In this document: positions 1-64,000 of the stretch, piece after piece | Layout of the letters: each line of letters opens with the position of its first letter | Position numbering within the stretch: the stretch's first letter is position 1 | The notes under the pieces: generated by a model | Seen by the model: the letters and a program-made list of their open reading frames with translations, nothing else | What the model was told of the DNA's origin: nothing | Databases searched by the model: none | Translations under genes and position numbers: made by a program | Assembly: GCA_030141605.1 (NCBI GenBank) | Contig: JAQGDQ010000907.1 | Location: forward strand, 1 to 64,000 | Direction: 5' to 3' | DNA: 64,000 nucleotides | Source of the DNA: Tubiluchus corallicola | Lineage: Eukaryota > Animalia > Priapulida

Positions 1-930
1 GAGATAGTGAGAATGGCAAGCCACACTGATTATATTTATAATCCTGAGCTTGCTGAGGATATACGTTTTGCAAAGTGCATACCGGAAACAGAGATTGAGG
101 TCTGCTCTAAAGAGGTACTTTCTCGCCTTGGCAGAGTAAAGCATGTGGTGTTTGACCATGACGGAACAGTTAGTACCTTGAGAGAGGGTTGGGAGAAGAT
201 AATGAAGCCTGTAATGGTGGAGGCGATACTTGGAGATCAGTACCAAACTGCTGATAAGGTATTGCTGGATGAGGTGAGTAAGCGCTCGATGGAGTTTATT
301 GATATAACAACGGGTATACAAACTATAGTACAGATGGAAGGCTTGGTACAGTTGGTAAAGGATTTTGGTGTAGTACCCTATAGTAAGATTCTTGATAAGT
401 TTGGTTATAAAAAGGTTTATAACAATGCCCTTATGAAGATGGTAGATGAGCGTATTGGCAAGCTTGAGCTGGGACAGTTGGGGGTTAATGATTTCACTGT
501 AAGTGGAGCTGTTGGGTTTTTAAAGTTGCTAAAGAGGGAAGGTATGAAGCTATACCTTGCGAGTGGGACGGATAAAGATGATGTGGTGAATGAAGCAAAG
601 AGGCTGGGATATGCCGCCTTGTTTGACGGGCATATTTATGGGGCTCTGGGGAGTATTAAAAAGTATTCTAAAAGGATGGTTATTAATAGTATTATAGAAG
701 AGAATAACCTTCATGGAGATGAGTTGATGGTGGTTGGTGATGGGCCTGTAGAGATAAAAGAGTGTAACAGGAGTGGTGGAATATCTATTGGGGTTGCAAG
801 TGATGAAGTTCGCAGGTTTGGGCTAAATACTAAAAAGCGCACTCGCCTTATTAAGTCTGGTGCACACCTTATAGTTCCTGATTTCTTGCAGTCTGAGCGA
901 CTTTTAAAATTAATTTTAAGCACCAGGTGA
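1..930 (+). CDS. HAD-family hydrolase domain, probably the 3' part of a longer protein (frame open from base 1)
   Basis: HAD motifs FDHDGT, LYLASG and VVGDGPVE. No stop in this frame between base 1 and 930. Confidence 0.8.
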   Translation, partial: EIVRMASHTDYIYNPELAEDIRFAKCIPETEIEVCSKEVLSRLGRVKHVVFDHDGTVSTLREGWEKIMKPVMVEAILGDQYQTADKVLLDEVSKRSMEFIDITTGIQTIVQMEGLVQLVKDFGVVPYSKILDKFGYKKVYNNALMKMVDERIGKLELGQLGVNDFTVSGAVGFLKLLKREGMKLYLASGTDKDDVVNEAKRLGYAALFDGHIYGALGSIKKYSKRMVINSIIEENNLHGDELMVVGDGPVEIKECNRSGGISIGVASDEVRRFGLNTKKRTRLIKSGAHLIVPDFLQSERLLKLILSTR

Positions 931-965
931 AGCTTGAAATATTATAATGTTTAAAACAAAATGGC

Positions 966-2576
966 ATGAGCATCTCGTTAGGTACATTAGACTGGTTTGT
1001 TACTATCATTGTTTTGGCAGGGAGCCTTTTTGCGGGGCTATATATGGCCTACAGGGCAAAGGCGGGTGAGAATAGTTCAAATTTTTTTCTTGGAGGACGA
1101 AAGATTAAGTGGCCTGTTATAGGGGCTTCAATATTTGCTACTAATATAGGTGCAGAGCATCTTGTGGGTCTGTCCGGTGATTCATATCGTTATGGGTTAT
1201 CGGCCGGGTCGGTAGAGCTTACAACAGCAATTACCTTGGGCTTTGCGTGTGCTATCCTGCTTCCATATTATATTAAAAATAAGATATTTACTATCCCCGA
1301 GTTTCTTGAGATGCGCTATAATCGCGTAGCCCGAATTTTTTTTTCGGCATTGATGCTTATTATTAGCGTGATGACGAAGCTTGCGTTTACTCTATTTGCG
1401 GGAGCATTAGTGTTAAACAGCCTTCTGGGCTGGAGCGTGATGACTACAGTGTTTTATATAGGTATTATTGTTGCTGTTTTTACTATTGCAGGTGGATTTA
1501 CTGCTGTTGCTTATACCGATGCCATCCAGGCTACCATTATGATACTGGGTTGTAGTATTATGCTTTTTATAGGGCTTGATAAAGTTGGTGGGTGGAGTGG
1601 CTTAATGGATAAAGTGCCTGAAGCGATGACTATTGCAAAGCCGATTGATGACCCGGTCTATCCATTCTGGGGAATACTGGCAACCGCTTTTTATGCCGGG
1701 ATTTTTTACTGGGGCATAGATCAGGTAAATGTTCAGCGCATGTTGGCTGCCCCCAATCTTAAACAGGCAAGATGGGGAGCTATGTTTGCCATATTTTTAA
1801 AGCTGTTTCCTGTTTTCATCTTTGCTTTGCCTGGTGTTATAGCTTTTGCACTGTATCCGGGGCTAGAGGGAGAAGATACCAAGCAGACATTTGTTGTGCT
1901 GCTAAATAACCTTCTTCCGAGTGGGTTGAGAGGGCTTGTCCTGGCATCACTGATGGCTGCGCTTATCACCTCTCTTATTGCTGTTCTCAATTCTGTTTCT
2001 ACACTTGTTGTACGTGATTTTGTGATGGAGTTTCGCCCTAAGACTCCTGAGAAAAGGCAGGTGCTACTTGGACGTATTGTTATACTAGCAGTTACTATGC
2101 TGGGAATTGGAGCGGCCTATATGGTTTATAAAAATGAAGAGGGCCTGTATAAATATCTGCAAACAATTACGGCATATCTGGTACTTCCTGTGTTCCCGGC
2201 TATTTTCTTTGGTATTGTTAGCAAAAAGGTAACATTAAAAGGGGCTTATGCATCTGTGTTGACAGGTGCTATACTGGCGACAATATTTGTTATTGATCAG
2301 TTTTTAGGGAAGGAAGCAGGTGAAAGAGTCTTCCCGTTTCTATACTACAAGCTCACATTAAATTTTGGGTTTCGAGGGTTGTGGGCTACATTTATGATAA
2401 CAGGAGTACTATTTCTTGTATCTTCATTTACTGAAAAGAGTTCTCCCGCCAAACTGAAAAAAACGACAATCAACTATACAAAGGCAATCGGCAGGTTTGA
2501 GGGGTGGAGAGATTGGAGGTTGCACCTGGCTGTATTATCGGTTATTACTATTTTCATATATATATGGTTGAGCTAG
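966..2576 (+). CDS. Sodium:solute symporter (SSS family, sugar/polyol type)
   Basis: Many hydrophobic segments; FFLGGR, SIFATNIGAEH, GGFTAVAYTDAIQ and QVNVQRMLAA motifs. Confidence 0.9.
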   Translation: MSISLGTLDWFVTIIVLAGSLFAGLYMAYRAKAGENSSNFFLGGRKIKWPVIGASIFATNIGAEHLVGLSGDSYRYGLSAGSVELTTAITLGFACAILLPYYIKNKIFTIPEFLEMRYNRVARIFFSALMLIISVMTKLAFTLFAGALVLNSLLGWSVMTTVFYIGIIVAVFTIAGGFTAVAYTDAIQATIMILGCSIMLFIGLDKVGGWSGLMDKVPEAMTIAKPIDDPVYPFWGILATAFYAGIFYWGIDQVNVQRMLAAPNLKQARWGAMFAIFLKLFPVFIFALPGVIAFALYPGLEGEDTKQTFVVLLNNLLPSGLRGLVLASLMAALITSLIAVLNSVSTLVVRDFVMEFRPKTPEKRQVLLGRIVILAVTMLGIGAAYMVYKNEEGLYKYLQTITAYLVLPVFPAIFFGIVSKKVTLKGAYASVLTGAILATIFVIDQFLGKEAGERVFPFLYYKLTLNFGFRGLWATFMITGVLFLVSSFTEKSSPAKLKKTTINYTKAIGRFEGWRDWRLHLAVLSVITIFIYIWLS

Positions 2577-2616
2577 ACAGCCTGCAAAAATGCTGTGCAC
2601 AGTGATAGCAAATTTA

Positions 2617-2757
2617 GAGGCCTTTGCCAAAATTCATCTTTTTATTAATATTTTATCAAAGTCCTCTTCAAGATCCTCGTTTACATGAGTAAACTGCGAT
2701 TTATTATCGAATTTATTTTCGGCCTAGACCAAATGTGCTTTGCTTTGCAAAGGTTTT
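2617..2757. repeat. Degenerate intergenic MITE-like repeat copy
   Basis: Starts GAGGCCTTTGCCAAA and ends TTTGCAAAGGTTTT; internal blocks TCCTCTTCAA, AGTAAACTG and TTATCGAATTT recur in other copies. Confidence 0.7.
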
Positions 2758-2784
2758 GAAGTGTTTTATAATTTGCATTGAAAG

Positions 2785-2873
2785 CGGAGAGGAAGGGATT
2801 CGAACCCCCGAGGCCCTTGTAGGGGCCTACTCGCTTTCCAGGCGAGCCAGTTAAACCACTCCTGCACCTCTCC
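2785..2873 (-). tRNA. tRNA-Ser(GGA), CCA not encoded
   Basis: Reverse strand reads GGAGAGG...CCTCTCC-G acceptor stem, anticodon arm CTCGC-CTGGAAA-GCGAG, long variable arm and GGTTCGAATCC T-loop. Confidence 0.97.
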
Positions 2874-2906
2874 ATTTTTATGGCTTATATCTTTTATATA
2901 CATTCA

Positions 2907-3022
2907 GAAACGCTTGCAAAGTTCATCTTTTACTGATCATTTTCCGCTTATGCCAGTAAACTGAAACTTTTATCGAACTTTTTCTCAATGCAATTCAGAG
3001 CTTTTTGTTTTGCAAAGCTCTG
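2907..3022. repeat. Degenerate intergenic MITE-like repeat copy
   Basis: GAAACGCTTGCAAAGTTCATCTTTT...CAGTAAACTG...TTATCGAACTTTTTCTC...TTTTGCAAAGCTCT; aligns by eye with the 2617-2757 copy. Confidence 0.65.
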
Positions 3023-3107
3023 AATCAGGTAAAATAGGCACTTATGCTTGTAAGAGCAAAGAGTTAAAAGCCATAAAAATATTCCTGTTTGCAGAAATAC
3101 CTGATAT

Positions 3108-3464
3108 CTATTTTTCCGTTTTAAAACTTTCTTTTAGCAGTGATATAGCCTGAGCTTCATTAGGGACAATTGACAAAACAGTATCAAGCATTGCCAGCTT
3201 GACAAGTTTTGTCACATTAGTAGTCAGTCCAAAGAGTATAAACTTGCCTTTCCCCCTCTCACATAAACGATTTCCTGTGAGCATAGCGCTTAGGCCTGAC
3301 GAGTCACAATATGAACACTCACTTAAGTCTACAACTATATTGTTGCTTTTGTCACACGCAATAATAAATTCTGACTTTAAGTCAGGAGATATAAGGCCAT
3401 CCAATCTGCTGTTTAAAACTTTAAATAAGATATAGCCGTCTTTTTCTATTATTTTGAAATCCAT
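3108..3464 (-). CDS. STAS-domain anti-sigma factor antagonist
   Basis: VVDLSECSYCDSSGLSAML phospho-serine motif; 118 aa; directly downstream of rpsA. Confidence 0.9.
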   Translation of the reverse strand: MDFKIIEKDGYILFKVLNSRLDGLISPDLKSEFIIACDKSNNIVVDLSECSYCDSSGLSAMLTGNRLCERGKGKFILFGLTTNVTKLVKLAMLDTVLSIVPNEAQAISLLKESFKTEK

Positions 3465-3500
3465 GTATGTAATTTAAAGATATCATACCTGAAATAAATT

Positions 3501-5855
3501 TTATTTAGAATCTTTTTTCCCCTTGTCCTCCTCCATTTTAATCTTCAATTTAGCCAGTTCGCTGATATCCCCAAGGGTTGTTTTTTCCAGACTATCCTTT
3601 ACCGCCTTCATCCCTTTTCTCGTATTCTTACTGGCCACTTTTTTCTTGGAAGAGTCTTTTGATCGTTTCTCATCTTCAAATACACGTGAATGTGAAAGGA
3701 TGATTCGTTTTGCCGATTTAGAGAACTCGATGATTTTAAAGTCAAGCTTTTCATCAACTTTCACCTTTGAACCATCCTCTTTTATAAGGTGGCGTGGAGT
3801 GGCAAATCCTTCTACGCCATACTGAAGAGAAATAACCGCACCTTTATCAAAAATTTCAGTTATTGTTCCTTCATGTATGGAGTCAACAGTGAAGATTGTT
3901 TCAAATACATCCCAAGGATTTTCCTCAAGTTGTTTGTGCCCAAGGCTCAGTCTACGGTTTTCTTTGCCGACATCAAGAACAACCACCTCTATATTTGCCC
4001 CCACTGAAGTGAACTCTGAAGGGTGTTTTACCTTCTTTGTCCAACTCAAGTCGCTAATATGGATAAGGCCGTCAACACCCTCTTCTATTTCAACAAATAC
4101 GCCAAAGTTTGTAAAGTTGCGTACGCGGGCAGTATGCTTGGAGCCGATAGGGTATTTTTCTTCAATCTTTTCCCATGGATCCGGCTTAAGTTGCTTGATG
4201 CCTAGCGACATTTTTCTCTCCTCCCTGTCAAGCGTCAATATTTTTACCTCCACATCATCACCTGCTTTAAGGAAATCCTGTGCAGAGCGCAAATGTTGGG
4301 ACCAACTCATTTCTGAAACATGGACTAAGCCTTCTATGCCCTGAGCTATTTCAATAAATGCCCCATAGTCGGCAATAACAACAGCCTTCCCTTTGACAAC
4401 ATCTCCAACTTTAAGTTTAGCATCCAGGTTATCCCACGGATGCGATGTAAGCTGCTTCAGTCCTAGAGCTATACGCTTTTTAGAGTCATCAAAGTCGAGT
4501 ATGACGACATTTATTTTTTCATCGAGCTGAACAACCTCACTAGGGTGAGAAATACGCCCCCAGCTCAGATCAGTAATGTGTATTAAACCATCTACTCCGC
4601 CCAAGTCTATAAATACACCGTATGATGTGATATTTTTGACAATCCCTTCAAGAATCTGACCCTTCTCAAGCTTAGCAATAATCTCTTTTCTTTGCTGCTC
4701 GAGTTCTGCTTCAATAAGGGCTTTGTGGGAAACAACAACGTTTTTGTACTCCTGGTTAATCTTGACTACCTTAAGCTCCATAGTCTTGTCAACATAAATA
4801 TCGTAGTCGCGAATAGGTTTGACATCAATTTGAGAACCGGGAAGGAATGCTTCAATACCAAATACATCGACAATCATACCTCCTTTTGTGCGACATTTGA
4901 TATAGCCTGTAATGATCTCATCATTATCAAGCGCAGCGTTTACTCGATCCCAACTACGCACTGCACGTGCTTTTTTGTGTGAAAGCAAGAGCTGCCCTTT
5001 TTTATCTTCTAGGCTTTCAACATACATCTCTACTTCATCTCCTACTTTGAGGTCAGGATTGTATCGAAACTCATTTACAGAGACAACGCCGTCTGACTTA
5101 TATCCGATGTTTATGACGACCTCTCTTTTGTTTAAGGAGATGATTTTGCCGGTTAAAACTTCTTTTTCTTGGACACTGGAAAGCGTGTTGTCATAAAGCT
5201 TTGTCATTTCATCCTTCTCCGAAGTAGTGGCGAATGATTGAGTAGTACCTTCAAAAGCGTCCCAATCAAAGTCCTCGTCAGGGTCTGGAGTCAGCTTTGC
5301 TGTCTCGCTTGCTTTTTCTTCTGAATGGATCGTTTTATGTTCCTTTATAATATTTTCTTCAGGGGTATTTTCTGCAGAGGCTTCTTTTTCGGTTTTTTCC
5401 GTTACATCTACGGGAGCACTTTCTGCACTCTCTTTTACTGGAGTAGTTTCTTCAGGAGTATTTTCTGCAGATGTTTCTTTTTCGGTTTTTTCCGTTACAT
5501 CTACGGGAGCACTTTCTGCACTCTCTTTTACTGGAGTAGTTTCTTCAGGAGTATTTTCTGCAGATGTTTCTTTTTCGGTTTTTTCCGTTACTTCTTCGGG
5601 AGCACTTTCTGCATTCTCCTTTACTGGAGTAGTTTCTTCAGGAGTATTTTCTGCAGAGGCTTCTTTTTTGGTTTTTCCCGTTACTTCTTCGGGAGCACTT
5701 TCTGCACTCTCCTTTACTGGAGTGTTTTCTTCAGGAGCATCCTTTGCAGGAGTTCCCTTTTCAGTTTTACTATTTGTATTTTCTGGGGTATCCTTTATGT
5801 TCTCTTTTTCGTCCACACCCTCTTTTCCGATGTTCTTTTCGTTATCTGTATTCAT
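3501..5855 (-). CDS. rpsA: 30S ribosomal protein S1 with a long acidic repetitive N-terminal extension
   Basis: Successive S1 domains (NITSYGVFIDLGGVDGLIHITDLSW, GLVHVSEMSW, DGLIHISDLSW), Bacteroidota-type DFDWDAFE core start and KTTLGDI tail. Confidence 0.97.
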   Translation of the reverse strand: MNTDNEKNIGKEGVDEKENIKDTPENTNSKTEKGTPAKDAPEENTPVKESAESAPEEVTGKTKKEASAENTPEETTPVKENAESAPEEVTEKTEKETSAENTPEETTPVKESAESAPVDVTEKTEKETSAENTPEETTPVKESAESAPVDVTEKTEKEASAENTPEENIIKEHKTIHSEEKASETAKLTPDPDEDFDWDAFEGTTQSFATTSEKDEMTKLYDNTLSSVQEKEVLTGKIISLNKREVVINIGYKSDGVVSVNEFRYNPDLKVGDEVEMYVESLEDKKGQLLLSHKKARAVRSWDRVNAALDNDEIITGYIKCRTKGGMIVDVFGIEAFLPGSQIDVKPIRDYDIYVDKTMELKVVKINQEYKNVVVSHKALIEAELEQQRKEIIAKLEKGQILEGIVKNITSYGVFIDLGGVDGLIHITDLSWGRISHPSEVVQLDEKINVVILDFDDSKKRIALGLKQLTSHPWDNLDAKLKVGDVVKGKAVVIADYGAFIEIAQGIEGLVHVSEMSWSQHLRSAQDFLKAGDDVEVKILTLDREERKMSLGIKQLKPDPWEKIEEKYPIGSKHTARVRNFTNFGVFVEIEEGVDGLIHISDLSWTKKVKHPSEFTSVGANIEVVVLDVGKENRRLSLGHKQLEENPWDVFETIFTVDSIHEGTITEIFDKGAVISLQYGVEGFATPRHLIKEDGSKVKVDEKLDFKIIEFSKSAKRIILSHSRVFEDEKRSKDSSKKKVASKNTRKGMKAVKDSLEKTTLGDISELAKLKIKMEEDKGKKDSK
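5355..5750 (-). repeat. 93-bp (31-aa) tandem repeat, about 4.3 copies, inside the rpsA 5' region
   Basis: Unit ENTPEETTPVKESAESAPVDVTEKTEKETSA; equivalent positions at 5361, 5454, 5547, 5640 and 5733. Confidence 0.95.
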
Positions 5856-5918
5856 TTCTGACAGTTTTAAACTTAATTAATAAATTAGACAATATATTTG
5901 TAAGCATCTTAAGTGCTG

Positions 5919-5926
5919 CAAAATTA
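5919..5926 (-). promoter_or_regulatory. Bacteroidota sigma70 -7 box (TAATTTTG) for rpsA
   Basis: Matches TAnnTTTG about 65 bp upstream of the rpsA start. Confidence 0.5.
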
Positions 5927-6109
5927 TGATATAAAACCTGTGCTACCAAACATTTAAGATCATTTTTCAATTATATGGAACATAGGTAATAGATTAAACT
6001 CAAAAAGTTAATGACGAAAATTACTAGCTTTGTGTTTATAAAACGTTGTACTGTAGATGACAACAGGCAGGAGGTAGGATAAAAAATGAAAAATGAAAAA
6101 TCAGATAAT

Positions 6110-6991
6110 ATGAAAGGAATTATACTTGCGGGTGGCCTTGGCAAGAGGTTACATCCTATAACTAAGAGTATCTCCAAACAATTGTTGCCTATTTATGATA
6201 AGCCGATGGTATACTATCCGCTATCAGTGCTTATGACTGCGGGGATAAGAGAAATTCTTATTATATCTACGCAGAGTGATCTTCCTCACTTTAAAACGCT
6301 GTTTGGCGATGGTAGCAGTATTGGTATGAAAATTTGCTATGCGGAACAGGCTGTTCCTGCCGGAATTGCGCAGGCATTTATTATTGGAGAGGAGTTTATT
6401 GGGAGCAGTGATGTATGTCTTATTTTGGGAGATAATATTTTTTATGGTGATAAGTTGAATGCAATGTTGGAAGATGCGACTAGCTATCGTGCTGGTGCTG
6501 TAATATTTGGCTATTATGTCAATGATCCCAGCAGGTATGGTGTTGTTGAGTTTTCTACAAATGGGAAGGTTTTAAGTATTGAAGAGAAGCCTGAGAAGCC
6601 TCGCTCCAACTATGTTGTTACTGGGCTATACTTTTATACGAATGACGTGGTTAGGAAGGCAAAGAAACTGACCCCTTCATCAAGAGGTGAATTGGAAATT
6701 ACAGATCTAAACAGGCTCTATCTTCAAGAGGGCAGGCTGCGTGTTAAAAATATGGGCAGAGGGACGGCATGGCTTGATACTGGGACACATGAGAGCCTTA
6801 TACAGGCTTCGAATTTTATTGCCACAATTGAGCAGAGGCAGGGGCTTAAAGTAGCATGTATAGAGGAGATAGCTTTTAAGAAGGGCTGGATTGATAAACA
6901 GCAGCTTTCCATCCTTGCGAAGAGCTTGGAATATAATCGTTATGGGGAGTATCTTTCAAAGCTGGCAAAGGGAGATATTGTACCGATATAA
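6110..6991 (+). CDS. rfbA: Glucose-1-phosphate thymidylyltransferase
   Basis: [29 protein letters not shown] and AWLDTGT. Start placed at MKGIIL; an in-frame ATG also exists at 6086. Confidence 0.95.
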
Positions 6992-7080
6992 GCTTATGTT
7001 GTGGTTTTAAAAACATATCGAAGAGATAAAATATGATGCGAAATGGCAGGGGCGCAATTAAGTATAAGTTTTAAAGTTTT

Positions 7081-7626
7081 ATGAAAATAGAGCATACACC
7101 TATAGAGGGGTTATTAATAATAGAGCCAGACGTTTTTGAGGATGAACGCGGATACTTTTTTGAGAGTTTTAATAAGCGGGAACTTGAGGATATTGGAGTG
7201 TCCAATACGGACTTTGTCCAGGATAACCAATCCATGTCTGTATATGGGGTTATAAGGGGATTACACTATCAGCTTTTTCCTCACGCGCAATGTAAGTTGG
7301 TTAGGGCGCAGGAAGGGAGGATATTTGACGTTGCTGTCGATTTAAGACAGGAGTCTTCGACTTTTGGGAAGTGGTTTGGTATTGAGTTAACAGCTGATAA
7401 TAAGAAGCAGCTTTATATTCCTTGTGGTTTTGCGCATGGATTTTCTGTTTTGAGTGAAAGTGCTTTATTTACATACAAATGTAGCAGTTATTATGATCCG
7501 AAGAGTGAGAGGGGGATAGCATATAATGACCCTTTTCTGGGTATTGACTGGAGGGTTGAAAAAGGTAGAGAGATAGTATCAGAAAAAGATATAAGCAATC
7601 CTCTGTTTAAGAGGGCTGAGATGTGA
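7081..7626 (+). CDS. rfbC: dTDP-4-dehydrorhamnose 3,5-epimerase
   Basis: DERGYFFESF, FVQDNQS, RGLHYQ and GFAHGF. Confidence 0.95.
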   Translation: MKIEHTPIEGLLIIEPDVFEDERGYFFESFNKRELEDIGVSNTDFVQDNQSMSVYGVIRGLHYQLFPHAQCKLVRAQEGRIFDVAVDLRQESSTFGKWFGIELTADNKKQLYIPCGFAHGFSVLSESALFTYKCSSYYDPKSERGIAYNDPFLGIDWRVEKGREIVSEKDISNPLFKRAEM

Positions 7627-7657
7627 TATTTTATAAGTAATAAAATCTGTTTTTATA

Positions 7658-8527
7658 ATGAAAGTGTTAGTTACAGGTGCATTAGGGCAGCTGGGCAGAG
7701 AGATAAAAGATATAGAAAGGGAGTTTCCTTTTCTGGATATTGCATATACAGGTGTAGATACACTTGATGTTACAGACAAACGTTCTTTGGAAGAGTTTTT
7801 TAGAGCGGAGAAGCCGAATATGGTTTTAAATTGTGCTGCCTACACTGCTGTAGACAGAGCGGAGAGTAACTCTGAGAAGGCAGGAGTAGTAAATCGCGAT
7901 GCTGTGAGAAACCTTGCCGAAGTGTGTAAAGAGCTGGGAAGCTTTATGATACATTTCTCGACCGATTATGTTTTTGACGGGACAAGTTATCGTCCTTATA
8001 TAGAGGAAGATCCTACTGGCCCTATCTCTGTTTACGGGAAAACGAAAATGGAGGGTGAGAATGAGTTAATACATTCAGGGATAAAGTATATAATTATTCG
8101 CACCTCGTGGCTTTACTCTACCTATGGCAATAATTTTGTAAAAAGAATGATAGAGCTTGGGAAAGAACGCGAGGAGTTGAAGGTAGTCTCAGATCAGGTG
8201 GGAGTGCCTACAAGTGCTGCTGATCTTGCTAAAGTAGTGCTAACTATTGTAGCAAAAACTGTGGAAGATGGCTTGGCATTTGTTCCCGGAATATACCACT
8301 ACGCAAATGCAGGAGTTGCCAGCTGGTATGATTTTGCACTGGCCATTCATGAGCTATATGGCAATATGCATTGCAAAGTTTTGCCTGTTACAACAAAAGA
8401 TTATCCTGTAACGGTACAACGCCCCCATTATTCTGTTCTTGATAATACAAAAATAAGAGGTGAGTTTAATGTTGATATTCCTCACTGGAGAAGTAGTTTG
8501 AAAAAAGTTATTGAAAAACTAAAATAA
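7658..8527 (+). CDS. rfbD: dTDP-4-dehydrorhamnose reductase
   Basis: VTGALGQLG, NCAAYTAVDRAE, STDYVFDG and YGKTK. Confidence 0.95.
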   Translation: MKVLVTGALGQLGREIKDIEREFPFLDIAYTGVDTLDVTDKRSLEEFFRAEKPNMVLNCAAYTAVDRAESNSEKAGVVNRDAVRNLAEVCKELGSFMIHFSTDYVFDGTSYRPYIEEDPTGPISVYGKTKMEGENELIHSGIKYIIIRTSWLYSTYGNNFVKRMIELGKEREELKVVSDQVGVPTSAADLAKVVLTIVAKTVEDGLAFVPGIYHYANAGVASWYDFALAIHELYGNMHCKVLPVTTKDYPVTVQRPHYSVLDNTKIRGEFNVDIPHWRSSLKKVIEKLK

Positions 8528-8535
8528 TTATCACT

Positions 8536-10281
8536 ATGGATGACAATGTATTGAAGCTAGTTGAAGAAAAGGCACATGAATGGCTTACTGGAAAGTATGA
8601 TGAAGATACAAAGGTAGAAGTGCGTCGGCTGCTTGAGCAGGAAGACAAAACAGAGCTCATAGATGCATTTTATAAAGACCTGGAGTTTGGTACAGGCGGA
8701 TTAAGAGGCATTATGGGCGTGGGTTCAAACAGAATGAATATATATACTGTAGGGGCAGCGACACAAGGCTTAAGTAATTATATGAAAAAGGCTTTTTCAC
8801 ATTTGCCTGTAATACAGGTAGCTATTGGATATGATTGCCGAAATAATAGCAAGTTGTATGCAGAGGTATCGGCAAAAATATTTTCGGCAAATGGTATAAA
8901 GGTTTTTCTGTTTGATGATTTAAGGCCAACACCGGAACTATCTTTTGTGATACGCGAGTTGGGACTGCAGGGGGGAATTATATTGACTGCTTCTCATAAT
9001 CCAAAGGAGTATAATGGCTATAAAGCTTACTGGGATGATGGTTCACAACTGATTGGGCCACATGATGTGAATGTGATAAAAGAGGTAAGAAAAGTAACGG
9101 TTAATGATATTAAGTTTGATGGAAGCGAAGAAAATATTACTCTGTTGGGAGAAGATATTGATAAGGCTTACCTTGATAGGGTAGTAACAGTTTCTCTTTC
9201 GCGCGAATTAGTCAAAAAGCATCATGACCTAAAGATAGTGTATACCCCTATTCATGGGACGGGGGTAAGGCTGGTACCTATGGCGTTGAGACGTATGGGG
9301 TTTACTAATATAATAAATGTTCCCGAACAGGATGTTGTAAGTGGAGATTTTCCTACAGTTGTATCCCCCAACCCTGAAGATCCAGCAGCTATGGAGATGG
9401 CTATAAAGAAGGCAGAGGAGGTAGGAGCGGAGCTGGTGATGGCTACCGATCCCGATTCTGACAGACTTAGTATATCGGTGAGAGATAGTAATAATAAGTT
9501 TGTAATAATTAATGGCAATCAAACAGTTCTACTTTTTCTGTATTACATTATAACAAAGCGTCGTGAGTTGGGCAATGGTATTACGGGAAATGAATATGTC
9601 GTAAGGACTATTGTCACTACCGAACTGGTTGCCGATATAGCAAGAAGAAATGGTGTGGAGTGTTTCGACTGCTATACGGGGTTTAAGTATATTGCTGGAG
9701 TAATTCGAGATAATGAAGGTAAGAAGGAGTATATAGGTGGGGGAGAGGAGAGTTTTGGTTTCCTTCCTGCAGATTTTGTTCGTGACAAGGATGCGGTTAG
9801 CTCGTGCGCGCTAATTGCTGAAGCTGCTGCCTGGGCAAAAGAGAATGGGAAGTCTCTATATGAAATATTGCAAGATATCTATCTTGAATATGGTTTTTCA
9901 AAAGAGAAGATGAAAGATGTGGTACGAAAAGGGAAGGAGGGAGCTGCTGCAATTGAACATATGATGACAGTTTTGCGTAATAATCCGCCTGTGGCGCTTG
10001 CGGGTTCAACGCTATCTCTTGTGAAAGATTATAAAGAGCTTACTATAACTAATGTGGCTACGGGAGAAAAGGTGCCGATAGACAATAATGAAACATCGAA
10101 TGTATTGCAGTTTTTCACGGAAGATGGAACTAAGGTGTCAGTGCGCCCATCAGGCACTGAGCCTAAGATAAAATTTTATGTTGAAGTGAAAGCCAAGGTT
10201 AGTTCTCGTGAGCAGTTTGAAAAAGTAGAGGTGGAGGCGGATAAAAAGATAAATAAGGTGATGGCTGATATGGGTATATAG
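8536..10281 (+). CDS. pgm: Phosphoglucomutase/phosphomannomutase
   Basis: FGTGGLRG, TASHNP, DPDSDR, GGEESFG and RPSGTEPKIK. Confidence 0.93.
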   Translation: MDDNVLKLVEEKAHEWLTGKYDEDTKVEVRRLLEQEDKTELIDAFYKDLEFGTGGLRGIMGVGSNRMNIYTVGAATQGLSNYMKKAFSHLPVIQVAIGYDCRNNSKLYAEVSAKIFSANGIKVFLFDDLRPTPELSFVIRELGLQGGIILTASHNPKEYNGYKAYWDDGSQLIGPHDVNVIKEVRKVTVNDIKFDGSEENITLLGEDIDKAYLDRVVTVSLSRELVKKHHDLKIVYTPIHGTGVRLVPMALRRMGFTNIINVPEQDVVSGDFPTVVSPNPEDPAAMEMAIKKAEEVGAELVMATDPDSDRLSISVRDSNNKFVIINGNQTVLLFLYYIITKRRELGNGITGNEYVVRTIVTTELVADIARRNGVECFDCYTGFKYIAGVIRDNEGKKEYIGGGEESFGFLPADFVRDKDAVSSCALIAEAAAWAKENGKSLYEILQDIYLEYGFSKEKMKDVVRKGKEGAAAIEHMMTVLRNNPPVALAGSTLSLVKDYKELTITNVATGEKVPIDNNETSNVLQFFTEDGTKVSVRPSGTEPKIKFYVEVKAKVSSREQFEKVEVEADKKINKVMADMGI

Positions 10282-10333
10282 AGTTGGGCATTCGTCTGCA
10301 GCACACTATTATTGAAAATTAGCTCAATATGCA

Positions 10334-10466
10334 GAGGCTTTTACAAGGTGAAGTATTTTGGCTTAGGTTGAAAACTTGATGATAAGCTGCAGTTTGCTGA
10401 TGCAAATGGGGGCATTGAAAAGGATTTTGATGAAAACATTGGTAAAGGCATGAGTTTAAAGGGCTC
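10334..10466. repeat. Degenerate intergenic MITE-like repeat copy (opposite orientation to the 2617 copy)
   Basis: GAGGCTTTTACAAGG...TTTGGCTTAGGTTGA...CAGTTTGCTGATG...TTGAAAAGGATTTTGATGAAAACATT...AAAGGGCTC. Confidence 0.65.
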
Positions 10467-10487
10467 AAATAGATATAAAAAAGGATT

Positions 10488-11324
10488 ATGAGAGTTGTAA
10501 TGCCCAATAAAGTGTGTAGTGATGCTGCTGGATTTAGAAGTCTTGTTAATATATACTCCAGGACAGCAAAAGTAGAGGGTAGCAGTGTCGTTTTCGATTT
10601 TGCCCACTGCTTATGGTTTGAGGCGAACTTATGTGCAGTGCTGGGGGCGGTTTGTCATAAGATAACTCGAAATATCAATAACCTGGAGTTTATAAACCTG
10701 AAGTCTCCGGTTGAAGGTATTTTTCGGAAGAATGAATTTCTTCGGCATTTTGGAGGGAAAGGCTTTAGAGACAAGAGTAAGACTATTAAGTATCGAAGAT
10801 ACAGACATGAGGAGCACTCTCTCCTGGTAAAATATCTTGATGAAGATGTTTTGTCTGAAAAAAGCTTATCCAGTATGTCAGGCGAGCTGAAAAAAAGGAT
10901 TACAGAGAGTATTCTTGAGATATTTGAAAACTCCGTATATCATGGGGAGGGAGAGTATGTTTTTACCTGTGGACAATATTTTCCTCACAAAGATCCCCCA
11001 AGGATGGATTTTACAGTTGTGGATATGGGTAAAGGCATTAAAGCCAGTGTGAATGATCACTTGAAAGAGATGCTAAGTGGTGCTGAGTCGATAAAGTGGG
11101 CAGTGGGGAAAAAGAGTACTACTAAAAGTGGGGATATTCCCGGAGGCCTGGGGCTAGAACTGGTAAGAGAGTTCATAAAGCTTAATAAGGGGGAGCTGCA
11201 GGTTGTCTCCTCGGACGGTTTTTGGCAACAGGGGAAGCGGGGAAATATATCTGTAAAGCCCTTAGGTCTTGAATTCCACGGTACAATTGTAAATCTGGAA
11301 TTTAATATAGCAGGCAAGGAGTAA
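10488..11324 (+). CDS. GHKL/HATPase-like ATP-binding protein with an N-terminal STAS-like region
   Basis: N-box EIFENSVYHG, G1 box VDMGKGI, GGLGL and C-terminal HGTIVNLEF. Confidence 0.75.
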   Translation: MRVVMPNKVCSDAAGFRSLVNIYSRTAKVEGSSVVFDFAHCLWFEANLCAVLGAVCHKITRNINNLEFINLKSPVEGIFRKNEFLRHFGGKGFRDKSKTIKYRRYRHEEHSLLVKYLDEDVLSEKSLSSMSGELKKRITESILEIFENSVYHGEGEYVFTCGQYFPHKDPPRMDFTVVDMGKGIKASVNDHLKEMLSGAESIKWAVGKKSTTKSGDIPGGLGLELVREFIKLNKGELQVVSSDGFWQQGKRGNISVKPLGLEFHGTIVNLEFNIAGKE

Positions 11325-11411
11325 TACATTGAAAAAGGGGGTGAAATTGGGTTGAGAGAGTAGGCGGTTTGTCGGTATAAGAAAGCGATAAAATAGGTAA
11401 TAGAGGCTATT

Positions 11412-11759
11412 ATGAATGAGATTAATGTAAATATATTTGAAATTGTTGGCTCTAGTGCGGCCACCTCTTTCGAGGCGGGGCAGAAAGTGTTTTTTAGCGT
11501 AGACAAGGTGTTCTCTCAAAACTGTATAGCAGTCTTGGACTTTTCAAATGTAAAGCTTCTTACGCCTGCTTTTTTAAATGCTGCAATAGGACAGTTTTAC
11601 TGCAAGTATTCTCATAATGAGGTGTATCAAAAACTCAGGCTTTCCAGCATTTCACGGCAGGACAGGCGATTGGTAAGAAGTGTAATAGCCAGGGCAAAGG
11701 AGTATGTGTGCGATAAAAGGGGCTTAGATACAGCTAGAAAATACTCCCCGACCATGTAG
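11412..11759 (+). CDS. STAS-like domain protein (DUF4325-like)
   Basis: VLDFSNVKLLTPAFLNAAIGQFY motif; follows the HATPase-like gene. Confidence 0.75.
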   Translation: MNEINVNIFEIVGSSAATSFEAGQKVFFSVDKVFSQNCIAVLDFSNVKLLTPAFLNAAIGQFYCKYSHNEVYQKLRLSSISRQDRRLVRSVIARAKEYVCDKRGLDTARKYSPTM

Positions 11760-11773
11760 TTCACTAATCTTGT

Positions 11774-12442
11774 TTATCCTTTAGAGTTGTTTTCATTAAT
11801 AATTTGATTCAGAAGCCTGTTTAGCGGATATAGTACTTTGAATGATTTTGCCACTTCTTCCAGCAGTTTCTCTGATAGCACTTCGCTATCAGACAGGCTT
11901 CTTCCGAACGCATATGAGCGATTTCTCAATAAGTCAATGTGCTCCCAGTCTTTAGGGTAGCCACGCGGCGCTGTTTTTAGCTTGTCGAAGTGAGTGTCGG
12001 GAAATGTGTTACGGAAAGCTTTATTGTTTGTTATGCTTATATACTCCTGAGGGGATTTGAATATTCCCTTTCTTATTGCATTAAGATGATTGGGGGGAGG
12101 CATGTAGACACCTCCTCCAGCAAAAGATGCATTAGGTTGGATATGTAGATAGTATCCAGCAAGTCCACTTTTCCTGCCACCACTGACTATATGGCTGCCA
12201 AAGTTAACTTTGTACGGCCGCTTGTCTTTAGAAAAACGGACATCTCTGAATATTCTAAACATGCAGTTTTTAGGCTCTAGCAAAGGTATCTCATCATCGA
12301 TTTCACGCACTTCAGTGATCAACAAGTTTGTAAAAGCAAGAAATTTTTCACGAGCCTCCTGGTACCTATCTCTGTTTTCATCAAACCACTCGCGGTTGTT
12401 ATTTTTTTCTAAGTCGGATAAAAAGTTAAGTATCTGTTTCAT
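11774..12442 (-). CDS. DUF2461 (TIGR02453) family protein
   Basis: NNNREWF, FRIFRDVRFSKDKRPYK and LKTAPRGYPKD. Confidence 0.9.
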   Translation of the reverse strand: MKQILNFLSDLEKNNNREWFDENRDRYQEAREKFLAFTNLLITEVREIDDEIPLLEPKNCMFRIFRDVRFSKDKRPYKVNFGSHIVSGGRKSGLAGYYLHIQPNASFAGGGVYMPPPNHLNAIRKGIFKSPQEYISITNNKAFRNTFPDTHFDKLKTAPRGYPKDWEHIDLLRNRSYAFGRSLSDSEVLSEKLLEEVAKSFKVLYPLNRLLNQIINENNSKG

Positions 12443-12462
12443 TATCTTGGATATTAGGTTTT

Positions 12463-12582
12463 AAGCCCTTTGCAAAACATTAGTGTTCTTGACAAAATCT
12501 CCATCTATGTCATCAGTAGACTGTGGCTTCCTATCAAATTTTCTTCAAATCTGAATCAAAATATTTGTCTTGTAAAGGTCTC
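12463..12582. repeat. Degenerate intergenic MITE-like repeat copy
   Basis: AAGCCCTTTGCAAAA...CATCAGTAGACTG...TATCAAATTTTCTTCA...CTGAATCAAAA...TTGTAAAGGTCTC. Confidence 0.7.
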
Positions 12583-12651
12583 ATTTCTTGTGCTAAATGT
12601 TTGGCTAATATAATAAATAAAGGAGTAAAGAAAGAGTTTGCACTAACCCTT

Positions 12652-13944
12652 TTATGTCACGACTAAGAGGAAATAGTTTTTCTTTCCTTTTTGTATTAAT
12701 ATATACTTGTCACCTATTAATCGGTTGCATTCAATTACAATTTCGGCACTTTCCAATCTTGCTTTGTTGATGCTTACTCCACCTCCTTTTATGGTTCTGC
12801 ATAATTCTCCTTTAGATGGAAATACTTCTGCCTTTTCTGTGAGTAGTTCAACTACATTGATTCCAGGAGTAAGTTCTTTTCTTGATATGTTAAATTGAGG
12901 TACTCCGTCAAATACGGAGAGAAAGGTGTTTTCATCGAGCTTTCTCAGAGTCTCCTCTGTGCCTTTGCCAAATAGAATTTGAGAGGCTTCTAAAGCAGTG
13001 TTATAGTTGTCCTCTGAGTGCACCATACATGTTATCTCTTTTGCCAGTTTTTTTTGCAATAGGCGGATATGGGGAGCTGTCTGGTGCTCTTCTATCAATT
13101 TATCAATTTCTGTTTTTGATAGTAGCGTAAATATTTTAATATATTTTTCAGCGTCTTTGTCTGAAGTGTTTAACCAAAACTGATAGAAGGAGTATGGAGA
13201 TGTTTTCTTTGGGTCGAGCCATACATTACCAGATTCTGTTTTTCCAAATTTGCTTCCGTCTGACTTTGTAATTAGCGGGCAGGTTAGGGCAAATGCCTCT
13301 TCTCCAAGTTTGCGGCGAATCAGTTCTGTGCCGGTAGTCATATTACCCCACTGATCGGAGCCTCCCATTTGCAGCTTACACCCTTTTTCTAGGTAGAGGT
13401 GTAAGAAGTCAGTGCCCTGCACCAGTTGATATGTAAATTCGGTAAACGACATTCCTAGTTTACTTCCAGCTCCAATTCTTTTTTTGACAGATTCCTTAGA
13501 GATCATGTAGTTAACCGTAATGTGCTTGCCTATGTCACGAATAAAGTTGAGAAATCCAAAGTCTCTCATCCAGTCATAGTTATTTACCACTTCTGCAGCA
13601 TTTCTACCTGAAGATTTAAAGTCTAAGAACTTCGACAGCTGTTTTTTTAAGCACTCTTGATTATGTCTGACGGTTTTTTCATCTATGAGGTTCCTCTCTT
13701 GTGATTTACCTGATGGGTCACCTATCATTGCGGTGGCTCCACCAACAAGTACAATAGGTTTGTGTCCAGCAAACTGAAAATGCTTTAGCATCATTACCCC
13801 TACCAGGTGTCCGATGTGTAAAGAGTCTGCTGTGGGGTCAATTCCGACATACGCTGTTGAAACCTCTTTTTTTAATTGTTCTTCAGTGCCGGGTGTCATA
13901 TCGTGTATCATACCCCTCCACTTCAGTTCCTCAACAAAGTTCAT
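12652..13944 (-). CDS. tyrS: Tyrosine--tRNA ligase
   Basis: [28 protein letters not shown] and a C-terminal S4-like domain. Start placed at [11 protein letters not shown]. Confidence 0.97.
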
Positions 13945-13978
13945 ATACTTAAAATTTTCACGCAAAGGTATAAAAAAG

Positions 13979-14500
13979 TTACACGCTCTTCTTTTTTATG
14001 ACTTGGGACTGATTCTTTTTTAAGTAGGATATGGTGAGAATATTGGGTGCAAAGTTACGAATTGGGTTGTATAGCACTGATTTCTGTGCTGATCTTTCTG
14101 GTATTATTTCACATGTAAACGGCTCTATTTTTTCAATAATTATTAAAATAATACTTAGAAAAAATGCGGTTTTTACAACTCCTATTATAAGGCCTGCCAG
14201 TCGGGCCAGCATGCCTAGCGCAATAGCTTTAAATAAGCGGTCTGCAAGCCGTGCTGCGATGTGAGTCAAGACAACAACAGCAATGAATGTTAGAGCAAAA
14301 GATATTACCCCCATGTATTCTGTATCCCAGTCTGTCTTTTGAGATATCCATTCTCCAACCTGTTTGGAAAAAACAACACTCACCCATATTCCCAAAACCA
14401 GTGCTGCTACAGAAGCAACTTCTACGAACATACCTCTCTTTAACCCTCTAACTGCAGCAAGAAAAAGGAGTATTCCTAATATGATATCTATTATATTCAT
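13979..14500 (-). CDS. cvpA: CvpA family membrane protein
   Basis: MNIIDIIL...GLKRGMFVE, four hydrophobic segments and the S.LY motif. Confidence 0.85.
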
Positions 14501-14611
14501 CGTTTTATTTCACTGCTCTTTTTTTGTGCGTTTATCAGTTTATTTTAAGACTGAAAGAAGCTTTCAGCTAAGATGCAAATGTACAAAGAACTTGTCAAAA
14601 CTTATAATATA

Positions 14612-14728
14612 GAGAGCTTTGCGGGGCGAAAGATGCTGGTTTGGATTAGAAATGATTTGATATAGAACTGCCTGAACAAGTGTTTTGGCGAAAATATTAA
14701 TAGAAGAGCGAGCTTCGCAAAAGGCCTT
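14612..14728. repeat. Degenerate intergenic MITE-like repeat copy
   Basis: GAGAGCTTTGCGGGGCGAAAG...TTTTGGCGAAAATATTAATAG...TTCGCAAAAGGCCTT. Confidence 0.65.
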
Positions 14729-14828
14729 GAAACTTGTTGTGTTTAGCGTGTTGTCCCATAAATTATTGCTATTTTTGCGGAAACTTGTTGTCTGCGTTGA
14801 ACTTCTCACGGGAGTTATTAAATAAAAT

Positions 14829-16298
14829 ATGGAAAAGTTGGAAAAATATTTTGAGCAGTTCAGAAATAATATTATAGGAATAGAACAGAGCTTTTTATCT
14901 CCATACGGGGAAAAGAAAATAGTGTATGCAGATTGGATCGCGAGTGGGAGGCTATATCGTCCTATAGAGGAGAAAATATCGAATACTTTTGGCCCGTATG
15001 TGGCAAATACACATACAGAAACAAGTGAGTCTGGTATATTAATGACAGAGGCTTACCGTCGGTCTCATCATATAATAAAGAAGCATGTTAATGCTGGCCC
15101 TAATGATGTGATAATTACTGCTGGTTTTGGTATGACGGCTGTAATTAATAAGTTTCAGCGAATACTCGGGTTAAAATATTGTGGAGAGATATCGCACTCC
15201 AGCTGTTATAAGAAGCATACCAGGCCTGTTGTGTTTATTACGCATATGGAGCACCATTCCAATCATACTTCGTGGTATGAGACCAGTGCAGAAGTCGTTA
15301 TTGTTCCTCCCGGTAAAGATTTGTCTGTTGATCCGGAAAATCTGCGAAAGAAGTTGGAGGAGTATAAGGACAGAGATCTGAAAATAGGCTCATTCACTGC
15401 ATGTTCAAATGTTACGGGCGTATGTACGCCATATTATGAGATGGCAAGAGTAATGCATGAGCATGGAGGTGTCTGTTTTATTGATTTTGCGGCTTCTGCT
15501 CCGTATGAAAAAATAGATATGCATCCTAAGGATCCAATGTCCAAGTTGGATGCAGTTATGTTCTCTCCACACAAGTTTCTTGGAGGTCCTGGTTCATCAG
15601 GGGTTTTGATCTTTGATGCTTCAATTTATCGCAATCCTGTGCCTGACAACCCTGGAGGAGGAACTGTTGACTGGACAAATCCGTGGGGCAAGTACAAGTA
15701 TATTGATAGTATTGAGGAGAGAGAGGATGGGGGTACACCCGGATTTCTTCAAGCTATAAAAACAGCTTTGAGTTGTGAGCTTAAGGACAAGATGGGGGTT
15801 GAAAATATAATTAAGAGGGAGAAGCAACTTCTGCAACTTGCATTTGAAGGGCTGGATCAATTGGACGGGGTACATATATTGGCCGATAATATGAGAAACA
15901 GGTTCGGCATTATCTCATTTTATGTACTGGGGCTGCACTACAATCTTATTGTTAAACTGCTTAATGATCTGTATGGAATACAGCTAAGAGGTGGCTGTGC
16001 ATGTGCAGGTACTTATGGGCACTATCTGCTTGAGGTGAGCTATGAAAGGTCAAAGGAGATAACGAAACGAATAGACCACGGAGATCTTTCTGCAAAGCCG
16101 GGGTGGGTAAGATGGTCATTACACCCTACAACAACAGAAGAGGAGGTGGTTTATTTTGTTCATGCCCTTAGGGATATAGTAGAGAATACTTCCAAGTATG
16201 AAAAGGATTACGAGTATTTGCCGAAAAAAAATATATATATCCACAAAAGAGAGAAAGAGAAGAAAGCAGTTGTTAATGGATGGTTTAAGTTTGATTAA
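14829..16298 (+). CDS. Class V PLP-dependent aminotransferase (cysteine desulfurase/selenocysteine lyase-like)
   Basis: YADWIASGR, MEHHSN, ACSNVTG, SPHKFLGGPG and RGGCACAG. Confidence 0.88.
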   Translation: MEKLEKYFEQFRNNIIGIEQSFLSPYGEKKIVYADWIASGRLYRPIEEKISNTFGPYVANTHTETSESGILMTEAYRRSHHIIKKHVNAGPNDVIITAGFGMTAVINKFQRILGLKYCGEISHSSCYKKHTRPVVFITHMEHHSNHTSWYETSAEVVIVPPGKDLSVDPENLRKKLEEYKDRDLKIGSFTACSNVTGVCTPYYEMARVMHEHGGVCFIDFAASAPYEKIDMHPKDPMSKLDAVMFSPHKFLGGPGSSGVLIFDASIYRNPVPDNPGGGTVDWTNPWGKYKYIDSIEEREDGGTPGFLQAIKTALSCELKDKMGVENIIKREKQLLQLAFEGLDQLDGVHILADNMRNRFGIISFYVLGLHYNLIVKLLNDLYGIQLRGGCACAGTYGHYLLEVSYERSKEITKRIDHGDLSAKPGWVRWSLHPTTTEEEVVYFVHALRDIVENTSKYEKDYEYLPKKNIYIHKREKEKKAVVNGWFKFD

Positions 16299-16449
16299 GC
16301 ATGTTGAACCCTTTGCAGTTATCAAGCCCCGGGTGTAGATTATTTTATTTGTTTACCGGGAGGTGCACAGGTGATGGATTGGAGTTTATACTTCCGGATA
16401 CTGCTTATCAGCAAAAGCGTTACACCCTTTAGGGGTATAATTCAGTAAG

Positions 16450-16911
16450 ATGACAGCCGGACAACAAAATATAAATATAAAAAACCGTAGGGCGAGGTTT
16501 GATTACGAGTTTATTGAAGAGTATACTGCGGGTATGGTATTGGTAGGGACCGAGATTAAGTCTATACGCGAAGGTAAAGCAGGCTTAGCAGATGCTTACT
16601 GTTATTTTGTGAATCGGGAGCTTTATGTTAAGAATCTCTATATTTCGGAGTACAGCTATGGCTCACATAATAACCATGAGCCGAGGTGTGAGAGGAAGTT
16701 GCTTCTAAATCGAAAGGAGCTTAGAAAGCTGGAGAGAAGCACTAGAGAGAAGGGCTTAACAATTATACCTATCAGGCTGTTTTTAAATACGAGGGGATTG
16801 GCTAAACTGAGAATTGCATTGGCACGTGGGAAGCGAAAGTATGATAAACGAGAGTCTATTAAGCAGAAAGACCACAAGAGAGAGATGGATCGTATGCGAA
16901 AACGACACTGA
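16450..16911 (+). CDS. smpB: SsrA-binding protein
   Basis: [23 protein letters not shown] and [11 protein letters not shown]. Confidence 0.97.
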
Positions 16912-16999
16912 TTGTTGACTTATGCAGCGTTTTTGCATAGGTAGGGTATGCGGTGCTAGGTTTTATGTAGAATTTTAACAGACAAACAAAAAAAGAGTA

Positions 17000-17302
17000 A
17001 TGATTAAGCATGTAGTTCTTTTTAAATTGAAAGAGTTTGCAACAAAAGCAGATAAAGAGAAAGCAAGAGACAGCATCAAAGCTGCATTATTGGGGCTAAA
17101 GGATAAAATAGAAGTTTTGAAGTATATAGAGGTAGGTATTCATTATGAGTTGGGCCCTTCTTCTTTTGATCTATGCCTTATAACTCATTTCGACACTATT
17201 GAAGATGTTGAAACTTATAGAGTTCATCCAAGCCATCAAGAAGTTGTTGCTATGGCCGGAAAGGTAGTAGCAGAGAGGGCTGCTGTCGATTTTGAATTTT
17301 AG
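17000..17302 (+). CDS. Dabb family (stress-responsive A/B barrel) protein
   Basis: MIKHVVLFKLK...YRVHPSH...AAVDF. Confidence 0.88.
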   Translation: MIKHVVLFKLKEFATKADKEKARDSIKAALLGLKDKIEVLKYIEVGIHYELGPSSFDLCLITHFDTIEDVETYRVHPSHQEVVAMAGKVVAERAAVDFEF

Positions 17303-17366
17303 CATGTTATACAGTGCATTATCAGTATTAGGCAATACCGGATAATTGCAGATACACATAAATTTA

Positions 17367-18350
17367 ATGAGTGATCTTTACCCGTTAAAGTTTAAACCGA
17401 TATACAAAGAGCGTATATGGGGTGGCAGCAAATTAAAGTCCCTTTTAAATAAGGATTTTTCTCCTTTGCGTAATTGTGGGGAGTCATGGGATATTTCAGG
17501 TATTCAGGAGAACCTGTCTGTTGTTTGTAATGGGTTTTTAAAAGATAACAATATTGAAGAGCTTATCGAGGTTTACATGGGTGACCTGGTAGGAGAGAAG
17601 GTTTATGAAAAATTTGGTATCGAGTTTCCTCTGTTAATAAAGTTTATTGATGCTAATGATGACTTATCCATTCAGGTTCATCCGGGAGATGAACTAGCAA
17701 AGGAGCAGCATAGTGCTTATGGAAAAACAGAAATGTGGTATGTCCTGCAGGCTGATGAAGGGGCAAGGCTTATATCGGGGTTTAATAGAGAGGTTGATGA
17801 GGACTTGTATTTACAGCATTTACAGGGTGGGACGTTTCGGGAATTGCTTAATGAAGAAGAGGTTAGTGCTGGGGATGCTTTTTTTATACCTGCAGGAAGA
17901 GTACATGCTGTGGGCAAAGGAATTGTTCTTGCAGAGATACAGCAAGTATCGGATGTTACATACAGAATAAATGATTTTGACCGTGTGGATAATAATGGAG
18001 AGCCGAGGGAGCTACACACAGAGCTGGCAAAGGAGGCAATTGACTACAGGGTTGAAAAAAATTACAGAGCCTGTTATCAGCACAAAAATAACAGGTCTTC
18101 GAATATTGTTAAATGCGAGTACTTTACGGTCAATGTTTTGAGTGTTTCCCGGCCTGTTGAGAAGAATTATAACCTGCTGGATTCTTTTGTTATTCATATA
18201 TGTTTGGAAGGGGATTACAATATAAGTTTTGGCAAGAGCCAGCAAGAGAGAGTAGGCAAAGGGGAGACGGCTCTTATCCCGGCTTCAATTGAGAATATTA
18301 CTGTCACACCTATAGGTGGTGCTGCGAAACTGCTTGAGGTGTATATTTAG
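17367..18350 (+). CDS. manA: Type I mannose-6-phosphate isomerase
   Basis: IWGG, FPLLIKFIDA, LSIQVHP, KTEMWY, PAGRVHA and EIQQ.SD.TYR. Confidence 0.9.
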   Translation: MSDLYPLKFKPIYKERIWGGSKLKSLLNKDFSPLRNCGESWDISGIQENLSVVCNGFLKDNNIEELIEVYMGDLVGEKVYEKFGIEFPLLIKFIDANDDLSIQVHPGDELAKEQHSAYGKTEMWYVLQADEGARLISGFNREVDEDLYLQHLQGGTFRELLNEEEVSAGDAFFIPAGRVHAVGKGIVLAEIQQVSDVTYRINDFDRVDNNGEPRELHTELAKEAIDYRVEKNYRACYQHKNNRSSNIVKCEYFTVNVLSVSRPVEKNYNLLDSFVIHICLEGDYNISFGKSQQERVGKGETALIPASIENITVTPIGGAAKLLEVYI

Positions 18351-18405
18351 CCGGTTAATGTTGCAGACAAACTACTTCTTGTAGAGTATTATAAAGACTT
18401 GAGAT

Positions 18406-18996
18406 ATGTTGATAAAGTCAGCTAAGTTTGTTGTGAGCAATACTGAGCCTTCTAAATGTCCGGCACCGGACAGGCCGGAGTATGCTTTTATTGGCCGGTC
18501 AAATGTAGGAAAGTCATCGCTGATAAATATGCTTACCAGCAATAAAAAGCTGGCAAAAACATCTTCTAGCCCGGGGAAAACAAGGTTGATAAACCACTTT
18601 CTTATTAATGGGGAGTGGTACTTGGTAGACCTTCCTGGTTATGGTTATGCAAAAGTGATGCGTAATGAGCGTAATAAGTGGTTGAGGTTTATACGTGAGT
18701 ATATGTTAACCCGACAGAACTTATACTGCGTTATGGTGTTGATTGATGTTCGTATTAAGCCACAAGACATTGATCTGGAGTTTATGAGCTGGCTGGGAAC
18801 TAGTATGATCCCATTTGTTATGGTGTTCACAAAAACTGACAAGATAAAAAACGCTCAGGTGAAAAAAAATATAGAGTTGTATAAGGAGGAAATGCTGAAG
18901 ACATGGGAGGAGATACCGCAGATTTTTATCACTTCTGCTGAGACGGGTAAAGGGAAGGAGGAGCTGTGTGATTTTATTGGTAGTATAAAGGCGTAA
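18406..18996 (+). CDS. engB: Ribosome biogenesis GTPase EngB/YihA
   Basis: GRSNVGKSSLIN, PGKT, VDLPGYGYA and TKTDK. Confidence 0.95.
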   Translation: MLIKSAKFVVSNTEPSKCPAPDRPEYAFIGRSNVGKSSLINMLTSNKKLAKTSSSPGKTRLINHFLINGEWYLVDLPGYGYAKVMRNERNKWLRFIREYMLTRQNLYCVMVLIDVRIKPQDIDLEFMSWLGTSMIPFVMVFTKTDKIKNAQVKKNIELYKEEMLKTWEEIPQIFITSAETGKGKEELCDFIGSIKA

Positions 18997-19052
18997 GAGA
19001 TGTTGCTGAGCAGCTGTTTATGTTTTTTGGGAGATGGTTAAATAGCTAGACA

Positions 19053-19496
19053 ATGATAGATATATATCAGGATGAGTATTTTATGAAGAAAGCACTGGAA
19101 GAGGCACAGCATGCTTTTGCCAAGGGAGAGGTGCCTGTAGGCGCTATTGTTGTTTGCCAAAATCGCATTATCGCCAGGGCGTTTAATTTGGTGGATACAC
19201 TTAATGATGCTACAGCTCATGCGGAGATGCAGGTGATTACTGCTGCGGCTAATTCTTTGGGGGGGAAGTATCTCAATGGTTGTGTGTTGTATGCTACTGT
19301 TGAGCCGTGTGTGATGTGTGCTGGCGCTTTGGGCTGGGCGCAAGTTAGCAGGTTGGTATATGGTGCAGGTGATGAGAAAAAAGGTTATACCCGGCTTGCA
19401 CCTGATGCTTTACATCCAAAAACAGAGGTGTCAAAAGGAGTACTGGAAAGTGAGTGTTCACAGTTAATGAAGGCGTTTTTTATGCAAAAACGATAA
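19053..19496 (+). CDS. tadA: tRNA adenosine deaminase-like nucleoside deaminase
   Basis: GEVPVGA, TAHAEM and EPCVMC. Confidence 0.88.
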   Translation: MIDIYQDEYFMKKALEEAQHAFAKGEVPVGAIVVCQNRIIARAFNLVDTLNDATAHAEMQVITAAANSLGGKYLNGCVLYATVEPCVMCAGALGWAQVSRLVYGAGDEKKGYTRLAPDALHPKTEVSKGVLESECSQLMKAFFMQKR

Positions 19497-19699
19497 AGAT
19501 CCTTCTTTTTTAAGTGGTTTTGGTAGAGGTGTTTATGCTGAGTTGCGGACAGTTATTCCTTTGTTGTATCATGCAGCTTGCCGATGTTGGAGATGCTTTT
19601 CTGAACACACATCTCTGTTAGAGTTAGAAAACTTCCGATTTTTTTTGCAAGAACGCCAAAAATGATTAATATAGTGCAAATTACTTAGTAAAGTGTATT

Positions 19700-20698
19700 A
19701 TGAAGAGAGTTGCAGTAGTAGGCTTTGGTTTTATGGGAATGACACACTCTAAGAGTATCCTCAAGAGCAATAATTTGCAACTGGTCGCTATTGTTGATAA
19801 GGAGACGGGAGGAATTGGAGAGAAGCTTAGGTCTGATAGCGGTAATTTTTCTACAGGAGATATTGATCCTGCGTTAATACGTGGTATCAGAGAGTATTCT
19901 GACTTAAGCGACTGCCTGAGCAGTGAAGAGTTGGACGCTGTGCATATATGTGTACACACCAATCTTCACTACAGCATGGCGAAGATGGCGTTGGAAAGTG
20001 GCAAGCATGTTTTCCTAGAAAAACCAATTTGTTTGAATATTGGGCATGGGGAGGAGTTGGTGCAGATGGCAAAAGGGAGCGGCTTGGTGCTAATGGTTGC
20101 TCATGTTGTGCGTTTTATGCCACCTTACCAAAAGCTGAAAAAATGGGTTGATAGTCGGGAGTTTGGGGAGTTGAAATTTTTGTCACTATCTAGGTTTTCG
20201 GGAGTTCCTTCGTGGGGAGAATGGAGAGAGAGACAAGCCGATTTTGGCTCTTCTGGAGGGGCTCTTTTTGACTTGGCTATCCATGATATAGATTTTGCAA
20301 GCTATCTGCTTGGAAAGCCTAAAAGTATAAGGAGCAACTGCTTACCCGGGAGGTTGAGCAATTACGACTATGTAAGTGCAATGTGGGAATATCAGGACAG
20401 TGACCTTATCGTGAAGGTTGAAGGAGGGAATATCTTACATTCAAGCTTCCCTTTTCAGGCGGGGTTTGTGGCCAGATTTGAGAATGCCAGCGTACAGTAC
20501 ACAACCTTTCAGCCTGATGTTATTCAGGTAGCCACAGATGATGGTATAACAGAGGTTGAGGCAGGGAATGCAGAAGATGGCTTTTATAACGAGGTAGCCT
20601 ATTTTGCAGACTGCATCGAAGATGGCAAGGAGCCAAAAGAGTGTATGCCGGAGTCGTCTTTACAGACAATACGATTGTGTTATGACCATATACATTAA
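19700..20698 (+). CDS. Gfo/Idh/MocA family oxidoreductase
   Basis: VVGFGFMG, GKHVFLEKP and GGALFDLAIHDID. Confidence 0.92.
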   Translation: MKRVAVVGFGFMGMTHSKSILKSNNLQLVAIVDKETGGIGEKLRSDSGNFSTGDIDPALIRGIREYSDLSDCLSSEELDAVHICVHTNLHYSMAKMALESGKHVFLEKPICLNIGHGEELVQMAKGSGLVLMVAHVVRFMPPYQKLKKWVDSREFGELKFLSLSRFSGVPSWGEWRERQADFGSSGGALFDLAIHDIDFASYLLGKPKSIRSNCLPGRLSNYDYVSAMWEYQDSDLIVKVEGGNILHSSFPFQAGFVARFENASVQYTTFQPDVIQVATDDGITEVEAGNAEDGFYNEVAYFADCIEDGKEPKECMPESSLQTIRLCYDHIH

Positions 20699-20710
20699 AC
20701 AAGACTTAAG

Positions 20711-21955
20711 ATGAAAGACTTAGCTATCAACGGAGGTGAAAAAACTGTAGAAAAAAAGTTTGACTGGCCAATATTTGATGAGGCAGATGTTAACGCTGTC
20801 ACCGAGATAGTAAGAAGTGGGGAGTGGGGTAATCCCGACTGTGCCGGTATAGTGGAGGTTTTTGAAAAAGAGTTTGCTGCATATTGTGGTAGTAAATATG
20901 CACTGACATGTGTTAATGGCTCTGTTGCTATACGCCTTGCCCTGATTGCATGTGGTGTGAACCCGGGTGACGAAGTGATTGTACCTCCATATACGTTTAT
21001 AGCTACTGCTTCAGTAGTTTTGGAAGCAAACTGTGTGCCTGTGTTTGTAGATATTGAACCGGATACATATAATATTGACCCTATTGAGGTAGAAAAAGCT
21101 ATTACACCACGTACAAAGGCAGTTATTCCGGTACACTTTGCTGGGCAATCGTGTAATATGGATGCGCTTGTGAAAATTGCAACAAAGCACAATATCTGTA
21201 TAATTGAAGATGCATGCCATGCTCATGGAGGAGAGTATAAAGGCAAAAAACTGGGAAGTATTGGAGATGCCGGTTGTTTTAGTTTTCAATCGTCAAAAAA
21301 CCTTACTTCAGGAGAGGGGGGTGTCATTGTTACTGATGATGAAAAGTTGTATGATATGATGAACTCGCTGAGGAATGTTGGGCGTATAGAAGGGGGGCAG
21401 TGGTATGAGCACCATAACCCGGGGTGCAACTATCGCATGACTCAGCTTCAGACAGCTTTATTGAGAAAGCAGTTGGAAAGGCTTGAGGAGCAAACATGTA
21501 TTAGAAATGAGAATGGGTTGTACCTCAACTCTCTTTTGGAGAAAATAGACGGTATAACCCCTCTTACAAGGGGATTAGGTGAAACATTACACACATACCA
21601 CATATATATATTCCGGTATGACAAATCCAGGTTTAGCAATCTTCCAAAGAAGGAATTTTCCAGGATGCTTGAGGCTGAAGGGGTACCGTCTTTTATGGGG
21701 TATCCTCAACCGCTGTACAAACAGCCATTGTTTCAAAATAAAAACTTCATGTGTTACGCTATTCCCGAGGAGACGGATTATGCAAACGTGTGTTGTCCTG
21801 TTGCTGAGAAAGCGTGTTACGAAGAAGCGATATGGATATTGCAGCATTCGATGCTTGGAACAAAGGAGGATATGGACAAGTTTGCAATAGCAATTAAAAA
21901 GATTAAAAAAGCTGCTGCGTCTTATGCAAGACATAATACAAGTTGTACATATTAG
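20711..21955 (+). CDS. DegT/DnrJ/EryC1/StrS sugar or cyclitol aminotransferase
   Basis: GDEVIVPPYTFIAT, PVHFAG, IEDACHAHG, SFQSSKNLTSGEGG and NYRM. Confidence 0.92.
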   Translation: MKDLAINGGEKTVEKKFDWPIFDEADVNAVTEIVRSGEWGNPDCAGIVEVFEKEFAAYCGSKYALTCVNGSVAIRLALIACGVNPGDEVIVPPYTFIATASVVLEANCVPVFVDIEPDTYNIDPIEVEKAITPRTKAVIPVHFAGQSCNMDALVKIATKHNICIIEDACHAHGGEYKGKKLGSIGDAGCFSFQSSKNLTSGEGGVIVTDDEKLYDMMNSLRNVGRIEGGQWYEHHNPGCNYRMTQLQTALLRKQLERLEEQTCIRNENGLYLNSLLEKIDGITPLTRGLGETLHTYHIYIFRYDKSRFSNLPKKEFSRMLEAEGVPSFMGYPQPLYKQPLFQNKNFMCYAIPEETDYANVCCPVAEKACYEEAIWILQHSMLGTKEDMDKFAIAIKKIKKAAASYARHNTSCTY

Positions 21956-22134
21956 GCATGGAGCAGAATAGATATAATCCTTTTGTTAATAGAGGGTTGC
22001 ATTTCTGGCTAGCAAACAAGGGATCAGGTTTGTAAGTGCTTTTTTACTTTCTTTTGTCTTGATACAAAAAAATCCCAAAATTGATTCTGTAAATACTTTT
22101 GATGAAAAAACTATGCTGTCGGCTTCGCTTTCAA

Positions 22135-22342
22135 AACCATTTAAAAGTCAGTTACTGAATACTAAAAGAGAAAGGTGAAAGGAAAGTTTAGGCGAAGAGC
22201 TGCCATTAAACCGATAGTATAACATCTCAAAACTGACTTTAGAATGGCTCATTATCCACATGGAAGAAGCTCACCTAAGATAAGTGCCATGCCTTCTGCT
22301 ACTAGGCGGAGCTTAAAGAATATGACAGAGAAGTTGGAGCAA
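22135..22342 (+). pseudogene. Decayed C-terminal fragment of an IS5-family transposase
   Basis: From 22181 it reads GKFRRRAAIKPIV*HLKTDFRMAHYPHG...LKNMTEKL, resembling the RRRAAIEP.IGHLK.D.RM segment of IS5-type transposases, with an internal stop. Confidence 0.7.
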
Positions 22343-22560
22343 CCTCCTTCATATGCACTATCGTTTTATTTACTGGAATGACTACAGGGTTTAATCATGG
22401 GCTCATAAAGAGGACTGTTTAATGGAAAAGTAAAAAACTTATTACTTAACTATATAAAATTATTATAAATTTACGAATCTTTTTTGATAGGAATCAGCCT
22501 TATTTATTGAGATGTGGTTAGAGTTTAGTACTTAATTGTTAATATTTGTTAAGTTTCATT

Positions 22561-22568
22561 TATATTTG
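22561..22568 (+). promoter_or_regulatory. Bacteroidota -7 box (TATATTTG) for the LRR lipoprotein gene
   Basis: TAnnTTTG in an AT-rich spacer about 70 bp before the start. Confidence 0.5.
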
Positions 22569-22636
22569 CCAATATTTTAATTAACTCCCATCTTATTTAA
22601 TAATATTAATTATGAAGCGAAAAAAAAATATTTTTT

Positions 22637-24364
22637 ATGAGAGGAACAATTGTTTCAATTTTTTCTCTGTGTATTTTTTTACTCTTTTCTTGTAAAAAGG
22701 AAGATAGCGAAGAACCAAATGGCAATAGTATTGGAGAATTGGTATTGACATCTCAAAAAGATATAGAAAACCTTTCTCAGGGCTATACAGTTGTTACAGG
22801 GAAGTTGCAGATAGGTGCAGAAGAAGGGTCTTCAGATGTCTCTGACCTCTCTCCTTTGGGTTCCATTATTGAGGTAGGGAGCTTAGATATAATAGGAAAT
22901 GAGAGTTTGGAAGATTTGAATGGTTTAGGAGTAAAACAGGTAAACCATGACCTGAAAATATCTAAAAATAGCAAGCTAAAAAGTATAGAAGGACTGGTTA
23001 GCTTAGCTTCTGTAGGGGAGGGCTTTACGATAGATGATAATGATGCTTTGGAAGGTTTAAGTGGTTTAGAAAACCTAATATCAGTAGGTGGAGATGTGAA
23101 AATAACCAACAACAACGAGTTAAAAAGTGATGATGATTATTGTGCTCTTTCCCTATTATTAGAGGCTGACGGTGTAACAGGTTCAGTTGTTATCTCAGGC
23201 AATGGGCATAATCCCACATCAAGTGAGATCCTAACTGCATGCCTGAAATATTTCTGGGTGTCAGACGAGAATTTTAGAAGTGAGCTAAAAACAACTGTTT
23301 CTAATGCTTTTACACCCAACGATAGCCTGATAATAAGCCATCCTGATGTTTTGGCAGTAGAAACTATAGATGTATCTGGCAAGAGTATTTCTTCTTTGTC
23401 AGGAGTGGAGTATTTTACGGGATTAACTGAGTTGAACTGTAGTAATAACAGCCTTACGAGTTTGGATATAAGTAGCAATTCAGGATTAACTGAGTTGCAT
23501 TGCCATGGCAATGGTCTTACAAGTTTGGATATAAGTTCAACCTCTTTGAGTGTGTTGTCTGTAGATGCAGCCATCAAGTGCGAGCCGTCTATTATAGAAA
23601 AGAACCCTACAGATAGTAAATATTGGGATGGGAGTGAACTTGCTTCTTATACTCCATCTACGGACTGTTATTATTTCTGGGTGCCAGACGATAACTTTAG
23701 GAGTGAGCTAAAAACAACTATCGTTCCTAATGCTTTTACACCCAATGATAGCCTGATAACAAACCACCCAGATGTTTTGGCAGTAGACTCTATAAATGTA
23801 TATGGCAAGAGTATTTCTTCTTTGTCAGGAGTGGAGTATTTTACCTCTTTAACAACTCTGGCCTGCGCTGCTAATCAACTTACAGAATTGGATGTAAGTA
23901 AACTAACTGCTTTAACAGAACTAAATTGCAGTTTTAACTATCCTCTGGCTACTTTAAATGTAAGTGGTTGTGTTGCTTTAGAAACGTTGCTTACTGATAT
24001 GTGTGCTATTACGAGTTTAGATGTGAGTGCACTAACATCTTTAACTTGGTTGCATTGTGGTGAGAATGATTATCTTACCAATTTAAATGTGAGTGGACTA
24101 ACATCTTTGGGGACTTTGGTCTGTAGCGGGACAGCTATCACTGAATTGGATCTGAGTGGACTAACAAACTTAGAGAGTCTGTATTGTAGTGGAAATTCGA
24201 ATCTTACGAGTTTGGATATAAGTGGTTCAACTTCTTTGCATACGCTGCAAGTAGATGAAGCCATCAAATGCGAACCCTCTATTAAAGATGTTAATCCTGC
24301 TGATAGCAAATATTGGGACGGAGATTTTCATCATGACTATGATCCAGCTACGGATTGTCCTTAG
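22637..24364 (+). CDS. Leucine-rich-repeat lipoprotein (L-domain-like repeats plus two duplicated internalin-like LRR modules)
   Basis: Lipobox LFSC followed by KKED; repeats of type L.GL..L.SVG...I..N..L, then LTEL.C..N.LTSLD.S; modules 23246-23668 and 23669-24361 are clearly paralogous. Confidence 0.85.
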   Translation: MRGTIVSIFSLCIFLLFSCKKEDSEEPNGNSIGELVLTSQKDIENLSQGYTVVTGKLQIGAEEGSSDVSDLSPLGSIIEVGSLDIIGNESLEDLNGLGVKQVNHDLKISKNSKLKSIEGLVSLASVGEGFTIDDNDALEGLSGLENLISVGGDVKITNNNELKSDDDYCALSLLLEADGVTGSVVISGNGHNPTSSEILTACLKYFWVSDENFRSELKTTVSNAFTPNDSLIISHPDVLAVETIDVSGKSISSLSGVEYFTGLTELNCSNNSLTSLDISSNSGLTELHCHGNGLTSLDISSTSLSVLSVDAAIKCEPSIIEKNPTDSKYWDGSELASYTPSTDCYYFWVPDDNFRSELKTTIVPNAFTPNDSLITNHPDVLAVDSINVYGKSISSLSGVEYFTSLTTLACAANQLTELDVSKLTALTELNCSFNYPLATLNVSGCVALETLLTDMCAITSLDVSALTSLTWLHCGENDYLTNLNVSGLTSLGTLVCSGTAITELDLSGLTNLESLYCSGNSNLTSLDISGSTSLHTLQVDEAIKCEPSIKDVNPADSKYWDGDFHHDYDPATDCP

Positions 24365-24407
24365 TGAAAGAAAAAGGAGCACTATCTTATACGCTTTGTG
24401 TAAATTT

Positions 24408-24440
24408 AAAATACCGGGGGTTGCAACCTCCGGTATTTTT
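24408..24440. terminator. Probable bidirectional Rho-independent terminator
   Basis: AAAATACCGGGGGTT-GC-AACCTCCGGTATTTTT between the convergent LRR and Crp/Fnr genes. Confidence 0.8.
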
Positions 24441-24554
24441 GGTAGTGATCAAGATTTATCTTGGAGAGTGATGGGCACTTTGGCCCGAAACCGGGTGGTT
24501 TGTTTGGTCGATCTTTCAACTTCTGTTGCGCTTGTCATGTTACGGCTGGCATAT

Positions 24555-25253
24555 TTACAAGTTTGCAATTTTTGTTAGCCGGGCTATATCTACAAGCTTA
24601 ATTTTTCTTTTGTGCAGTTCAATTAAATTGTCGTGGTTAAATTCTGATAGTAGCCGGATAACTGACTCTGTAGCTGTTCCAACCATATTTGCCAGATCTT
24701 CACGTGTGAGCGATATTTGTAGCGTTTTGTCTTTGTCAAGGTCAAAGTCATCTTTTAGTAGTAGTAGTACTTCTGCAAGTCTCTCTTTGACTGTTTTTTG
24801 GGCAATGTTGGTAATATGGGCATTAGCATCTTTCAATTCGGCGCAAACAATTTTTAGCATTGCCAGTGAGAATTTCGGGTTTTGCTCTATCAGGTACAGT
24901 AAGCATTTGTAGGGGATATAGTACAAAGTAGCATCACTAATGACTTTAGCAGTGGTACAGGCTGTCTCCTGACTTACGAGTGAGCGATATGCAATAATAT
25001 CGCCTTTTTTAGCAAAGCGTATTATCTGCTCTTTACCATCTACTCCGGTTTTATAAACCTTTACGACACCTTGTGTTATACAATAAAAGCCGGTGAGGCG
25101 TTTGCCTTCATGATACACAAAACTCCCCCTTTTATAAAAGACACAATTTGCCTCGTCTTTCAATTTGTTCAGCTCATCGTTTGATAGCTTTTGGAAAAAA
25201 TAAAACGTTGAAAGATCTATTACTACCTCTGGTGGTTTAATATTACCCTTCAT
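24555..25253 (-). CDS. Crp/Fnr family transcriptional regulator
   Basis: cNMP-binding fold (GVVKVYKTGVDGKEQI), KERLA and HTH LTREDLANMVGTATESVIRLLS. Confidence 0.93.
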   Translation of the reverse strand: MKGNIKPPEVVIDLSTFYFFQKLSNDELNKLKDEANCVFYKRGSFVYHEGKRLTGFYCITQGVVKVYKTGVDGKEQIIRFAKKGDIIAYRSLVSQETACTTAKVISDATLYYIPYKCLLYLIEQNPKFSLAMLKIVCAELKDANAHITNIAQKTVKERLAEVLLLLKDDFDLDKDKTLQISLTREDLANMVGTATESVIRLLSEFNHDNLIELHKRKIKLVDIARLTKIANL

Positions 25254-25298
25254 GTCGTTTGAGTAGTTATCGAGTAGGGGAATTTCCTCTTTTAATTT

Positions 25299-26060
25299 CT
25301 AATCAGCAATTTTCGCTAATAAATACTCCCTATTTAGTCTAGCAATATGAGATATTGAAATTTTTTTGGGGCATGCTACTTCGCAAGCACCGGTATTGGT
25401 GCACCCTCCAAAGCCAAGTTCATCCATTTTTGCTACCATCGCTTTTGCTCGACGTTTTGCTTCAACCTTTCCTTGTGGCAGCTTTGCGAGGTGCGAAACC
25501 TTTGCAGCAACAAACAGCATTGCTGAAGAGTTTTTGCATGTTGCTACACAGGCGCCACAACCAATACATGATGCTGCATCCATCGCTTCTTCTGCGTCGT
25601 GTTGAGGTATGGGGATAGCATTACCGTCAGGGATACCACCCGTGTTTATAGAGACAAAACCTCCTGCGTGCTGTATTTTTTCAAATGCGGTACGATCCAC
25701 TATTAAGTCTTTGACAACGGGAAATGCTCCTGCGCGCCACGGTTCGACCGTAATTGTTTCGCCTTCCTGAAATTTACGCATGTGTAGCTGGCAAGTGGTT
25801 ATTTCAGAGTCGGGGCCGTGTGCGTGTCCATTAATATACAATGAACACATACCACATATTCCTTCACGGCAATCGTGGTCAAATGCTATTGGGTCAATAC
25901 CCTCTTTTACCAGCTTATCGTTAAGGATATCGAACATTTCGAGGAATGAACTTCCCTGTGAAATATTTTCTATTTCATAGGTTTCAAAGCGCCCTTTGTC
26001 CTTGGGCCTGCTTTGCCTCCACACTTTTATATATAACTTTTTTAATATTTTATCAGCCAT
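25299..26060 (-). CDS. sdhB: Succinate dehydrogenase/fumarate reductase iron-sulfur subunit
   Basis: [20 protein letters not shown] and [12 protein letters not shown]. Confidence 0.95.
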
Positions 26061-26114
26061 TTTTCTGTTAATTTTTTGTGTTAACTAGGTTGTTAATAAC
26101 ACCCCTTTTCATTT

Positions 26115-28055
26115 TTACTTGTAACTTCTTTGGGTCAGCTCAACATTTTCAAATTTAAGCTCTTCTTTATGGAGAGCAGGCTTGGTGTTTACACCCTTAT
26201 GCTCCCAAATTGACACATAAGTAAAGTTTTTATCATCACGCTTTGCTTCCCCATCATCGGTAACTGATTCTTCACGGTAGTGTCCGCCACATGACTCTTT
26301 ACGATTAAGTGCATCACGAGCCATTAGTTCGCCCAGCTCCAGAAAATCTGCTACGCGTGAAGCTTTTTCAAGTTCAGGATTTATATTATCCATCTCACCC
26401 GGAACAAAGACATCGTTCCAAAACTCTTTGCGGAGTTTCTGTATCTCTTTAATGGCTTCGCTAAGCCCCTTTTCATTGCGAGACATTCCTACTTTGTCCC
26501 ACATAATTTGTCCAAGTTTTTTGTGGAAATAGTCTACCGGTTGCGATCCCTTTATGTCAAATAGATTTTTAAGCCTGTCTTTAATAGCATTTTCGGCTTC
26601 TTCAAACTCTGGTGCCCCGACATCTATTTTGGGTGTTAGAATCTCATCTGCCAGATAGTTGCCGATTGTGTAGGGGAGGATAAAATATCCATCTGCCAGT
26701 CCTTGCATCAAAGCTGATGCACCCAGGCGGTTTCCTCCATGATCTGAGAAGTTGGCCTCGCCAATAGAGTAAAGTCCAGGAACTGTTGTCATAAGATTGT
26801 AGTCGACCCAAGTACCTCCCATAGAGTAGTGTATGGCCGGATATATCATCATTGGTTCCTTGTAAGGGTCTACATCTGTAATCTTTTCGTACATCTGAAA
26901 CAGATTGCCATAGCGCTTCTCAATAGTGTCTTTACCCAACCGTTCAATAGAGTATTTAAAGTCAAGATATACTGCTTTCCCCTCGCCGTTTACTCCAAAT
27001 CCTTCATCACAGCGCTCTTTGGCAGCACGTGACGCGACATCGCGTGGGACAAGATTTCCGTACGATGGATAGCGGCGTTCGAGGTAGAAATCACGCCCTT
27101 CATCAGGGATATCATTTGGCCCTATTTCCCCTTTACGCAGGCGCTCCGCATCCTCTTTTTTCTTCGGAACCCACACACGTCCGTCATTACGTAATGATTC
27201 TGACATTAGTGTTAGTTTTGACTGTTGTGAGCCATGAACAGGTATGCATGTTGGGTGTATCTGAACAAAGCAGGGGTTTGCAAAATAAGCGCCCCGCTTA
27301 TATGCAGTCCAAGCTGCTGAAGTGTTGCACCCCATTGCATTGGTAGACAGGAAAAAGACGTTCCCGTAGCCACCTGAAGCAATAACTACGGCATGTGCAC
27401 CATGGCGCTGTATCTCCCCGGTAGACATATCACGAGCAATAATACCCCTGGCTTTCCCATCAATTACCACCACGTCCAGCATCTCATGGCGGTTGTACAT
27501 TTCTACTCCGCCTGCGCCTATTTGGCGATTGAGGGCGGAGTATGCTCCCAGCAGTAATTGCTGCCCCGTTTGCCCTCGCGCATAGAAAGTTCGACTCACC
27601 AGTACTCCTCCAAATGAGCGATTGTCAAGAGTGCCTCCATATTCACGCGCAAAAGGGACTCCTTGTGCAACACATTGGTCTATAATATATGGCGACACCT
27701 CGGCAAGCCTGTATACGTTGGCTTCACGAGAGCGATAATCACCTCCTTTTACCGTATCATAAAAAAGGCGAAATACTGAATCATTATCATTTTGATAATT
27801 CTTTGCAGCATTTATCCCTCCTTGCGCAGAGATGGAGTGTGCGCGGCGTGGGCTGTCCTGGTAGCAAAATGCCTTAACATTATAACCCAGCTCTGAAAGT
27901 GAAGCTGCAGCAGAAGCACCTGCCAACCCGGTGCCAATAACTATTACATCGAGTTTGCGCTTATTAGCAGGACTTACTACTTTAATTTTTGACTTATGTT
28001 TTTCCCACTTCTGAGATAGCGGGCCTTCCGGTATTTGAGAGTTTAAAATGCTCAT
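26115..28055 (-). CDS. sdhA: Succinate dehydrogenase/fumarate reductase flavoprotein subunit
   Basis: [39 protein letters not shown] and ESCGGHYR. Confidence 0.96.
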
Positions 28056-28080
28056 ATCTTAATAATATTTTTATAATCGG

Positions 28081-28776
28081 TTAAAACTTCAGCATAAAAT
28101 ATAACGGGATATAGGAAAAACCAACTGCAAAAATGATGGAGAATGCATAAGATAAAAACTTTAATCTTTTCATCCACCGGGAGTTATTTAGTCCGATAGA
28201 TTGAAATGCACTCCAAAACCCATGTGAAACATGAAGTCCCAGAAAAATTGCACCCATAATATAGAATATATTATATGCAGGATAGTTAATAAACAGGTTT
28301 GCTACAAGTGCATATGTGTTTTCCATTTGAACAGAGACACCTCCTACATCCACATGCGTTTCTGATAGCAGGTGATCGCCTGAAATTTTAATCTTCCACC
28401 AGAAATTAAATATATGTACTATCAAAAAAATGGAAATAAGTGCTCCGAGAATAAACATGTTTTTTGATGCTGAATACCACTTCAAAACACCATCTCCCGA
28501 TTTATATCCCCTGGGACGCGCTTTCATATTTTCAATAGTAATCCAACCCGACCCAATAATGTGAAGAATAAAACCTAAAGCTAAAATAGGCTCCATAATT
28601 TTGATAACAGGGTTGGTTGTCATAAAGTGGGCGGCCTGATTAAATAAGCTTCCGGAATCATCAAAGGTAAGAAGCAAATTTAATGCAAGATGGATACACA
28701 AAAATTTAATAAGGAATAAGCCTGTGAGGCTCATGAACACCTTTCGCCCTATGGAGGCCTTAATAAAATTACTCAT
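28081..28776 (-). CDS. sdhC: Succinate dehydrogenase/fumarate reductase cytochrome b subunit
   Basis: SIGRKVFMSLTGLFL, His-containing transmembrane helices and HGFWSAFQSIG; first gene of the sdhCAB operon. Confidence 0.92.
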   Translation of the reverse strand: MSNFIKASIGRKVFMSLTGLFLIKFLCIHLALNLLLTFDDSGSLFNQAAHFMTTNPVIKIMEPILALGFILHIIGSGWITIENMKARPRGYKSGDGVLKWYSASKNMFILGALISIFLIVHIFNFWWKIKISGDHLLSETHVDVGGVSVQMENTYALVANLFINYPAYNIFYIMGAIFLGLHVSHGFWSAFQSIGLNNSRWMKRLKFLSYAFSIIFAVGFSYIPLYFMLKF

Positions 28777-29130
28777 ATGGTACTTTGTTTTTTAAAAGTT
28801 TGACCGATAACAGTTTTTATCACAAAAATGCGATACATTATAAAGTATTAAACATGTACAATAAAAACCACCATACATGATCATAGTAGCCTGTACAGTA
28901 ATATTGAATATAATTCAGTTTTTTCTTAAATCCTTAGCATCGTAAAGATATGGTAAATGTTTAAGATTACCTGCTTTTCTTCTACAAAAAGTTTGCTTAT
29001 TTTACATCTTGCTTTAATGAGTTCGCGTCCCGAATTTCTATACTATATTTCAAGGTATCACTTCTTTCCCTTTGGCATAAAAGCAGGCAATCATAACAAA
29101 GGATAATATTGATAAGTTTTTTTATAGTAT

Positions 29131-29196
29131 GAGGACTCTGTAGGGCGAAAGGGTTTGACTGAAATATTATAAAAAGATGAGTTTTGCAAAGACCTA
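29131..29196. repeat. Internally deleted MITE-like repeat copy (66 bp)
   Basis: GAGGACTCTGTAGGGCGAAAG...AAAAAGATGAGTTTTGCAAAGACCTA; both ends present, middle missing. Confidence 0.55.
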
Positions 29197-29244
29197 AATG
29201 TCTTGTTCTCTTTTCATTTTTCCCCTTTTATTCGCTTCTTAGGA

Positions 29245-31095
29245 CTAAAGTTTTATATTTATTCCGCTAAAGAGAGTTATTCCCGGCATTGGATAGTATC
29301 TGTTTATTTCATACCTCTGATCTGTGAGATTTTTGCCACTGATAAAAATATTGAACTTCCCGGTTAGCTGATATCCTATTTTTGCATTTAGTAGGGTATA
29401 GCTGGAGTATATGGCAATATCAGGAGATGGGTCGGTATCCAGCCCACTTATATGCTGCATATTTATCATAAAATTAAACTTTCTAAGCTTATAACGGCCA
29501 TTTACAAACAGGCTGTGCCTCGGTGTTGAGATCACCGGGTACTCCATATCGATGTAGCTGTATGATAGATCAATAAAAGTGTCTTTGTAAGGGTGAGTAT
29601 TTATGGCAAATTCAACGCCTCTGTTTTTTATTTTCCCTGAGTTGTATAGGTTTCCCATCTCTCCGGTAACGATCATATTGTTACCCTCAACTGTAAATAG
29701 CGTAAGCTCGGCGTTGGCTTTTCCGTTGAAGAATGAGTGAGTAATACCCGCTTCGTAGCTTACCACTCTTTCCGGATCGAGGTTAGGGTTATGGTTCCAC
29801 ATATAGAGCTCCCTTATTGTAGGGCTACGGAATCCTTTTGATGCATTTCCTCTCAGGGTGGTTATTGGAGTAACTCTGTATGAAAACCCTGCTGATGGCA
29901 CCCATTCTGTTCCGTATTTTTCATGTTTTTGCAACCGTATACCTGCATTTATAGTTATTTTTTCAAACAGTTTATGTTGTATGAAACCGTATGTTCCCAC
30001 CTCGTAGACGGTGGTGTCGGCAAAAACAACAGGGTTTGATATAAGATCTGTATTTTCAGCTTTCCCTCCATATTGGGTATAGTCTAATCCAAAGGTGAGA
30101 CTGTTATTTTTTAGCAGTTTTAATACCTGGAAAAAAATCACCCCATAGCTCTTGTCTTTTGAATGAAACCCATCGGATATATCGTGTTTACCGAAATTGT
30201 TAAAGAGTTTTAGAGATCCCGATGTTTTTTCATAGTCATTATCTATAGAAACAGCTGCGTATCCTCTTATTATATCAAGTGAGTTGCCGTGTGTGGCATT
30301 TATTGTATCGGGGCCGGGGTCGGTAGCTTCAAAGTTGGCAATGCTAAAGTCAGCATTTATGTTTATATTTTCATTTACCTTGTACCCTGTCTTAAAATAC
30401 CCGTTTACTATGTTAAAGTCGGAATTGGGGCGGTGCCCATCTGTTCGGTCATGGTTTATGGATGCAAACAAGCTAAATTTGTCTTTTTTAAACCTTGTGC
30501 TACCCATATATTTTTGTGTATTGTATGAGCCGTACATTAGTCGTGCATCTCCGCGCAATCCTTCATCTGCTGTTTTTCGGGTGATAATATTTATAACACC
30601 TCCCATTGCATTCGACCCATATAGAATTGAGCCGGGGCCACGTATTATCTCGACTTTTTCGACATCTGATGCGATGTAGCTATCTGGCAAAGGGTGTCCC
30701 ATTATTCCCATAAATTGAGGGTGTCCGTCTATCAATATCAGTACACCAGTTGTGGGGTTCCCCCCTATGCCCCTTATTGATATTTGCCCTGCAGCACCGG
30801 AAGCGACGCCGAATCCTGCAACCCCTTTTTCAGTTACAAACACTCCTGGTACACGCCCACTCAGAATATGCAGAAGGGCCGACTCATCGCTATCAGCAAT
30901 CTGAGGCCTGCTAACCACTGAAACGGCCATGGGGATATTGTACCTGTTCACCTTTACAGGTGCTCCTGTTATTACCACTTCGTCAATTTGTACTGTATCC
31001 TGTGTTGTAGCGCACAGAACAGCTGGCATAAATAGAAGCGCTGGTAAAAGTAGTAAGCTGATACATCTTTTTATAATTTTTTCTACTAAAGTCAT
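29245..31095 (-). CDS. TonB-dependent receptor
   Basis: Signal peptide, IDEVVITG TonB box, plug motif VEIIRGPGSILYGSNAMGGVINIIT and C-terminal NLTD..Y...PG. Confidence 0.92.
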   Translation of the reverse strand: MTLVEKIIKRCISLLLLPALLFMPAVLCATTQDTVQIDEVVITGAPVKVNRYNIPMAVSVVSRPQIADSDESALLHILSGRVPGVFVTEKGVAGFGVASGAAGQISIRGIGGNPTTGVLILIDGHPQFMGIMGHPLPDSYIASDVEKVEIIRGPGSILYGSNAMGGVINIITRKTADEGLRGDARLMYGSYNTQKYMGSTRFKKDKFSLFASINHDRTDGHRPNSDFNIVNGYFKTGYKVNENININADFSIANFEATDPGPDTINATHGNSLDIIRGYAAVSIDNDYEKTSGSLKLFNNFGKHDISDGFHSKDKSYGVIFFQVLKLLKNNSLTFGLDYTQYGGKAENTDLISNPVVFADTTVYEVGTYGFIQHKLFEKITINAGIRLQKHEKYGTEWVPSAGFSYRVTPITTLRGNASKGFRSPTIRELYMWNHNPNLDPERVVSYEAGITHSFFNGKANAELTLFTVEGNNMIVTGEMGNLYNSGKIKNRGVEFAINTHPYKDTFIDLSYSYIDMEYPVISTPRHSLFVNGRYKLRKFNFMINMQHISGLDTDPSPDIAIYSSYTLLNAKIGYQLTGKFNIFISGKNLTDQRYEINRYYPMPGITLFSGINIKL

Positions 31096-31176
31096 ATGCA
31101 AGCAGGGCCTATTTTGAGCCCTTCAAAAGTAATAAATATGGCGCACGAGATGAAAGCGTATTGTAGCTGTGGTAGC

Positions 31177-31310
31177 GAGGCTTTGTAAAAGTCTCTTTTC
31201 GTTAAATAGTTATCGCGGTTTTTTATCTTTTATTTATGCTGGCAGTCTGTAGTTTTTATCAAATTTTTCTTCACGATCTAAGCTGAAGTGTTTATCTTTT
31301 GCAAGGCCTC
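31177..31310. repeat. Degenerate intergenic MITE-like repeat copy
   Basis: GAGGCTTTGTAAAA...TTTTTATCAAATTTTTCTTCA...TTTTGCAAGGCCTC. Confidence 0.7.
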
Positions 31311-31438
31311 AACTCTCACGCTTTGTGAAAACTTTGGTATTTCCCCATATACCTATCATTTTTTAAGAGGTATTGAGCTGGGGAAACTACAGAGCAGCAA
31401 TAATGTTTAGTTATGTGTGATAATAAAAGGGCCCCTTA

Positions 31439-33949
31439 CTATTTTTTAATGATCTTAATATTAATTTTCCCTGCTGAGGAGCTGAAGCTGGCTGAGAGGG
31501 TATCCCCCTCGTCAATATCTCCTTTAATAATAAGTTCTGCTATTTCATCCTCGAGGTACTTCTGTATTGCACGCTTCAGAGGTCGCGCTCCAAATTTAGA
31601 ATCATAACCTTTATCAGCAATGAAATTTTTTGCAGATGGAGATATACGGAGGTTGTAATTCAGTGCCTTAACCCTGTCATACACCTCTTTAAGTTCAATC
31701 TCTATAATTTCGCTAATATGCTCTCTTAGTAATGTATTGAACACTATTACATCATCTATTCTGTTCAGGAACTCAGGCGTGAAAACCCGTTTAAGTGCTT
31801 TTTTGATAACATACTTAGCACGCTCATTATCTTCTTCGGGTGTGCGGTTGTCAAACCCAACTCCCTGTCCAAAGTCCTGAAGCTCTCTGGATCCGATATT
31901 TGATGTCATAATAATAATAGTGTTGCGAAAGTCTACCTTTCGCCCTAAGCTGTCCGTGATATGTCCTTCGTCAAGGATTTGTAATAGCACATTAAATACA
32001 TCCGGGTGAGCTTTTTCTATTTCGTCAAGGAGAATAACTGCGTATGGTTTTCGCCGTACTTTTTCTGTAAACTGGCCACCTTCTTCATATCCGATATATC
32101 CGGGAGGAGCACCAATAAGTCTTGAGACAGCAAATTTTTCCATATACTCGCTCATGTCTATACGGATGATAGCGTCAGTTGTATCAAAGAGATATTCAGC
32201 GAGCACTTTTGCCAGTTGTGTTTTCCCCACACCGGTGGGTCCCAGGAACATAAAGGTGCCGATAGGTTTTTGGGGGTCTTTTAGTCCTGCACGGTTGCGT
32301 TGTATGGCTTTAGTGATTTTTTGTATTGCCTCATTTTGTCCAATCACGTTACGCTTCATATCGCGATACATGCTTTGAAGCCGCTTGCCTTCAGTTTGAG
32401 CGATCTTTTGTACCGGAACGCCTGACATCATGGCGACTACGCTGGCAACCTGATCTTCTTCCACTGTTTCGCGTCGGCTATCCATCTCCTCTTTCCACTT
32501 CTCTTTTTCCTCTTCTAATATTGTTAATGTTTTTGCCTCTTTATCTCGAAAACTGGCAGCAAGTTCAAAATTTTGACTTTTAACTGCTCCCATTTTATCT
32601 TTATGTATAAGATCTATCTTTTCCTCCAGTTTCAGAATTTTTTCAGGTACGGAGATATTTGATATGTGAACACGTGAGCCTGCCTCATCAAGAGCATCAA
32701 TTGCTTTGTCTGGGAGATGCCTGTCTGATATATAGCGTGTAGTCAACTTTACGCAGGCCTTAATTGCATCGGGTGTGTAAAGGACATTGTGATGGTCTTC
32801 GTATCTCTCTTTAATGTTATTCAGTATCTCTATAGTTTCTTCAACGGATGTTGGATCTACCATTACCTTCTGAAAGCGACGCTCAAGGGCTCCGTCTTTT
32901 TCTATTTGCTGGCGGTACTCATCAAGTGTGGTTGCTCCTATGCATTGAATGTCTCCTCTTGTCAAGGCGGGTTTCAGTATGTTGGCGGCATCAAGCGATC
33001 CTGTGGCACTACCGGCACCAACTATAGTATGTATTTCGTCTATGAAAAGGATAACGTTATCAACTTTGGAAAGTTCGCTGAGTATGGACTTCATTCGTTC
33101 TTCAAATTGCCCTCTGTACTTTGTCCCTGCAACTATGGATGCAAGGTCTAGGCTGACAACTCTTTTGTAAAAGAGAGGCCGCGAAACAAGTTTTTGTGAT
33201 ATTCGCAATGCCAGCCCTTCTACAATGGCAGATTTTCCTACTCCCGGTTCACCAATTAATATAGGGTTGTTCTTTTTTCTACGGCTCAGAATCTGAGCAA
33301 TACGCAGTATCTCATTTTCCCTGCCCACGATAGGGTCAAGGTTACCCTCCATAGCGGCTTTAGTTATATCAACACCAAAGTTGTCCAATGCTGGGGTGTC
33401 ACTTTTTGAAAGTGATGTCGGAATATCTTTGCTGCTGTCAGGGTTGTCGCCACCTTTGTGATAAAACTCATCGCTCGGGTCATCATCATCTGGAAATTCT
33501 GATTTACTTTCAATGTCGGGAACACTCTTAAGCATCTCTTTTATCGTTTTATATTCTGCTTGGTGTTGTCTAAGGATACGGCCTACAATACACTCATTGT
33601 CTTTTATAATGGCAAGTAGCAGGTGTCCTGTGTTGATGACAGTGTCATTCATTGACATAGCCTCAAGGTACACTACTTTAAGAGTCTTTTCCGCATTTTT
33701 TAAAATAGGGGCAGAAGGTTTTGTGGCTATTGACATCCCTTCTCTTTTTATTTTTGACTCAATAGTGTTTTTTATCATTGGCAGGTTCAGTCCAAGCTGG
33801 TTCATCAACTCAATAGCGACTCCTTTTCTTTTACACAGAATGCCAAGAAAAAGATGCGATGTGGTTATGTTTTCGTTACCCAATCGTATAGCTTCGGACA
33901 CGCTATAAGAAAGAACATCCTTTATATGTGATGAAAATTGTGAGTTCAT
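31439..33949 (-). CDS. clpC: ATP-dependent Clp protease ATP-binding subunit ClpC
   Basis: Clp-N domain, GEPGVGKS and GPTGVGKT Walker A motifs, UVR coil (QNFELAASFRD) and FGARPLKRAIQ. Confidence 0.95.
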   Translation of the reverse strand: MNSQFSSHIKDVLSYSVSEAIRLGNENITTSHLFLGILCKRKGVAIELMNQLGLNLPMIKNTIESKIKREGMSIATKPSAPILKNAEKTLKVVYLEAMSMNDTVINTGHLLLAIIKDNECIVGRILRQHQAEYKTIKEMLKSVPDIESKSEFPDDDDPSDEFYHKGGDNPDSSKDIPTSLSKSDTPALDNFGVDITKAAMEGNLDPIVGRENEILRIAQILSRRKKNNPILIGEPGVGKSAIVEGLALRISQKLVSRPLFYKRVVSLDLASIVAGTKYRGQFEERMKSILSELSKVDNVILFIDEIHTIVGAGSATGSLDAANILKPALTRGDIQCIGATTLDEYRQQIEKDGALERRFQKVMVDPTSVEETIEILNNIKERYEDHHNVLYTPDAIKACVKLTTRYISDRHLPDKAIDALDEAGSRVHISNISVPEKILKLEEKIDLIHKDKMGAVKSQNFELAASFRDKEAKTLTILEEEKEKWKEEMDSRRETVEEDQVASVVAMMSGVPVQKIAQTEGKRLQSMYRDMKRNVIGQNEAIQKITKAIQRNRAGLKDPQKPIGTFMFLGPTGVGKTQLAKVLAEYLFDTTDAIIRIDMSEYMEKFAVSRLIGAPPGYIGYEEGGQFTEKVRRKPYAVILLDEIEKAHPDVFNVLLQILDEGHITDSLGRKVDFRNTIIIMTSNIGSRELQDFGQGVGFDNRTPEEDNERAKYVIKKALKRVFTPEFLNRIDDVIVFNTLLREHISEIIEIELKEVYDRVKALNYNLRISPSAKNFIADKGYDSKFGARPLKRAIQKYLEDEIAELIIKGDIDEGDTLSASFSSSAGKINIKIIKK

Positions 33950-34053
33950 AAGAGTTTATAGTTTATGATTTTACCTGGTTTTTAGTCAAACTAGTTATTA
34001 GAAATTGCCCCACAATGCAATTATACGTAAAATAATGGTTATTTTATACATAG

Positions 34054-34302
34054 GTGCCTTTTCAAAATGAAAGATTTTGCCCTGGTTGATCGATAATTTG
34101 ATAAGAAAATACACTTTGTTGTTGTAGGTTAGGGTTTTAAGCGAGGTTTTTAATGAGGGGATTAATAAAAGGAAGGTCTTTGCAAAGTGAAATATTTTGG
34201 TTCATATTGAGGAGAAATTTCTACTATAAATCATAATTTGCTGATGTAAATGAGGATTTTAACGAAAATGCTGGTTGAAGGGATGGGTTTTGTAAATATC
34301 TC
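34054..34302. repeat. Two adjacent degenerate MITE-like repeat copies
   Basis: GTGCCTTTTCAAAATGAAAG... followed by AAGGTCTTTGCAAAGTGAAATATTTTGGTTCA...TTTGCTGATG...TTTTGTAAATATCTC (34173-34302). Confidence 0.6.
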
Positions 34303-34400
34303 ATGTGAGTTTTCCCTCCTCAACTTTTAACAAAGCTTGTATGCCTGCGCACAGCTTTGTAATACTTTTAAATTACTGACATGGGTTTAAAAAAAATGTC

Positions 34401-34408
34401 TATATTTG
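34401..34408 (+). promoter_or_regulatory. Bacteroidota -7 box (TATATTTG)
   Basis: TAnnTTTG about 60 bp upstream of the oxidoreductase start. Confidence 0.45.
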
Positions 34409-34468
34409 GGAGTGCCCCTCCGTTGTGTTGAGCACAGTTTAAACTAGTATATGAAAAATTTTACGTTA

Positions 34469-35782
34469 ATGAAAAATCGCAGGACATTTGTAAAGGCCAC
34501 AGGGGCAGTTGCTGGTGGCACGTTGCTGGCATCTACACTCCCTGGGCATTTAAGTTGCAGTTCACCTTCAGATACCATTAGACTTGGGCTTATTGGTTGC
34601 AGATCGATGGGCTTTTCCAATTTGAGGGTATTTTTAAAAGAGGATAATATTGAGTGTCTGGCTTTGTGCGACGTGGATAGGAAGATATTGGAGAGCAAAG
34701 GCGCCGAAGTGGAAGAGATTACAGGCACCCACCCGGTACTGTATAATGATTTTAGGAAGCTGCTGGAAAATAAAGATATAGATGCTGTTATTATTGGGAC
34801 GCCAGACCATTGGCACGCTTTGATGATGGTGATGGCTTTGGAAGCGAATAAGCATGTGTATGTAGAGAAGCCAATGGGGCATGGTATAGAGGAGTGTAAG
34901 TTTATGGTGGATGCAGCTAAGAAGCATCCCGACCTGGTAGTTCAGGTGGGAATGTGGCAGAGGAGTTCAAAGCATTGGTTTGATGCATCGGAGTTTGTTC
35001 GCTCGGGTAAAATAGGTGAGGTAAATCTGGTAAAAGCCTGGATATATAAAGGCAATAAAAGTATTGTAAAACCAGAGCCTGACTTAAAGGCTCCTGCACA
35101 TGTGGATTATGATATGTGGCTGGGGCCTGCTCCCAAACGTCCGTTTAATAAGAACCGGTTTCATTACAATTTCAGGTGGTACTGGGATTACGCAGGTGGT
35201 GCTATGGCTGATTGGGGGGTGCACCTTCTTGACTTTGCAATGCACGGTATGGATGCCGGTTATCCCGATAAAGTAGCTCCGGGTGGCGGATTGTTCTTAC
35301 ACGAGAAGAGCGCAATGGAAACACCGGATATCCAGCAGGCAATTTACAGCTATCCTAAGCATACAATGATTTGGGAGTGTGGGCTTATGCCAGGTATTGG
35401 TCCGTATGGCCTTGGGCATGGGGTTGCTTTTACAGGGACTAAAGGTACACTTATTGTTTCCAGGTCAGGCTGGCAGGTTATTGCTGAGACGCGGGGAAAA
35501 GATAAGAAAAAGCTGATGGACACAGTGCCTCAGCAGAGTCCTGTGGGGGGAGGGCTTTCCAACCACGTTAAGAACTTCCTTAAGTGTATAAGAAAGGGAG
35601 GAACTCCAAATGCGTCGGTAGAGCTGGGAAGCAAGGTCGCAATAGTGTGTGGAATGGGTAATATTGCCTATAGAACTGGAGAGATACTGCATTGGGATAA
35701 AGAGAAAGGCATGTTTAAGGAGGAGGCTGCCAACAAGTTGGCAAAAATGAACTACAAAAACGGCTGGAAGCTCCCTTCCTAA
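34469..35782 (+). CDS. Tat-exported Gfo/Idh/MocA family oxidoreductase
   Basis: NRRTFVK twin-arginine signal, GTPDHWH, VYVEKP, DMWLGPAP and DWGVHLLD. An alternative in-frame ATG lies at 34451. Confidence 0.92.
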   Translation: MKNRRTFVKATGAVAGGTLLASTLPGHLSCSSPSDTIRLGLIGCRSMGFSNLRVFLKEDNIECLALCDVDRKILESKGAEVEEITGTHPVLYNDFRKLLENKDIDAVIIGTPDHWHALMMVMALEANKHVYVEKPMGHGIEECKFMVDAAKKHPDLVVQVGMWQRSSKHWFDASEFVRSGKIGEVNLVKAWIYKGNKSIVKPEPDLKAPAHVDYDMWLGPAPKRPFNKNRFHYNFRWYWDYAGGAMADWGVHLLDFAMHGMDAGYPDKVAPGGGLFLHEKSAMETPDIQQAIYSYPKHTMIWECGLMPGIGPYGLGHGVAFTGTKGTLIVSRSGWQVIAETRGKDKKKLMDTVPQQSPVGGGLSNHVKNFLKCIRKGGTPNASVELGSKVAIVCGMGNIAYRTGEILHWDKEKGMFKEEAANKLAKMNYKNGWKLPS

Positions 35783-36080
35783 AAATCCGGTAAGCTTTGC
35801 AAAGGCCTCTTTTTTGCTTCTATTTCCCAGATGAGTATAAGGCTTTTGTCTAATACAGAATAGAGGCCGGCATTTGTAATTGTGTTTGTTACTACTACCT
35901 TTGTCATTGTGTAGCGTGATAGCTGCAATATTATGAGCCGCCTGTTTTTATTGTATTGGGGTGATGCGGGAAGTGTGTAAAAACGCTGTGTGGTGGCTGA
36001 GAGTAGGCGGGGGCGCTTGTAAAAGCGTAAGTTAAAAGGTAATCTTGCTCCTCATTGGGGAGTACTAAAAAGTATTTTAA

Positions 36081-36533
36081 ATGAGAAAGATTGTATTATT
36101 GTTTGTAATATTAGGATTTTCTTCAACTTCTGCATTTTCCGGTTCAAGTAATGCAAACGGACGCCCTGTGAAGTTGACAAAGGCAGAGTTTATAAAAAAT
36201 GTTATGAACTACGAGGAAAATAAGGAGTGGAAATATGAAGGGGAGTTGCCTTGTATAGTAGATTTTTATGCAGACTGGTGCCCTCCATGCCGCCAGGTTT
36301 CCCCTGTGCTGGATGAGTTGGCAAAAGAGTATGCCGGCAAAATTATTATCTATAAAGTAGACATAGATGTAGAGAAGGATCTTGCTAAGGCTTTTAAAGT
36401 CAAGAGTATACCTACGTTTTTGTGGATACCTAAGAGTGGTGAGTTTGAGGTGTCGAGTGGTATTGGCAAGACTCCAGAGAAGACCAAGCAGGAGTTTAAA
36501 AAGATGATTAATGAAATTTTGCTTGTCAAATAG
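36081..36533 (+). CDS. Exported thioredoxin-domain protein
   Basis: Signal peptide, DFYADWCPPC and SIPT. Confidence 0.9.
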   Translation: MRKIVLLFVILGFSSTSAFSGSSNANGRPVKLTKAEFIKNVMNYEENKEWKYEGELPCIVDFYADWCPPCRQVSPVLDELAKEYAGKIIIYKVDIDVEKDLAKAFKVKSIPTFLWIPKSGEFEVSSGIGKTPEKTKQEFKKMINEILLVK

Positions 36534-36592
36534 TGCTTGCAGAGGCACGATAACATAGCTTTGACCATAAATGTGAATTACTTTAAATTCTG

Positions 36593-36600
36593 TACATTTG
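36593..36600 (+). promoter_or_regulatory. Bacteroidota -7 box (TACATTTG) for pheT
   Basis: TAnnTTTG about 40 bp upstream of the start. Confidence 0.5.
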
Positions 36601-36637
36601 CTCGCTATAGAAAACAGATGGAGTAACGGCACAAAAT

Positions 36638-39094
36638 ATGAAAATTTCGTACACTTGGCTCAAAGACTATATAAGCCTTTCAATAACACCCCAGGAAGTT
36701 GCAGATATATTGATTCAGACAGGCCTTGAGGTTGTAGGCATAGAGGAGGTTGAAACTGTCAGGGGAGGTTTAAAAGGCTTGGTTATAGGTGAGGTTACAA
36801 CATGTTGTTCTCACCCCAATTCTGACCACTTAAAGCTTACCAAAGTTAATATTGGCACAGATGAAGATTTGCCGATTGTGTGTGGTGCACCCAATGTAGA
36901 TAAAGGGCAAAAGGTTGTTGTTGCGCCTGTTGGAACAACGTTGTATAGTGAGAAAGGGGAGTTCAGAATTAATAAGTCGAAGATTCGTGGCGAAGTTTCG
37001 ATGGGAATGATATGTGCGGAGGACGAGATTGGGATTGGAACAGACCATAGCGGAATTATTGTACTTCCGCAAAATGCGCAGGTTGGTACTTTGGCCTGTG
37101 AGTACTTTGATGTCCAAAGCGACTATGTTATTGAGATCGACTTAACCCCCAATCGTATAGATGGGGCATCTCATATTGGAGTGGCGCGCGACCTGGCAGC
37201 ATTCCTAAGTCAAAATGGAGAGTGCGAGTATAGTCGTCCGTCGGTAGAGGCATTTTCGGTTGACAACTGTAGCTCTAATATTTCTGTAAAGGTTGACAAC
37301 CCTAATGCGTGCTCCCGGTATGGTGGGTTGTCTATTTCCGGAATAGTTGTAAAAGAGTCCCCTCAGTGGTTGCAGGATCGCCTGAAACTTATTGGTTTAA
37401 AGCCTATTAACAGTGTGGTGGATGTTACAAACTATGTGCTTTTTGAGACAGGACAGCCTCTCCATGCTTTTGATGCGGATATAATAACTTCCGGCAGGGT
37501 GGTGGTTAAGACATTGCCGGGAGGTACCATTTTTACAACACTTGATGAGGTAGAGCGAAAGCTACATAGTGATGATCTAATGATATGTAATGGGGACGAG
37601 CCAATGTGTATTGGTGGAGTATTGGGGGGATTAGCATCTGGGGTAAAGAGCACTACTACCAGTATTTTTCTTGAAAGTGCTTACTTTAATCCCGTCTATA
37701 TTCGTAAAACATCGCGTAACCATGGACTGAGTACAGATTCTTCTTTCCGCTTTGAGCGCGGAGTGGATCCTAATAATACAATCTATGCTCTTAAGCGTGC
37801 AGCCCTTCTTATCAGAGAGATTGCAGGAGGGAGTATATCCTCTGACATAGTTGATGTTGTTGCTGATAGCTCTGTAATGGAAAGCTTTTCTGTAAGTGTG
37901 TCCTATAAGAATATTGATAGGCTGATTGGTAAGGAGATTCCCAGGGATAAGATTAAGAGTATTATTTCAAGCCTGGAAGTGAAGATTGTTTCTGAAACAG
38001 CTACAGGACTGGAATTGTTGGTCCCGCCATTTCGTGTTGATGTTAAGCGTGAGGCTGATGTAATTGAAGAGATATTGCGTATATACGGCTATAATAATGT
38101 GGAGCCGGCAACATCAGTAAAGTCTACAATTCAATCTACTACCAGCCCGGATAAGATAAAGCTACAGAATCTTGTATCTGAAATGTTGTCGGCTAACGGT
38201 TTCAACGAGATTATGTCTAATTCATTGACCAGAGCATCTTATTATGATGATTTAGAATCGTTTAGTGCCGATGAGACTGTCAGGCTTTTCAATCCTCTTA
38301 GTTCTGATCTTAACGGGATGAGGCAGAGTCTCATTTTTGGAGGGCTTGAAGCTATTTCCAGAAATATTAGGTATAAAAATCCAGATCTTCGGCTATATGA
38401 GTTTGGGAACGTTTATCGCTATGACAAAAGCAAAGAAACAGATAACCTTGTAAATAAGTTTTTGGAGGAGGAGCATGTAGGACTTTGGGTAACCGGGAGT
38501 AAAGAGCCTGAGAGCTGGACAGCAAATGAGAAAGACTCATCTTTCTACACCCTGAAATCGTTTTTGGGAAACATATTTCTTAAAGCAGGTATATCTACAC
38601 AAAGTTACAAGGTTGGTTCTCTGAATATGGATATATTTTCAGATGCATTAGAGTACAAGCTTAATAATGTTATAGTTGCTCAAATTGGATGTGTAAATAA
38701 GAAACTTCTTGAGAGACAGGATATTGATGCTAATGTGTATTATGCTGAGTTGAACTGGTCCAATATATTGAAAGTTATAAAAAATCAGAAGCCGATATTT
38801 ACGGAGTTGCCTAAGTACCCTGAGGTTAGAAGAGATTTGGCGCTTATGATTGACAAAGAGGTTAAGTTTGACAGGGTTAAGGAGCTTGCTTTCAAAACAG
38901 AGCGAAAGCTACTTAGAGAAGTGAATGTTTTTGATGTTTACGAAGGGCGTAATTTCCCGGCGGGGAAAAAATCTTACGCTGTTAGTTTTATACTACGTGA
39001 TGATAAGAAAACTCTTAACGATAAAACTATTGACAAAGTCATGAAGAGGCTAATTGATGTGTACGAAAGAGAGATTGGAGCACAACTAAGATAG
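36638..39094 (+). CDS. pheT: Phenylalanine--tRNA ligase beta subunit
   Basis: MKISYTWLKDY, IVCGAPNV, LTPNRID, GQPLHAFD, FRFERGVD and VRRDLAL. Confidence 0.97.
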   Translation: MKISYTWLKDYISLSITPQEVADILIQTGLEVVGIEEVETVRGGLKGLVIGEVTTCCSHPNSDHLKLTKVNIGTDEDLPIVCGAPNVDKGQKVVVAPVGTTLYSEKGEFRINKSKIRGEVSMGMICAEDEIGIGTDHSGIIVLPQNAQVGTLACEYFDVQSDYVIEIDLTPNRIDGASHIGVARDLAAFLSQNGECEYSRPSVEAFSVDNCSSNISVKVDNPNACSRYGGLSISGIVVKESPQWLQDRLKLIGLKPINSVVDVTNYVLFETGQPLHAFDADIITSGRVVVKTLPGGTIFTTLDEVERKLHSDDLMICNGDEPMCIGGVLGGLASGVKSTTTSIFLESAYFNPVYIRKTSRNHGLSTDSSFRFERGVDPNNTIYALKRAALLIREIAGGSISSDIVDVVADSSVMESFSVSVSYKNIDRLIGKEIPRDKIKSIISSLEVKIVSETATGLELLVPPFRVDVKREADVIEEILRIYGYNNVEPATSVKSTIQSTTSPDKIKLQNLVSEMLSANGFNEIMSNSLTRASYYDDLESFSADETVRLFNPLSSDLNGMRQSLIFGGLEAISRNIRYKNPDLRLYEFGNVYRYDKSKETDNLVNKFLEEEHVGLWVTGSKEPESWTANEKDSSFYTLKSFLGNIFLKAGISTQSYKVGSLNMDIFSDALEYKLNNVIVAQIGCVNKKLLERQDIDANVYYAELNWSNILKVIKNQKPIFTELPKYPEVRRDLALMIDKEVKFDRVKELAFKTERKLLREVNVFDVYEGRNFPAGKKSYAVSFILRDDKKTLNDKTIDKVMKRLIDVYEREIGAQLR

Positions 39095-39238
39095 CTTTGG
39101 TACCTTTAGTTTATCTTTAGTTATCGATATTTTTTACCAAGATCCTCTTCAGCCCCTTGATTTCCATTAGGTAAAATGTGGGTTTTTATCGATTTTTTCA
39201 TTAACCTGAACCAAGATTATTCGCTTTACAGAGGCTTT
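39090..39238. repeat. Degenerate MITE-like repeat copy overlapping the pheT stop codon
   Basis: Internal blocks TCCTCTTCAG, TTTTTATCGATTTTTTCA and CCTGAACCAAG; ends TTCGCTTTACAGAGGCTTT. Confidence 0.65.
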
Positions 39239-39333
39239 TCTTTTTAAAGAAATAGCATGTTTTTCCGTATAATTTTGGGAGAGCCCAATTATAGTTGAAG
39301 CTGTTCCACTTATAATCAGTAAGGTTTCCTGTT

Positions 39334-40110
39334 CTATAGCTCGCGTATCCAGATATTTCTAAAACTTACGGCATCTCCGTGGTCTTGTAGCATAAGCGGT
39401 GCTTTCCCATGCTCTTCGTATTTGGGAAGTCCTATATATTTTGTTGGTCCAAATAGCTGCACATTGTTTTGTATTAGCACTCCGTTGTGCAACACGGTGA
39501 AGCGTGCAGGCGTGAAGATAGTGCCATCTTCCTTAAAGCGCGGAGCAGTGTAGATGATGTCGTACACCTGCCATTCACCCGGCTTTTTGCAGGCGTTTAC
39601 TAGGGGTGCATACTGCTTGTAGATAGAGCCAGCCTGCCCATTGCGGTATGTTTTATTTTCATAATTATCCAAAACCTGTAGCTCATATCGGCTTTGCATG
39701 AATACGCCTGAGTTGCCACGCCCCTGGCCTGAATTAACAACTTTTTCAGGTGCTCTCCACTCAATATGAAGTTGAGCATCACCAAACTCTTTTTTAGTTG
39801 CTATTCCACCTGTGCGTTTTTTCACTGTAACGCATCCGTTCGCAACCTTCCACTTGGCTTTTTCACCGTTAGTGCTTTCCCAGTTTTCATGGAAACTATC
39901 TTTAGTGCCGTTAAAAAGGATAATCGCATCGGAAGGAGCATCTTGTGGTGTTTCTCCGGGCGTTATAATGTCTACCTCAGGCTCCCAAAATTCTGTCATT
40001 TGGGGCTTCATTTTAGCCTCATCTTCTTCTTTTTCCTGAGCGACTACATTTAGTTTAATCACCAATAGAAGTACTGCTAAGATAGTGGTTGTTAGTTTTA
40101 TATGTCTCAT
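39334..40110 (-). CDS. DUF1080 (3-keto-disaccharide hydrolase-like) exported protein
   Basis: Signal peptide, PSDAIILF, LHIEWR, RGNSGVF, YELQVLD and LQDHG..VSFRNIWIREL. Confidence 0.9.
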   Translation of the reverse strand: MRHIKLTTTILAVLLLVIKLNVVAQEKEEDEAKMKPQMTEFWEPEVDIITPGETPQDAPSDAIILFNGTKDSFHENWESTNGEKAKWKVANGCVTVKKRTGGIATKKEFGDAQLHIEWRAPEKVVNSGQGRGNSGVFMQSRYELQVLDNYENKTYRNGQAGSIYKQYAPLVNACKKPGEWQVYDIIYTAPRFKEDGTIFTPARFTVLHNGVLIQNNVQLFGPTKYIGLPKYEEHGKAPLMLQDHGDAVSFRNIWIREL

Positions 40111-40348
40111 TTTAAAGTGGTTTTTATAGTGATAAAGTTAATTCCTGAGCTAAAATACAAAAATCAACGTTAAAGATTACATCTATTTATCAGGCCTTAT
40201 GCTTACTCATCTTGTTTTTCGCATTATGGAAATTGTTACTTTTGCATGGGTAGTAAGTAATAGTCTGATGCGAGTTAATAAGAGAGTTTATCAATGCTTG
40301 GAACAGCGTAAAAGGCTATAATAAACTTTGATTGAAACTGACACAGGT

Positions 40349-41698
40349 ATGAAATTTGACATGTTAACAGCTATTTCTCCTATAGATGGGAGATATAGAA
40401 ATAAGGTAAATAACCTTTGGGAGTACTTTTCGGAACATGCACTTATCAAATATAGGGTATTTGTTGAGATAGAGTACTTTATAGCATTAACGAAGGAGTC
40501 TTTGCCTCAGTTTAAGGATTTTGATCCGTCACTATGTGAAAAGCTGAGGGCTGTTTACGAAGATTTTTCTTCTAAAAATGCATTGCGTGTTAAGGAGATA
40601 GAGAAGGTTACAAATCACGATGTCAAGGCTGTTGAATACTTTGTAAGAGAGGAGTTTGATAAGCTGGGGCTTGAGAAGTATAAAGAGTTTATTCATTTTG
40701 GACTTACCTCCCAGGATATTAACAACACTGCTATTCCATGTTCTTTGCGTGACGCAATTCAGACCGTTTATATTCCTTTAGTAGAGGAGCTGGTTGCCAA
40801 GCTGGAAGATCTGTCATTTGCCTGGGAGGGTATCCCTATGTTGGCAAAGACTCATGGGCAACCTGCATCTCCCACCCGCTTGGGAAAGGAGATAAAGGTT
40901 TTTGTGGAGCGGTTAAATGTTCAAGTAGAGTTACTGAAAGGCATACACTGTTATGCTAAGTTTGGAGGGGCAACCGGAAATTTCAATGCACACCATGTTG
41001 CCTATCCGGATGTTGACTGGGGAGGGTTTGCCGATAGGTTTGTTCAAGGTGTACTGCGTCTGGAGCGTTCGCAGATAACTACGCAGATTGCCCACTATGA
41101 CAATTACGGAGCGATATTTGACAACCTGAAGAGAGTTAATACTGTAGTGTTGGATCTCGATAGGGATATATGGACATATATTTCTATGAACTACTTCAAG
41201 CAAAAGATAAAAAAGGGAGAGGTTGGGTCGTCTGCTATGCCACATAAGGTTAACCCCATAGATTTTGAGAACTCAGAGGGGAACCTGGGCATTGCAAATG
41301 CTATTTTTGAGCACCTCTCATCTAAGCTGCCTGTTTCGCGACTACAGCGGGATCTTACAGATTCTACGGTACTGCGCAACATAGGTGTTCCAATTGCCCA
41401 CACTGTCCTAGCTCTTAAATCCACACTTAATGGATTAGACAAATTGCTGATAAATGTGGAGGCTATAGAGCAGGATTTGGAAGATAATTATATAGTTGTT
41501 GCGGAGGCTATCCAAACTATTTTAAGAAGGGAAGGGCACCCTGATCCATATAATGCTCTAAAAGACCTTACGCGGGTAAATAAAAAGGTTGACTGTACTG
41601 TGATACATGAGTTTATTGATAAATTGGATGTTTCTGAAAGTGTTAAGAGTGAGATGAAAAAGATTACACCCCACAACTATACAGGTATTATGTTTTGA
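40349..41698 (+). CDS. purB: Adenylosuccinate lyase
   Basis: LTAISPIDGRY, TNHDVKAVEY, HFGLTSQDINN and GSSAMPHKVNPIDFENSEGN. Confidence 0.97.
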   Translation: MKFDMLTAISPIDGRYRNKVNNLWEYFSEHALIKYRVFVEIEYFIALTKESLPQFKDFDPSLCEKLRAVYEDFSSKNALRVKEIEKVTNHDVKAVEYFVREEFDKLGLEKYKEFIHFGLTSQDINNTAIPCSLRDAIQTVYIPLVEELVAKLEDLSFAWEGIPMLAKTHGQPASPTRLGKEIKVFVERLNVQVELLKGIHCYAKFGGATGNFNAHHVAYPDVDWGGFADRFVQGVLRLERSQITTQIAHYDNYGAIFDNLKRVNTVVLDLDRDIWTYISMNYFKQKIKKGEVGSSAMPHKVNPIDFENSEGNLGIANAIFEHLSSKLPVSRLQRDLTDSTVLRNIGVPIAHTVLALKSTLNGLDKLLINVEAIEQDLEDNYIVVAEAIQTILRREGHPDPYNALKDLTRVNKKVDCTVIHEFIDKLDVSESVKSEMKKITPHNYTGIMF

Positions 41699-41836
41699 TA
41701 GTTTTACAAGGGGAAAGACTTTGGCTTAGGCTGAGAAGAATCAATGAAGAATCTTCAGCCAGCTCATGAGTGAGGGTTTTGAAGAGGGTTTTGACAAAAA
41801 TACTAATGAAAGAGTGAGGCTTGGTTTACAAAGTTG
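41697..41836. repeat. Degenerate MITE-like repeat copy overlapping the purB stop codon
   Basis: GATAGTTTTACAAGGGGAAAG...TTTGGCTTAGGCTGAG...GGGTTTTGAAGAGGGTTTTGACAAAAATACTAATG. Confidence 0.65.
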
Positions 41837-41900
41837 TTTTTTAGCTTCGGGCTATTGAATTATGAGAGAAAGGGCCAAAAATTAAGTTTACAGGTAAATA

Positions 41901-43721
41901 ATGAGAGGATTCATAAAATATCTTAAGTGCTATATGCCATCGTACTATGGCTATGTTTGGTTGAGTATACTATTCAACCTTCTTGGAGCTATATTTGGGG
42001 CATTTTCGTTTGTAGCATTAAGCCCGGTATTGGGAATTTTATTTGGTACACAGGAGACTGTTGAGCATTCGGTGGAGTGGGCTTTTTCTGTAGACAGCAT
42101 AAAGAAAAACTTGTATTATCTTATAAGTGAAGTGATTAGAACTGAGGGTAGGCATAAGGCTCTGCTGTACATCAATATTTTTATTGTTATTGCTGTTTTT
42201 TTTAAGGTTGGCTTTGCTTATGTGGCCGATGTTGTTACCGTACCAATAAGGAACGGCATATCGAGAGATATGAGAAATCGTATATATAAGAAGGTGTTAT
42301 CGCTTCCTATGGGTTTCTTTTCGGAGGCAAAGAAAGGTGATATTATTGCAAGAATGGCCAATGATGTGTCGGAGGTTGAACGTTCCATTATAGATTCTCT
42401 GAAGATGCTGTTTAAGAACCCTATGCTTATATTGATCTCTCTGGCAGCAATGTTTATAATGTCCTGGTCTTTGACCCTTTTTGTCCTTTTATTGCTGCCT
42501 TTGGTTGGATACTTTATTGGCAGAGTGGGTAAAAGCCTTAAAAAGCCATCCGGGAGGGGACAGAAAAAAATGGGTGTTTTACTTTCTATAACAGAGGAGT
42601 CGATCTCTGGCCTCCGTATAGTAAAAGCTTTCAATGCGGAGGATAAAATGAACACGCGATTTCGCAAAGAGAATACTTTATATTACAATATTATGAATAA
42701 GCTGTTGTGGCGGCAGCTTTTAGCTCAACCTATGAGTGAGCTTCTGGGGACAATAGTAATAGTTATTGTATTGTGGTATGGAGGACGCCTGGTGATAGAT
42801 GCGCAGAGCGGGCTTTCAGCTCAGGGGTTTATTACTTATCTAGTCTTTTTTTACAGTATTATTTCTCCATCAAAAGCGTTTTCAACAGCTATTTATTCTA
42901 TTAACAAGGGGTTGGCCTCGGTAGAGCGCATTGATGAGGTCATGAATGCGAAAAACAATATAAAAAATAAAGATAATGCTTTGCCTGTAACGGGTTTTAA
43001 TAAGGAGATAGAATATAGAAATGTCTCTTTTAGTTATGGTTCTACTAATGTGTTGAAAGATATAAATCTTACAATTCCCAAAGGTAGTACTATTGCCCTG
43101 GTGGGAAGCTCGGGATCTGGCAAGTCAACTTTTGTAGATCTGTTACCACGTTTTTGGGATGTGACGGATGGGCAGATCCTTATAGATGGGAAAGATATAA
43201 GGGAGCTTGATATAGCTGGGCTAAGAGGGCTGATGGGTAACGTAAACCAGGAGCCCATTTTATTTAATGATAGTTTTTACAATAATATAACTTTTGGTGT
43301 TGACAGCGTTGCCCAGGACGAGGTGGAGGCAGCAGCAACAGTTGCTAATGCTCACGAGTTTATTACTACAACACGGGATGGATACTTTTCTGGCATAGGA
43401 GACCGTGGGGCAAAATTGTCTGGAGGGCAGCGCCAGCGAATATCTGTGGCCAGAGCTGTGTTAAAAAACCCTCCGATTATGATTTTGGACGAGGCGACAT
43501 CCGCTCTTGATACAGAGTCTGAGAGGCTGGTGCAGAAGGCCCTGGAGAATCTTATGAAAAATCGTACATCTATTGTGATAGCGCACCGCTTATCAACAAT
43601 AAAAAGCGCGGATAAAATATGTGTTTTTAGTGAGGGCCGGATAGTTGAGAGTGGTACACACGAAGAGCTGTTGAAGCTTGGTGGTGCATATAAAAGACTA
43701 CACACAATACAGAGCTTTTAG
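41901..43721 (+). CDS. ABC transporter permease/ATPase fusion (MsbA-like)
   Basis: Transmembrane domain followed by GSSGSGKST, LSGGQRQR, ILDEATSALD and IAHRLST. Confidence 0.92.
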   Translation: MRGFIKYLKCYMPSYYGYVWLSILFNLLGAIFGAFSFVALSPVLGILFGTQETVEHSVEWAFSVDSIKKNLYYLISEVIRTEGRHKALLYINIFIVIAVFFKVGFAYVADVVTVPIRNGISRDMRNRIYKKVLSLPMGFFSEAKKGDIIARMANDVSEVERSIIDSLKMLFKNPMLILISLAAMFIMSWSLTLFVLLLLPLVGYFIGRVGKSLKKPSGRGQKKMGVLLSITEESISGLRIVKAFNAEDKMNTRFRKENTLYYNIMNKLLWRQLLAQPMSELLGTIVIVIVLWYGGRLVIDAQSGLSAQGFITYLVFFYSIISPSKAFSTAIYSINKGLASVERIDEVMNAKNNIKNKDNALPVTGFNKEIEYRNVSFSYGSTNVLKDINLTIPKGSTIALVGSSGSGKSTFVDLLPRFWDVTDGQILIDGKDIRELDIAGLRGLMGNVNQEPILFNDSFYNNITFGVDSVAQDEVEAAATVANAHEFITTTRDGYFSGIGDRGAKLSGGQRQRISVARAVLKNPPIMILDEATSALDTESERLVQKALENLMKNRTSIVIAHRLSTIKSADKICVFSEGRIVESGTHEELLKLGGAYKRLHTIQSF

Positions 43722-44152
43722 GGTGTGAGAAGAGCTCTGCAAGCTTAATATTTTTGTTGTATATATCTGTTATTAAGAATTGACAACTAAAGCTAATAAT
43801 ATGGAAGAAGTAAAAATGGGTAATGGTAATATTTTAGGTATTGAAAGAAAATATTATGAATACTTTTTTGGAAGTCGAAAGGACTATTATATTCCCCGGC
43901 TTGTTGATTTTGAGAATGGGAAAAAGTATTCATTTAATGTTAGTGCTTTTTTCCTTGGAGTGTTTTGGTTCATTAACAGACGTCTATACAAACATGCACT
44001 TTTAATTTCCTGCTTTCTTATAATTGAAACATTTATTGAGGACTGGATAATTGAAAAATACGGTATCTCAGATAATTTTCAGATTTTAATGTCCCTGTTC
44101 TTGATGGTTGGTTGCATAATTTTATTTGGAATAACTGCTAATTACTTTTTCT

Positions 44153-45509
44153 CAATAGTTCGTTAAACATTTACATAAATATCTGACAATCAATAAAATA
44201 AATGTTGAAAAAATTAGGATAATCCCCCTGATAATCAGTATCTTAAAGTTGTTTTTGACCGACAATTTTAGACATGATTATCAAGGAAATATCAAGATAT
44301 AAAGATCAGGTAAAAATGATTTTAAACCAAATGGAAGGAATAAATAAGTGGCAATTCGATTTTATGCTAGACATCTTCGGACTATTTCTTAGTATCAAAG
44401 GAAAGATGAACTTTTTTCAATTTGGTAGATATGGAAATCACTGTGAGCAACGTTATAGATATCAATTTGAAAAAGGGTTTGATTTTATGACTTTTAACAA
44501 AGAGTCGGTAATCCATTACGCAAGCAACCATCAAGCCATAGCCTTTGATCCAAGCTATATAAGCAAGTCAGGAAAGCATACATCTGGGGCTGGTTACTTT
44601 TGGTCAGGATGTGCCGGCAAAACAAAATGGGGCTTAGAGATTGCAGGAATAGCAGCCGTTGATATTGATAATCATACAGCTTTTCATTTAGAAGCTATTC
44701 AAACCCCTAATAATCTTGAAGCAGAAAGTCTGGTTGATCATTACGCAAATGTTTTGATTCAACGCAAGGACAATCTGTTATGTGTATCAAAATACGTTTT
44801 GGCAGATGCCTATTTTTCAAAGAATAAGTTTGTAACCAAGCTTTGCGAAAATGGATTTGAAGTGATTAGTCGCCTGAGAGATGATGCTAACTTACAATAC
44901 AAATTTTATGGTCAGCAAAAAGCTGGTAGAGGAAGACCTAGAAAATATGAAGGAAAGATTGACTTTGATAATTTAAAATCAAAATATTTTGAATGCTTTG
45001 AGCAAAACGAAAAATGCAAAATATACGGAGCAACAGTTTATGCAAAATCATTAAAACGAGATGTTAATCTTGTTGTTGTTTTTACAAAAGGAACATCCCG
45101 AAAGTGGTCTCACAAGTTATACTTCTCTACTGATTTGCAAATGAAAGCCGAGACGATTCTTGAATATTATCAAGCCAGATTCCAGATTGAGTTCATTTAC
45201 AGAGATGCAAAACAATATACCGGATTGAAAGACTGTCAGGCAAGAAGTGAAAATAAATTACATTTTCATTTTAATGCGTCTCTTACTGCAGTCAATTTGG
45301 CTAAGATTAACCACTGGTTAGCTATACCAAAAATCAATAGAAATGCTTTTTCTATGGCCGATATAAAAACAATGTATCACAATGAATTACTGCTAAATAG
45401 ATTTTTTAGCGTGTTCGCGGTGAGACCAAACTTAACCAAAAACAAATCCAAAATCAGAGAATTAATAACTTACGGCACTATCGCTGCATGATTATTTAAC
45501 GAACTATTG
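44153..45509 (+). mobile_element. Intact insertion sequence, 1357 bp (IS4/IS701-like DDE)
   Basis: Perfect 15-bp inverted repeats CAATAGTTCGTTAAA (44153-44167 and 45495-45509); 6-bp target duplication TTTTCT (44147-44152 and 45510-45515). Confidence 0.93.
44274..45491 (+). CDS. DDE transposase
   Basis: AFDPSYISKSGKHT, LADAYFS, ISRLRDDANL, GRGRPRKY and YQARFQIEFIYRDAKQ (Y-R-E-K type signature). Confidence 0.93.
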   Translation: MIIKEISRYKDQVKMILNQMEGINKWQFDFMLDIFGLFLSIKGKMNFFQFGRYGNHCEQRYRYQFEKGFDFMTFNKESVIHYASNHQAIAFDPSYISKSGKHTSGAGYFWSGCAGKTKWGLEIAGIAAVDIDNHTAFHLEAIQTPNNLEAESLVDHYANVLIQRKDNLLCVSKYVLADAYFSKNKFVTKLCENGFEVISRLRDDANLQYKFYGQQKAGRGRPRKYEGKIDFDNLKSKYFECFEQNEKCKIYGATVYAKSLKRDVNLVVVFTKGTSRKWSHKLYFSTDLQMKAETILEYYQARFQIEFIYRDAKQYTGLKDCQARSENKLHFHFNASLTAVNLAKINHWLAIPKINRNAFSMADIKTMYHNELLLNRFFSVFAVRPNLTKNKSKIRELITYGTIAA

Positions 45510-45782
45510 TTTTCTTAAAATACTCTTATAAAAAAGTTTTTGATATAATAGGATCAACAAATGATGAAGTAATTAAAATAGAAAAGCTCCGGAAGGCTGG
45601 GAGCAACAATTGGATTTTGGCAATAATTACTTTAATGATTTTACTTTTATTGATTTTTGCAAGTGGATCGGTATAGTATAAAAAGAAAAGCGGGCTACAG
45701 TAGCGTATATAAATAACTGCTGTATCATAGGGTGGAGCACTACTTCAGTAGTGTTTGAAAGACACTTTGTGAAACAGTGTCG

Positions 45783-46730
45783 TCAATATAGGACAAAGTT
45801 GTATCTTATAGTTCCTTTTTGAAAGGCCGGAGCATTCTCGTCAGTATTGAACCGTACAGATTCAGCCGCTTTTTTTGCCGCATTTAACAGGTTTGCATCC
45901 AGTGTTGTTGATCCTCTTACTCCAGGGTTAGCTTTTGTAACCTTTCCATATTTGTCAACAGTAATCTCCACGACTACTACTCCTCCTTCGTTTCCTGCAA
46001 ATTCGGGCTTTGGTAGTTGTGTCGCCTTTCTTCCTTCAAGACTATAGGATACTCCATCTCCTGCCCCTCCTGTACCATAACGGTTTGCCCCCTGTGTTCC
46101 GCTGGGGCTGCCTTGATTACCAGGTTCATGTCCTACACCGTGTCCACTGCCTGTCTTTCCGTCATCTGTTGCTTGTTCACTACTAAAAGCATTTTTGATG
46201 CGAGAGTTTATGTCATCTATTTTTTTCTGTTCTTCCGCCTTTTTTCTCCTTTCTTCCTCCTCTCTTTTTTGCCTTTCTTCCTCTTCTCTTTTTCGCTTTT
46301 CTTCTTCTTCTCTTTGCTCCCTTTCAAGTTCAGCTGCACGTTCTTTTCGCTCTTTTTCAAGTTGCGCTTGCCGAGCTGCCTCTATTTTTTCTTCATCCTC
46401 CTTTTTTTTGCCTGTATCAATAGCAACGCTCTCTTCAAAGTCCTGTGTGATAAGCTCTTTTTTTTCTTCATTGGTTGATGTTGCCGGAGGTTGTTGGGTA
46501 GGAGTGGTGGGTGTGGGTGTGGGCTCCTCTCTTACGCTGTGTGATCTTTGCTTTGTCACAGTACTCCTATTTGAGCCTACCGGGGAGTTGCCAAATTCAA
46601 CAAGTATGCCCTCCTCCTCAGGCAGAGGGAGTGGGGTAACAAATCCCAGAGCCATAAGGATTATAGCTATAACAGTATGATAAAGTACTGCTGCTATTAT
46701 GCCTCTACTATTCTTTTCAGAATTTATCAT
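45783..46730 (-). CDS. TonB/TolA-like energy transducer
   Basis: N-terminal anchor with His, Pro/Thr-rich then Glu/Arg/Lys coiled coil, and a TonB C-terminal domain (GVVVVEITVD..GKV). Confidence 0.85.
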   Translation of the reverse strand: MINSEKNSRGIIAAVLYHTVIAIILMALGFVTPLPLPEEEGILVEFGNSPVGSNRSTVTKQRSHSVREEPTPTPTTPTQQPPATSTNEEKKELITQDFEESVAIDTGKKKEDEEKIEAARQAQLEKERKERAAELEREQREEEEKRKREEEERQKREEEERRKKAEEQKKIDDINSRIKNAFSSEQATDDGKTGSGHGVGHEPGNQGSPSGTQGANRYGTGGAGDGVSYSLEGRKATQLPKPEFAGNEGGVVVVEITVDKYGKVTKANPGVRGSTTLDANLLNAAKKAAESVRFNTDENAPAFQKGTIRYNFVLY

Positions 46731-46755
46731 CTGGATCTGGTTAAAATTTGACCCG

Positions 46756-47166
46756 TCACTTTTGCAATGGGCTGGTCGCCAATATCATTTTGTATTTATT
46801 GCGTTTGGCTATATTCATAATCTTCACCACCTCTTCAATGGGAACAGACTTTTCAGCATGCAGGGAAATAAAAACATCTGAGTTATCTTTAAGTGTCCCG
46901 TGTAAATATGGCTCTATTTCATTGAAGCTGACATTAAGCAGCTTTCCCTGTTCGTTGATATAGTACTTCAGGTCTTTGGTTATAGATATAGTGGTTATAG
47001 GTTTTGCATTGACCTGGTTATTGCTTTGAGGTAACAGTAACTTTAATGCGTTAGGGCTTATAAGCGTTGATGTTACCATAAAAAATATGAGCAGAAGAAA
47101 AACAATATCAGTCATTGACGACATGCTAAACCCTGAGTTGACCTTGTTTCTTTTTCGTAAAGCCAT
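46756..47166 (-). CDS. exbD: Biopolymer transporter ExbD
   Basis: MSSMTDIVFLLLIFFM. Confidence 0.93.
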   Translation of the reverse strand: MALRKRNKVNSGFSMSSMTDIVFLLLIFFMVTSTLISPNALKLLLPQSNNQVNAKPITTISITKDLKYYINEQGKLLNVSFNEIEPYLHGTLKDNSDVFISLHAEKSVPIEEVVKIMNIAKRNKYKMILATSPLQK

Positions 47167-47179
47167 TTTTAATTAAATT

Positions 47180-47884
47180 CTATTTTGCTGGTTCATGCAA
47201 CAGATCCATAAATTCAGATGTTGCTGCTTCCATTTTAAATACTACAGTTTCTACTTTTGCTACCAATATATTATAGGCAAAGTATGCAACAATTCCGACA
47301 GTCAGGCCTGCAACGGTTGTGACCATGGCCTGGTAGATACCACTGGATAGTAGGGAGACATCAACATTACTTCCGGCATTTGACATATCGTAAAAAGCCT
47401 GTACCATCCCTATCACTGTCCCCAAAAAACCGATCATTGGAGCTCCACCAGAGACACTGGCAAGTGTTGGCAACCCTTTCTCCAGTTTTGAGATTTCAAG
47501 GTTTCCCACATTCTCTATGGCTGCATTAACATCTCTCAATGGCCTGCCTATCCTGGAAATCCCCTTTTCAAGCATTCTTGCTGCGGGAGTATTATTTGAA
47601 CGACATAGCGATATTGCCGCATCAATATTTCCGGTATGAATATTATCTTTTATCCTGTCAATGAAATAGGAGTCAATTTTTGAGGCCTTTTTAACAGCGT
47701 AGTACCTATTCACAAAGATATAAACCGCTATAAACGATAAGATCACAATGGGTGCCATTATCCACCCTCCTTTTAAAAACAGCTCCCAGAACTTGATCCC
47801 TATAGCTCCTTCAGATGCCTGTGCCAAGTTTTCGGCAACATCTGTAACGACTCTGTTGCCCTGTATCAGTAAGTATTTAAACAT
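47180..47884 (-). CDS. exbB: MotA/TolQ/ExbB proton channel protein
   Basis: GGWIM, APMIGFLGTVIGMV and AMVTTVAGL. Confidence 0.92.
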   Translation of the reverse strand: MFKYLLIQGNRVVTDVAENLAQASEGAIGIKFWELFLKGGWIMAPIVILSFIAVYIFVNRYYAVKKASKIDSYFIDRIKDNIHTGNIDAAISLCRSNNTPAARMLEKGISRIGRPLRDVNAAIENVGNLEISKLEKGLPTLASVSGGAPMIGFLGTVIGMVQAFYDMSNAGSNVDVSLLSSGIYQAMVTTVAGLTVGIVAYFAYNILVAKVETVVFKMEAATSEFMDLLHEPAK

Positions 47885-47919
47885 AAAGTTAAATCTATTA
47901 GTTTTTTATAAATTAATGC

Positions 47920-48059
47920 GAGAGCTTTGTGAAGCTTACCTTTTTACTAATATTAATTTGCCAAAAGCCTCTCCAAAATTTTTATTATATATTAATAACC
48001 TGCGGTTTTCATCAATCTTTTTTTGCCCGAGTCAAAGCCTTTTGTCCTGCAGAGGCCTC
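47920..48059. repeat. Degenerate intergenic MITE-like repeat copy
   Basis: GAGAGCTTTGTGAAG...TTTTTACTAATATT...CCTCTCCAA...CTGCGGTTTTCATC...CTGCAGAGGCCTC. Confidence 0.7.
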
Positions 48060-48180
48060 AAAGTGTTAAAACCTGCAGCTTTTTTTAGGCAAAAAACTTT
48101 TGATGCAAAAATAAGCACTAAAGTAAAATATTAAAACTTTAATGTTTATTATATAATCTAAGCGTAAAATATTTTGTGCC

Positions 48181-51100
48181 TTATTCTGCATCTATTGTCA
48201 TGTTGGGTTCGCTCTCTTCTTCCACAACCGAATTTTTCTGTTTATTTTTTTTTGCCTTTTTTCGCTCCCTCTCTTTTTTACGTCTGTCACTTCTCTCCGC
48301 ACGGCGTTTCTTTAAGTCCTTTAAGTTATCAAACTCTTCTCTAAAAGAGACACCAACACCCTGTGTATATGGTGAAGTGTTGTATCCCAGCCCTTCGTTG
48401 GAGTGGTTGTACGCTTTCAGTTGCACTCTGCCGCTTTTGTCAAGTTTGAGAAAAAACTCCACCTCTCCGACCACCTCGTTGGCTGTGCTTTGCTGGTATG
48501 CCTTATTGCCAATATTCCCACTTACTACCAGTCTGTTATCAAATACCTGGGTTCTCAATGCAAATTCAACTTCGCGGCCACTAACATCGTCGCCTGGACG
48601 ATAGTTAACTCCAACATCAATGTCATCACTTATCTGAGACAGAAGGCTGGAAACCTGGCTGGATATCATCTCTGATGTTGTATATCCCAATATATTAGCA
48701 TTTGTTGATTCAAAGTCAGGGTTTCCGCGCAGATATTCAGGGGTGTAAAACTTACCTGTTACAATAAGGGCGAGCATTTGTTGGTTAACATCATCTTGTG
48801 TACTTATGTATTGGCGCACCTTGTCTTTTGTCCTTTCATCGGCAGAAGGGAAGTCAATGCCAAACTTCATAATCGGATTAAACAGGTTGTGCGATAGATT
48901 TACTTTACATTCTACCTGTACTTTATCGGTATTGCTATTTCCGCTATCCTGAGACTCCAACAGTAATTCATAAAGAGAAGCTCGTGTGTTGTAAATAGCA
49001 TTCATATCAATAGTTGCGTCATTAGGATCTCCATTCCACGAAATTGCTCCCCCCCCTTCCAGTTCAAACTTTTTACGAAGTATATCTCTAAGTGATAAAG
49101 TGTAGTGGCCTGAAGTAACTTCATAGTCGCCATATACAAGAAGTTTGTTATCCTCGCCGTACTCTAATCTCATACTGCCATTTCCGCGTCCTCTGAGTAC
49201 CCCTCCTGTGTTTGCACCAAATACAATGCGCATTTGCGCATCGGAAGTAACGTCCATATTTAATATCATATCAAATCCACCTTTAACCTCCTCTTCAATT
49301 ACGGGGTAATTATCGACGACAGGGTCTTCTGCGGATGTGAATTTTAAAAAGTCGTATTTAGCTGCATGCCCTGACTCTCCAGGATATAGTGTTATTCCGG
49401 TCCCGCTTTCAGATCTTAGTGCCATCTCTAGCTTTATATCTTTTTTCTCCCCACTAATTTTCATGTTTCCAGAGGCATTCACCTTTCCATAAAAAAGTTT
49501 GTTATTTTTTGCGCTGGTGTTTAGTGCAAGAATACGGTCTGTCTCGATATTCATGTTGTACACCATATCAGAAAATAAATGATGCTTGATGCTGCCCTTA
49601 AACAGGCTAATGTTATCGTCTTCATCAGTAATAAGTATATCTTTAAACAGGATTGAATCGTTCGAAAAAAATATTGTGTCAGAAAACAGAAATGAAGTAT
49701 TGGTATAAGCTATGCCAATATTCCCTTTATCTACATAAACCCCCCCGTCTATATTGAGAGAGTCTTTTGTGCCTGAGACGATCAATTTACCATAACCTTT
49801 TCCTCCTACGCCACTGCTGAATTTTTTCAGTACAGCGTAGAGGGTTTCCATTGGGAAAGCTGAAAAGTCGGCTTCGTAATATACTTGTCCGTCTTGAGGA
49901 AAAACTTTCCCCTCGATACTCAGCTTCTCTCTATTGTCGTCTAAGAGTTTTATAGATGATATCAAAGCATCATTGTCTTTATCCCAGATGTTGTTCAGAA
50001 CAATATCTCCTATTTCCTCTTCTCTAAAGCGAGCTTTTTCTATAGTAAGCTCACTTGTTACTATCAATTCACCATATATACCCAAGACATTAAGCTCTCC
50101 GTTTAATATGCCATCAAACTCGGTATCTTTACTTGATAGTGTGTTTAGCCTTGATATCTGTATATTGTTAAATAATACGCTCAGTTTGTCATTGTTTGAT
50201 CTGGACACCATGCCTTTGATCTGAAGGCTCTCTTTTTCATGGCTGAGTGCAAAGCTATCTACCGCAATTGAAGTGGGGTAGACATGTATGGAGCCTTTGT
50301 TTATCTGCCAAAGTGAGTCGGCTATCCATATATTTGTAGGTTCAATCAAGATATCTGCTGAATGGGTTCCTGTTAAAGAGTTTTTTGACAGCGCTGCTAC
50401 ACCTTCTATTTTTCCTCTGTAGGTTACTTCATCACTGTTACCCCATGCTACCGACACCGCCAAACTATCGTTAGCAGACACCTTATTTAGTGCCAGATTT
50501 TCGATTTCAGTAGAGTTGTTAATTAACACTTTATCAGCTATTGAACGGAAGTGCCATTTGTTTTCGGTGTTCCATGAGCGAAAGTTTACTCCTGTAAACA
50601 AGTTATTTCTATATCTAATGTTAGGAGTTGAGCCATCAAAAACGATATGTTTGTTCTTCATGTCAAACTTACCATTAAGTCTTACAGGTTCGATTACTAT
50701 AAAGTCGGAAAATAGTAACGAGGTTAGCTTTCTGGATTGTTTGACATTAATATCGAAGGAGAATACACTTTTAGCCTTGCTTGCTGCTTCTCCGGGACCT
50801 GGAAGGTTGGCTGAAGGCAAAAAGCTATGAATATGGTTCATTGTTTCTGATGCAAGGTTTTTTAGCACATATTCTCCCTCCAAGTCAGCATCAATGAGTT
50901 CAGAGCGTATTTTTATTTTTCTGTCCTGGCCGGTGTGTGCTATGGAGATGTCAATGCTATCTGTGTCAAAAGTTTTTTCTCCTCTTACAACGTTTACTTT
51001 ATCAAAGCGAATCACCCCGTCTATGTCATCAATATAGTTCCCTGCAATATCCACTTTCAACCCAAATGACATGTTTGAGTTACGGTGCTCTTCGTCAATA

Positions 51101-52734
51101 TCAAGCACAAAGAGGTTTGCGTGTCCTACCTGCACGGCTAAGTCAAGTACAGGCTTTTTATTGTTCATATCTGCTTTCCCCGCAAAGAGCATATTTAGGT
51201 ACTCATTTTCGATACCAACTCCCCATTCATAGATGTTATCCTCCAGATGGCTGTTTAGATGCACAGGCCCCATTTCGTAGCCATTATAGAATACACTGTT
51301 AGCTATGCCATTAATCACAATATTGAAATTGCCGTCATTTAGCCTAATACCCTCCAGGTTTATGTGGGATGTAGCTTCATCAAGTTTTTCAATACCAAGG
51401 AACTTCCCAATATTGAAACAGTCGGTGGAAAGAGAGCCCCTAAAAGTTGCTCTTCCTGCATCATCATATTTTGCTGTTGCATGTGTGGTTATTTGTCCTA
51501 ATGCTCCGCCTGCCACTCCATATGCTTCAAAGTCTGAAGGAAATCCGCTAGCCGACCACTTATATGTTAAAGTAGTTCCGTCATTAAGCGAGTCTGGGAT
51601 TTTAATGTGCTTGCTATCAAAGCTATCAGGAAGCCTTATTGAGCATATATCGCGAAAGTCAAGTGTATTATCTTCGCTACTAAGGTAGAAAAATGATTGT
51701 TCCCAGTCAGGTAGCCCTTTAACCTCTAAATCGGCATTAAGTTGAGTGGCATTGCCCAGCCTGATGCTGAAGTCGTTAATTTTAAAATCGTCTATTGTTC
51801 CGTGTAAATCGCCTGAAAGAGCGATGTCTCCACCCAGTCCCTTTAAGTCCGGTACTAGTAAGGCTATATCGTTAAATGAAATTGTTGACTTGGCTATGTT
51901 AGCGCTCATATTAAAGTCACCCAGTTTCTCAAACAGGGCACTGTCAGATATTTTATCTAAAATTAGTGTGTCTACAGGTGATGTCCGGGGAGACAGACTA
52001 ACTTGGGGAATTACGATTTTTGATGAATCTGTTTGAAGTATAAAGTCCGCCATCTCCATCTCCATTTCTAGTGGGCCTACCGAGCCGTTAAATGAAATCT
52101 CACTGATATGGAGTCCGCTTTTATCAATAAACGAAAAATTTTCTACACGAAATGTTGTTGCCGTGTCACTCTCCCAAACATCTTTTAGAGAGAAGTTAAA
52201 ATCGGTAATAGCTATATCATTGAGGTTTAACCCTTGCTCCGGGGAGGTGTGGTTATCCTCATCGATATAATTGAAAGAGGATTTTTTTAGATGCACGCTA
52301 TTGAATGAGATTTTCCACGGCCTAATCGTATCTACCTCTATTTTGCTAATCGAATCGATTAGAAACTGAATGTTTAGCTTGTTAGAATTGGTTCTCAGAT
52401 TTATTATGGCATCCTGAAGATATATGTCTCTGAAATGAACAAATCGTTTTCTAATTTTTAATGTATTGATACTTGCTTTTACATTTGCCGCAAAAATTAA
52501 AGTGTCAGATGATTGATCTTCAATAAGGATATCTTCGAGTACAATTTTGTCAATCAGGGATATGTTCACTCCACCTACTGTAACATTAGCTCCCAGCGTT
52601 TCTGACAGCCTCCCGGTAAACCATTGAGCAACTTTTGTTTGCACACGGGTACTCCTGAAAGCCACGTATGCACTCATCATCACCAGTATCAGTGCCGAGA
52701 CAATAATTAATAATATTTTGTACCTTTTTTTGAT
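48181..52734 (-). CDS. tamB: Translocation/assembly module TamB (start uncertain)
   Basis: About 1500 aa, beta-rich, with C-terminal GDP..A..D..AIY and YTQGVGVSFREEF. The frame and hydrophobic anchor extend upstream of the GTG at 52683. Divergent from tsaD. Confidence 0.85.
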   Translation of the reverse strand: MKKRYKILLIIVSALILVMMSAYVAFRSTRVQTKVAQWFTGRLSETLGANVTVGGVNISLIDKIVLEDILIEDQSSDTLIFAANVKASINTLKIRKRFVHFRDIYLQDAIINLRTNSNKLNIQFLIDSISKIEVDTIRPWKISFNSVHLKKSSFNYIDEDNHTSPEQGLNLNDIAITDFNFSLKDVWESDTATTFRVENFSFIDKSGLHISEISFNGSVGPLEMEMEMADFILQTDSSKIVIPQVSLSPRTSPVDTLILDKISDSALFEKLGDFNMSANIAKSTISFNDIALLVPDLKGLGGDIALSGDLHGTIDDFKINDFSIRLGNATQLNADLEVKGLPDWEQSFFYLSSEDNTLDFRDICSIRLPDSFDSKHIKIPDSLNDGTTLTYKWSASGFPSDFEAYGVAGGALGQITTHATAKYDDAGRATFRGSLSTDCFNIGKFLGIEKLDEATSHINLEGIRLNDGNFNIVINGIANSVFYNGYEMGPVHLNSHLEDNIYEWGVGIENEYLNMLFAGKADMNNKKPVLDLAVQVGHANLFVLDIDEEHRNSNMSFGLKVDIAGNYIDDIDGVIRFDKVNVVRGEKTFDTDSIDISIAHTGQDRKIKIRSELIDADLEGEYVLKNLASETMNHIHSFLPSANLPGPGEAASKAKSVFSFDINVKQSRKLTSLLFSDFIVIEPVRLNGKFDMKNKHIVFDGSTPNIRYRNNLFTGVNFRSWNTENKWHFRSIADKVLINNSTEIENLALNKVSANDSLAVSVAWGNSDEVTYRGKIEGVAALSKNSLTGTHSADILIEPTNIWIADSLWQINKGSIHVYPTSIAVDSFALSHEKESLQIKGMVSRSNNDKLSVLFNNIQISRLNTLSSKDTEFDGILNGELNVLGIYGELIVTSELTIEKARFREEEIGDIVLNNIWDKDNDALISSIKLLDDNREKLSIEGKVFPQDGQVYYEADFSAFPMETLYAVLKKFSSGVGGKGYGKLIVSGTKDSLNIDGGVYVDKGNIGIAYTNTSFLFSDTIFFSNDSILFKDILITDEDDNISLFKGSIKHHLFSDMVYNMNIETDRILALNTSAKNNKLFYGKVNASGNMKISGEKKDIKLEMALRSESGTGITLYPGESGHAAKYDFLKFTSAEDPVVDNYPVIEEEVKGGFDMILNMDVTSDAQMRIVFGANTGGVLRGRGNGSMRLEYGEDNKLLVYGDYEVTSGHYTLSLRDILRKKFELEGGGAISWNGDPNDATIDMNAIYNTRASLYELLLESQDSGNSNTDKVQVECKVNLSHNLFNPIMKFGIDFPSADERTKDKVRQYISTQDDVNQQMLALIVTGKFYTPEYLRGNPDFESTNANILGYTTSEMISSQVSSLLSQISDDIDVGVNYRPGDDVSGREVEFALRTQVFDNRLVVSGNIGNKAYQQSTANEVVGEVEFFLKLDKSGRVQLKAYNHSNEGLGYNTSPYTQGVGVSFREEFDNLKDLKKRRAERSDRRKKERERKKAKKNKQKNSVVEEESEPNMTIDAE

Positions 52735-52903
52735 ATTTTTCCACCTTAAAAGCAGCGGCCGGTCTGCTTTGTGTTTGCTTAACTCCCGCTAAATTTACTA
52801 TAATTTTTGATGCATATGTTTTTTCAGAGTGTTAGTTTGGTAGTCCTAACAATAAAACTAAAGCAAAAAAAGTGCCATAAAAAAGAAACGGATATTAGCG
52901 TAA

Positions 52904-53196
52904 AGAAATTTTTCACAAAGTGAAGAATTTTTGCACGGATTGAGAAAAAATTAATGAAAAGCTAAAATTTATTGATGTGATTAAGGGTTTTGAAGAGAGT
53001 TTTAACGAAAATATTGAGACCTTTGGATGGTGAAAGGCCTTATCTCAGGTTGAGGAAAAGCTCGATGAAAACCGCAGCTTGCTTGATGAATAAGTAAAAG
53101 CTTTGAGGGGGTGTTTTGATAAAAAAACATCAGTAAATAAGGGCCTTGTAAGTGCTTTATGTTGATGGAAAGGTGAGCTTTGGTAGAAAAGGTTTC
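52904..53196. repeat. Nested pair of MITE-like repeats (inner copy 53016-53158)
   Basis: Inner copy GAGACCTTTGG...TTGTAAGTGCTTT is flanked by ATATT and ATGTT; removing it rejoins an outer copy. Confidence 0.6.
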
Positions 53197-53327
53197 GTAA
53201 AATAATTGCACACATAATACTCTAATTTACTATCTCTTGCCTGTAAGTTGAGATTTTTAATCAACATGTTAGCTGTGACTATTTTTTATATCATTTTGTC
53301 CCATCTGGGAGTTAAAATCATAAGCAG

Positions 53328-54359
53328 ATGAGAAAGAGCAAGGACATAATAATTTTAGGTATTGAGTCATCGTGTGATGACACCTCAGCAGCTCTGATAA
53401 AAGACAATACTATTTTAAGCAATGAGATTGCAGGGCAGGCAGTTCACGAGGCATATGGGGGGGTTGTACCCGAACTTGCATCCCGTGCGCATCAACAAAA
53501 TATAATACCGGTTGTTAATAGCGCTTTAAAAAAGGCAGGTGTTGCGCCTAAAGAGATTGATGCTGTTGCATTTACTCGTGGTCCTGGACTGCTAGGATCG
53601 CTTCTGGTTGGCACCTCATTTGCGAAAGGGTTTGCTTTTGCCTCTAAAATTCCACTTATAGAGGTTAACCACTTACAGGGGCATGTGCTGGCGCATTTTA
53701 TAAGGGAAGGAGGGGAGCCGGGCCGTACACCAGGGTTCCCATTTTTGTGTCTTCTTGTTTCTGGTGGAAACTCACAAATAATAGTAGTGAAGGATCACTT
53801 AGAGATGGAAGTGATAGGCCAGACTATTGATGATGCAGCAGGAGAAGCTTTTGATAAATGTGCCAAGGTAATGGGACTTCCTTACCCCGGAGGGCCTCTT
53901 ATCGATAAGTTTGCTAAAAAGGGGGAGCCGCAGGCGTTTAGATTTTCAAAACCGATGGTTCCCGGGCTGGATTATAGTTTTAGTGGTTTGAAAACATCAT
54001 TCCTGTATTTTATTCGCGATAGGGTTAAGGAGGATCCGCTTTTCATAGAGGAGCAGAGGTGTAATATATGTGCCTCTATACAGCAAGCTATTGTTGAAAC
54101 GCTTATGGGTAAGTTCAAAGAGGCAGTTAATAAGACAGGGATTAAGGAGGTTGCAGTTGCAGGTGGTGTGTCAGCTAACTCAGGCCTGCAGGAAGCGCTG
54201 CGAGTGGAGGCAAAGAAGGAGCGTTGGAACCTGTTTATTCCCAAGCCTGCTTATACAACAGACAACGCAGCAATGATTGCTGTTGTCGGGTATTACAAGT
54301 ATTTAAAAGGTGAGTTTGCAGAACAGAGCATAGAGCCGTTTGCAAGAATGACGCTGTGA
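53328..54359 (+). CDS. tsaD: tRNA N6-adenosine threonylcarbamoyltransferase
   Basis: LGIESSCDDT, GGVVPELASRAH, NHLQGH, DDAAGEAFDK, FSGLKT and TDNAAMI. Confidence 0.97.
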   Translation: MRKSKDIIILGIESSCDDTSAALIKDNTILSNEIAGQAVHEAYGGVVPELASRAHQQNIIPVVNSALKKAGVAPKEIDAVAFTRGPGLLGSLLVGTSFAKGFAFASKIPLIEVNHLQGHVLAHFIREGGEPGRTPGFPFLCLLVSGGNSQIIVVKDHLEMEVIGQTIDDAAGEAFDKCAKVMGLPYPGGPLIDKFAKKGEPQAFRFSKPMVPGLDYSFSGLKTSFLYFIRDRVKEDPLFIEEQRCNICASIQQAIVETLMGKFKEAVNKTGIKEVAVAGGVSANSGLQEALRVEAKKERWNLFIPKPAYTTDNAAMIAVVGYYKYLKGEFAEQSIEPFARMTL

Positions 54360-54470
54360 GGCCTTTGCAAGAAGAGGTAGTTTGGCTTGCGCTGAAAAAC
54401 CAATGGAAATCTTCAGCCTGATTACAAACGAGTGGTTTGAAAGAGGATTTATGGAAATTACGGAAAATCA
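54358..54470. repeat. Truncated MITE-like repeat copy overlapping the tsaD stop codon
   Basis: T-GAGGCCTTTGCAAG...TTTGGCTTGCGCTGAAAA...TTTGAAAGAGGATTT. Confidence 0.6.
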
Positions 54471-54706
54471 ATACCCTAACTATAGTGGTAAATTATTTAT
54501 TTTTTTGCGATTCTGTTCAGATTGCTAGCAGTTCCGGGAATGAAATTGTTTGGTGTCCAGAAATGATATCAAGTAGAAATCCTATTAAGCTAGAGAATTA
54601 CAAATATCTAGCAGTTTCTGGTAGGCACCCATGAGTCCAGTTTTGATTTTATTGATACAGACTTTAACAATACCAATTGAACGTAGCTGCTTATAAAAGC
54701 ACATTT

Positions 54707-54838
54707 ACTAACACGTGCTAAGAAATAATTGCCTATTTGGAAATTTTGCGGGAGTTTGACTCCCGCATTTACTTTTTGATGTCATTTGACCGCTTTGTGC
54801 TCCGCTATCGGCAACTATTCATAGCACTAACCGTTAGT
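54707..54838. other. attC-like imperfect palindrome (132 bp)
   Basis: ACTAAC...GTTAGT outer arms, GTGCTAAGAA/TTCATAGCAC and AATTGCC/GGCAACT inner arms, and an internal hairpin GCGGGAGT-TTG-ACTCCCGC. Confidence 0.6.
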
Positions 54839-55213
54839 GAAAACGCAGGACAAACCTGCAAGTGTTAATATAAATAAATCTTAAATTATGAAGCACTTAC
54901 GGTTAGTTGCAATTATGATTATAATGATAAATTTGATAATAGCAGAGTAGTGAAAGCTGCTTAGATCGAACTCACGTTAGAAGATAAGTTTTGTAAAGGT
55001 GTTGCCGAGCGAACTTACATAGACATAAAATATTATAGAGGGGTCATTATAAGTGATTTAAGGAAAGAAGGCATACAAATAAAAAACCAAGCCTTCGGCT
55101 TTTTGATAAACACATATTTGCATTTGCAGAAAAAATGATGATTATTGACACCTGCCTATCCAAATTTTGATTATCTTTCCAACTGTTTTACAATACAAAA
55201 TCTATGTAATGCA

Positions 55214-57028
55214 ATGAAATTAGAAACAATTGACTTTATTATTTTGGCTATTTTCTTTTCTGTCGTTTTATTGATAGGGTATGTAGCATCTAAAAAAGCG
55301 GGCAAGAACACTTCCGAATTTTTTCTTGGAGGGCGGGGGATGCCCTGGTGGCTGTTGGGAGTATCCATGGTAGCATGTACATTTTCAGCCGATACGCCAA
55401 ACCTTGTTACAGGAATGGTAAGAGAGTCCGGAGTTGGTAAAAACTGGGCGTGGTGGGCTTTTCTGATCACCGGGATGGTAACGGTTTTTATATATGCACG
55501 TCTGTGGCGCCGCTCAAATGTAATGACGGACCTGGAGTTTTATGAAATACGTTATGGAGGTAAGTCTGCTTCTTTCCTGAGGGGCTTCAGGGCGATATAT
55601 CTGGGGATATTTTACAACACCCTCATTATGGGTACGGTTACTTTGGCCGCAATCAAAATAGGCGACGTAATGTTTGGTATCAAGCCGTGGATTACTGTTG
55701 TTTCCGCCTCTTCAATTGTGATTATATATGCAGGGCTGGGAGGTTTACGCGGTGTGGTGTGGGCTGATTTTTTCCAATACGGCATTGCAATGTTTGGAGC
55801 GGTGCTTGCTGCAGTTGTTGCAATACGCCAACCTGAAGTTAAGGCTATAGGTGGGTTTTCGGGAGTGTTGGAACAACTGGGTGATAAAGCAAACTTTTTG
55901 CCGAATATGAGTGACCCGTCAATATTTATACCACTGCTTATTATTCCTATTGCCGTTCAATGGTGGGCGGTGTGGTATCCTGGTGCAGAACCGGGTGGAG
56001 GCGGTTATATTGCACAGCGGATGCTTTCTGCGAAGAATGAAAAAAATGCTATTGGGGCAACACTTTTTTTCAATTTTGCACATTATGCCCTGCGTCCATG
56101 GCCATGGATTGTCGTGGCAATGGCATCAATGGTTATATATCCCGAACTTGAAGATATCAGAGCTGAGTTTCCCAATATCTCAGAGACATACCTAAAGGAC
56201 GATATTGCATATCCTGTAATGTTATCAAAGCTTGGGAAGGGATGGCTTGGCCTTGTTGTAGCATCAATTATTGCAGCATACATGTCAACTATAGGCACTC
56301 ATCTTAACTGGGGGTCTTCCTATGTTGTGCATGACTTTTATAGCCGTTTTGTAAAGAAGGATGCTTCTCAAAAAGAGTTGGTAGCAGTTGGACGTAGCAC
56401 AACAGTTGTGCTGATGTTTATCGCAGCGCTTTTTGCTTTAACGTTTCTCAACAATGCTACGCAGGCATTCAATGTACTACTGCTATCAGGGGCAGGCTCC
56501 GGAGCGATATATATTCTCCGCTGGTTCTGGTGGAGAATAAATGCGTGGACAGAGATAGTGGCTATGGTATTTGCAACTGTAAATGCTGTAATTTTAATAT
56601 TTTTTGTAGAGGATAGTATGGTAGAGACTAGGTATCTTGATGGCTTTACAGTGAAGTTGCTTTTGGCGGTAGGAGCTACAACAGTAGTATGGTTGGTAAC
56701 GGCCTTTGTTACCAGGCCTGAAAGTAAGGAGACTTTACGCCGTTTCTACAAGTTGACGCACCCGGGTGGTCCCGGATGGAAAAAAGTTGTGCAGGAGGCA
56801 GAAGCGGATGGGGTGGCAATAAATGAGAAAGAGAAAGGAATGGCGTGGGAGATGCCAAAACAGATAATGCTGGTCTTCATCGGGTGTGTTACTATATACA
56901 GTTCTCTTTTTTCGATCGGGAATTTTGTTTATGGTAAAAATTTGCTTGGTGCGGCGCTTGCAGCTGTGGCAGCATGTTCAACATTTCTGCTTTTTAAGTT
57001 GTTTGCAAAACTAAGAACAGATAAGTAG
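55214..57028 (+). CDS. Sodium:solute symporter (SSS family)
   Basis: FFLGGRGMPWWLLGVSMVA, GGLRGVVWADFFQ and GGGYIAQRMLSAKNE. Confidence 0.9.
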   Translation: MKLETIDFIILAIFFSVVLLIGYVASKKAGKNTSEFFLGGRGMPWWLLGVSMVACTFSADTPNLVTGMVRESGVGKNWAWWAFLITGMVTVFIYARLWRRSNVMTDLEFYEIRYGGKSASFLRGFRAIYLGIFYNTLIMGTVTLAAIKIGDVMFGIKPWITVVSASSIVIIYAGLGGLRGVVWADFFQYGIAMFGAVLAAVVAIRQPEVKAIGGFSGVLEQLGDKANFLPNMSDPSIFIPLLIIPIAVQWWAVWYPGAEPGGGGYIAQRMLSAKNEKNAIGATLFFNFAHYALRPWPWIVVAMASMVIYPELEDIRAEFPNISETYLKDDIAYPVMLSKLGKGWLGLVVASIIAAYMSTIGTHLNWGSSYVVHDFYSRFVKKDASQKELVAVGRSTTVVLMFIAALFALTFLNNATQAFNVLLLSGAGSGAIYILRWFWWRINAWTEIVAMVFATVNAVILIFFVEDSMVETRYLDGFTVKLLLAVGATTVVWLVTAFVTRPESKETLRRFYKLTHPGGPGWKKVVQEAEADGVAINEKEKGMAWEMPKQIMLVFIGCVTIYSSLFSIGNFVYGKNLLGAALAAVAACSTFLLFKLFAKLRTDK

Positions 57029-57089
57029 TTTTTTAAACACGTTATAGCGCATTTGTAGCAGGGGGTTTGACCGCTTGTAAAATACGTTT

Positions 57090-58382
57090 ATGAAGACATC
57101 TATATTTATAGCTACTTCTGTGTTGGCCATCTTATGTTCAATTAATGATGCTGAAGCGCAGAAAACCAAAAGGCTTGAAAGTAGCTCAAGAAGGGTACCC
57201 AAGTGGGTTTATGGAATTGAGAAGGATTATATCATAGCTACAGGTTCGGGATCAAGCATTGATGTTGCAAAGCAGAATGCTCTCATCATGGTGAAACACA
57301 GGATAATAACCTCTGTGGCTGAAAATATTCAGTCCTGGGGTGAGTATGTTCTGGAGGAGACAACCAGTGATAATATTTCGAGCTTTTTTGAGAACTATGA
57401 AATGAATATAAAGGCTGAATCGGCCGATATTGAGTATGTTAAGGGGATTTCACTTAGCAAGGTGGAGGAGTTTTATTGGGAAAAAGTGAGAACGGATAGA
57501 GATATTAGGTTCAACTATTCTATAAAGTATCCATTTTCTCAAATAAGGCTTCAGAGCTTGGTCGCAGAGTTTGAGAGAGCTGATAGAGAGCTTACCGATC
57601 AGTTAAATTCTATTGTTGATAGTATTGATGAAGTAACTAGTGTAGAGGAGATTCAGAAGAATATTAAAGTGCTTCGTGGTTTGTCAAAGTCATTTTCTGG
57701 GCAGAGAAAAATTAAAGCTGAGTCGGGAGTTACTCAATTAAGTTCACTACTTCGGTCTGTTTCAATTGAGCCTGTTGAAAGCAGTCTCGGGAAGATTGTA
57801 TTTATTTTAAAGATTGGTGACAAGGTGGTTACATGTGCAAAAAATCCAAATGTAGCGTCACAGTGTGCCGATATTACCTCTGTGCTTAATAAAGGGGATA
57901 GCTGGGAGATAAGATATACGTATGATAATTGTGGAGAGGGTGTGCCGGATGTTGTGGATGTGAAATATAAGTTTGGAGGTGTAAAAACCGGATATGAGTT
58001 TTTATTTGATGCTACTACCAGCAAAGTTGATTTTTTCTTAAACGGGAGTATATATATCAAGTCTCTCTCCAGGAGTGGCAGAGATATTTCAAAGTCAGAG
58101 TGTTTAGTCACCCTAACTTCTAAGCATAACAGTACATTCATTGTCAACAAGGTTGTGCTGGAATGGAGAGGGTTACCCCCTTTGGAGTTAAGTGATATTA
58201 ACAGGGAGTTTAGTGGGAAGGGAGATCATGAGCTCAGGATTGCTATAAACCAAAAGCTAAATGATAGTTACAGCTCAACAAAACAATCGATGGTTAAAGG
58301 GTATATTACTGCAACTTCCAAATTGACAGGAGAGACCACTACATTTAGATTGTATAACCAAAGCATCAATACAGACTGGTAG
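57090..58382 (+). CDS. Exported hypothetical protein with an LPP20-like N-terminal region
   Basis: Signal peptide, then P.WV...YIIATGSG.....AKQNAL, which resembles LPP20-type domains. Confidence 0.6.
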   Translation: MKTSIFIATSVLAILCSINDAEAQKTKRLESSSRRVPKWVYGIEKDYIIATGSGSSIDVAKQNALIMVKHRIITSVAENIQSWGEYVLEETTSDNISSFFENYEMNIKAESADIEYVKGISLSKVEEFYWEKVRTDRDIRFNYSIKYPFSQIRLQSLVAEFERADRELTDQLNSIVDSIDEVTSVEEIQKNIKVLRGLSKSFSGQRKIKAESGVTQLSSLLRSVSIEPVESSLGKIVFILKIGDKVVTCAKNPNVASQCADITSVLNKGDSWEIRYTYDNCGEGVPDVVDVKYKFGGVKTGYEFLFDATTSKVDFFLNGSIYIKSLSRSGRDISKSECLVTLTSKHNSTFIVNKVVLEWRGLPPLELSDINREFSGKGDHELRIAINQKLNDSYSSTKQSMVKGYITATSKLTGETTTFRLYNQSINTDW

Positions 58383-58608
58383 TGCTGTTTAATACCAGTT
58401 CCTTTTTTAGCCTGATGAAAACTTAATTTAGAAGTTAGTGCAAGCGATGATTTTAGAGATAGTTTTAAAGAAGTATAGGTGGGAGATTTGCAGATTGTAT
58501 CTTATAAAAGGTTCAAATGTAGTTGCATGTATCGCAAGGTGGACCTATCAGGAGTGTTGCTGGTGTATTTGATAGCTGTAGTTTCAGAGTATAATGCTTA
58601 GATATATT

Positions 58609-59922
58609 ATGAAAACCAAAATTATTCTTTTGTCTACAGCTTTGATTATGAGTTCTGTAGTATCGTTGATGGGCAGTAGCAAGAGTGGTGAGGGGAAAGA
58701 TGTAAAATACCGAAGAAGCTCCCTTCATATGATATTGATTGAGTCAGATAATTTTCCAAGAAAAGAGACAGTTATAAAAGCATACAACAATGCCCCTTTC
58801 CCGGATAAGTATGATGATCACAGGTTAGAAGAGAGCTACTTTGACCCCAATAGGTGCCAGCATGATAATAAAGAGAGCAGAGGCGGTAGCCGAGGTGTAA
58901 GAAGCAGCTATACAGCAACAGGTGCCAGCAGTATGGAAGACCCCAATGAGGACGATCCCAATATGCACTTAATAATAAGTAAGTACCTTAGGGAAAATAG
59001 AATTGCTAATAAGCTGGTTGCAAAGTGGTTTAGCAGGGGGGAGGATGGTTCTTTTAATATGAAGTTGATAGAAGATAGGGGATTTTACAATGCAACTGAG
59101 ATGGAGGCAAGTATTGCCAAAAAATCTGTGCGGGGAATGGCCGCATTAGCTGATGCCGGAATAGAGTTAATAAACAATACATTTGTTGTTGTCTCAAAAT
59201 TGAACTTTGTCGATAATGAAGCAGTGGCCTCTATTTTAAGAGAAGCGGCATATTACGCAGCCGGGAAAATTACTTCTGAGATTGTGCAAGCTATAGCTAT
59301 AGCTGCTGCCGATGTAGCGTATAAGAAGGCTAAAGAGGGATATTCTGTATGGACAACCTCATACCTTTATCAGCTTCAATGGAACGACTCTATCGAGGCC
59401 GTTTTTTATAACGATTTGTGGATGGATAGTTTAAATATAGATGTTAAAAAGAGAGAGGCATTTGATGAAACAGATCTGTTTCAACTTAAGTTTTTAGGAA
59501 GGGAGAAAGCCACAAGCCTTGTTTTGTTTTCATTAAAGGAGACAAGAACAGAGGAGCAGATAATAGAATTGGCCACAGTAAGAAACATTGACGCGGTGTA
59601 CGCTAAACTTCAAAAGAAATATGATGTGTTTAAGCCTAAGATACCTCTTTATACCGGGTATCCGATTACGGCTAAAATAGGCATGAAGGAGGGGTTAAAG
59701 GGGGGTGAGAAGTTTGAGGTGCTTGAGCAGGTAGTTGATCCTAAAACAGGGCTGACTAAGTATGTAAGGAAGGGAAAAATAACAGTTGATAAGAAGTGTA
59801 TATGGGATAACAGGTACAATGCAGGGAAGGAGACTGAAGCGGAAGATTCTGAAGTTAAATTTACTGCATTTAAAGGCAGAAAACGATTTTATCCGGGAAT
59901 GTTGATTAGGCAACTTAAATAG
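58609..59922 (+). CDS. Exported hypothetical protein
   Basis: Long ORF with a signal peptide; C-terminal AKIGMKEGLKGGEKFEVLE is reminiscent of FlgT/CsgG-associated C-terminal beta domains. Confidence 0.7.
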   Translation: MKTKIILLSTALIMSSVVSLMGSSKSGEGKDVKYRRSSLHMILIESDNFPRKETVIKAYNNAPFPDKYDDHRLEESYFDPNRCQHDNKESRGGSRGVRSSYTATGASSMEDPNEDDPNMHLIISKYLRENRIANKLVAKWFSRGEDGSFNMKLIEDRGFYNATEMEASIAKKSVRGMAALADAGIELINNTFVVVSKLNFVDNEAVASILREAAYYAAGKITSEIVQAIAIAAADVAYKKAKEGYSVWTTSYLYQLQWNDSIEAVFYNDLWMDSLNIDVKKREAFDETDLFQLKFLGREKATSLVLFSLKETRTEEQIIELATVRNIDAVYAKLQKKYDVFKPKIPLYTGYPITAKIGMKEGLKGGEKFEVLEQVVDPKTGLTKYVRKGKITVDKKCIWDNRYNAGKETEAEDSEVKFTAFKGRKRFYPGMLIRQLK

Positions 59923-59979
59923 GGTTCTTTGCAAAGCAAACATTTTGATTCAGAGAAAGGGGAGTTTTGTGAAGGTTCC
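59922..59979. repeat. Short internally deleted MITE-like copy starting in the stop codon
   Basis: TA-GGGTTCTTTGCAAAG...GAGTTTTGTGAAGGTTCC. Confidence 0.55.
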
Positions 59980-60036
59980 GAAATTATTAACTTTACTTCT
60001 GCTTTAAGTTTTAGGAGAGGGTAAAAAAAGTAAAAA

Positions 60037-60564
60037 ATGAAAACAGTAGGGAAAAAATTTACATTAGTGCTCTTAATTGTGTTATGTTTTTCTTTTTTTG
60101 TAAATGCACAATCCAGGAAGAAGGCAAACAGAGATACAGAGCAGTGGCGCTATGAGGTTGAGTGTGTGGGTGTAGGCGTTAAAGGTACGTATTTGATCAA
60201 GGTGTGGTCGTACTCCAAAAAGCAAAAGGTAGCCATTGAGCAGGCAAAGAAAAATGCTGTTCATGGAGTAATTTTTAAAGGCTATGCGGGAGGTGAGCAA
60301 GGGTGTACTCCACAGAAGGCTTTGGTAGTGGATGCTTATACTGAACAGAAAAACAAGGAGTTTTTCACCAATTTTTTTGCTGATGGTGGCAGGTATATGA
60401 GGTATGTTAGTTTTTCGGCAGATGGAAGTATTGCTGCAGGAGATAGATTAAAAATCAGTAGGAAGGAGTATAAGATAGGTGTTGTTGTTTCAGTTAGAAA
60501 GGATGATTTGAGAAAAGAGCTTGAAAGAGAAGGAGTTATAAAAGGGTTGTCAGACGGGTTTTAG
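60037..60564 (+). CDS. Exported hypothetical protein
   Basis: Signal peptide, AIEQAKKNAVHGVIFKG and LRKELE..GVI. Confidence 0.75.
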   Translation: MKTVGKKFTLVLLIVLCFSFFVNAQSRKKANRDTEQWRYEVECVGVGVKGTYLIKVWSYSKKQKVAIEQAKKNAVHGVIFKGYAGGEQGCTPQKALVVDAYTEQKNKEFFTNFFADGGRYMRYVSFSADGSIAAGDRLKISRKEYKIGVVVSVRKDDLRKELEREGVIKGLSDGF

Positions 60565-60636
60565 GAGTACCGGGTTTTAGTTATAAAATCGCTAATAAGC
60601 TCTGTTCTATCCATTGGAAAATAAAATTATAAACAG

Positions 60637-61383
60637 ATGAAAAAAGCAATTCTATTTTTGACTGTTGCAATACTGAGTGTTAACCTGCTTTTTGGACAAG
60701 CGAAGAAGCCAACTATTATGGTTGTTCCAAGTGATGTCTGGTGTAATGAGAACGGGTATATGATGGAGTTTGATAAAATGGGGACAAAAGTAAGAATTCC
60801 AAATTATAAAGCGGCATACCAGGGGAGTTCAGACCTATTACTTGTTATTAGTACAATAAACGGGATGATGGCAGAAAGAGGATTCCCTCTCAAAAATATG
60901 GAGTCGGCTATGAAAACATTAGGAGCAAATAGGGCCGAAACATCTATGACCTCCTCCAAAGAGACAGGTGTGGGGGAGAGCGAGACTCCGGTTGATAAAT
61001 TGAAAAAAACTGCTAAAGCGGATATAATAATGCAGTTGACATGGACTGTTAATACTACCGGGCCTAAGAAGTCGGTTACATTTAACTTACAGGGGCTGGA
61101 TGCATATACAGATAAGCAAATTGCTACTGCAGTAGGAACGGGAGCTCCCTCTTTTTCGGCAGAGCTGCCGGTGTTGTTGGAGGAAGCGGTTTTATCTCAT
61201 ATGGATAATTTTTGTTACTCTCTTCAGTCCTTTTTTGACGATCTGTTTGTAAATGGGCGAGAGGTGGTTATTCGCATTAAGAAGTGGGATGACTGGGAGG
61301 AAGACCTTGAGTCTGAGTTTGGAGATGATGGCGATGAATTGGGTATAATCATTGAGGACTGGATCGCAGATAATACGCTGTGA
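60637..61383 (+). CDS. DUF6175-like exported protein, apparently truncated at the junction
   Basis: Signal peptide then QAKKPTIMVVPSD.WC and LQGLDAYTDKQIA. It stops abruptly after IEDWIADNTL, exactly where the sequence character changes. Confidence 0.7.
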   Translation: MKKAILFLTVAILSVNLLFGQAKKPTIMVVPSDVWCNENGYMMEFDKMGTKVRIPNYKAAYQGSSDLLLVISTINGMMAERGFPLKNMESAMKTLGANRAETSMTSSKETGVGESETPVDKLKKTAKADIIMQLTWTVNTTGPKKSVTFNLQGLDAYTDKQIATAVGTGAPSFSAELPVLLEEAVLSHMDNFCYSLQSFFDDLFVNGREVVIRIKKWDDWEEDLESEFGDDGDELGIIIEDWIADNTL

Positions 61384-61759
61384 AATCTCCATTGTTAATA
61401 GTGAGAAAATAGTGAGGTCCATCTGGTGCTCTGAATTTCCACCAGTTGCTGATCGAAAACTTCTTTTTCAATTTTATTGTCGTCACCATAGCAACCAAAT
61501 TCGTGTAAAAAATAAATGAAAAGAATTCCGTTTGATTCTTGTAAGAGCTTGCTGTGACTGGAGAAAATTACAAATCAAAGCATATAGTGACTTATGAGAC
61601 ACCCTGTATTTTTATTATCCACACATATGTTCAAGCCTTAACTATAACAAAAAGGGAATAGCTAAACATTTAAACAGGTACTGAATGCACTCTAACATAG
61701 CAAAGCAAATAAATTCATAATTTACCATCGCAGATTTAGAACTTCAGTAATGTCATGTC

Positions 61760-62170
61760 CAGAGGCGCATCAAGACTTTAAGATGCCCAAGGCTAATAGT
61801 TCTGTACAGCCCATCTCTATTTTTTAATAATTACTTATGTAATGAGCGGATAAAACAATTACTTGTGGTGTATTAGAAACATTGTTAACCTGGTTTCTAT
61901 GTGGTCATTACTAATTACATGTATTTGCATAGGGCTTATATTTAAACAGACTGCACAGCTGTTTGTGTAATAGCTTGCGCCTGTTCGTTATGTGGCATAT
62001 AATATAAAAGCTGAGCTTAGTAACTGCCTGTGGTGTGTTATAAAATGTGCCCTTTACATGAACATGAAAGTACACACATTTTCCGAGGTATAAGAATTTT
62101 TCTAAAATGTGACGCCCTCAGACTTTGGCGCCCTAGGCTATAGTCTAGTTTATTGGTTAATACGCCCCTG
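61760..62170. mobile_element. Non-autonomous hAT-type DNA transposon (MITE), 411 bp
   Basis: Ends CAGAGGCGCATCAA and TTAATACGCCCCTG are inverted repeats (11 of 14 match); perfect 8-bp target duplication GTCATGTC at 61752-61759 and 62171-62178. Confidence 0.85.
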
Positions 62171-62311
62171 GTCATGTCCGTAACCCAAACACAAATTTCA
62201 GACTTAACAAAAGATGATCAACTAATTGCTGAGCAGCAAATATGGCAGAAGATCAGTGATATAGTGATATAGTGATACGTTAAACTTTACATAATAAATA
62301 GCTTTACTTAC

Positions 62312-62486
62312 ACATTCGCTAATTTTATCCACTTGTACACGTTATTGTCTCTCAGCATTCCAGTAAACATTGTTTCATCATCTTGACAGGCATCAGTAGC
62401 AGAGGAAAAGTCCCTGGCTTCACTTACTCTCACACAGCTGTACGTTCTTGGTACGTAGTTATAACCAGACGGACAAAAGTAACTTT
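62312..62486 (-). CDS. Exon C of a spliced C-type lectin domain gene (start of a second CTLD)
   Basis: ttcag acceptor and gtaagt donor; 175 nt, phase 1 to phase 2; (E)SYFCPSGYNYVPRTYSCVRVSEARDFSSATDACQDD...KWIKLAN. Confidence 0.85.
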
Positions 62487-62726
62487 CTGAATATATCATA
62501 AAAAAATGGTACCGTCTCACACAGCTATACAGATGTTGACTTTTGACACATATTATAGTTGTGCAGACATATTTAAAGGAAAGGCTAACTCTTTTCTGAA
62601 GTTAAGCTTATGTTTGCGAAAAATGTTAGAATGATTTAAAAATAAGAAAGTTACTGTAAAGTTGTAATCATGTCTTAACTGACAAAACCGAAGTCGTTGT
62701 GTCTTGTGAATAAAACTGAAACTCAC

Positions 62727-62873
62727 CTGGCAGGTAAGCGCGTTCGGGCAATAACCGCACTTCACAAATGTACTGAAGCTGCTCCTGACACGGGAAGTAA
62801 CGGACGACATTAGTTCCAGAACTCGGGACGTAAGCTAGACAACCGTCGTCAACGTCACCTTCAACTACAAGTC
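62727..62873 (-). CDS. Exon B of a spliced C-type lectin domain gene (end of the first CTLD)
   Basis: ttttttccattcag acceptor and gtgagt donor; 147 nt, phase 1 to phase 1; (G)LVVEGDVDDGCLAYVPSSGTNVVRYFPCQEQLQYICEVRLLPERAYLP. Confidence 0.88.
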
Positions 62874-62903
62874 CTGAATGGAAAAAACATTATTGCTGAT
62901 AAG

Positions 62904-63065
62904 CAGGGCTGTGGAGTCAGCAGTAAATTTATTGCTAAAGGAGTCGGAGTTGTTAAAAATTAGGGTTTTGGAGTTGGAGTCTGGACTCGGAAGTATACTT
63001 ATTGTTAGAGGAACGGTGCTGGAGTCGGTAAAAACTAGACAAATTCAACCTCCAGCTACTCCTAA
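62904..63065. repeat. Degenerate GGAGTCGG-rich intronic repeat, probable DNA-transposon relic
   Basis: Begins CAGGGCTGTGGAGTC with repeated GGAGTC(GG) units; the right end and target duplication were not identified. Confidence 0.45.
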
Positions 63066-63400
63066 CTTTTAATGCATTTATGCATAACGTCCCATTTTGG
63101 GGCGCTTTCGTATTGGTGTCTATGGAGCTAGAAGAAGTAGTGATGAAATGCCACTGTAGCTAAATATTGAGAGTATTACAAACTACCATTTAAAGGCAGG
63201 AGTCTGGCATAATATTGGCCAAATACTTGAGGTATCATTAAACACTGTTAACATTGCTTTCTTTCTCTTTATCTTCCGTCCCTCTCTTTTTCTTACTCAC
63301 TTTTTATTTTTCACTCCTTCTCACAGCTTTACATTAGTGCTTGCATTATTCTAGTAAATTCAATCAATGAATGTATTTCCTAATTATTTTTTTCACTCAC

Positions 63401-63480
63401 CATAGTTGGACAAGTCTACGGACGTACCTTCATATCCTCCATACACTGTGCCATCATCCAGCCTCAGGCTAAGCCATACA
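63401..63480 (-). CDS. Exon A of a spliced C-type lectin domain gene (middle of the first CTLD)
   Basis: ttttaaacag acceptor and gtgagt donor; 80 nt, phase 2 to phase 1; VWLSLRLDDGTVYGGYEGTSVDLSNY (WIGL-like motif). Confidence 0.82.
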
Positions 63481-64000
63481 CTGTTTAAAATGAAAAGGTA
63501 ATTTTCTCTGCCATATAGTTTATAAAACATATCTGTTTGAAATGTCTGCCTTTGGTAAACAGCAAATAAATGCTCATCGGGTTGCCCCACGCTGCAAAAT
63601 TTACAGGAGTGCAGTTTGACAGGAAAGACGAGTCTATCCCAAAAAATACATAACTATTCCAATTGTTAATTAAAATAATTAAAACGATTAGATGAGTGAA
63701 TACGTTGCTGTACCAGGTCAAATACGATAATGTTCTGTTAATAACTCAGTAGAGAACTTCTAGAATGAAAAACTGAAAGGAAGACAGGATAATTTTTTAT
63801 ATAGTACCCCATTTCAAGTCTGATAAAAGTATACATTTTAACACAATTAATAGTACAAAAGCATTTCTGATAATGAAGGTATATATTATAAACTTAACTA
63901 ACGGAGGGCAAGCCCTCCATTGATGACATCACAAACTAACATAATTTTCAGCAGCAAAAATATTTAGCGAGCGTGTTGCACGTGTTTGAGACAGTGCTGC

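Follow-up and report, generated by a model that had tools for sequence, protein, structure and literature searches.

According to the available parts of the reports, the chimeras that fall in the TRIM and FIX classes of FCS-GX (PMC10898089) and the false transfer in a tardigrade (10.1101/033464) consist of an intact prokaryotic span that is fused to host DNA, and the coverage of this span is unlike that of the host and shifts between libraries. In the tardigrade case, a different relative coverage between libraries was used as a criterion against false transfer (10.1101/033464). Insertions of Wolbachia DNA in Drosophila ananassae, where long and near-intact bacterial DNA lies beside animal DNA, were shown by FISH and copy number, and the available text of that report adds that a genuine insertion may be under-represented in some tissues (PMC4299567). 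For the chromosome of Rickettsia africae in Amblyomma variegatum, which also has a bacterium-animal junction within the assembly, the part of the report at hand describes junction-spanning PacBio and ONT reads, uneven and duplicated coverage, an absence of plasmid reads, persistence under antibiotic, and FISH (10.64898/2026.09.16.751987).

Here we analysed a stretch of DNA of 64,000 nt, referred to below as the window, in which a long bacterial segment continues directly as eukaryotic DNA. It resembles the chimera and contamination cases both in its intact prokaryotic span fused to host DNA and in a coverage that is unlike that of the host and shifts between libraries, and it differs from them, as described in the parts available, in that most of the window is bacterial, no N gap is present and, in two of three libraries, the bacterial depth exceeds that of one-copy host DNA (PMC10898089; 10.1101/033464). 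The length and near-intact state of the bacterial DNA are also like those of the D. ananassae insertions; unlike for the vertically transmitted, intracellular Wolbachia in the text available, the donor allele here continues past the break, judging by contigs (PMC4299567). With the tick case, as far as the available text goes, the window shares a junction within the assembly, whereas none of the 32 pieces listed here spans the junction and the data suggest a living bacterial population (10.64898/2026.09.16.751987). Our analysis indicates that the join is very probably an assembly chimera of an animal and an undescribed bacterium that were sampled together, and not a gene transfer.

The bacterial segment and its truncated gene

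The original prediction, made from the letters of the window, had described 61 kb of intact Bacteroidota genes in which the housekeeping genes show no decay, and this description was confirmed for everything to the left of the break. The features of this segment that bear on the join are the following.

1..61376, no strand assigned: Bacteroidales (Prolixibacteraceae-like) chromosome segment, undecayed, as judged from coding sequences, NCBIfam matches, a tRNA-Ser and the identity of PurB and TyrS
2784-2873: tRNA-Ser
58594..60564, plus strand: two conserved genes that precede DUF6175 in its cluster, with homologues in 76 and 79 of the 80 loci compared
60637..61376, plus strand: DUF6175 gene, truncated about 70 codons short of its normal end (positions 1-225 of the 293 of profile PF19672)

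The 46 coding sequences cover 86% of the segment, and an NCBIfam match was obtained for 35 of the 42 left-side proteins scanned. The proteins S1, TyrS, SmpB, PheT, PurB, TsaD, SdhABC, RmlACD and YsxC all scored above the NCBIfam cut-offs over nearly the whole profile. Open reading frames of at least 100 aa cover 87% of the left side versus 0% of the right side, and the lowest value among 118 equal-sized windows on the left was 46%. Judged by the names of the best matches for PurB and TyrS, the closest named relatives would be Prolixibacteraceae, order Bacteroidales, as the taxon-named top matches of both proteins were all Prolixibacter, Mariniphaga or Prolixibacteraceae. The two proteins were 77-80% identical to those of named Prolixibacteraceae, their best identity to any sequence was only 79-80% (8,000 candidates scored per protein), and an exact look-up of ten bacterial proteins in a protein collection found none of the ten.

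It had also been claimed that the bacterial part ends in the middle of a DUF6175-like gene. Indeed, the open reading frame 60637-61383 belongs to DUF6175 (PF19672), with an E value of 2e-96 and 322.9 bits against a Pfam gathering cut-off of 23, and the domain is incomplete, with about 70 aa missing in comparison to its homologues. These homologues were collected by scanning genome contigs, and the best 80 of 130 relatives were used. In 37 of these 80 loci the alignment reached residue 248, and all 37 continue for another 68-73 residues; the remaining 43, in which the first alignment ended earlier, also run on. A gene of 238-390 aa follows DUF6175 in every one of the best 80 loci. No Pfam family was found for the two genes at 58594..60564, and the two genes ahead of this pair are absent from all 80 loci. 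Because the homologues extend 68-73 aa further, the next gene is present in 80 of 80 loci and the upstream pair in 76 and 79 of them, a conserved operon is severed mid-gene at the break.

The break and the eukaryotic side

Six sequencing runs were compared with the window; none of them was an RNA data set, which says nothing about expression. Three of them (X1, X2 and X3) are from a single sample (S1), which may be the source of the window itself, and each contained at least half of the window words. Run X4 belongs to another sample and study and had a word fraction of 0.11, and two further runs with the same species label (X5 and X6) contained next to no window words, host repeats included, so that they say nothing here. 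Contigs, and not reads, of X1 to X4 were aligned to positions 58800-64000; contigs drop rare variants, and for all depth figures given below contig depth is not the same as copy number.

The bacterial sequence ends at position 61376 and the eukaryotic sequence begins at 61377. The contigs from X1, X2 and X3 are identical or nearly identical to the window as far as the last bacterial base and then diverge. The switch that had been placed at about 61380 is thus present in the window, with its true position 4 nt further to the left, and the join lacks an N gap or visible repeat, as had been stated: there are 0 N letters in the 64,000 nt, and a repeat search gave no notable repeat at this point. 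A transposase or integrase end was not found at the break either. The final codons of the open reading frame 60637-61383, with the TGA at 61381-61383, derive from the right-hand DNA. This in-frame TGA was considered as a meaningful stop and rejected, because a stop within three codons is expected 19% of the time in the right-hand DNA. The composition barely marks the join, with a GC content of 39.8% on the left versus 36.4% on the right; the two sides were not distinguished by an order-3 Markov score, nor was the junction visible in dinucleotide ratios. To the right of the break, we identified the following features.

61377..61606, no strand assigned: low-copy repeat of the host, probably what is left of the right part of a truncated Tc1/mariner-like element, with a terminal-repeat-like motif at its end that is followed by TA
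61760..62170, no strand assigned: hAT-type MITE of 411 bp, high-copy in the host, with terminal repeats that match at 11 of 14 positions
62312..62486, minus strand: exon, phase 1 to 2, with AG/GT ends, likely encoding the N-terminal portion of a C-type lectin domain (MRC1-like and Atlas matches)
62727..62873, minus strand: exon, phase 1 to 1, with AG/GT ends, likely encoding the C-terminal portion of the lectin domain before it (the PDB search matched the ends of LY75 lectin domains weakly)
63401..63480, minus strand: exon, phase 2 to 1, with AG/GT ends and fitting phase, likely the mid-part of a lectin domain; no informative family match

The three GT-AG exons on the minus strand have mutually compatible phases, and the right side is repeat-rich eukaryotic DNA, likely from an animal. 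With phmmer, exon 62312..62486 gave four matches, of which one was a Branchiostoma MRC1-like Lectin_C protein (E 1e-3) and the other three were short stretches in CBM_14 chitin-binding mucins. The Atlas assigned the same exon to Lectin_C with a score of 0.91, based on 22 of 30 matches and only 115 of 256 shared features. A Pfam search of the single exons found the lectin family (PF00059) in 0 of 3, a word-seeded search of the exons was blank, and a PDB search of the exons was blank in one case and reached only E 0.47 in the other. The GT-AG introns and the hAT MITE that had been proposed for this side are therefore upheld by the in-phase exons and the features of the element, and the lectin label holds to a moderate degree, with one of four phmmer matches and the Atlas in its favour and blank or weak results from Pfam, word search and PDB. 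On this moderate support the gene is likely a C-type lectin. Because the gene is read on the minus strand in the direction of the junction, and its last recognised exon ends in phase 2, the break would fall within an intron of this likely lectin gene.

The element at 61760-62170 has the characters of a hAT-type MITE, namely an 8-bp target duplication, short terminal inverted repeats, no coding capacity and a high copy number. Such a duplication and repeat match occurred in two of 100 shuffles, and the summed depth of the element in X1 was 1.3-1.5e5. The repeat next to the break (61377..61606, 230 nt), which we presume to be probably Tc1/mariner-like and truncated by the break, has no partner for its terminal motif in the window; its depth in X1 was about 1,000-1,100 versus 180-440 for near-unique host pieces. 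Very high-copy host repeats, with a summed depth of up to 8.7e5 in X1, were also observed at 63672-64000, and the group to which the animal belongs could be recognised from them. Some variation was observed between the host version in the window and the contigs. Over 458 nt of 63156-63617 the window and the X1 contig differ by 10 letters and 4 gap positions, and the exact window version of 63393-63500 was found in X2 only at a depth of 3.2, with deeper variants alongside. The window version of 63156-63617 may represent a paralogue, a haplotype of low frequency or a tail with thin support.

Contigs that pass the break

In X1, a contig of 59,754 nt was identical to the window over 58800-61376 (record positions 13,291-15,867) and then continued for 43,887 nt more. 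The contigs of X2 and X3 ceased to match at 61376 as well, and extended 218 and 228 nt beyond it. In none of the three runs does the sequence beyond 61376 match the window, and it is known from its lengths and depths; the overhangs would be the remainder of the bacterial gene and operon. The original prediction had named a sequence that continues past the break as a sign against insertion, and such a continuation, judged by its length and depth, was found in all three runs of S1. A piece bridging 61376|61377 was not present among the 32 pieces listed, with 16,632 others outside these 32. The earliest host piece among those listed starts at 61561, and the loose ends listed, which were taken up by repeats, include none at 61376|61377. 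At a branch with good support, a de Bruijn contig would normally come to an end. Homopolymer-like gaps were seen in the contigs of X2 and X3 and were absent from the bacterial contig of X1, which suggests that the three runs are a mix of long-read and short-read libraries.

The choice between a chimera and a recent insertion had been left open. Our data favour the chimera, because the contigs of all three S1 runs pass the break into sequence that is not in the window, and the insertion has lost ground through these contigs and the missing depth step in X2 and X3. The undecayed state of the left side was also counted for the chimera, as were the depth data, the absence of a bridging piece among the 32 listed and the start of the X1 contig at the base predicted for an insertion sequence carried by only some of the bacterial cells. 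The break, the missing end of the gene and the contigs that pass the break are direct observations. As to how the join may have arisen, the bacterium would have been abundant in the sample beside the animal, with a replicon of its own, and in one or a few library molecules a random bacterial fragment would have been ligated end to end with a random host fragment. The assembler would then have followed this chimeric molecule, plausibly a single chimeric long read. A gene and a repeat that are both cut at arbitrary points, with neither a gap nor a mobile-element end, would be expected from such a ligation. It counts against the chimera that the evidence comes from contigs of a single sample, possibly the source of the window, and that contig building might remove a branch that leads into a repeat of high depth. 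As a chimera, the contig should be split at 61376|61377. Otherwise, at least 61 kb of bacterial genes would be counted as animal genes or as a transfer, and the lectin gene model would stay truncated.

Sequencing depth and alternative explanations

We compared the depths of the host and bacterial contigs between the libraries, with host pairs chosen from rows that hold one to three contigs. For the host, the X1/X2 ratio had a median of 15.7 (13 pairs, 12.2-21.6) and the X1/X3 ratio a median of 35.9 (7 pairs, 24.5-75.4); six repeat bins gave X1/X2 ratios of 10.6-27.9. The bacterial depth ratios were 1.8-2.3 for X1/X2 and 3.9-5.6 for X1/X3. The GC contents of the two sides are too close to explain this gap. 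Because the host depth shifts about 16-fold between libraries and the bacterial depth only about 2-fold, at similar GC, we infer that the bacterium behaves as a separate replicon. A fixed depth ratio of the bacterial block to the host across libraries was absent (about 2 versus about 16 for X1/X2, and 4-6 versus about 36 for X1/X3), although free donor cells could mask it. In X2 and X3 the bacterial depth was about 2-3 times the estimated one-copy depth of the host.

It is very unlikely that 61 kb or more of a Prolixibacteraceae-like chromosome was integrated very recently into an intron of the lectin gene, in one haplotype or a subset of cells and with the living donor still abundant in the same animal. 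If true, this would represent a large transfer from Bacteroidota to an animal, observed ahead of any decay, with a donor outside the Wolbachia and Rickettsia cases compared. Less likely again is a real but rare junction, which would stem from somatic integration in a few host cells or from host DNA acquired by a minority of the bacteria. Contigs lose rare variants and would hide such a join, and the low depth at which X2 holds the exact host version of 63393-63500, next to deeper variants, is consistent with it. However, it makes no prediction beyond those of a single chimeric read, and neither a transposase nor an integrase end lies at the break. Rare real junctions are also far less common than library chimeras.

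We consider it more doubtful still that at least 61 kb of bacterial DNA was recently inserted in the germline, into the lectin-gene intron of one haplotype, while the sample still contained the living donor. The join is gapless and would lie in an intron, a position that could tolerate an insertion, and such cases exist in flies and ticks according to the available parts of the reports (PMC4299567; 10.64898/2026.09.16.751987). The mean bacterial depth in X1 (61.8) also numerically permits one copy, as it fits a one-copy insertion together with free bacteria at a depth of 3-15, but two copies are ruled out in X1 by a negative implied free depth. In X2, the contig straddling the break had a depth of 34 versus 27.3 for left-only contigs, whereas an integrated copy predicts 23-26; in X3 these values were 16 and, on average, 12.5, with 6.5-10.5 predicted. 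No drop in depth was detected where contigs pass 61376 in X2 and X3, the two runs in which it could be estimated, so that the depth step that an insertion would predict at this point is absent from both, the straddling contigs being as deep as the left-only ones or deeper. The contigs are, moreover, unbroken at 61376 in three of three runs, the host and bacterial depths vary independently between the libraries, and the left side is without decay. Finally, it is scarcely conceivable that the right side is a non-coding or foreign island of the bacterial chromosome instead of eukaryotic DNA. In favour of such an island, GC and 4-mer scores differ little between the sides and the Pfam lectin family is in none of the single exons; against it, the GT-AG exons are in phase, the repeats reach a summed depth of 8.7e5 in X1 versus 61.8 for the bacterium, none of the 80 bacterial loci matches the right side, and X4 contains the right side but hardly anything of the left.

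The bacterium sampled with the animal

With the join read as an assembly chimera, as we prefer, the left side represents an abundant bacterium that had no close match in the sequence searches run. It had been suggested that an animal-associated Bacteroidota genome lies inside the assembly. That a member of the Bacteroidota was sampled with the animal is supported by the contigs and by the PurB and TyrS matches, and there is a hint of a stable symbiosis. In X4, from the other sample and study, an exact bacterial piece of 161 nt (59466-59626, depth 9.2) was found together with host exon pieces, and no other bacterial piece was listed, which gives a weak hint that the animal and the bacterium co-occur again. 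As a by-product, a Bacteroidales genome whose relatives reach at most about 80% identity in two marker proteins, and which is deeper than the one-copy host in two libraries, could be binned from the same data. The segment also contains a mobile element.

44153..45509, plus strand: IS701/IS4-like insertion sequence, probably in only part of the bacterial population, with transposase matches under the curated cut-offs, terminal repeats and a 6-bp target duplication

This element disrupts a small open reading frame at 43801. The start of the X1 contig, derived by offset and assuming no indels over 13 kb, lies at 45510, the first base after the insertion sequence. In de Bruijn contigs, a merely multi-copy element would place the start about 30 nt earlier. 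Because the X1 contig starts at the base from which the sequence would be common to empty and filled alleles, the data suggest that both alleles coexist, that is, a mixed living bacterial population.

Some further observations were made on the bacterial genes. The ribosomal protein S1 frame (3501-5855) has about 190 additional low-complexity residues ahead of the start of its profile match, and a lipoprotein-like frame at 22637-24364 shows leucine-rich-repeat similarity, far under the internalin cut-offs. The region 58594-61376 and the loci of its relatives (L001-L080) form a conserved cluster around DUF6175, probably of secreted proteins, that is present in many Bacteroidota.
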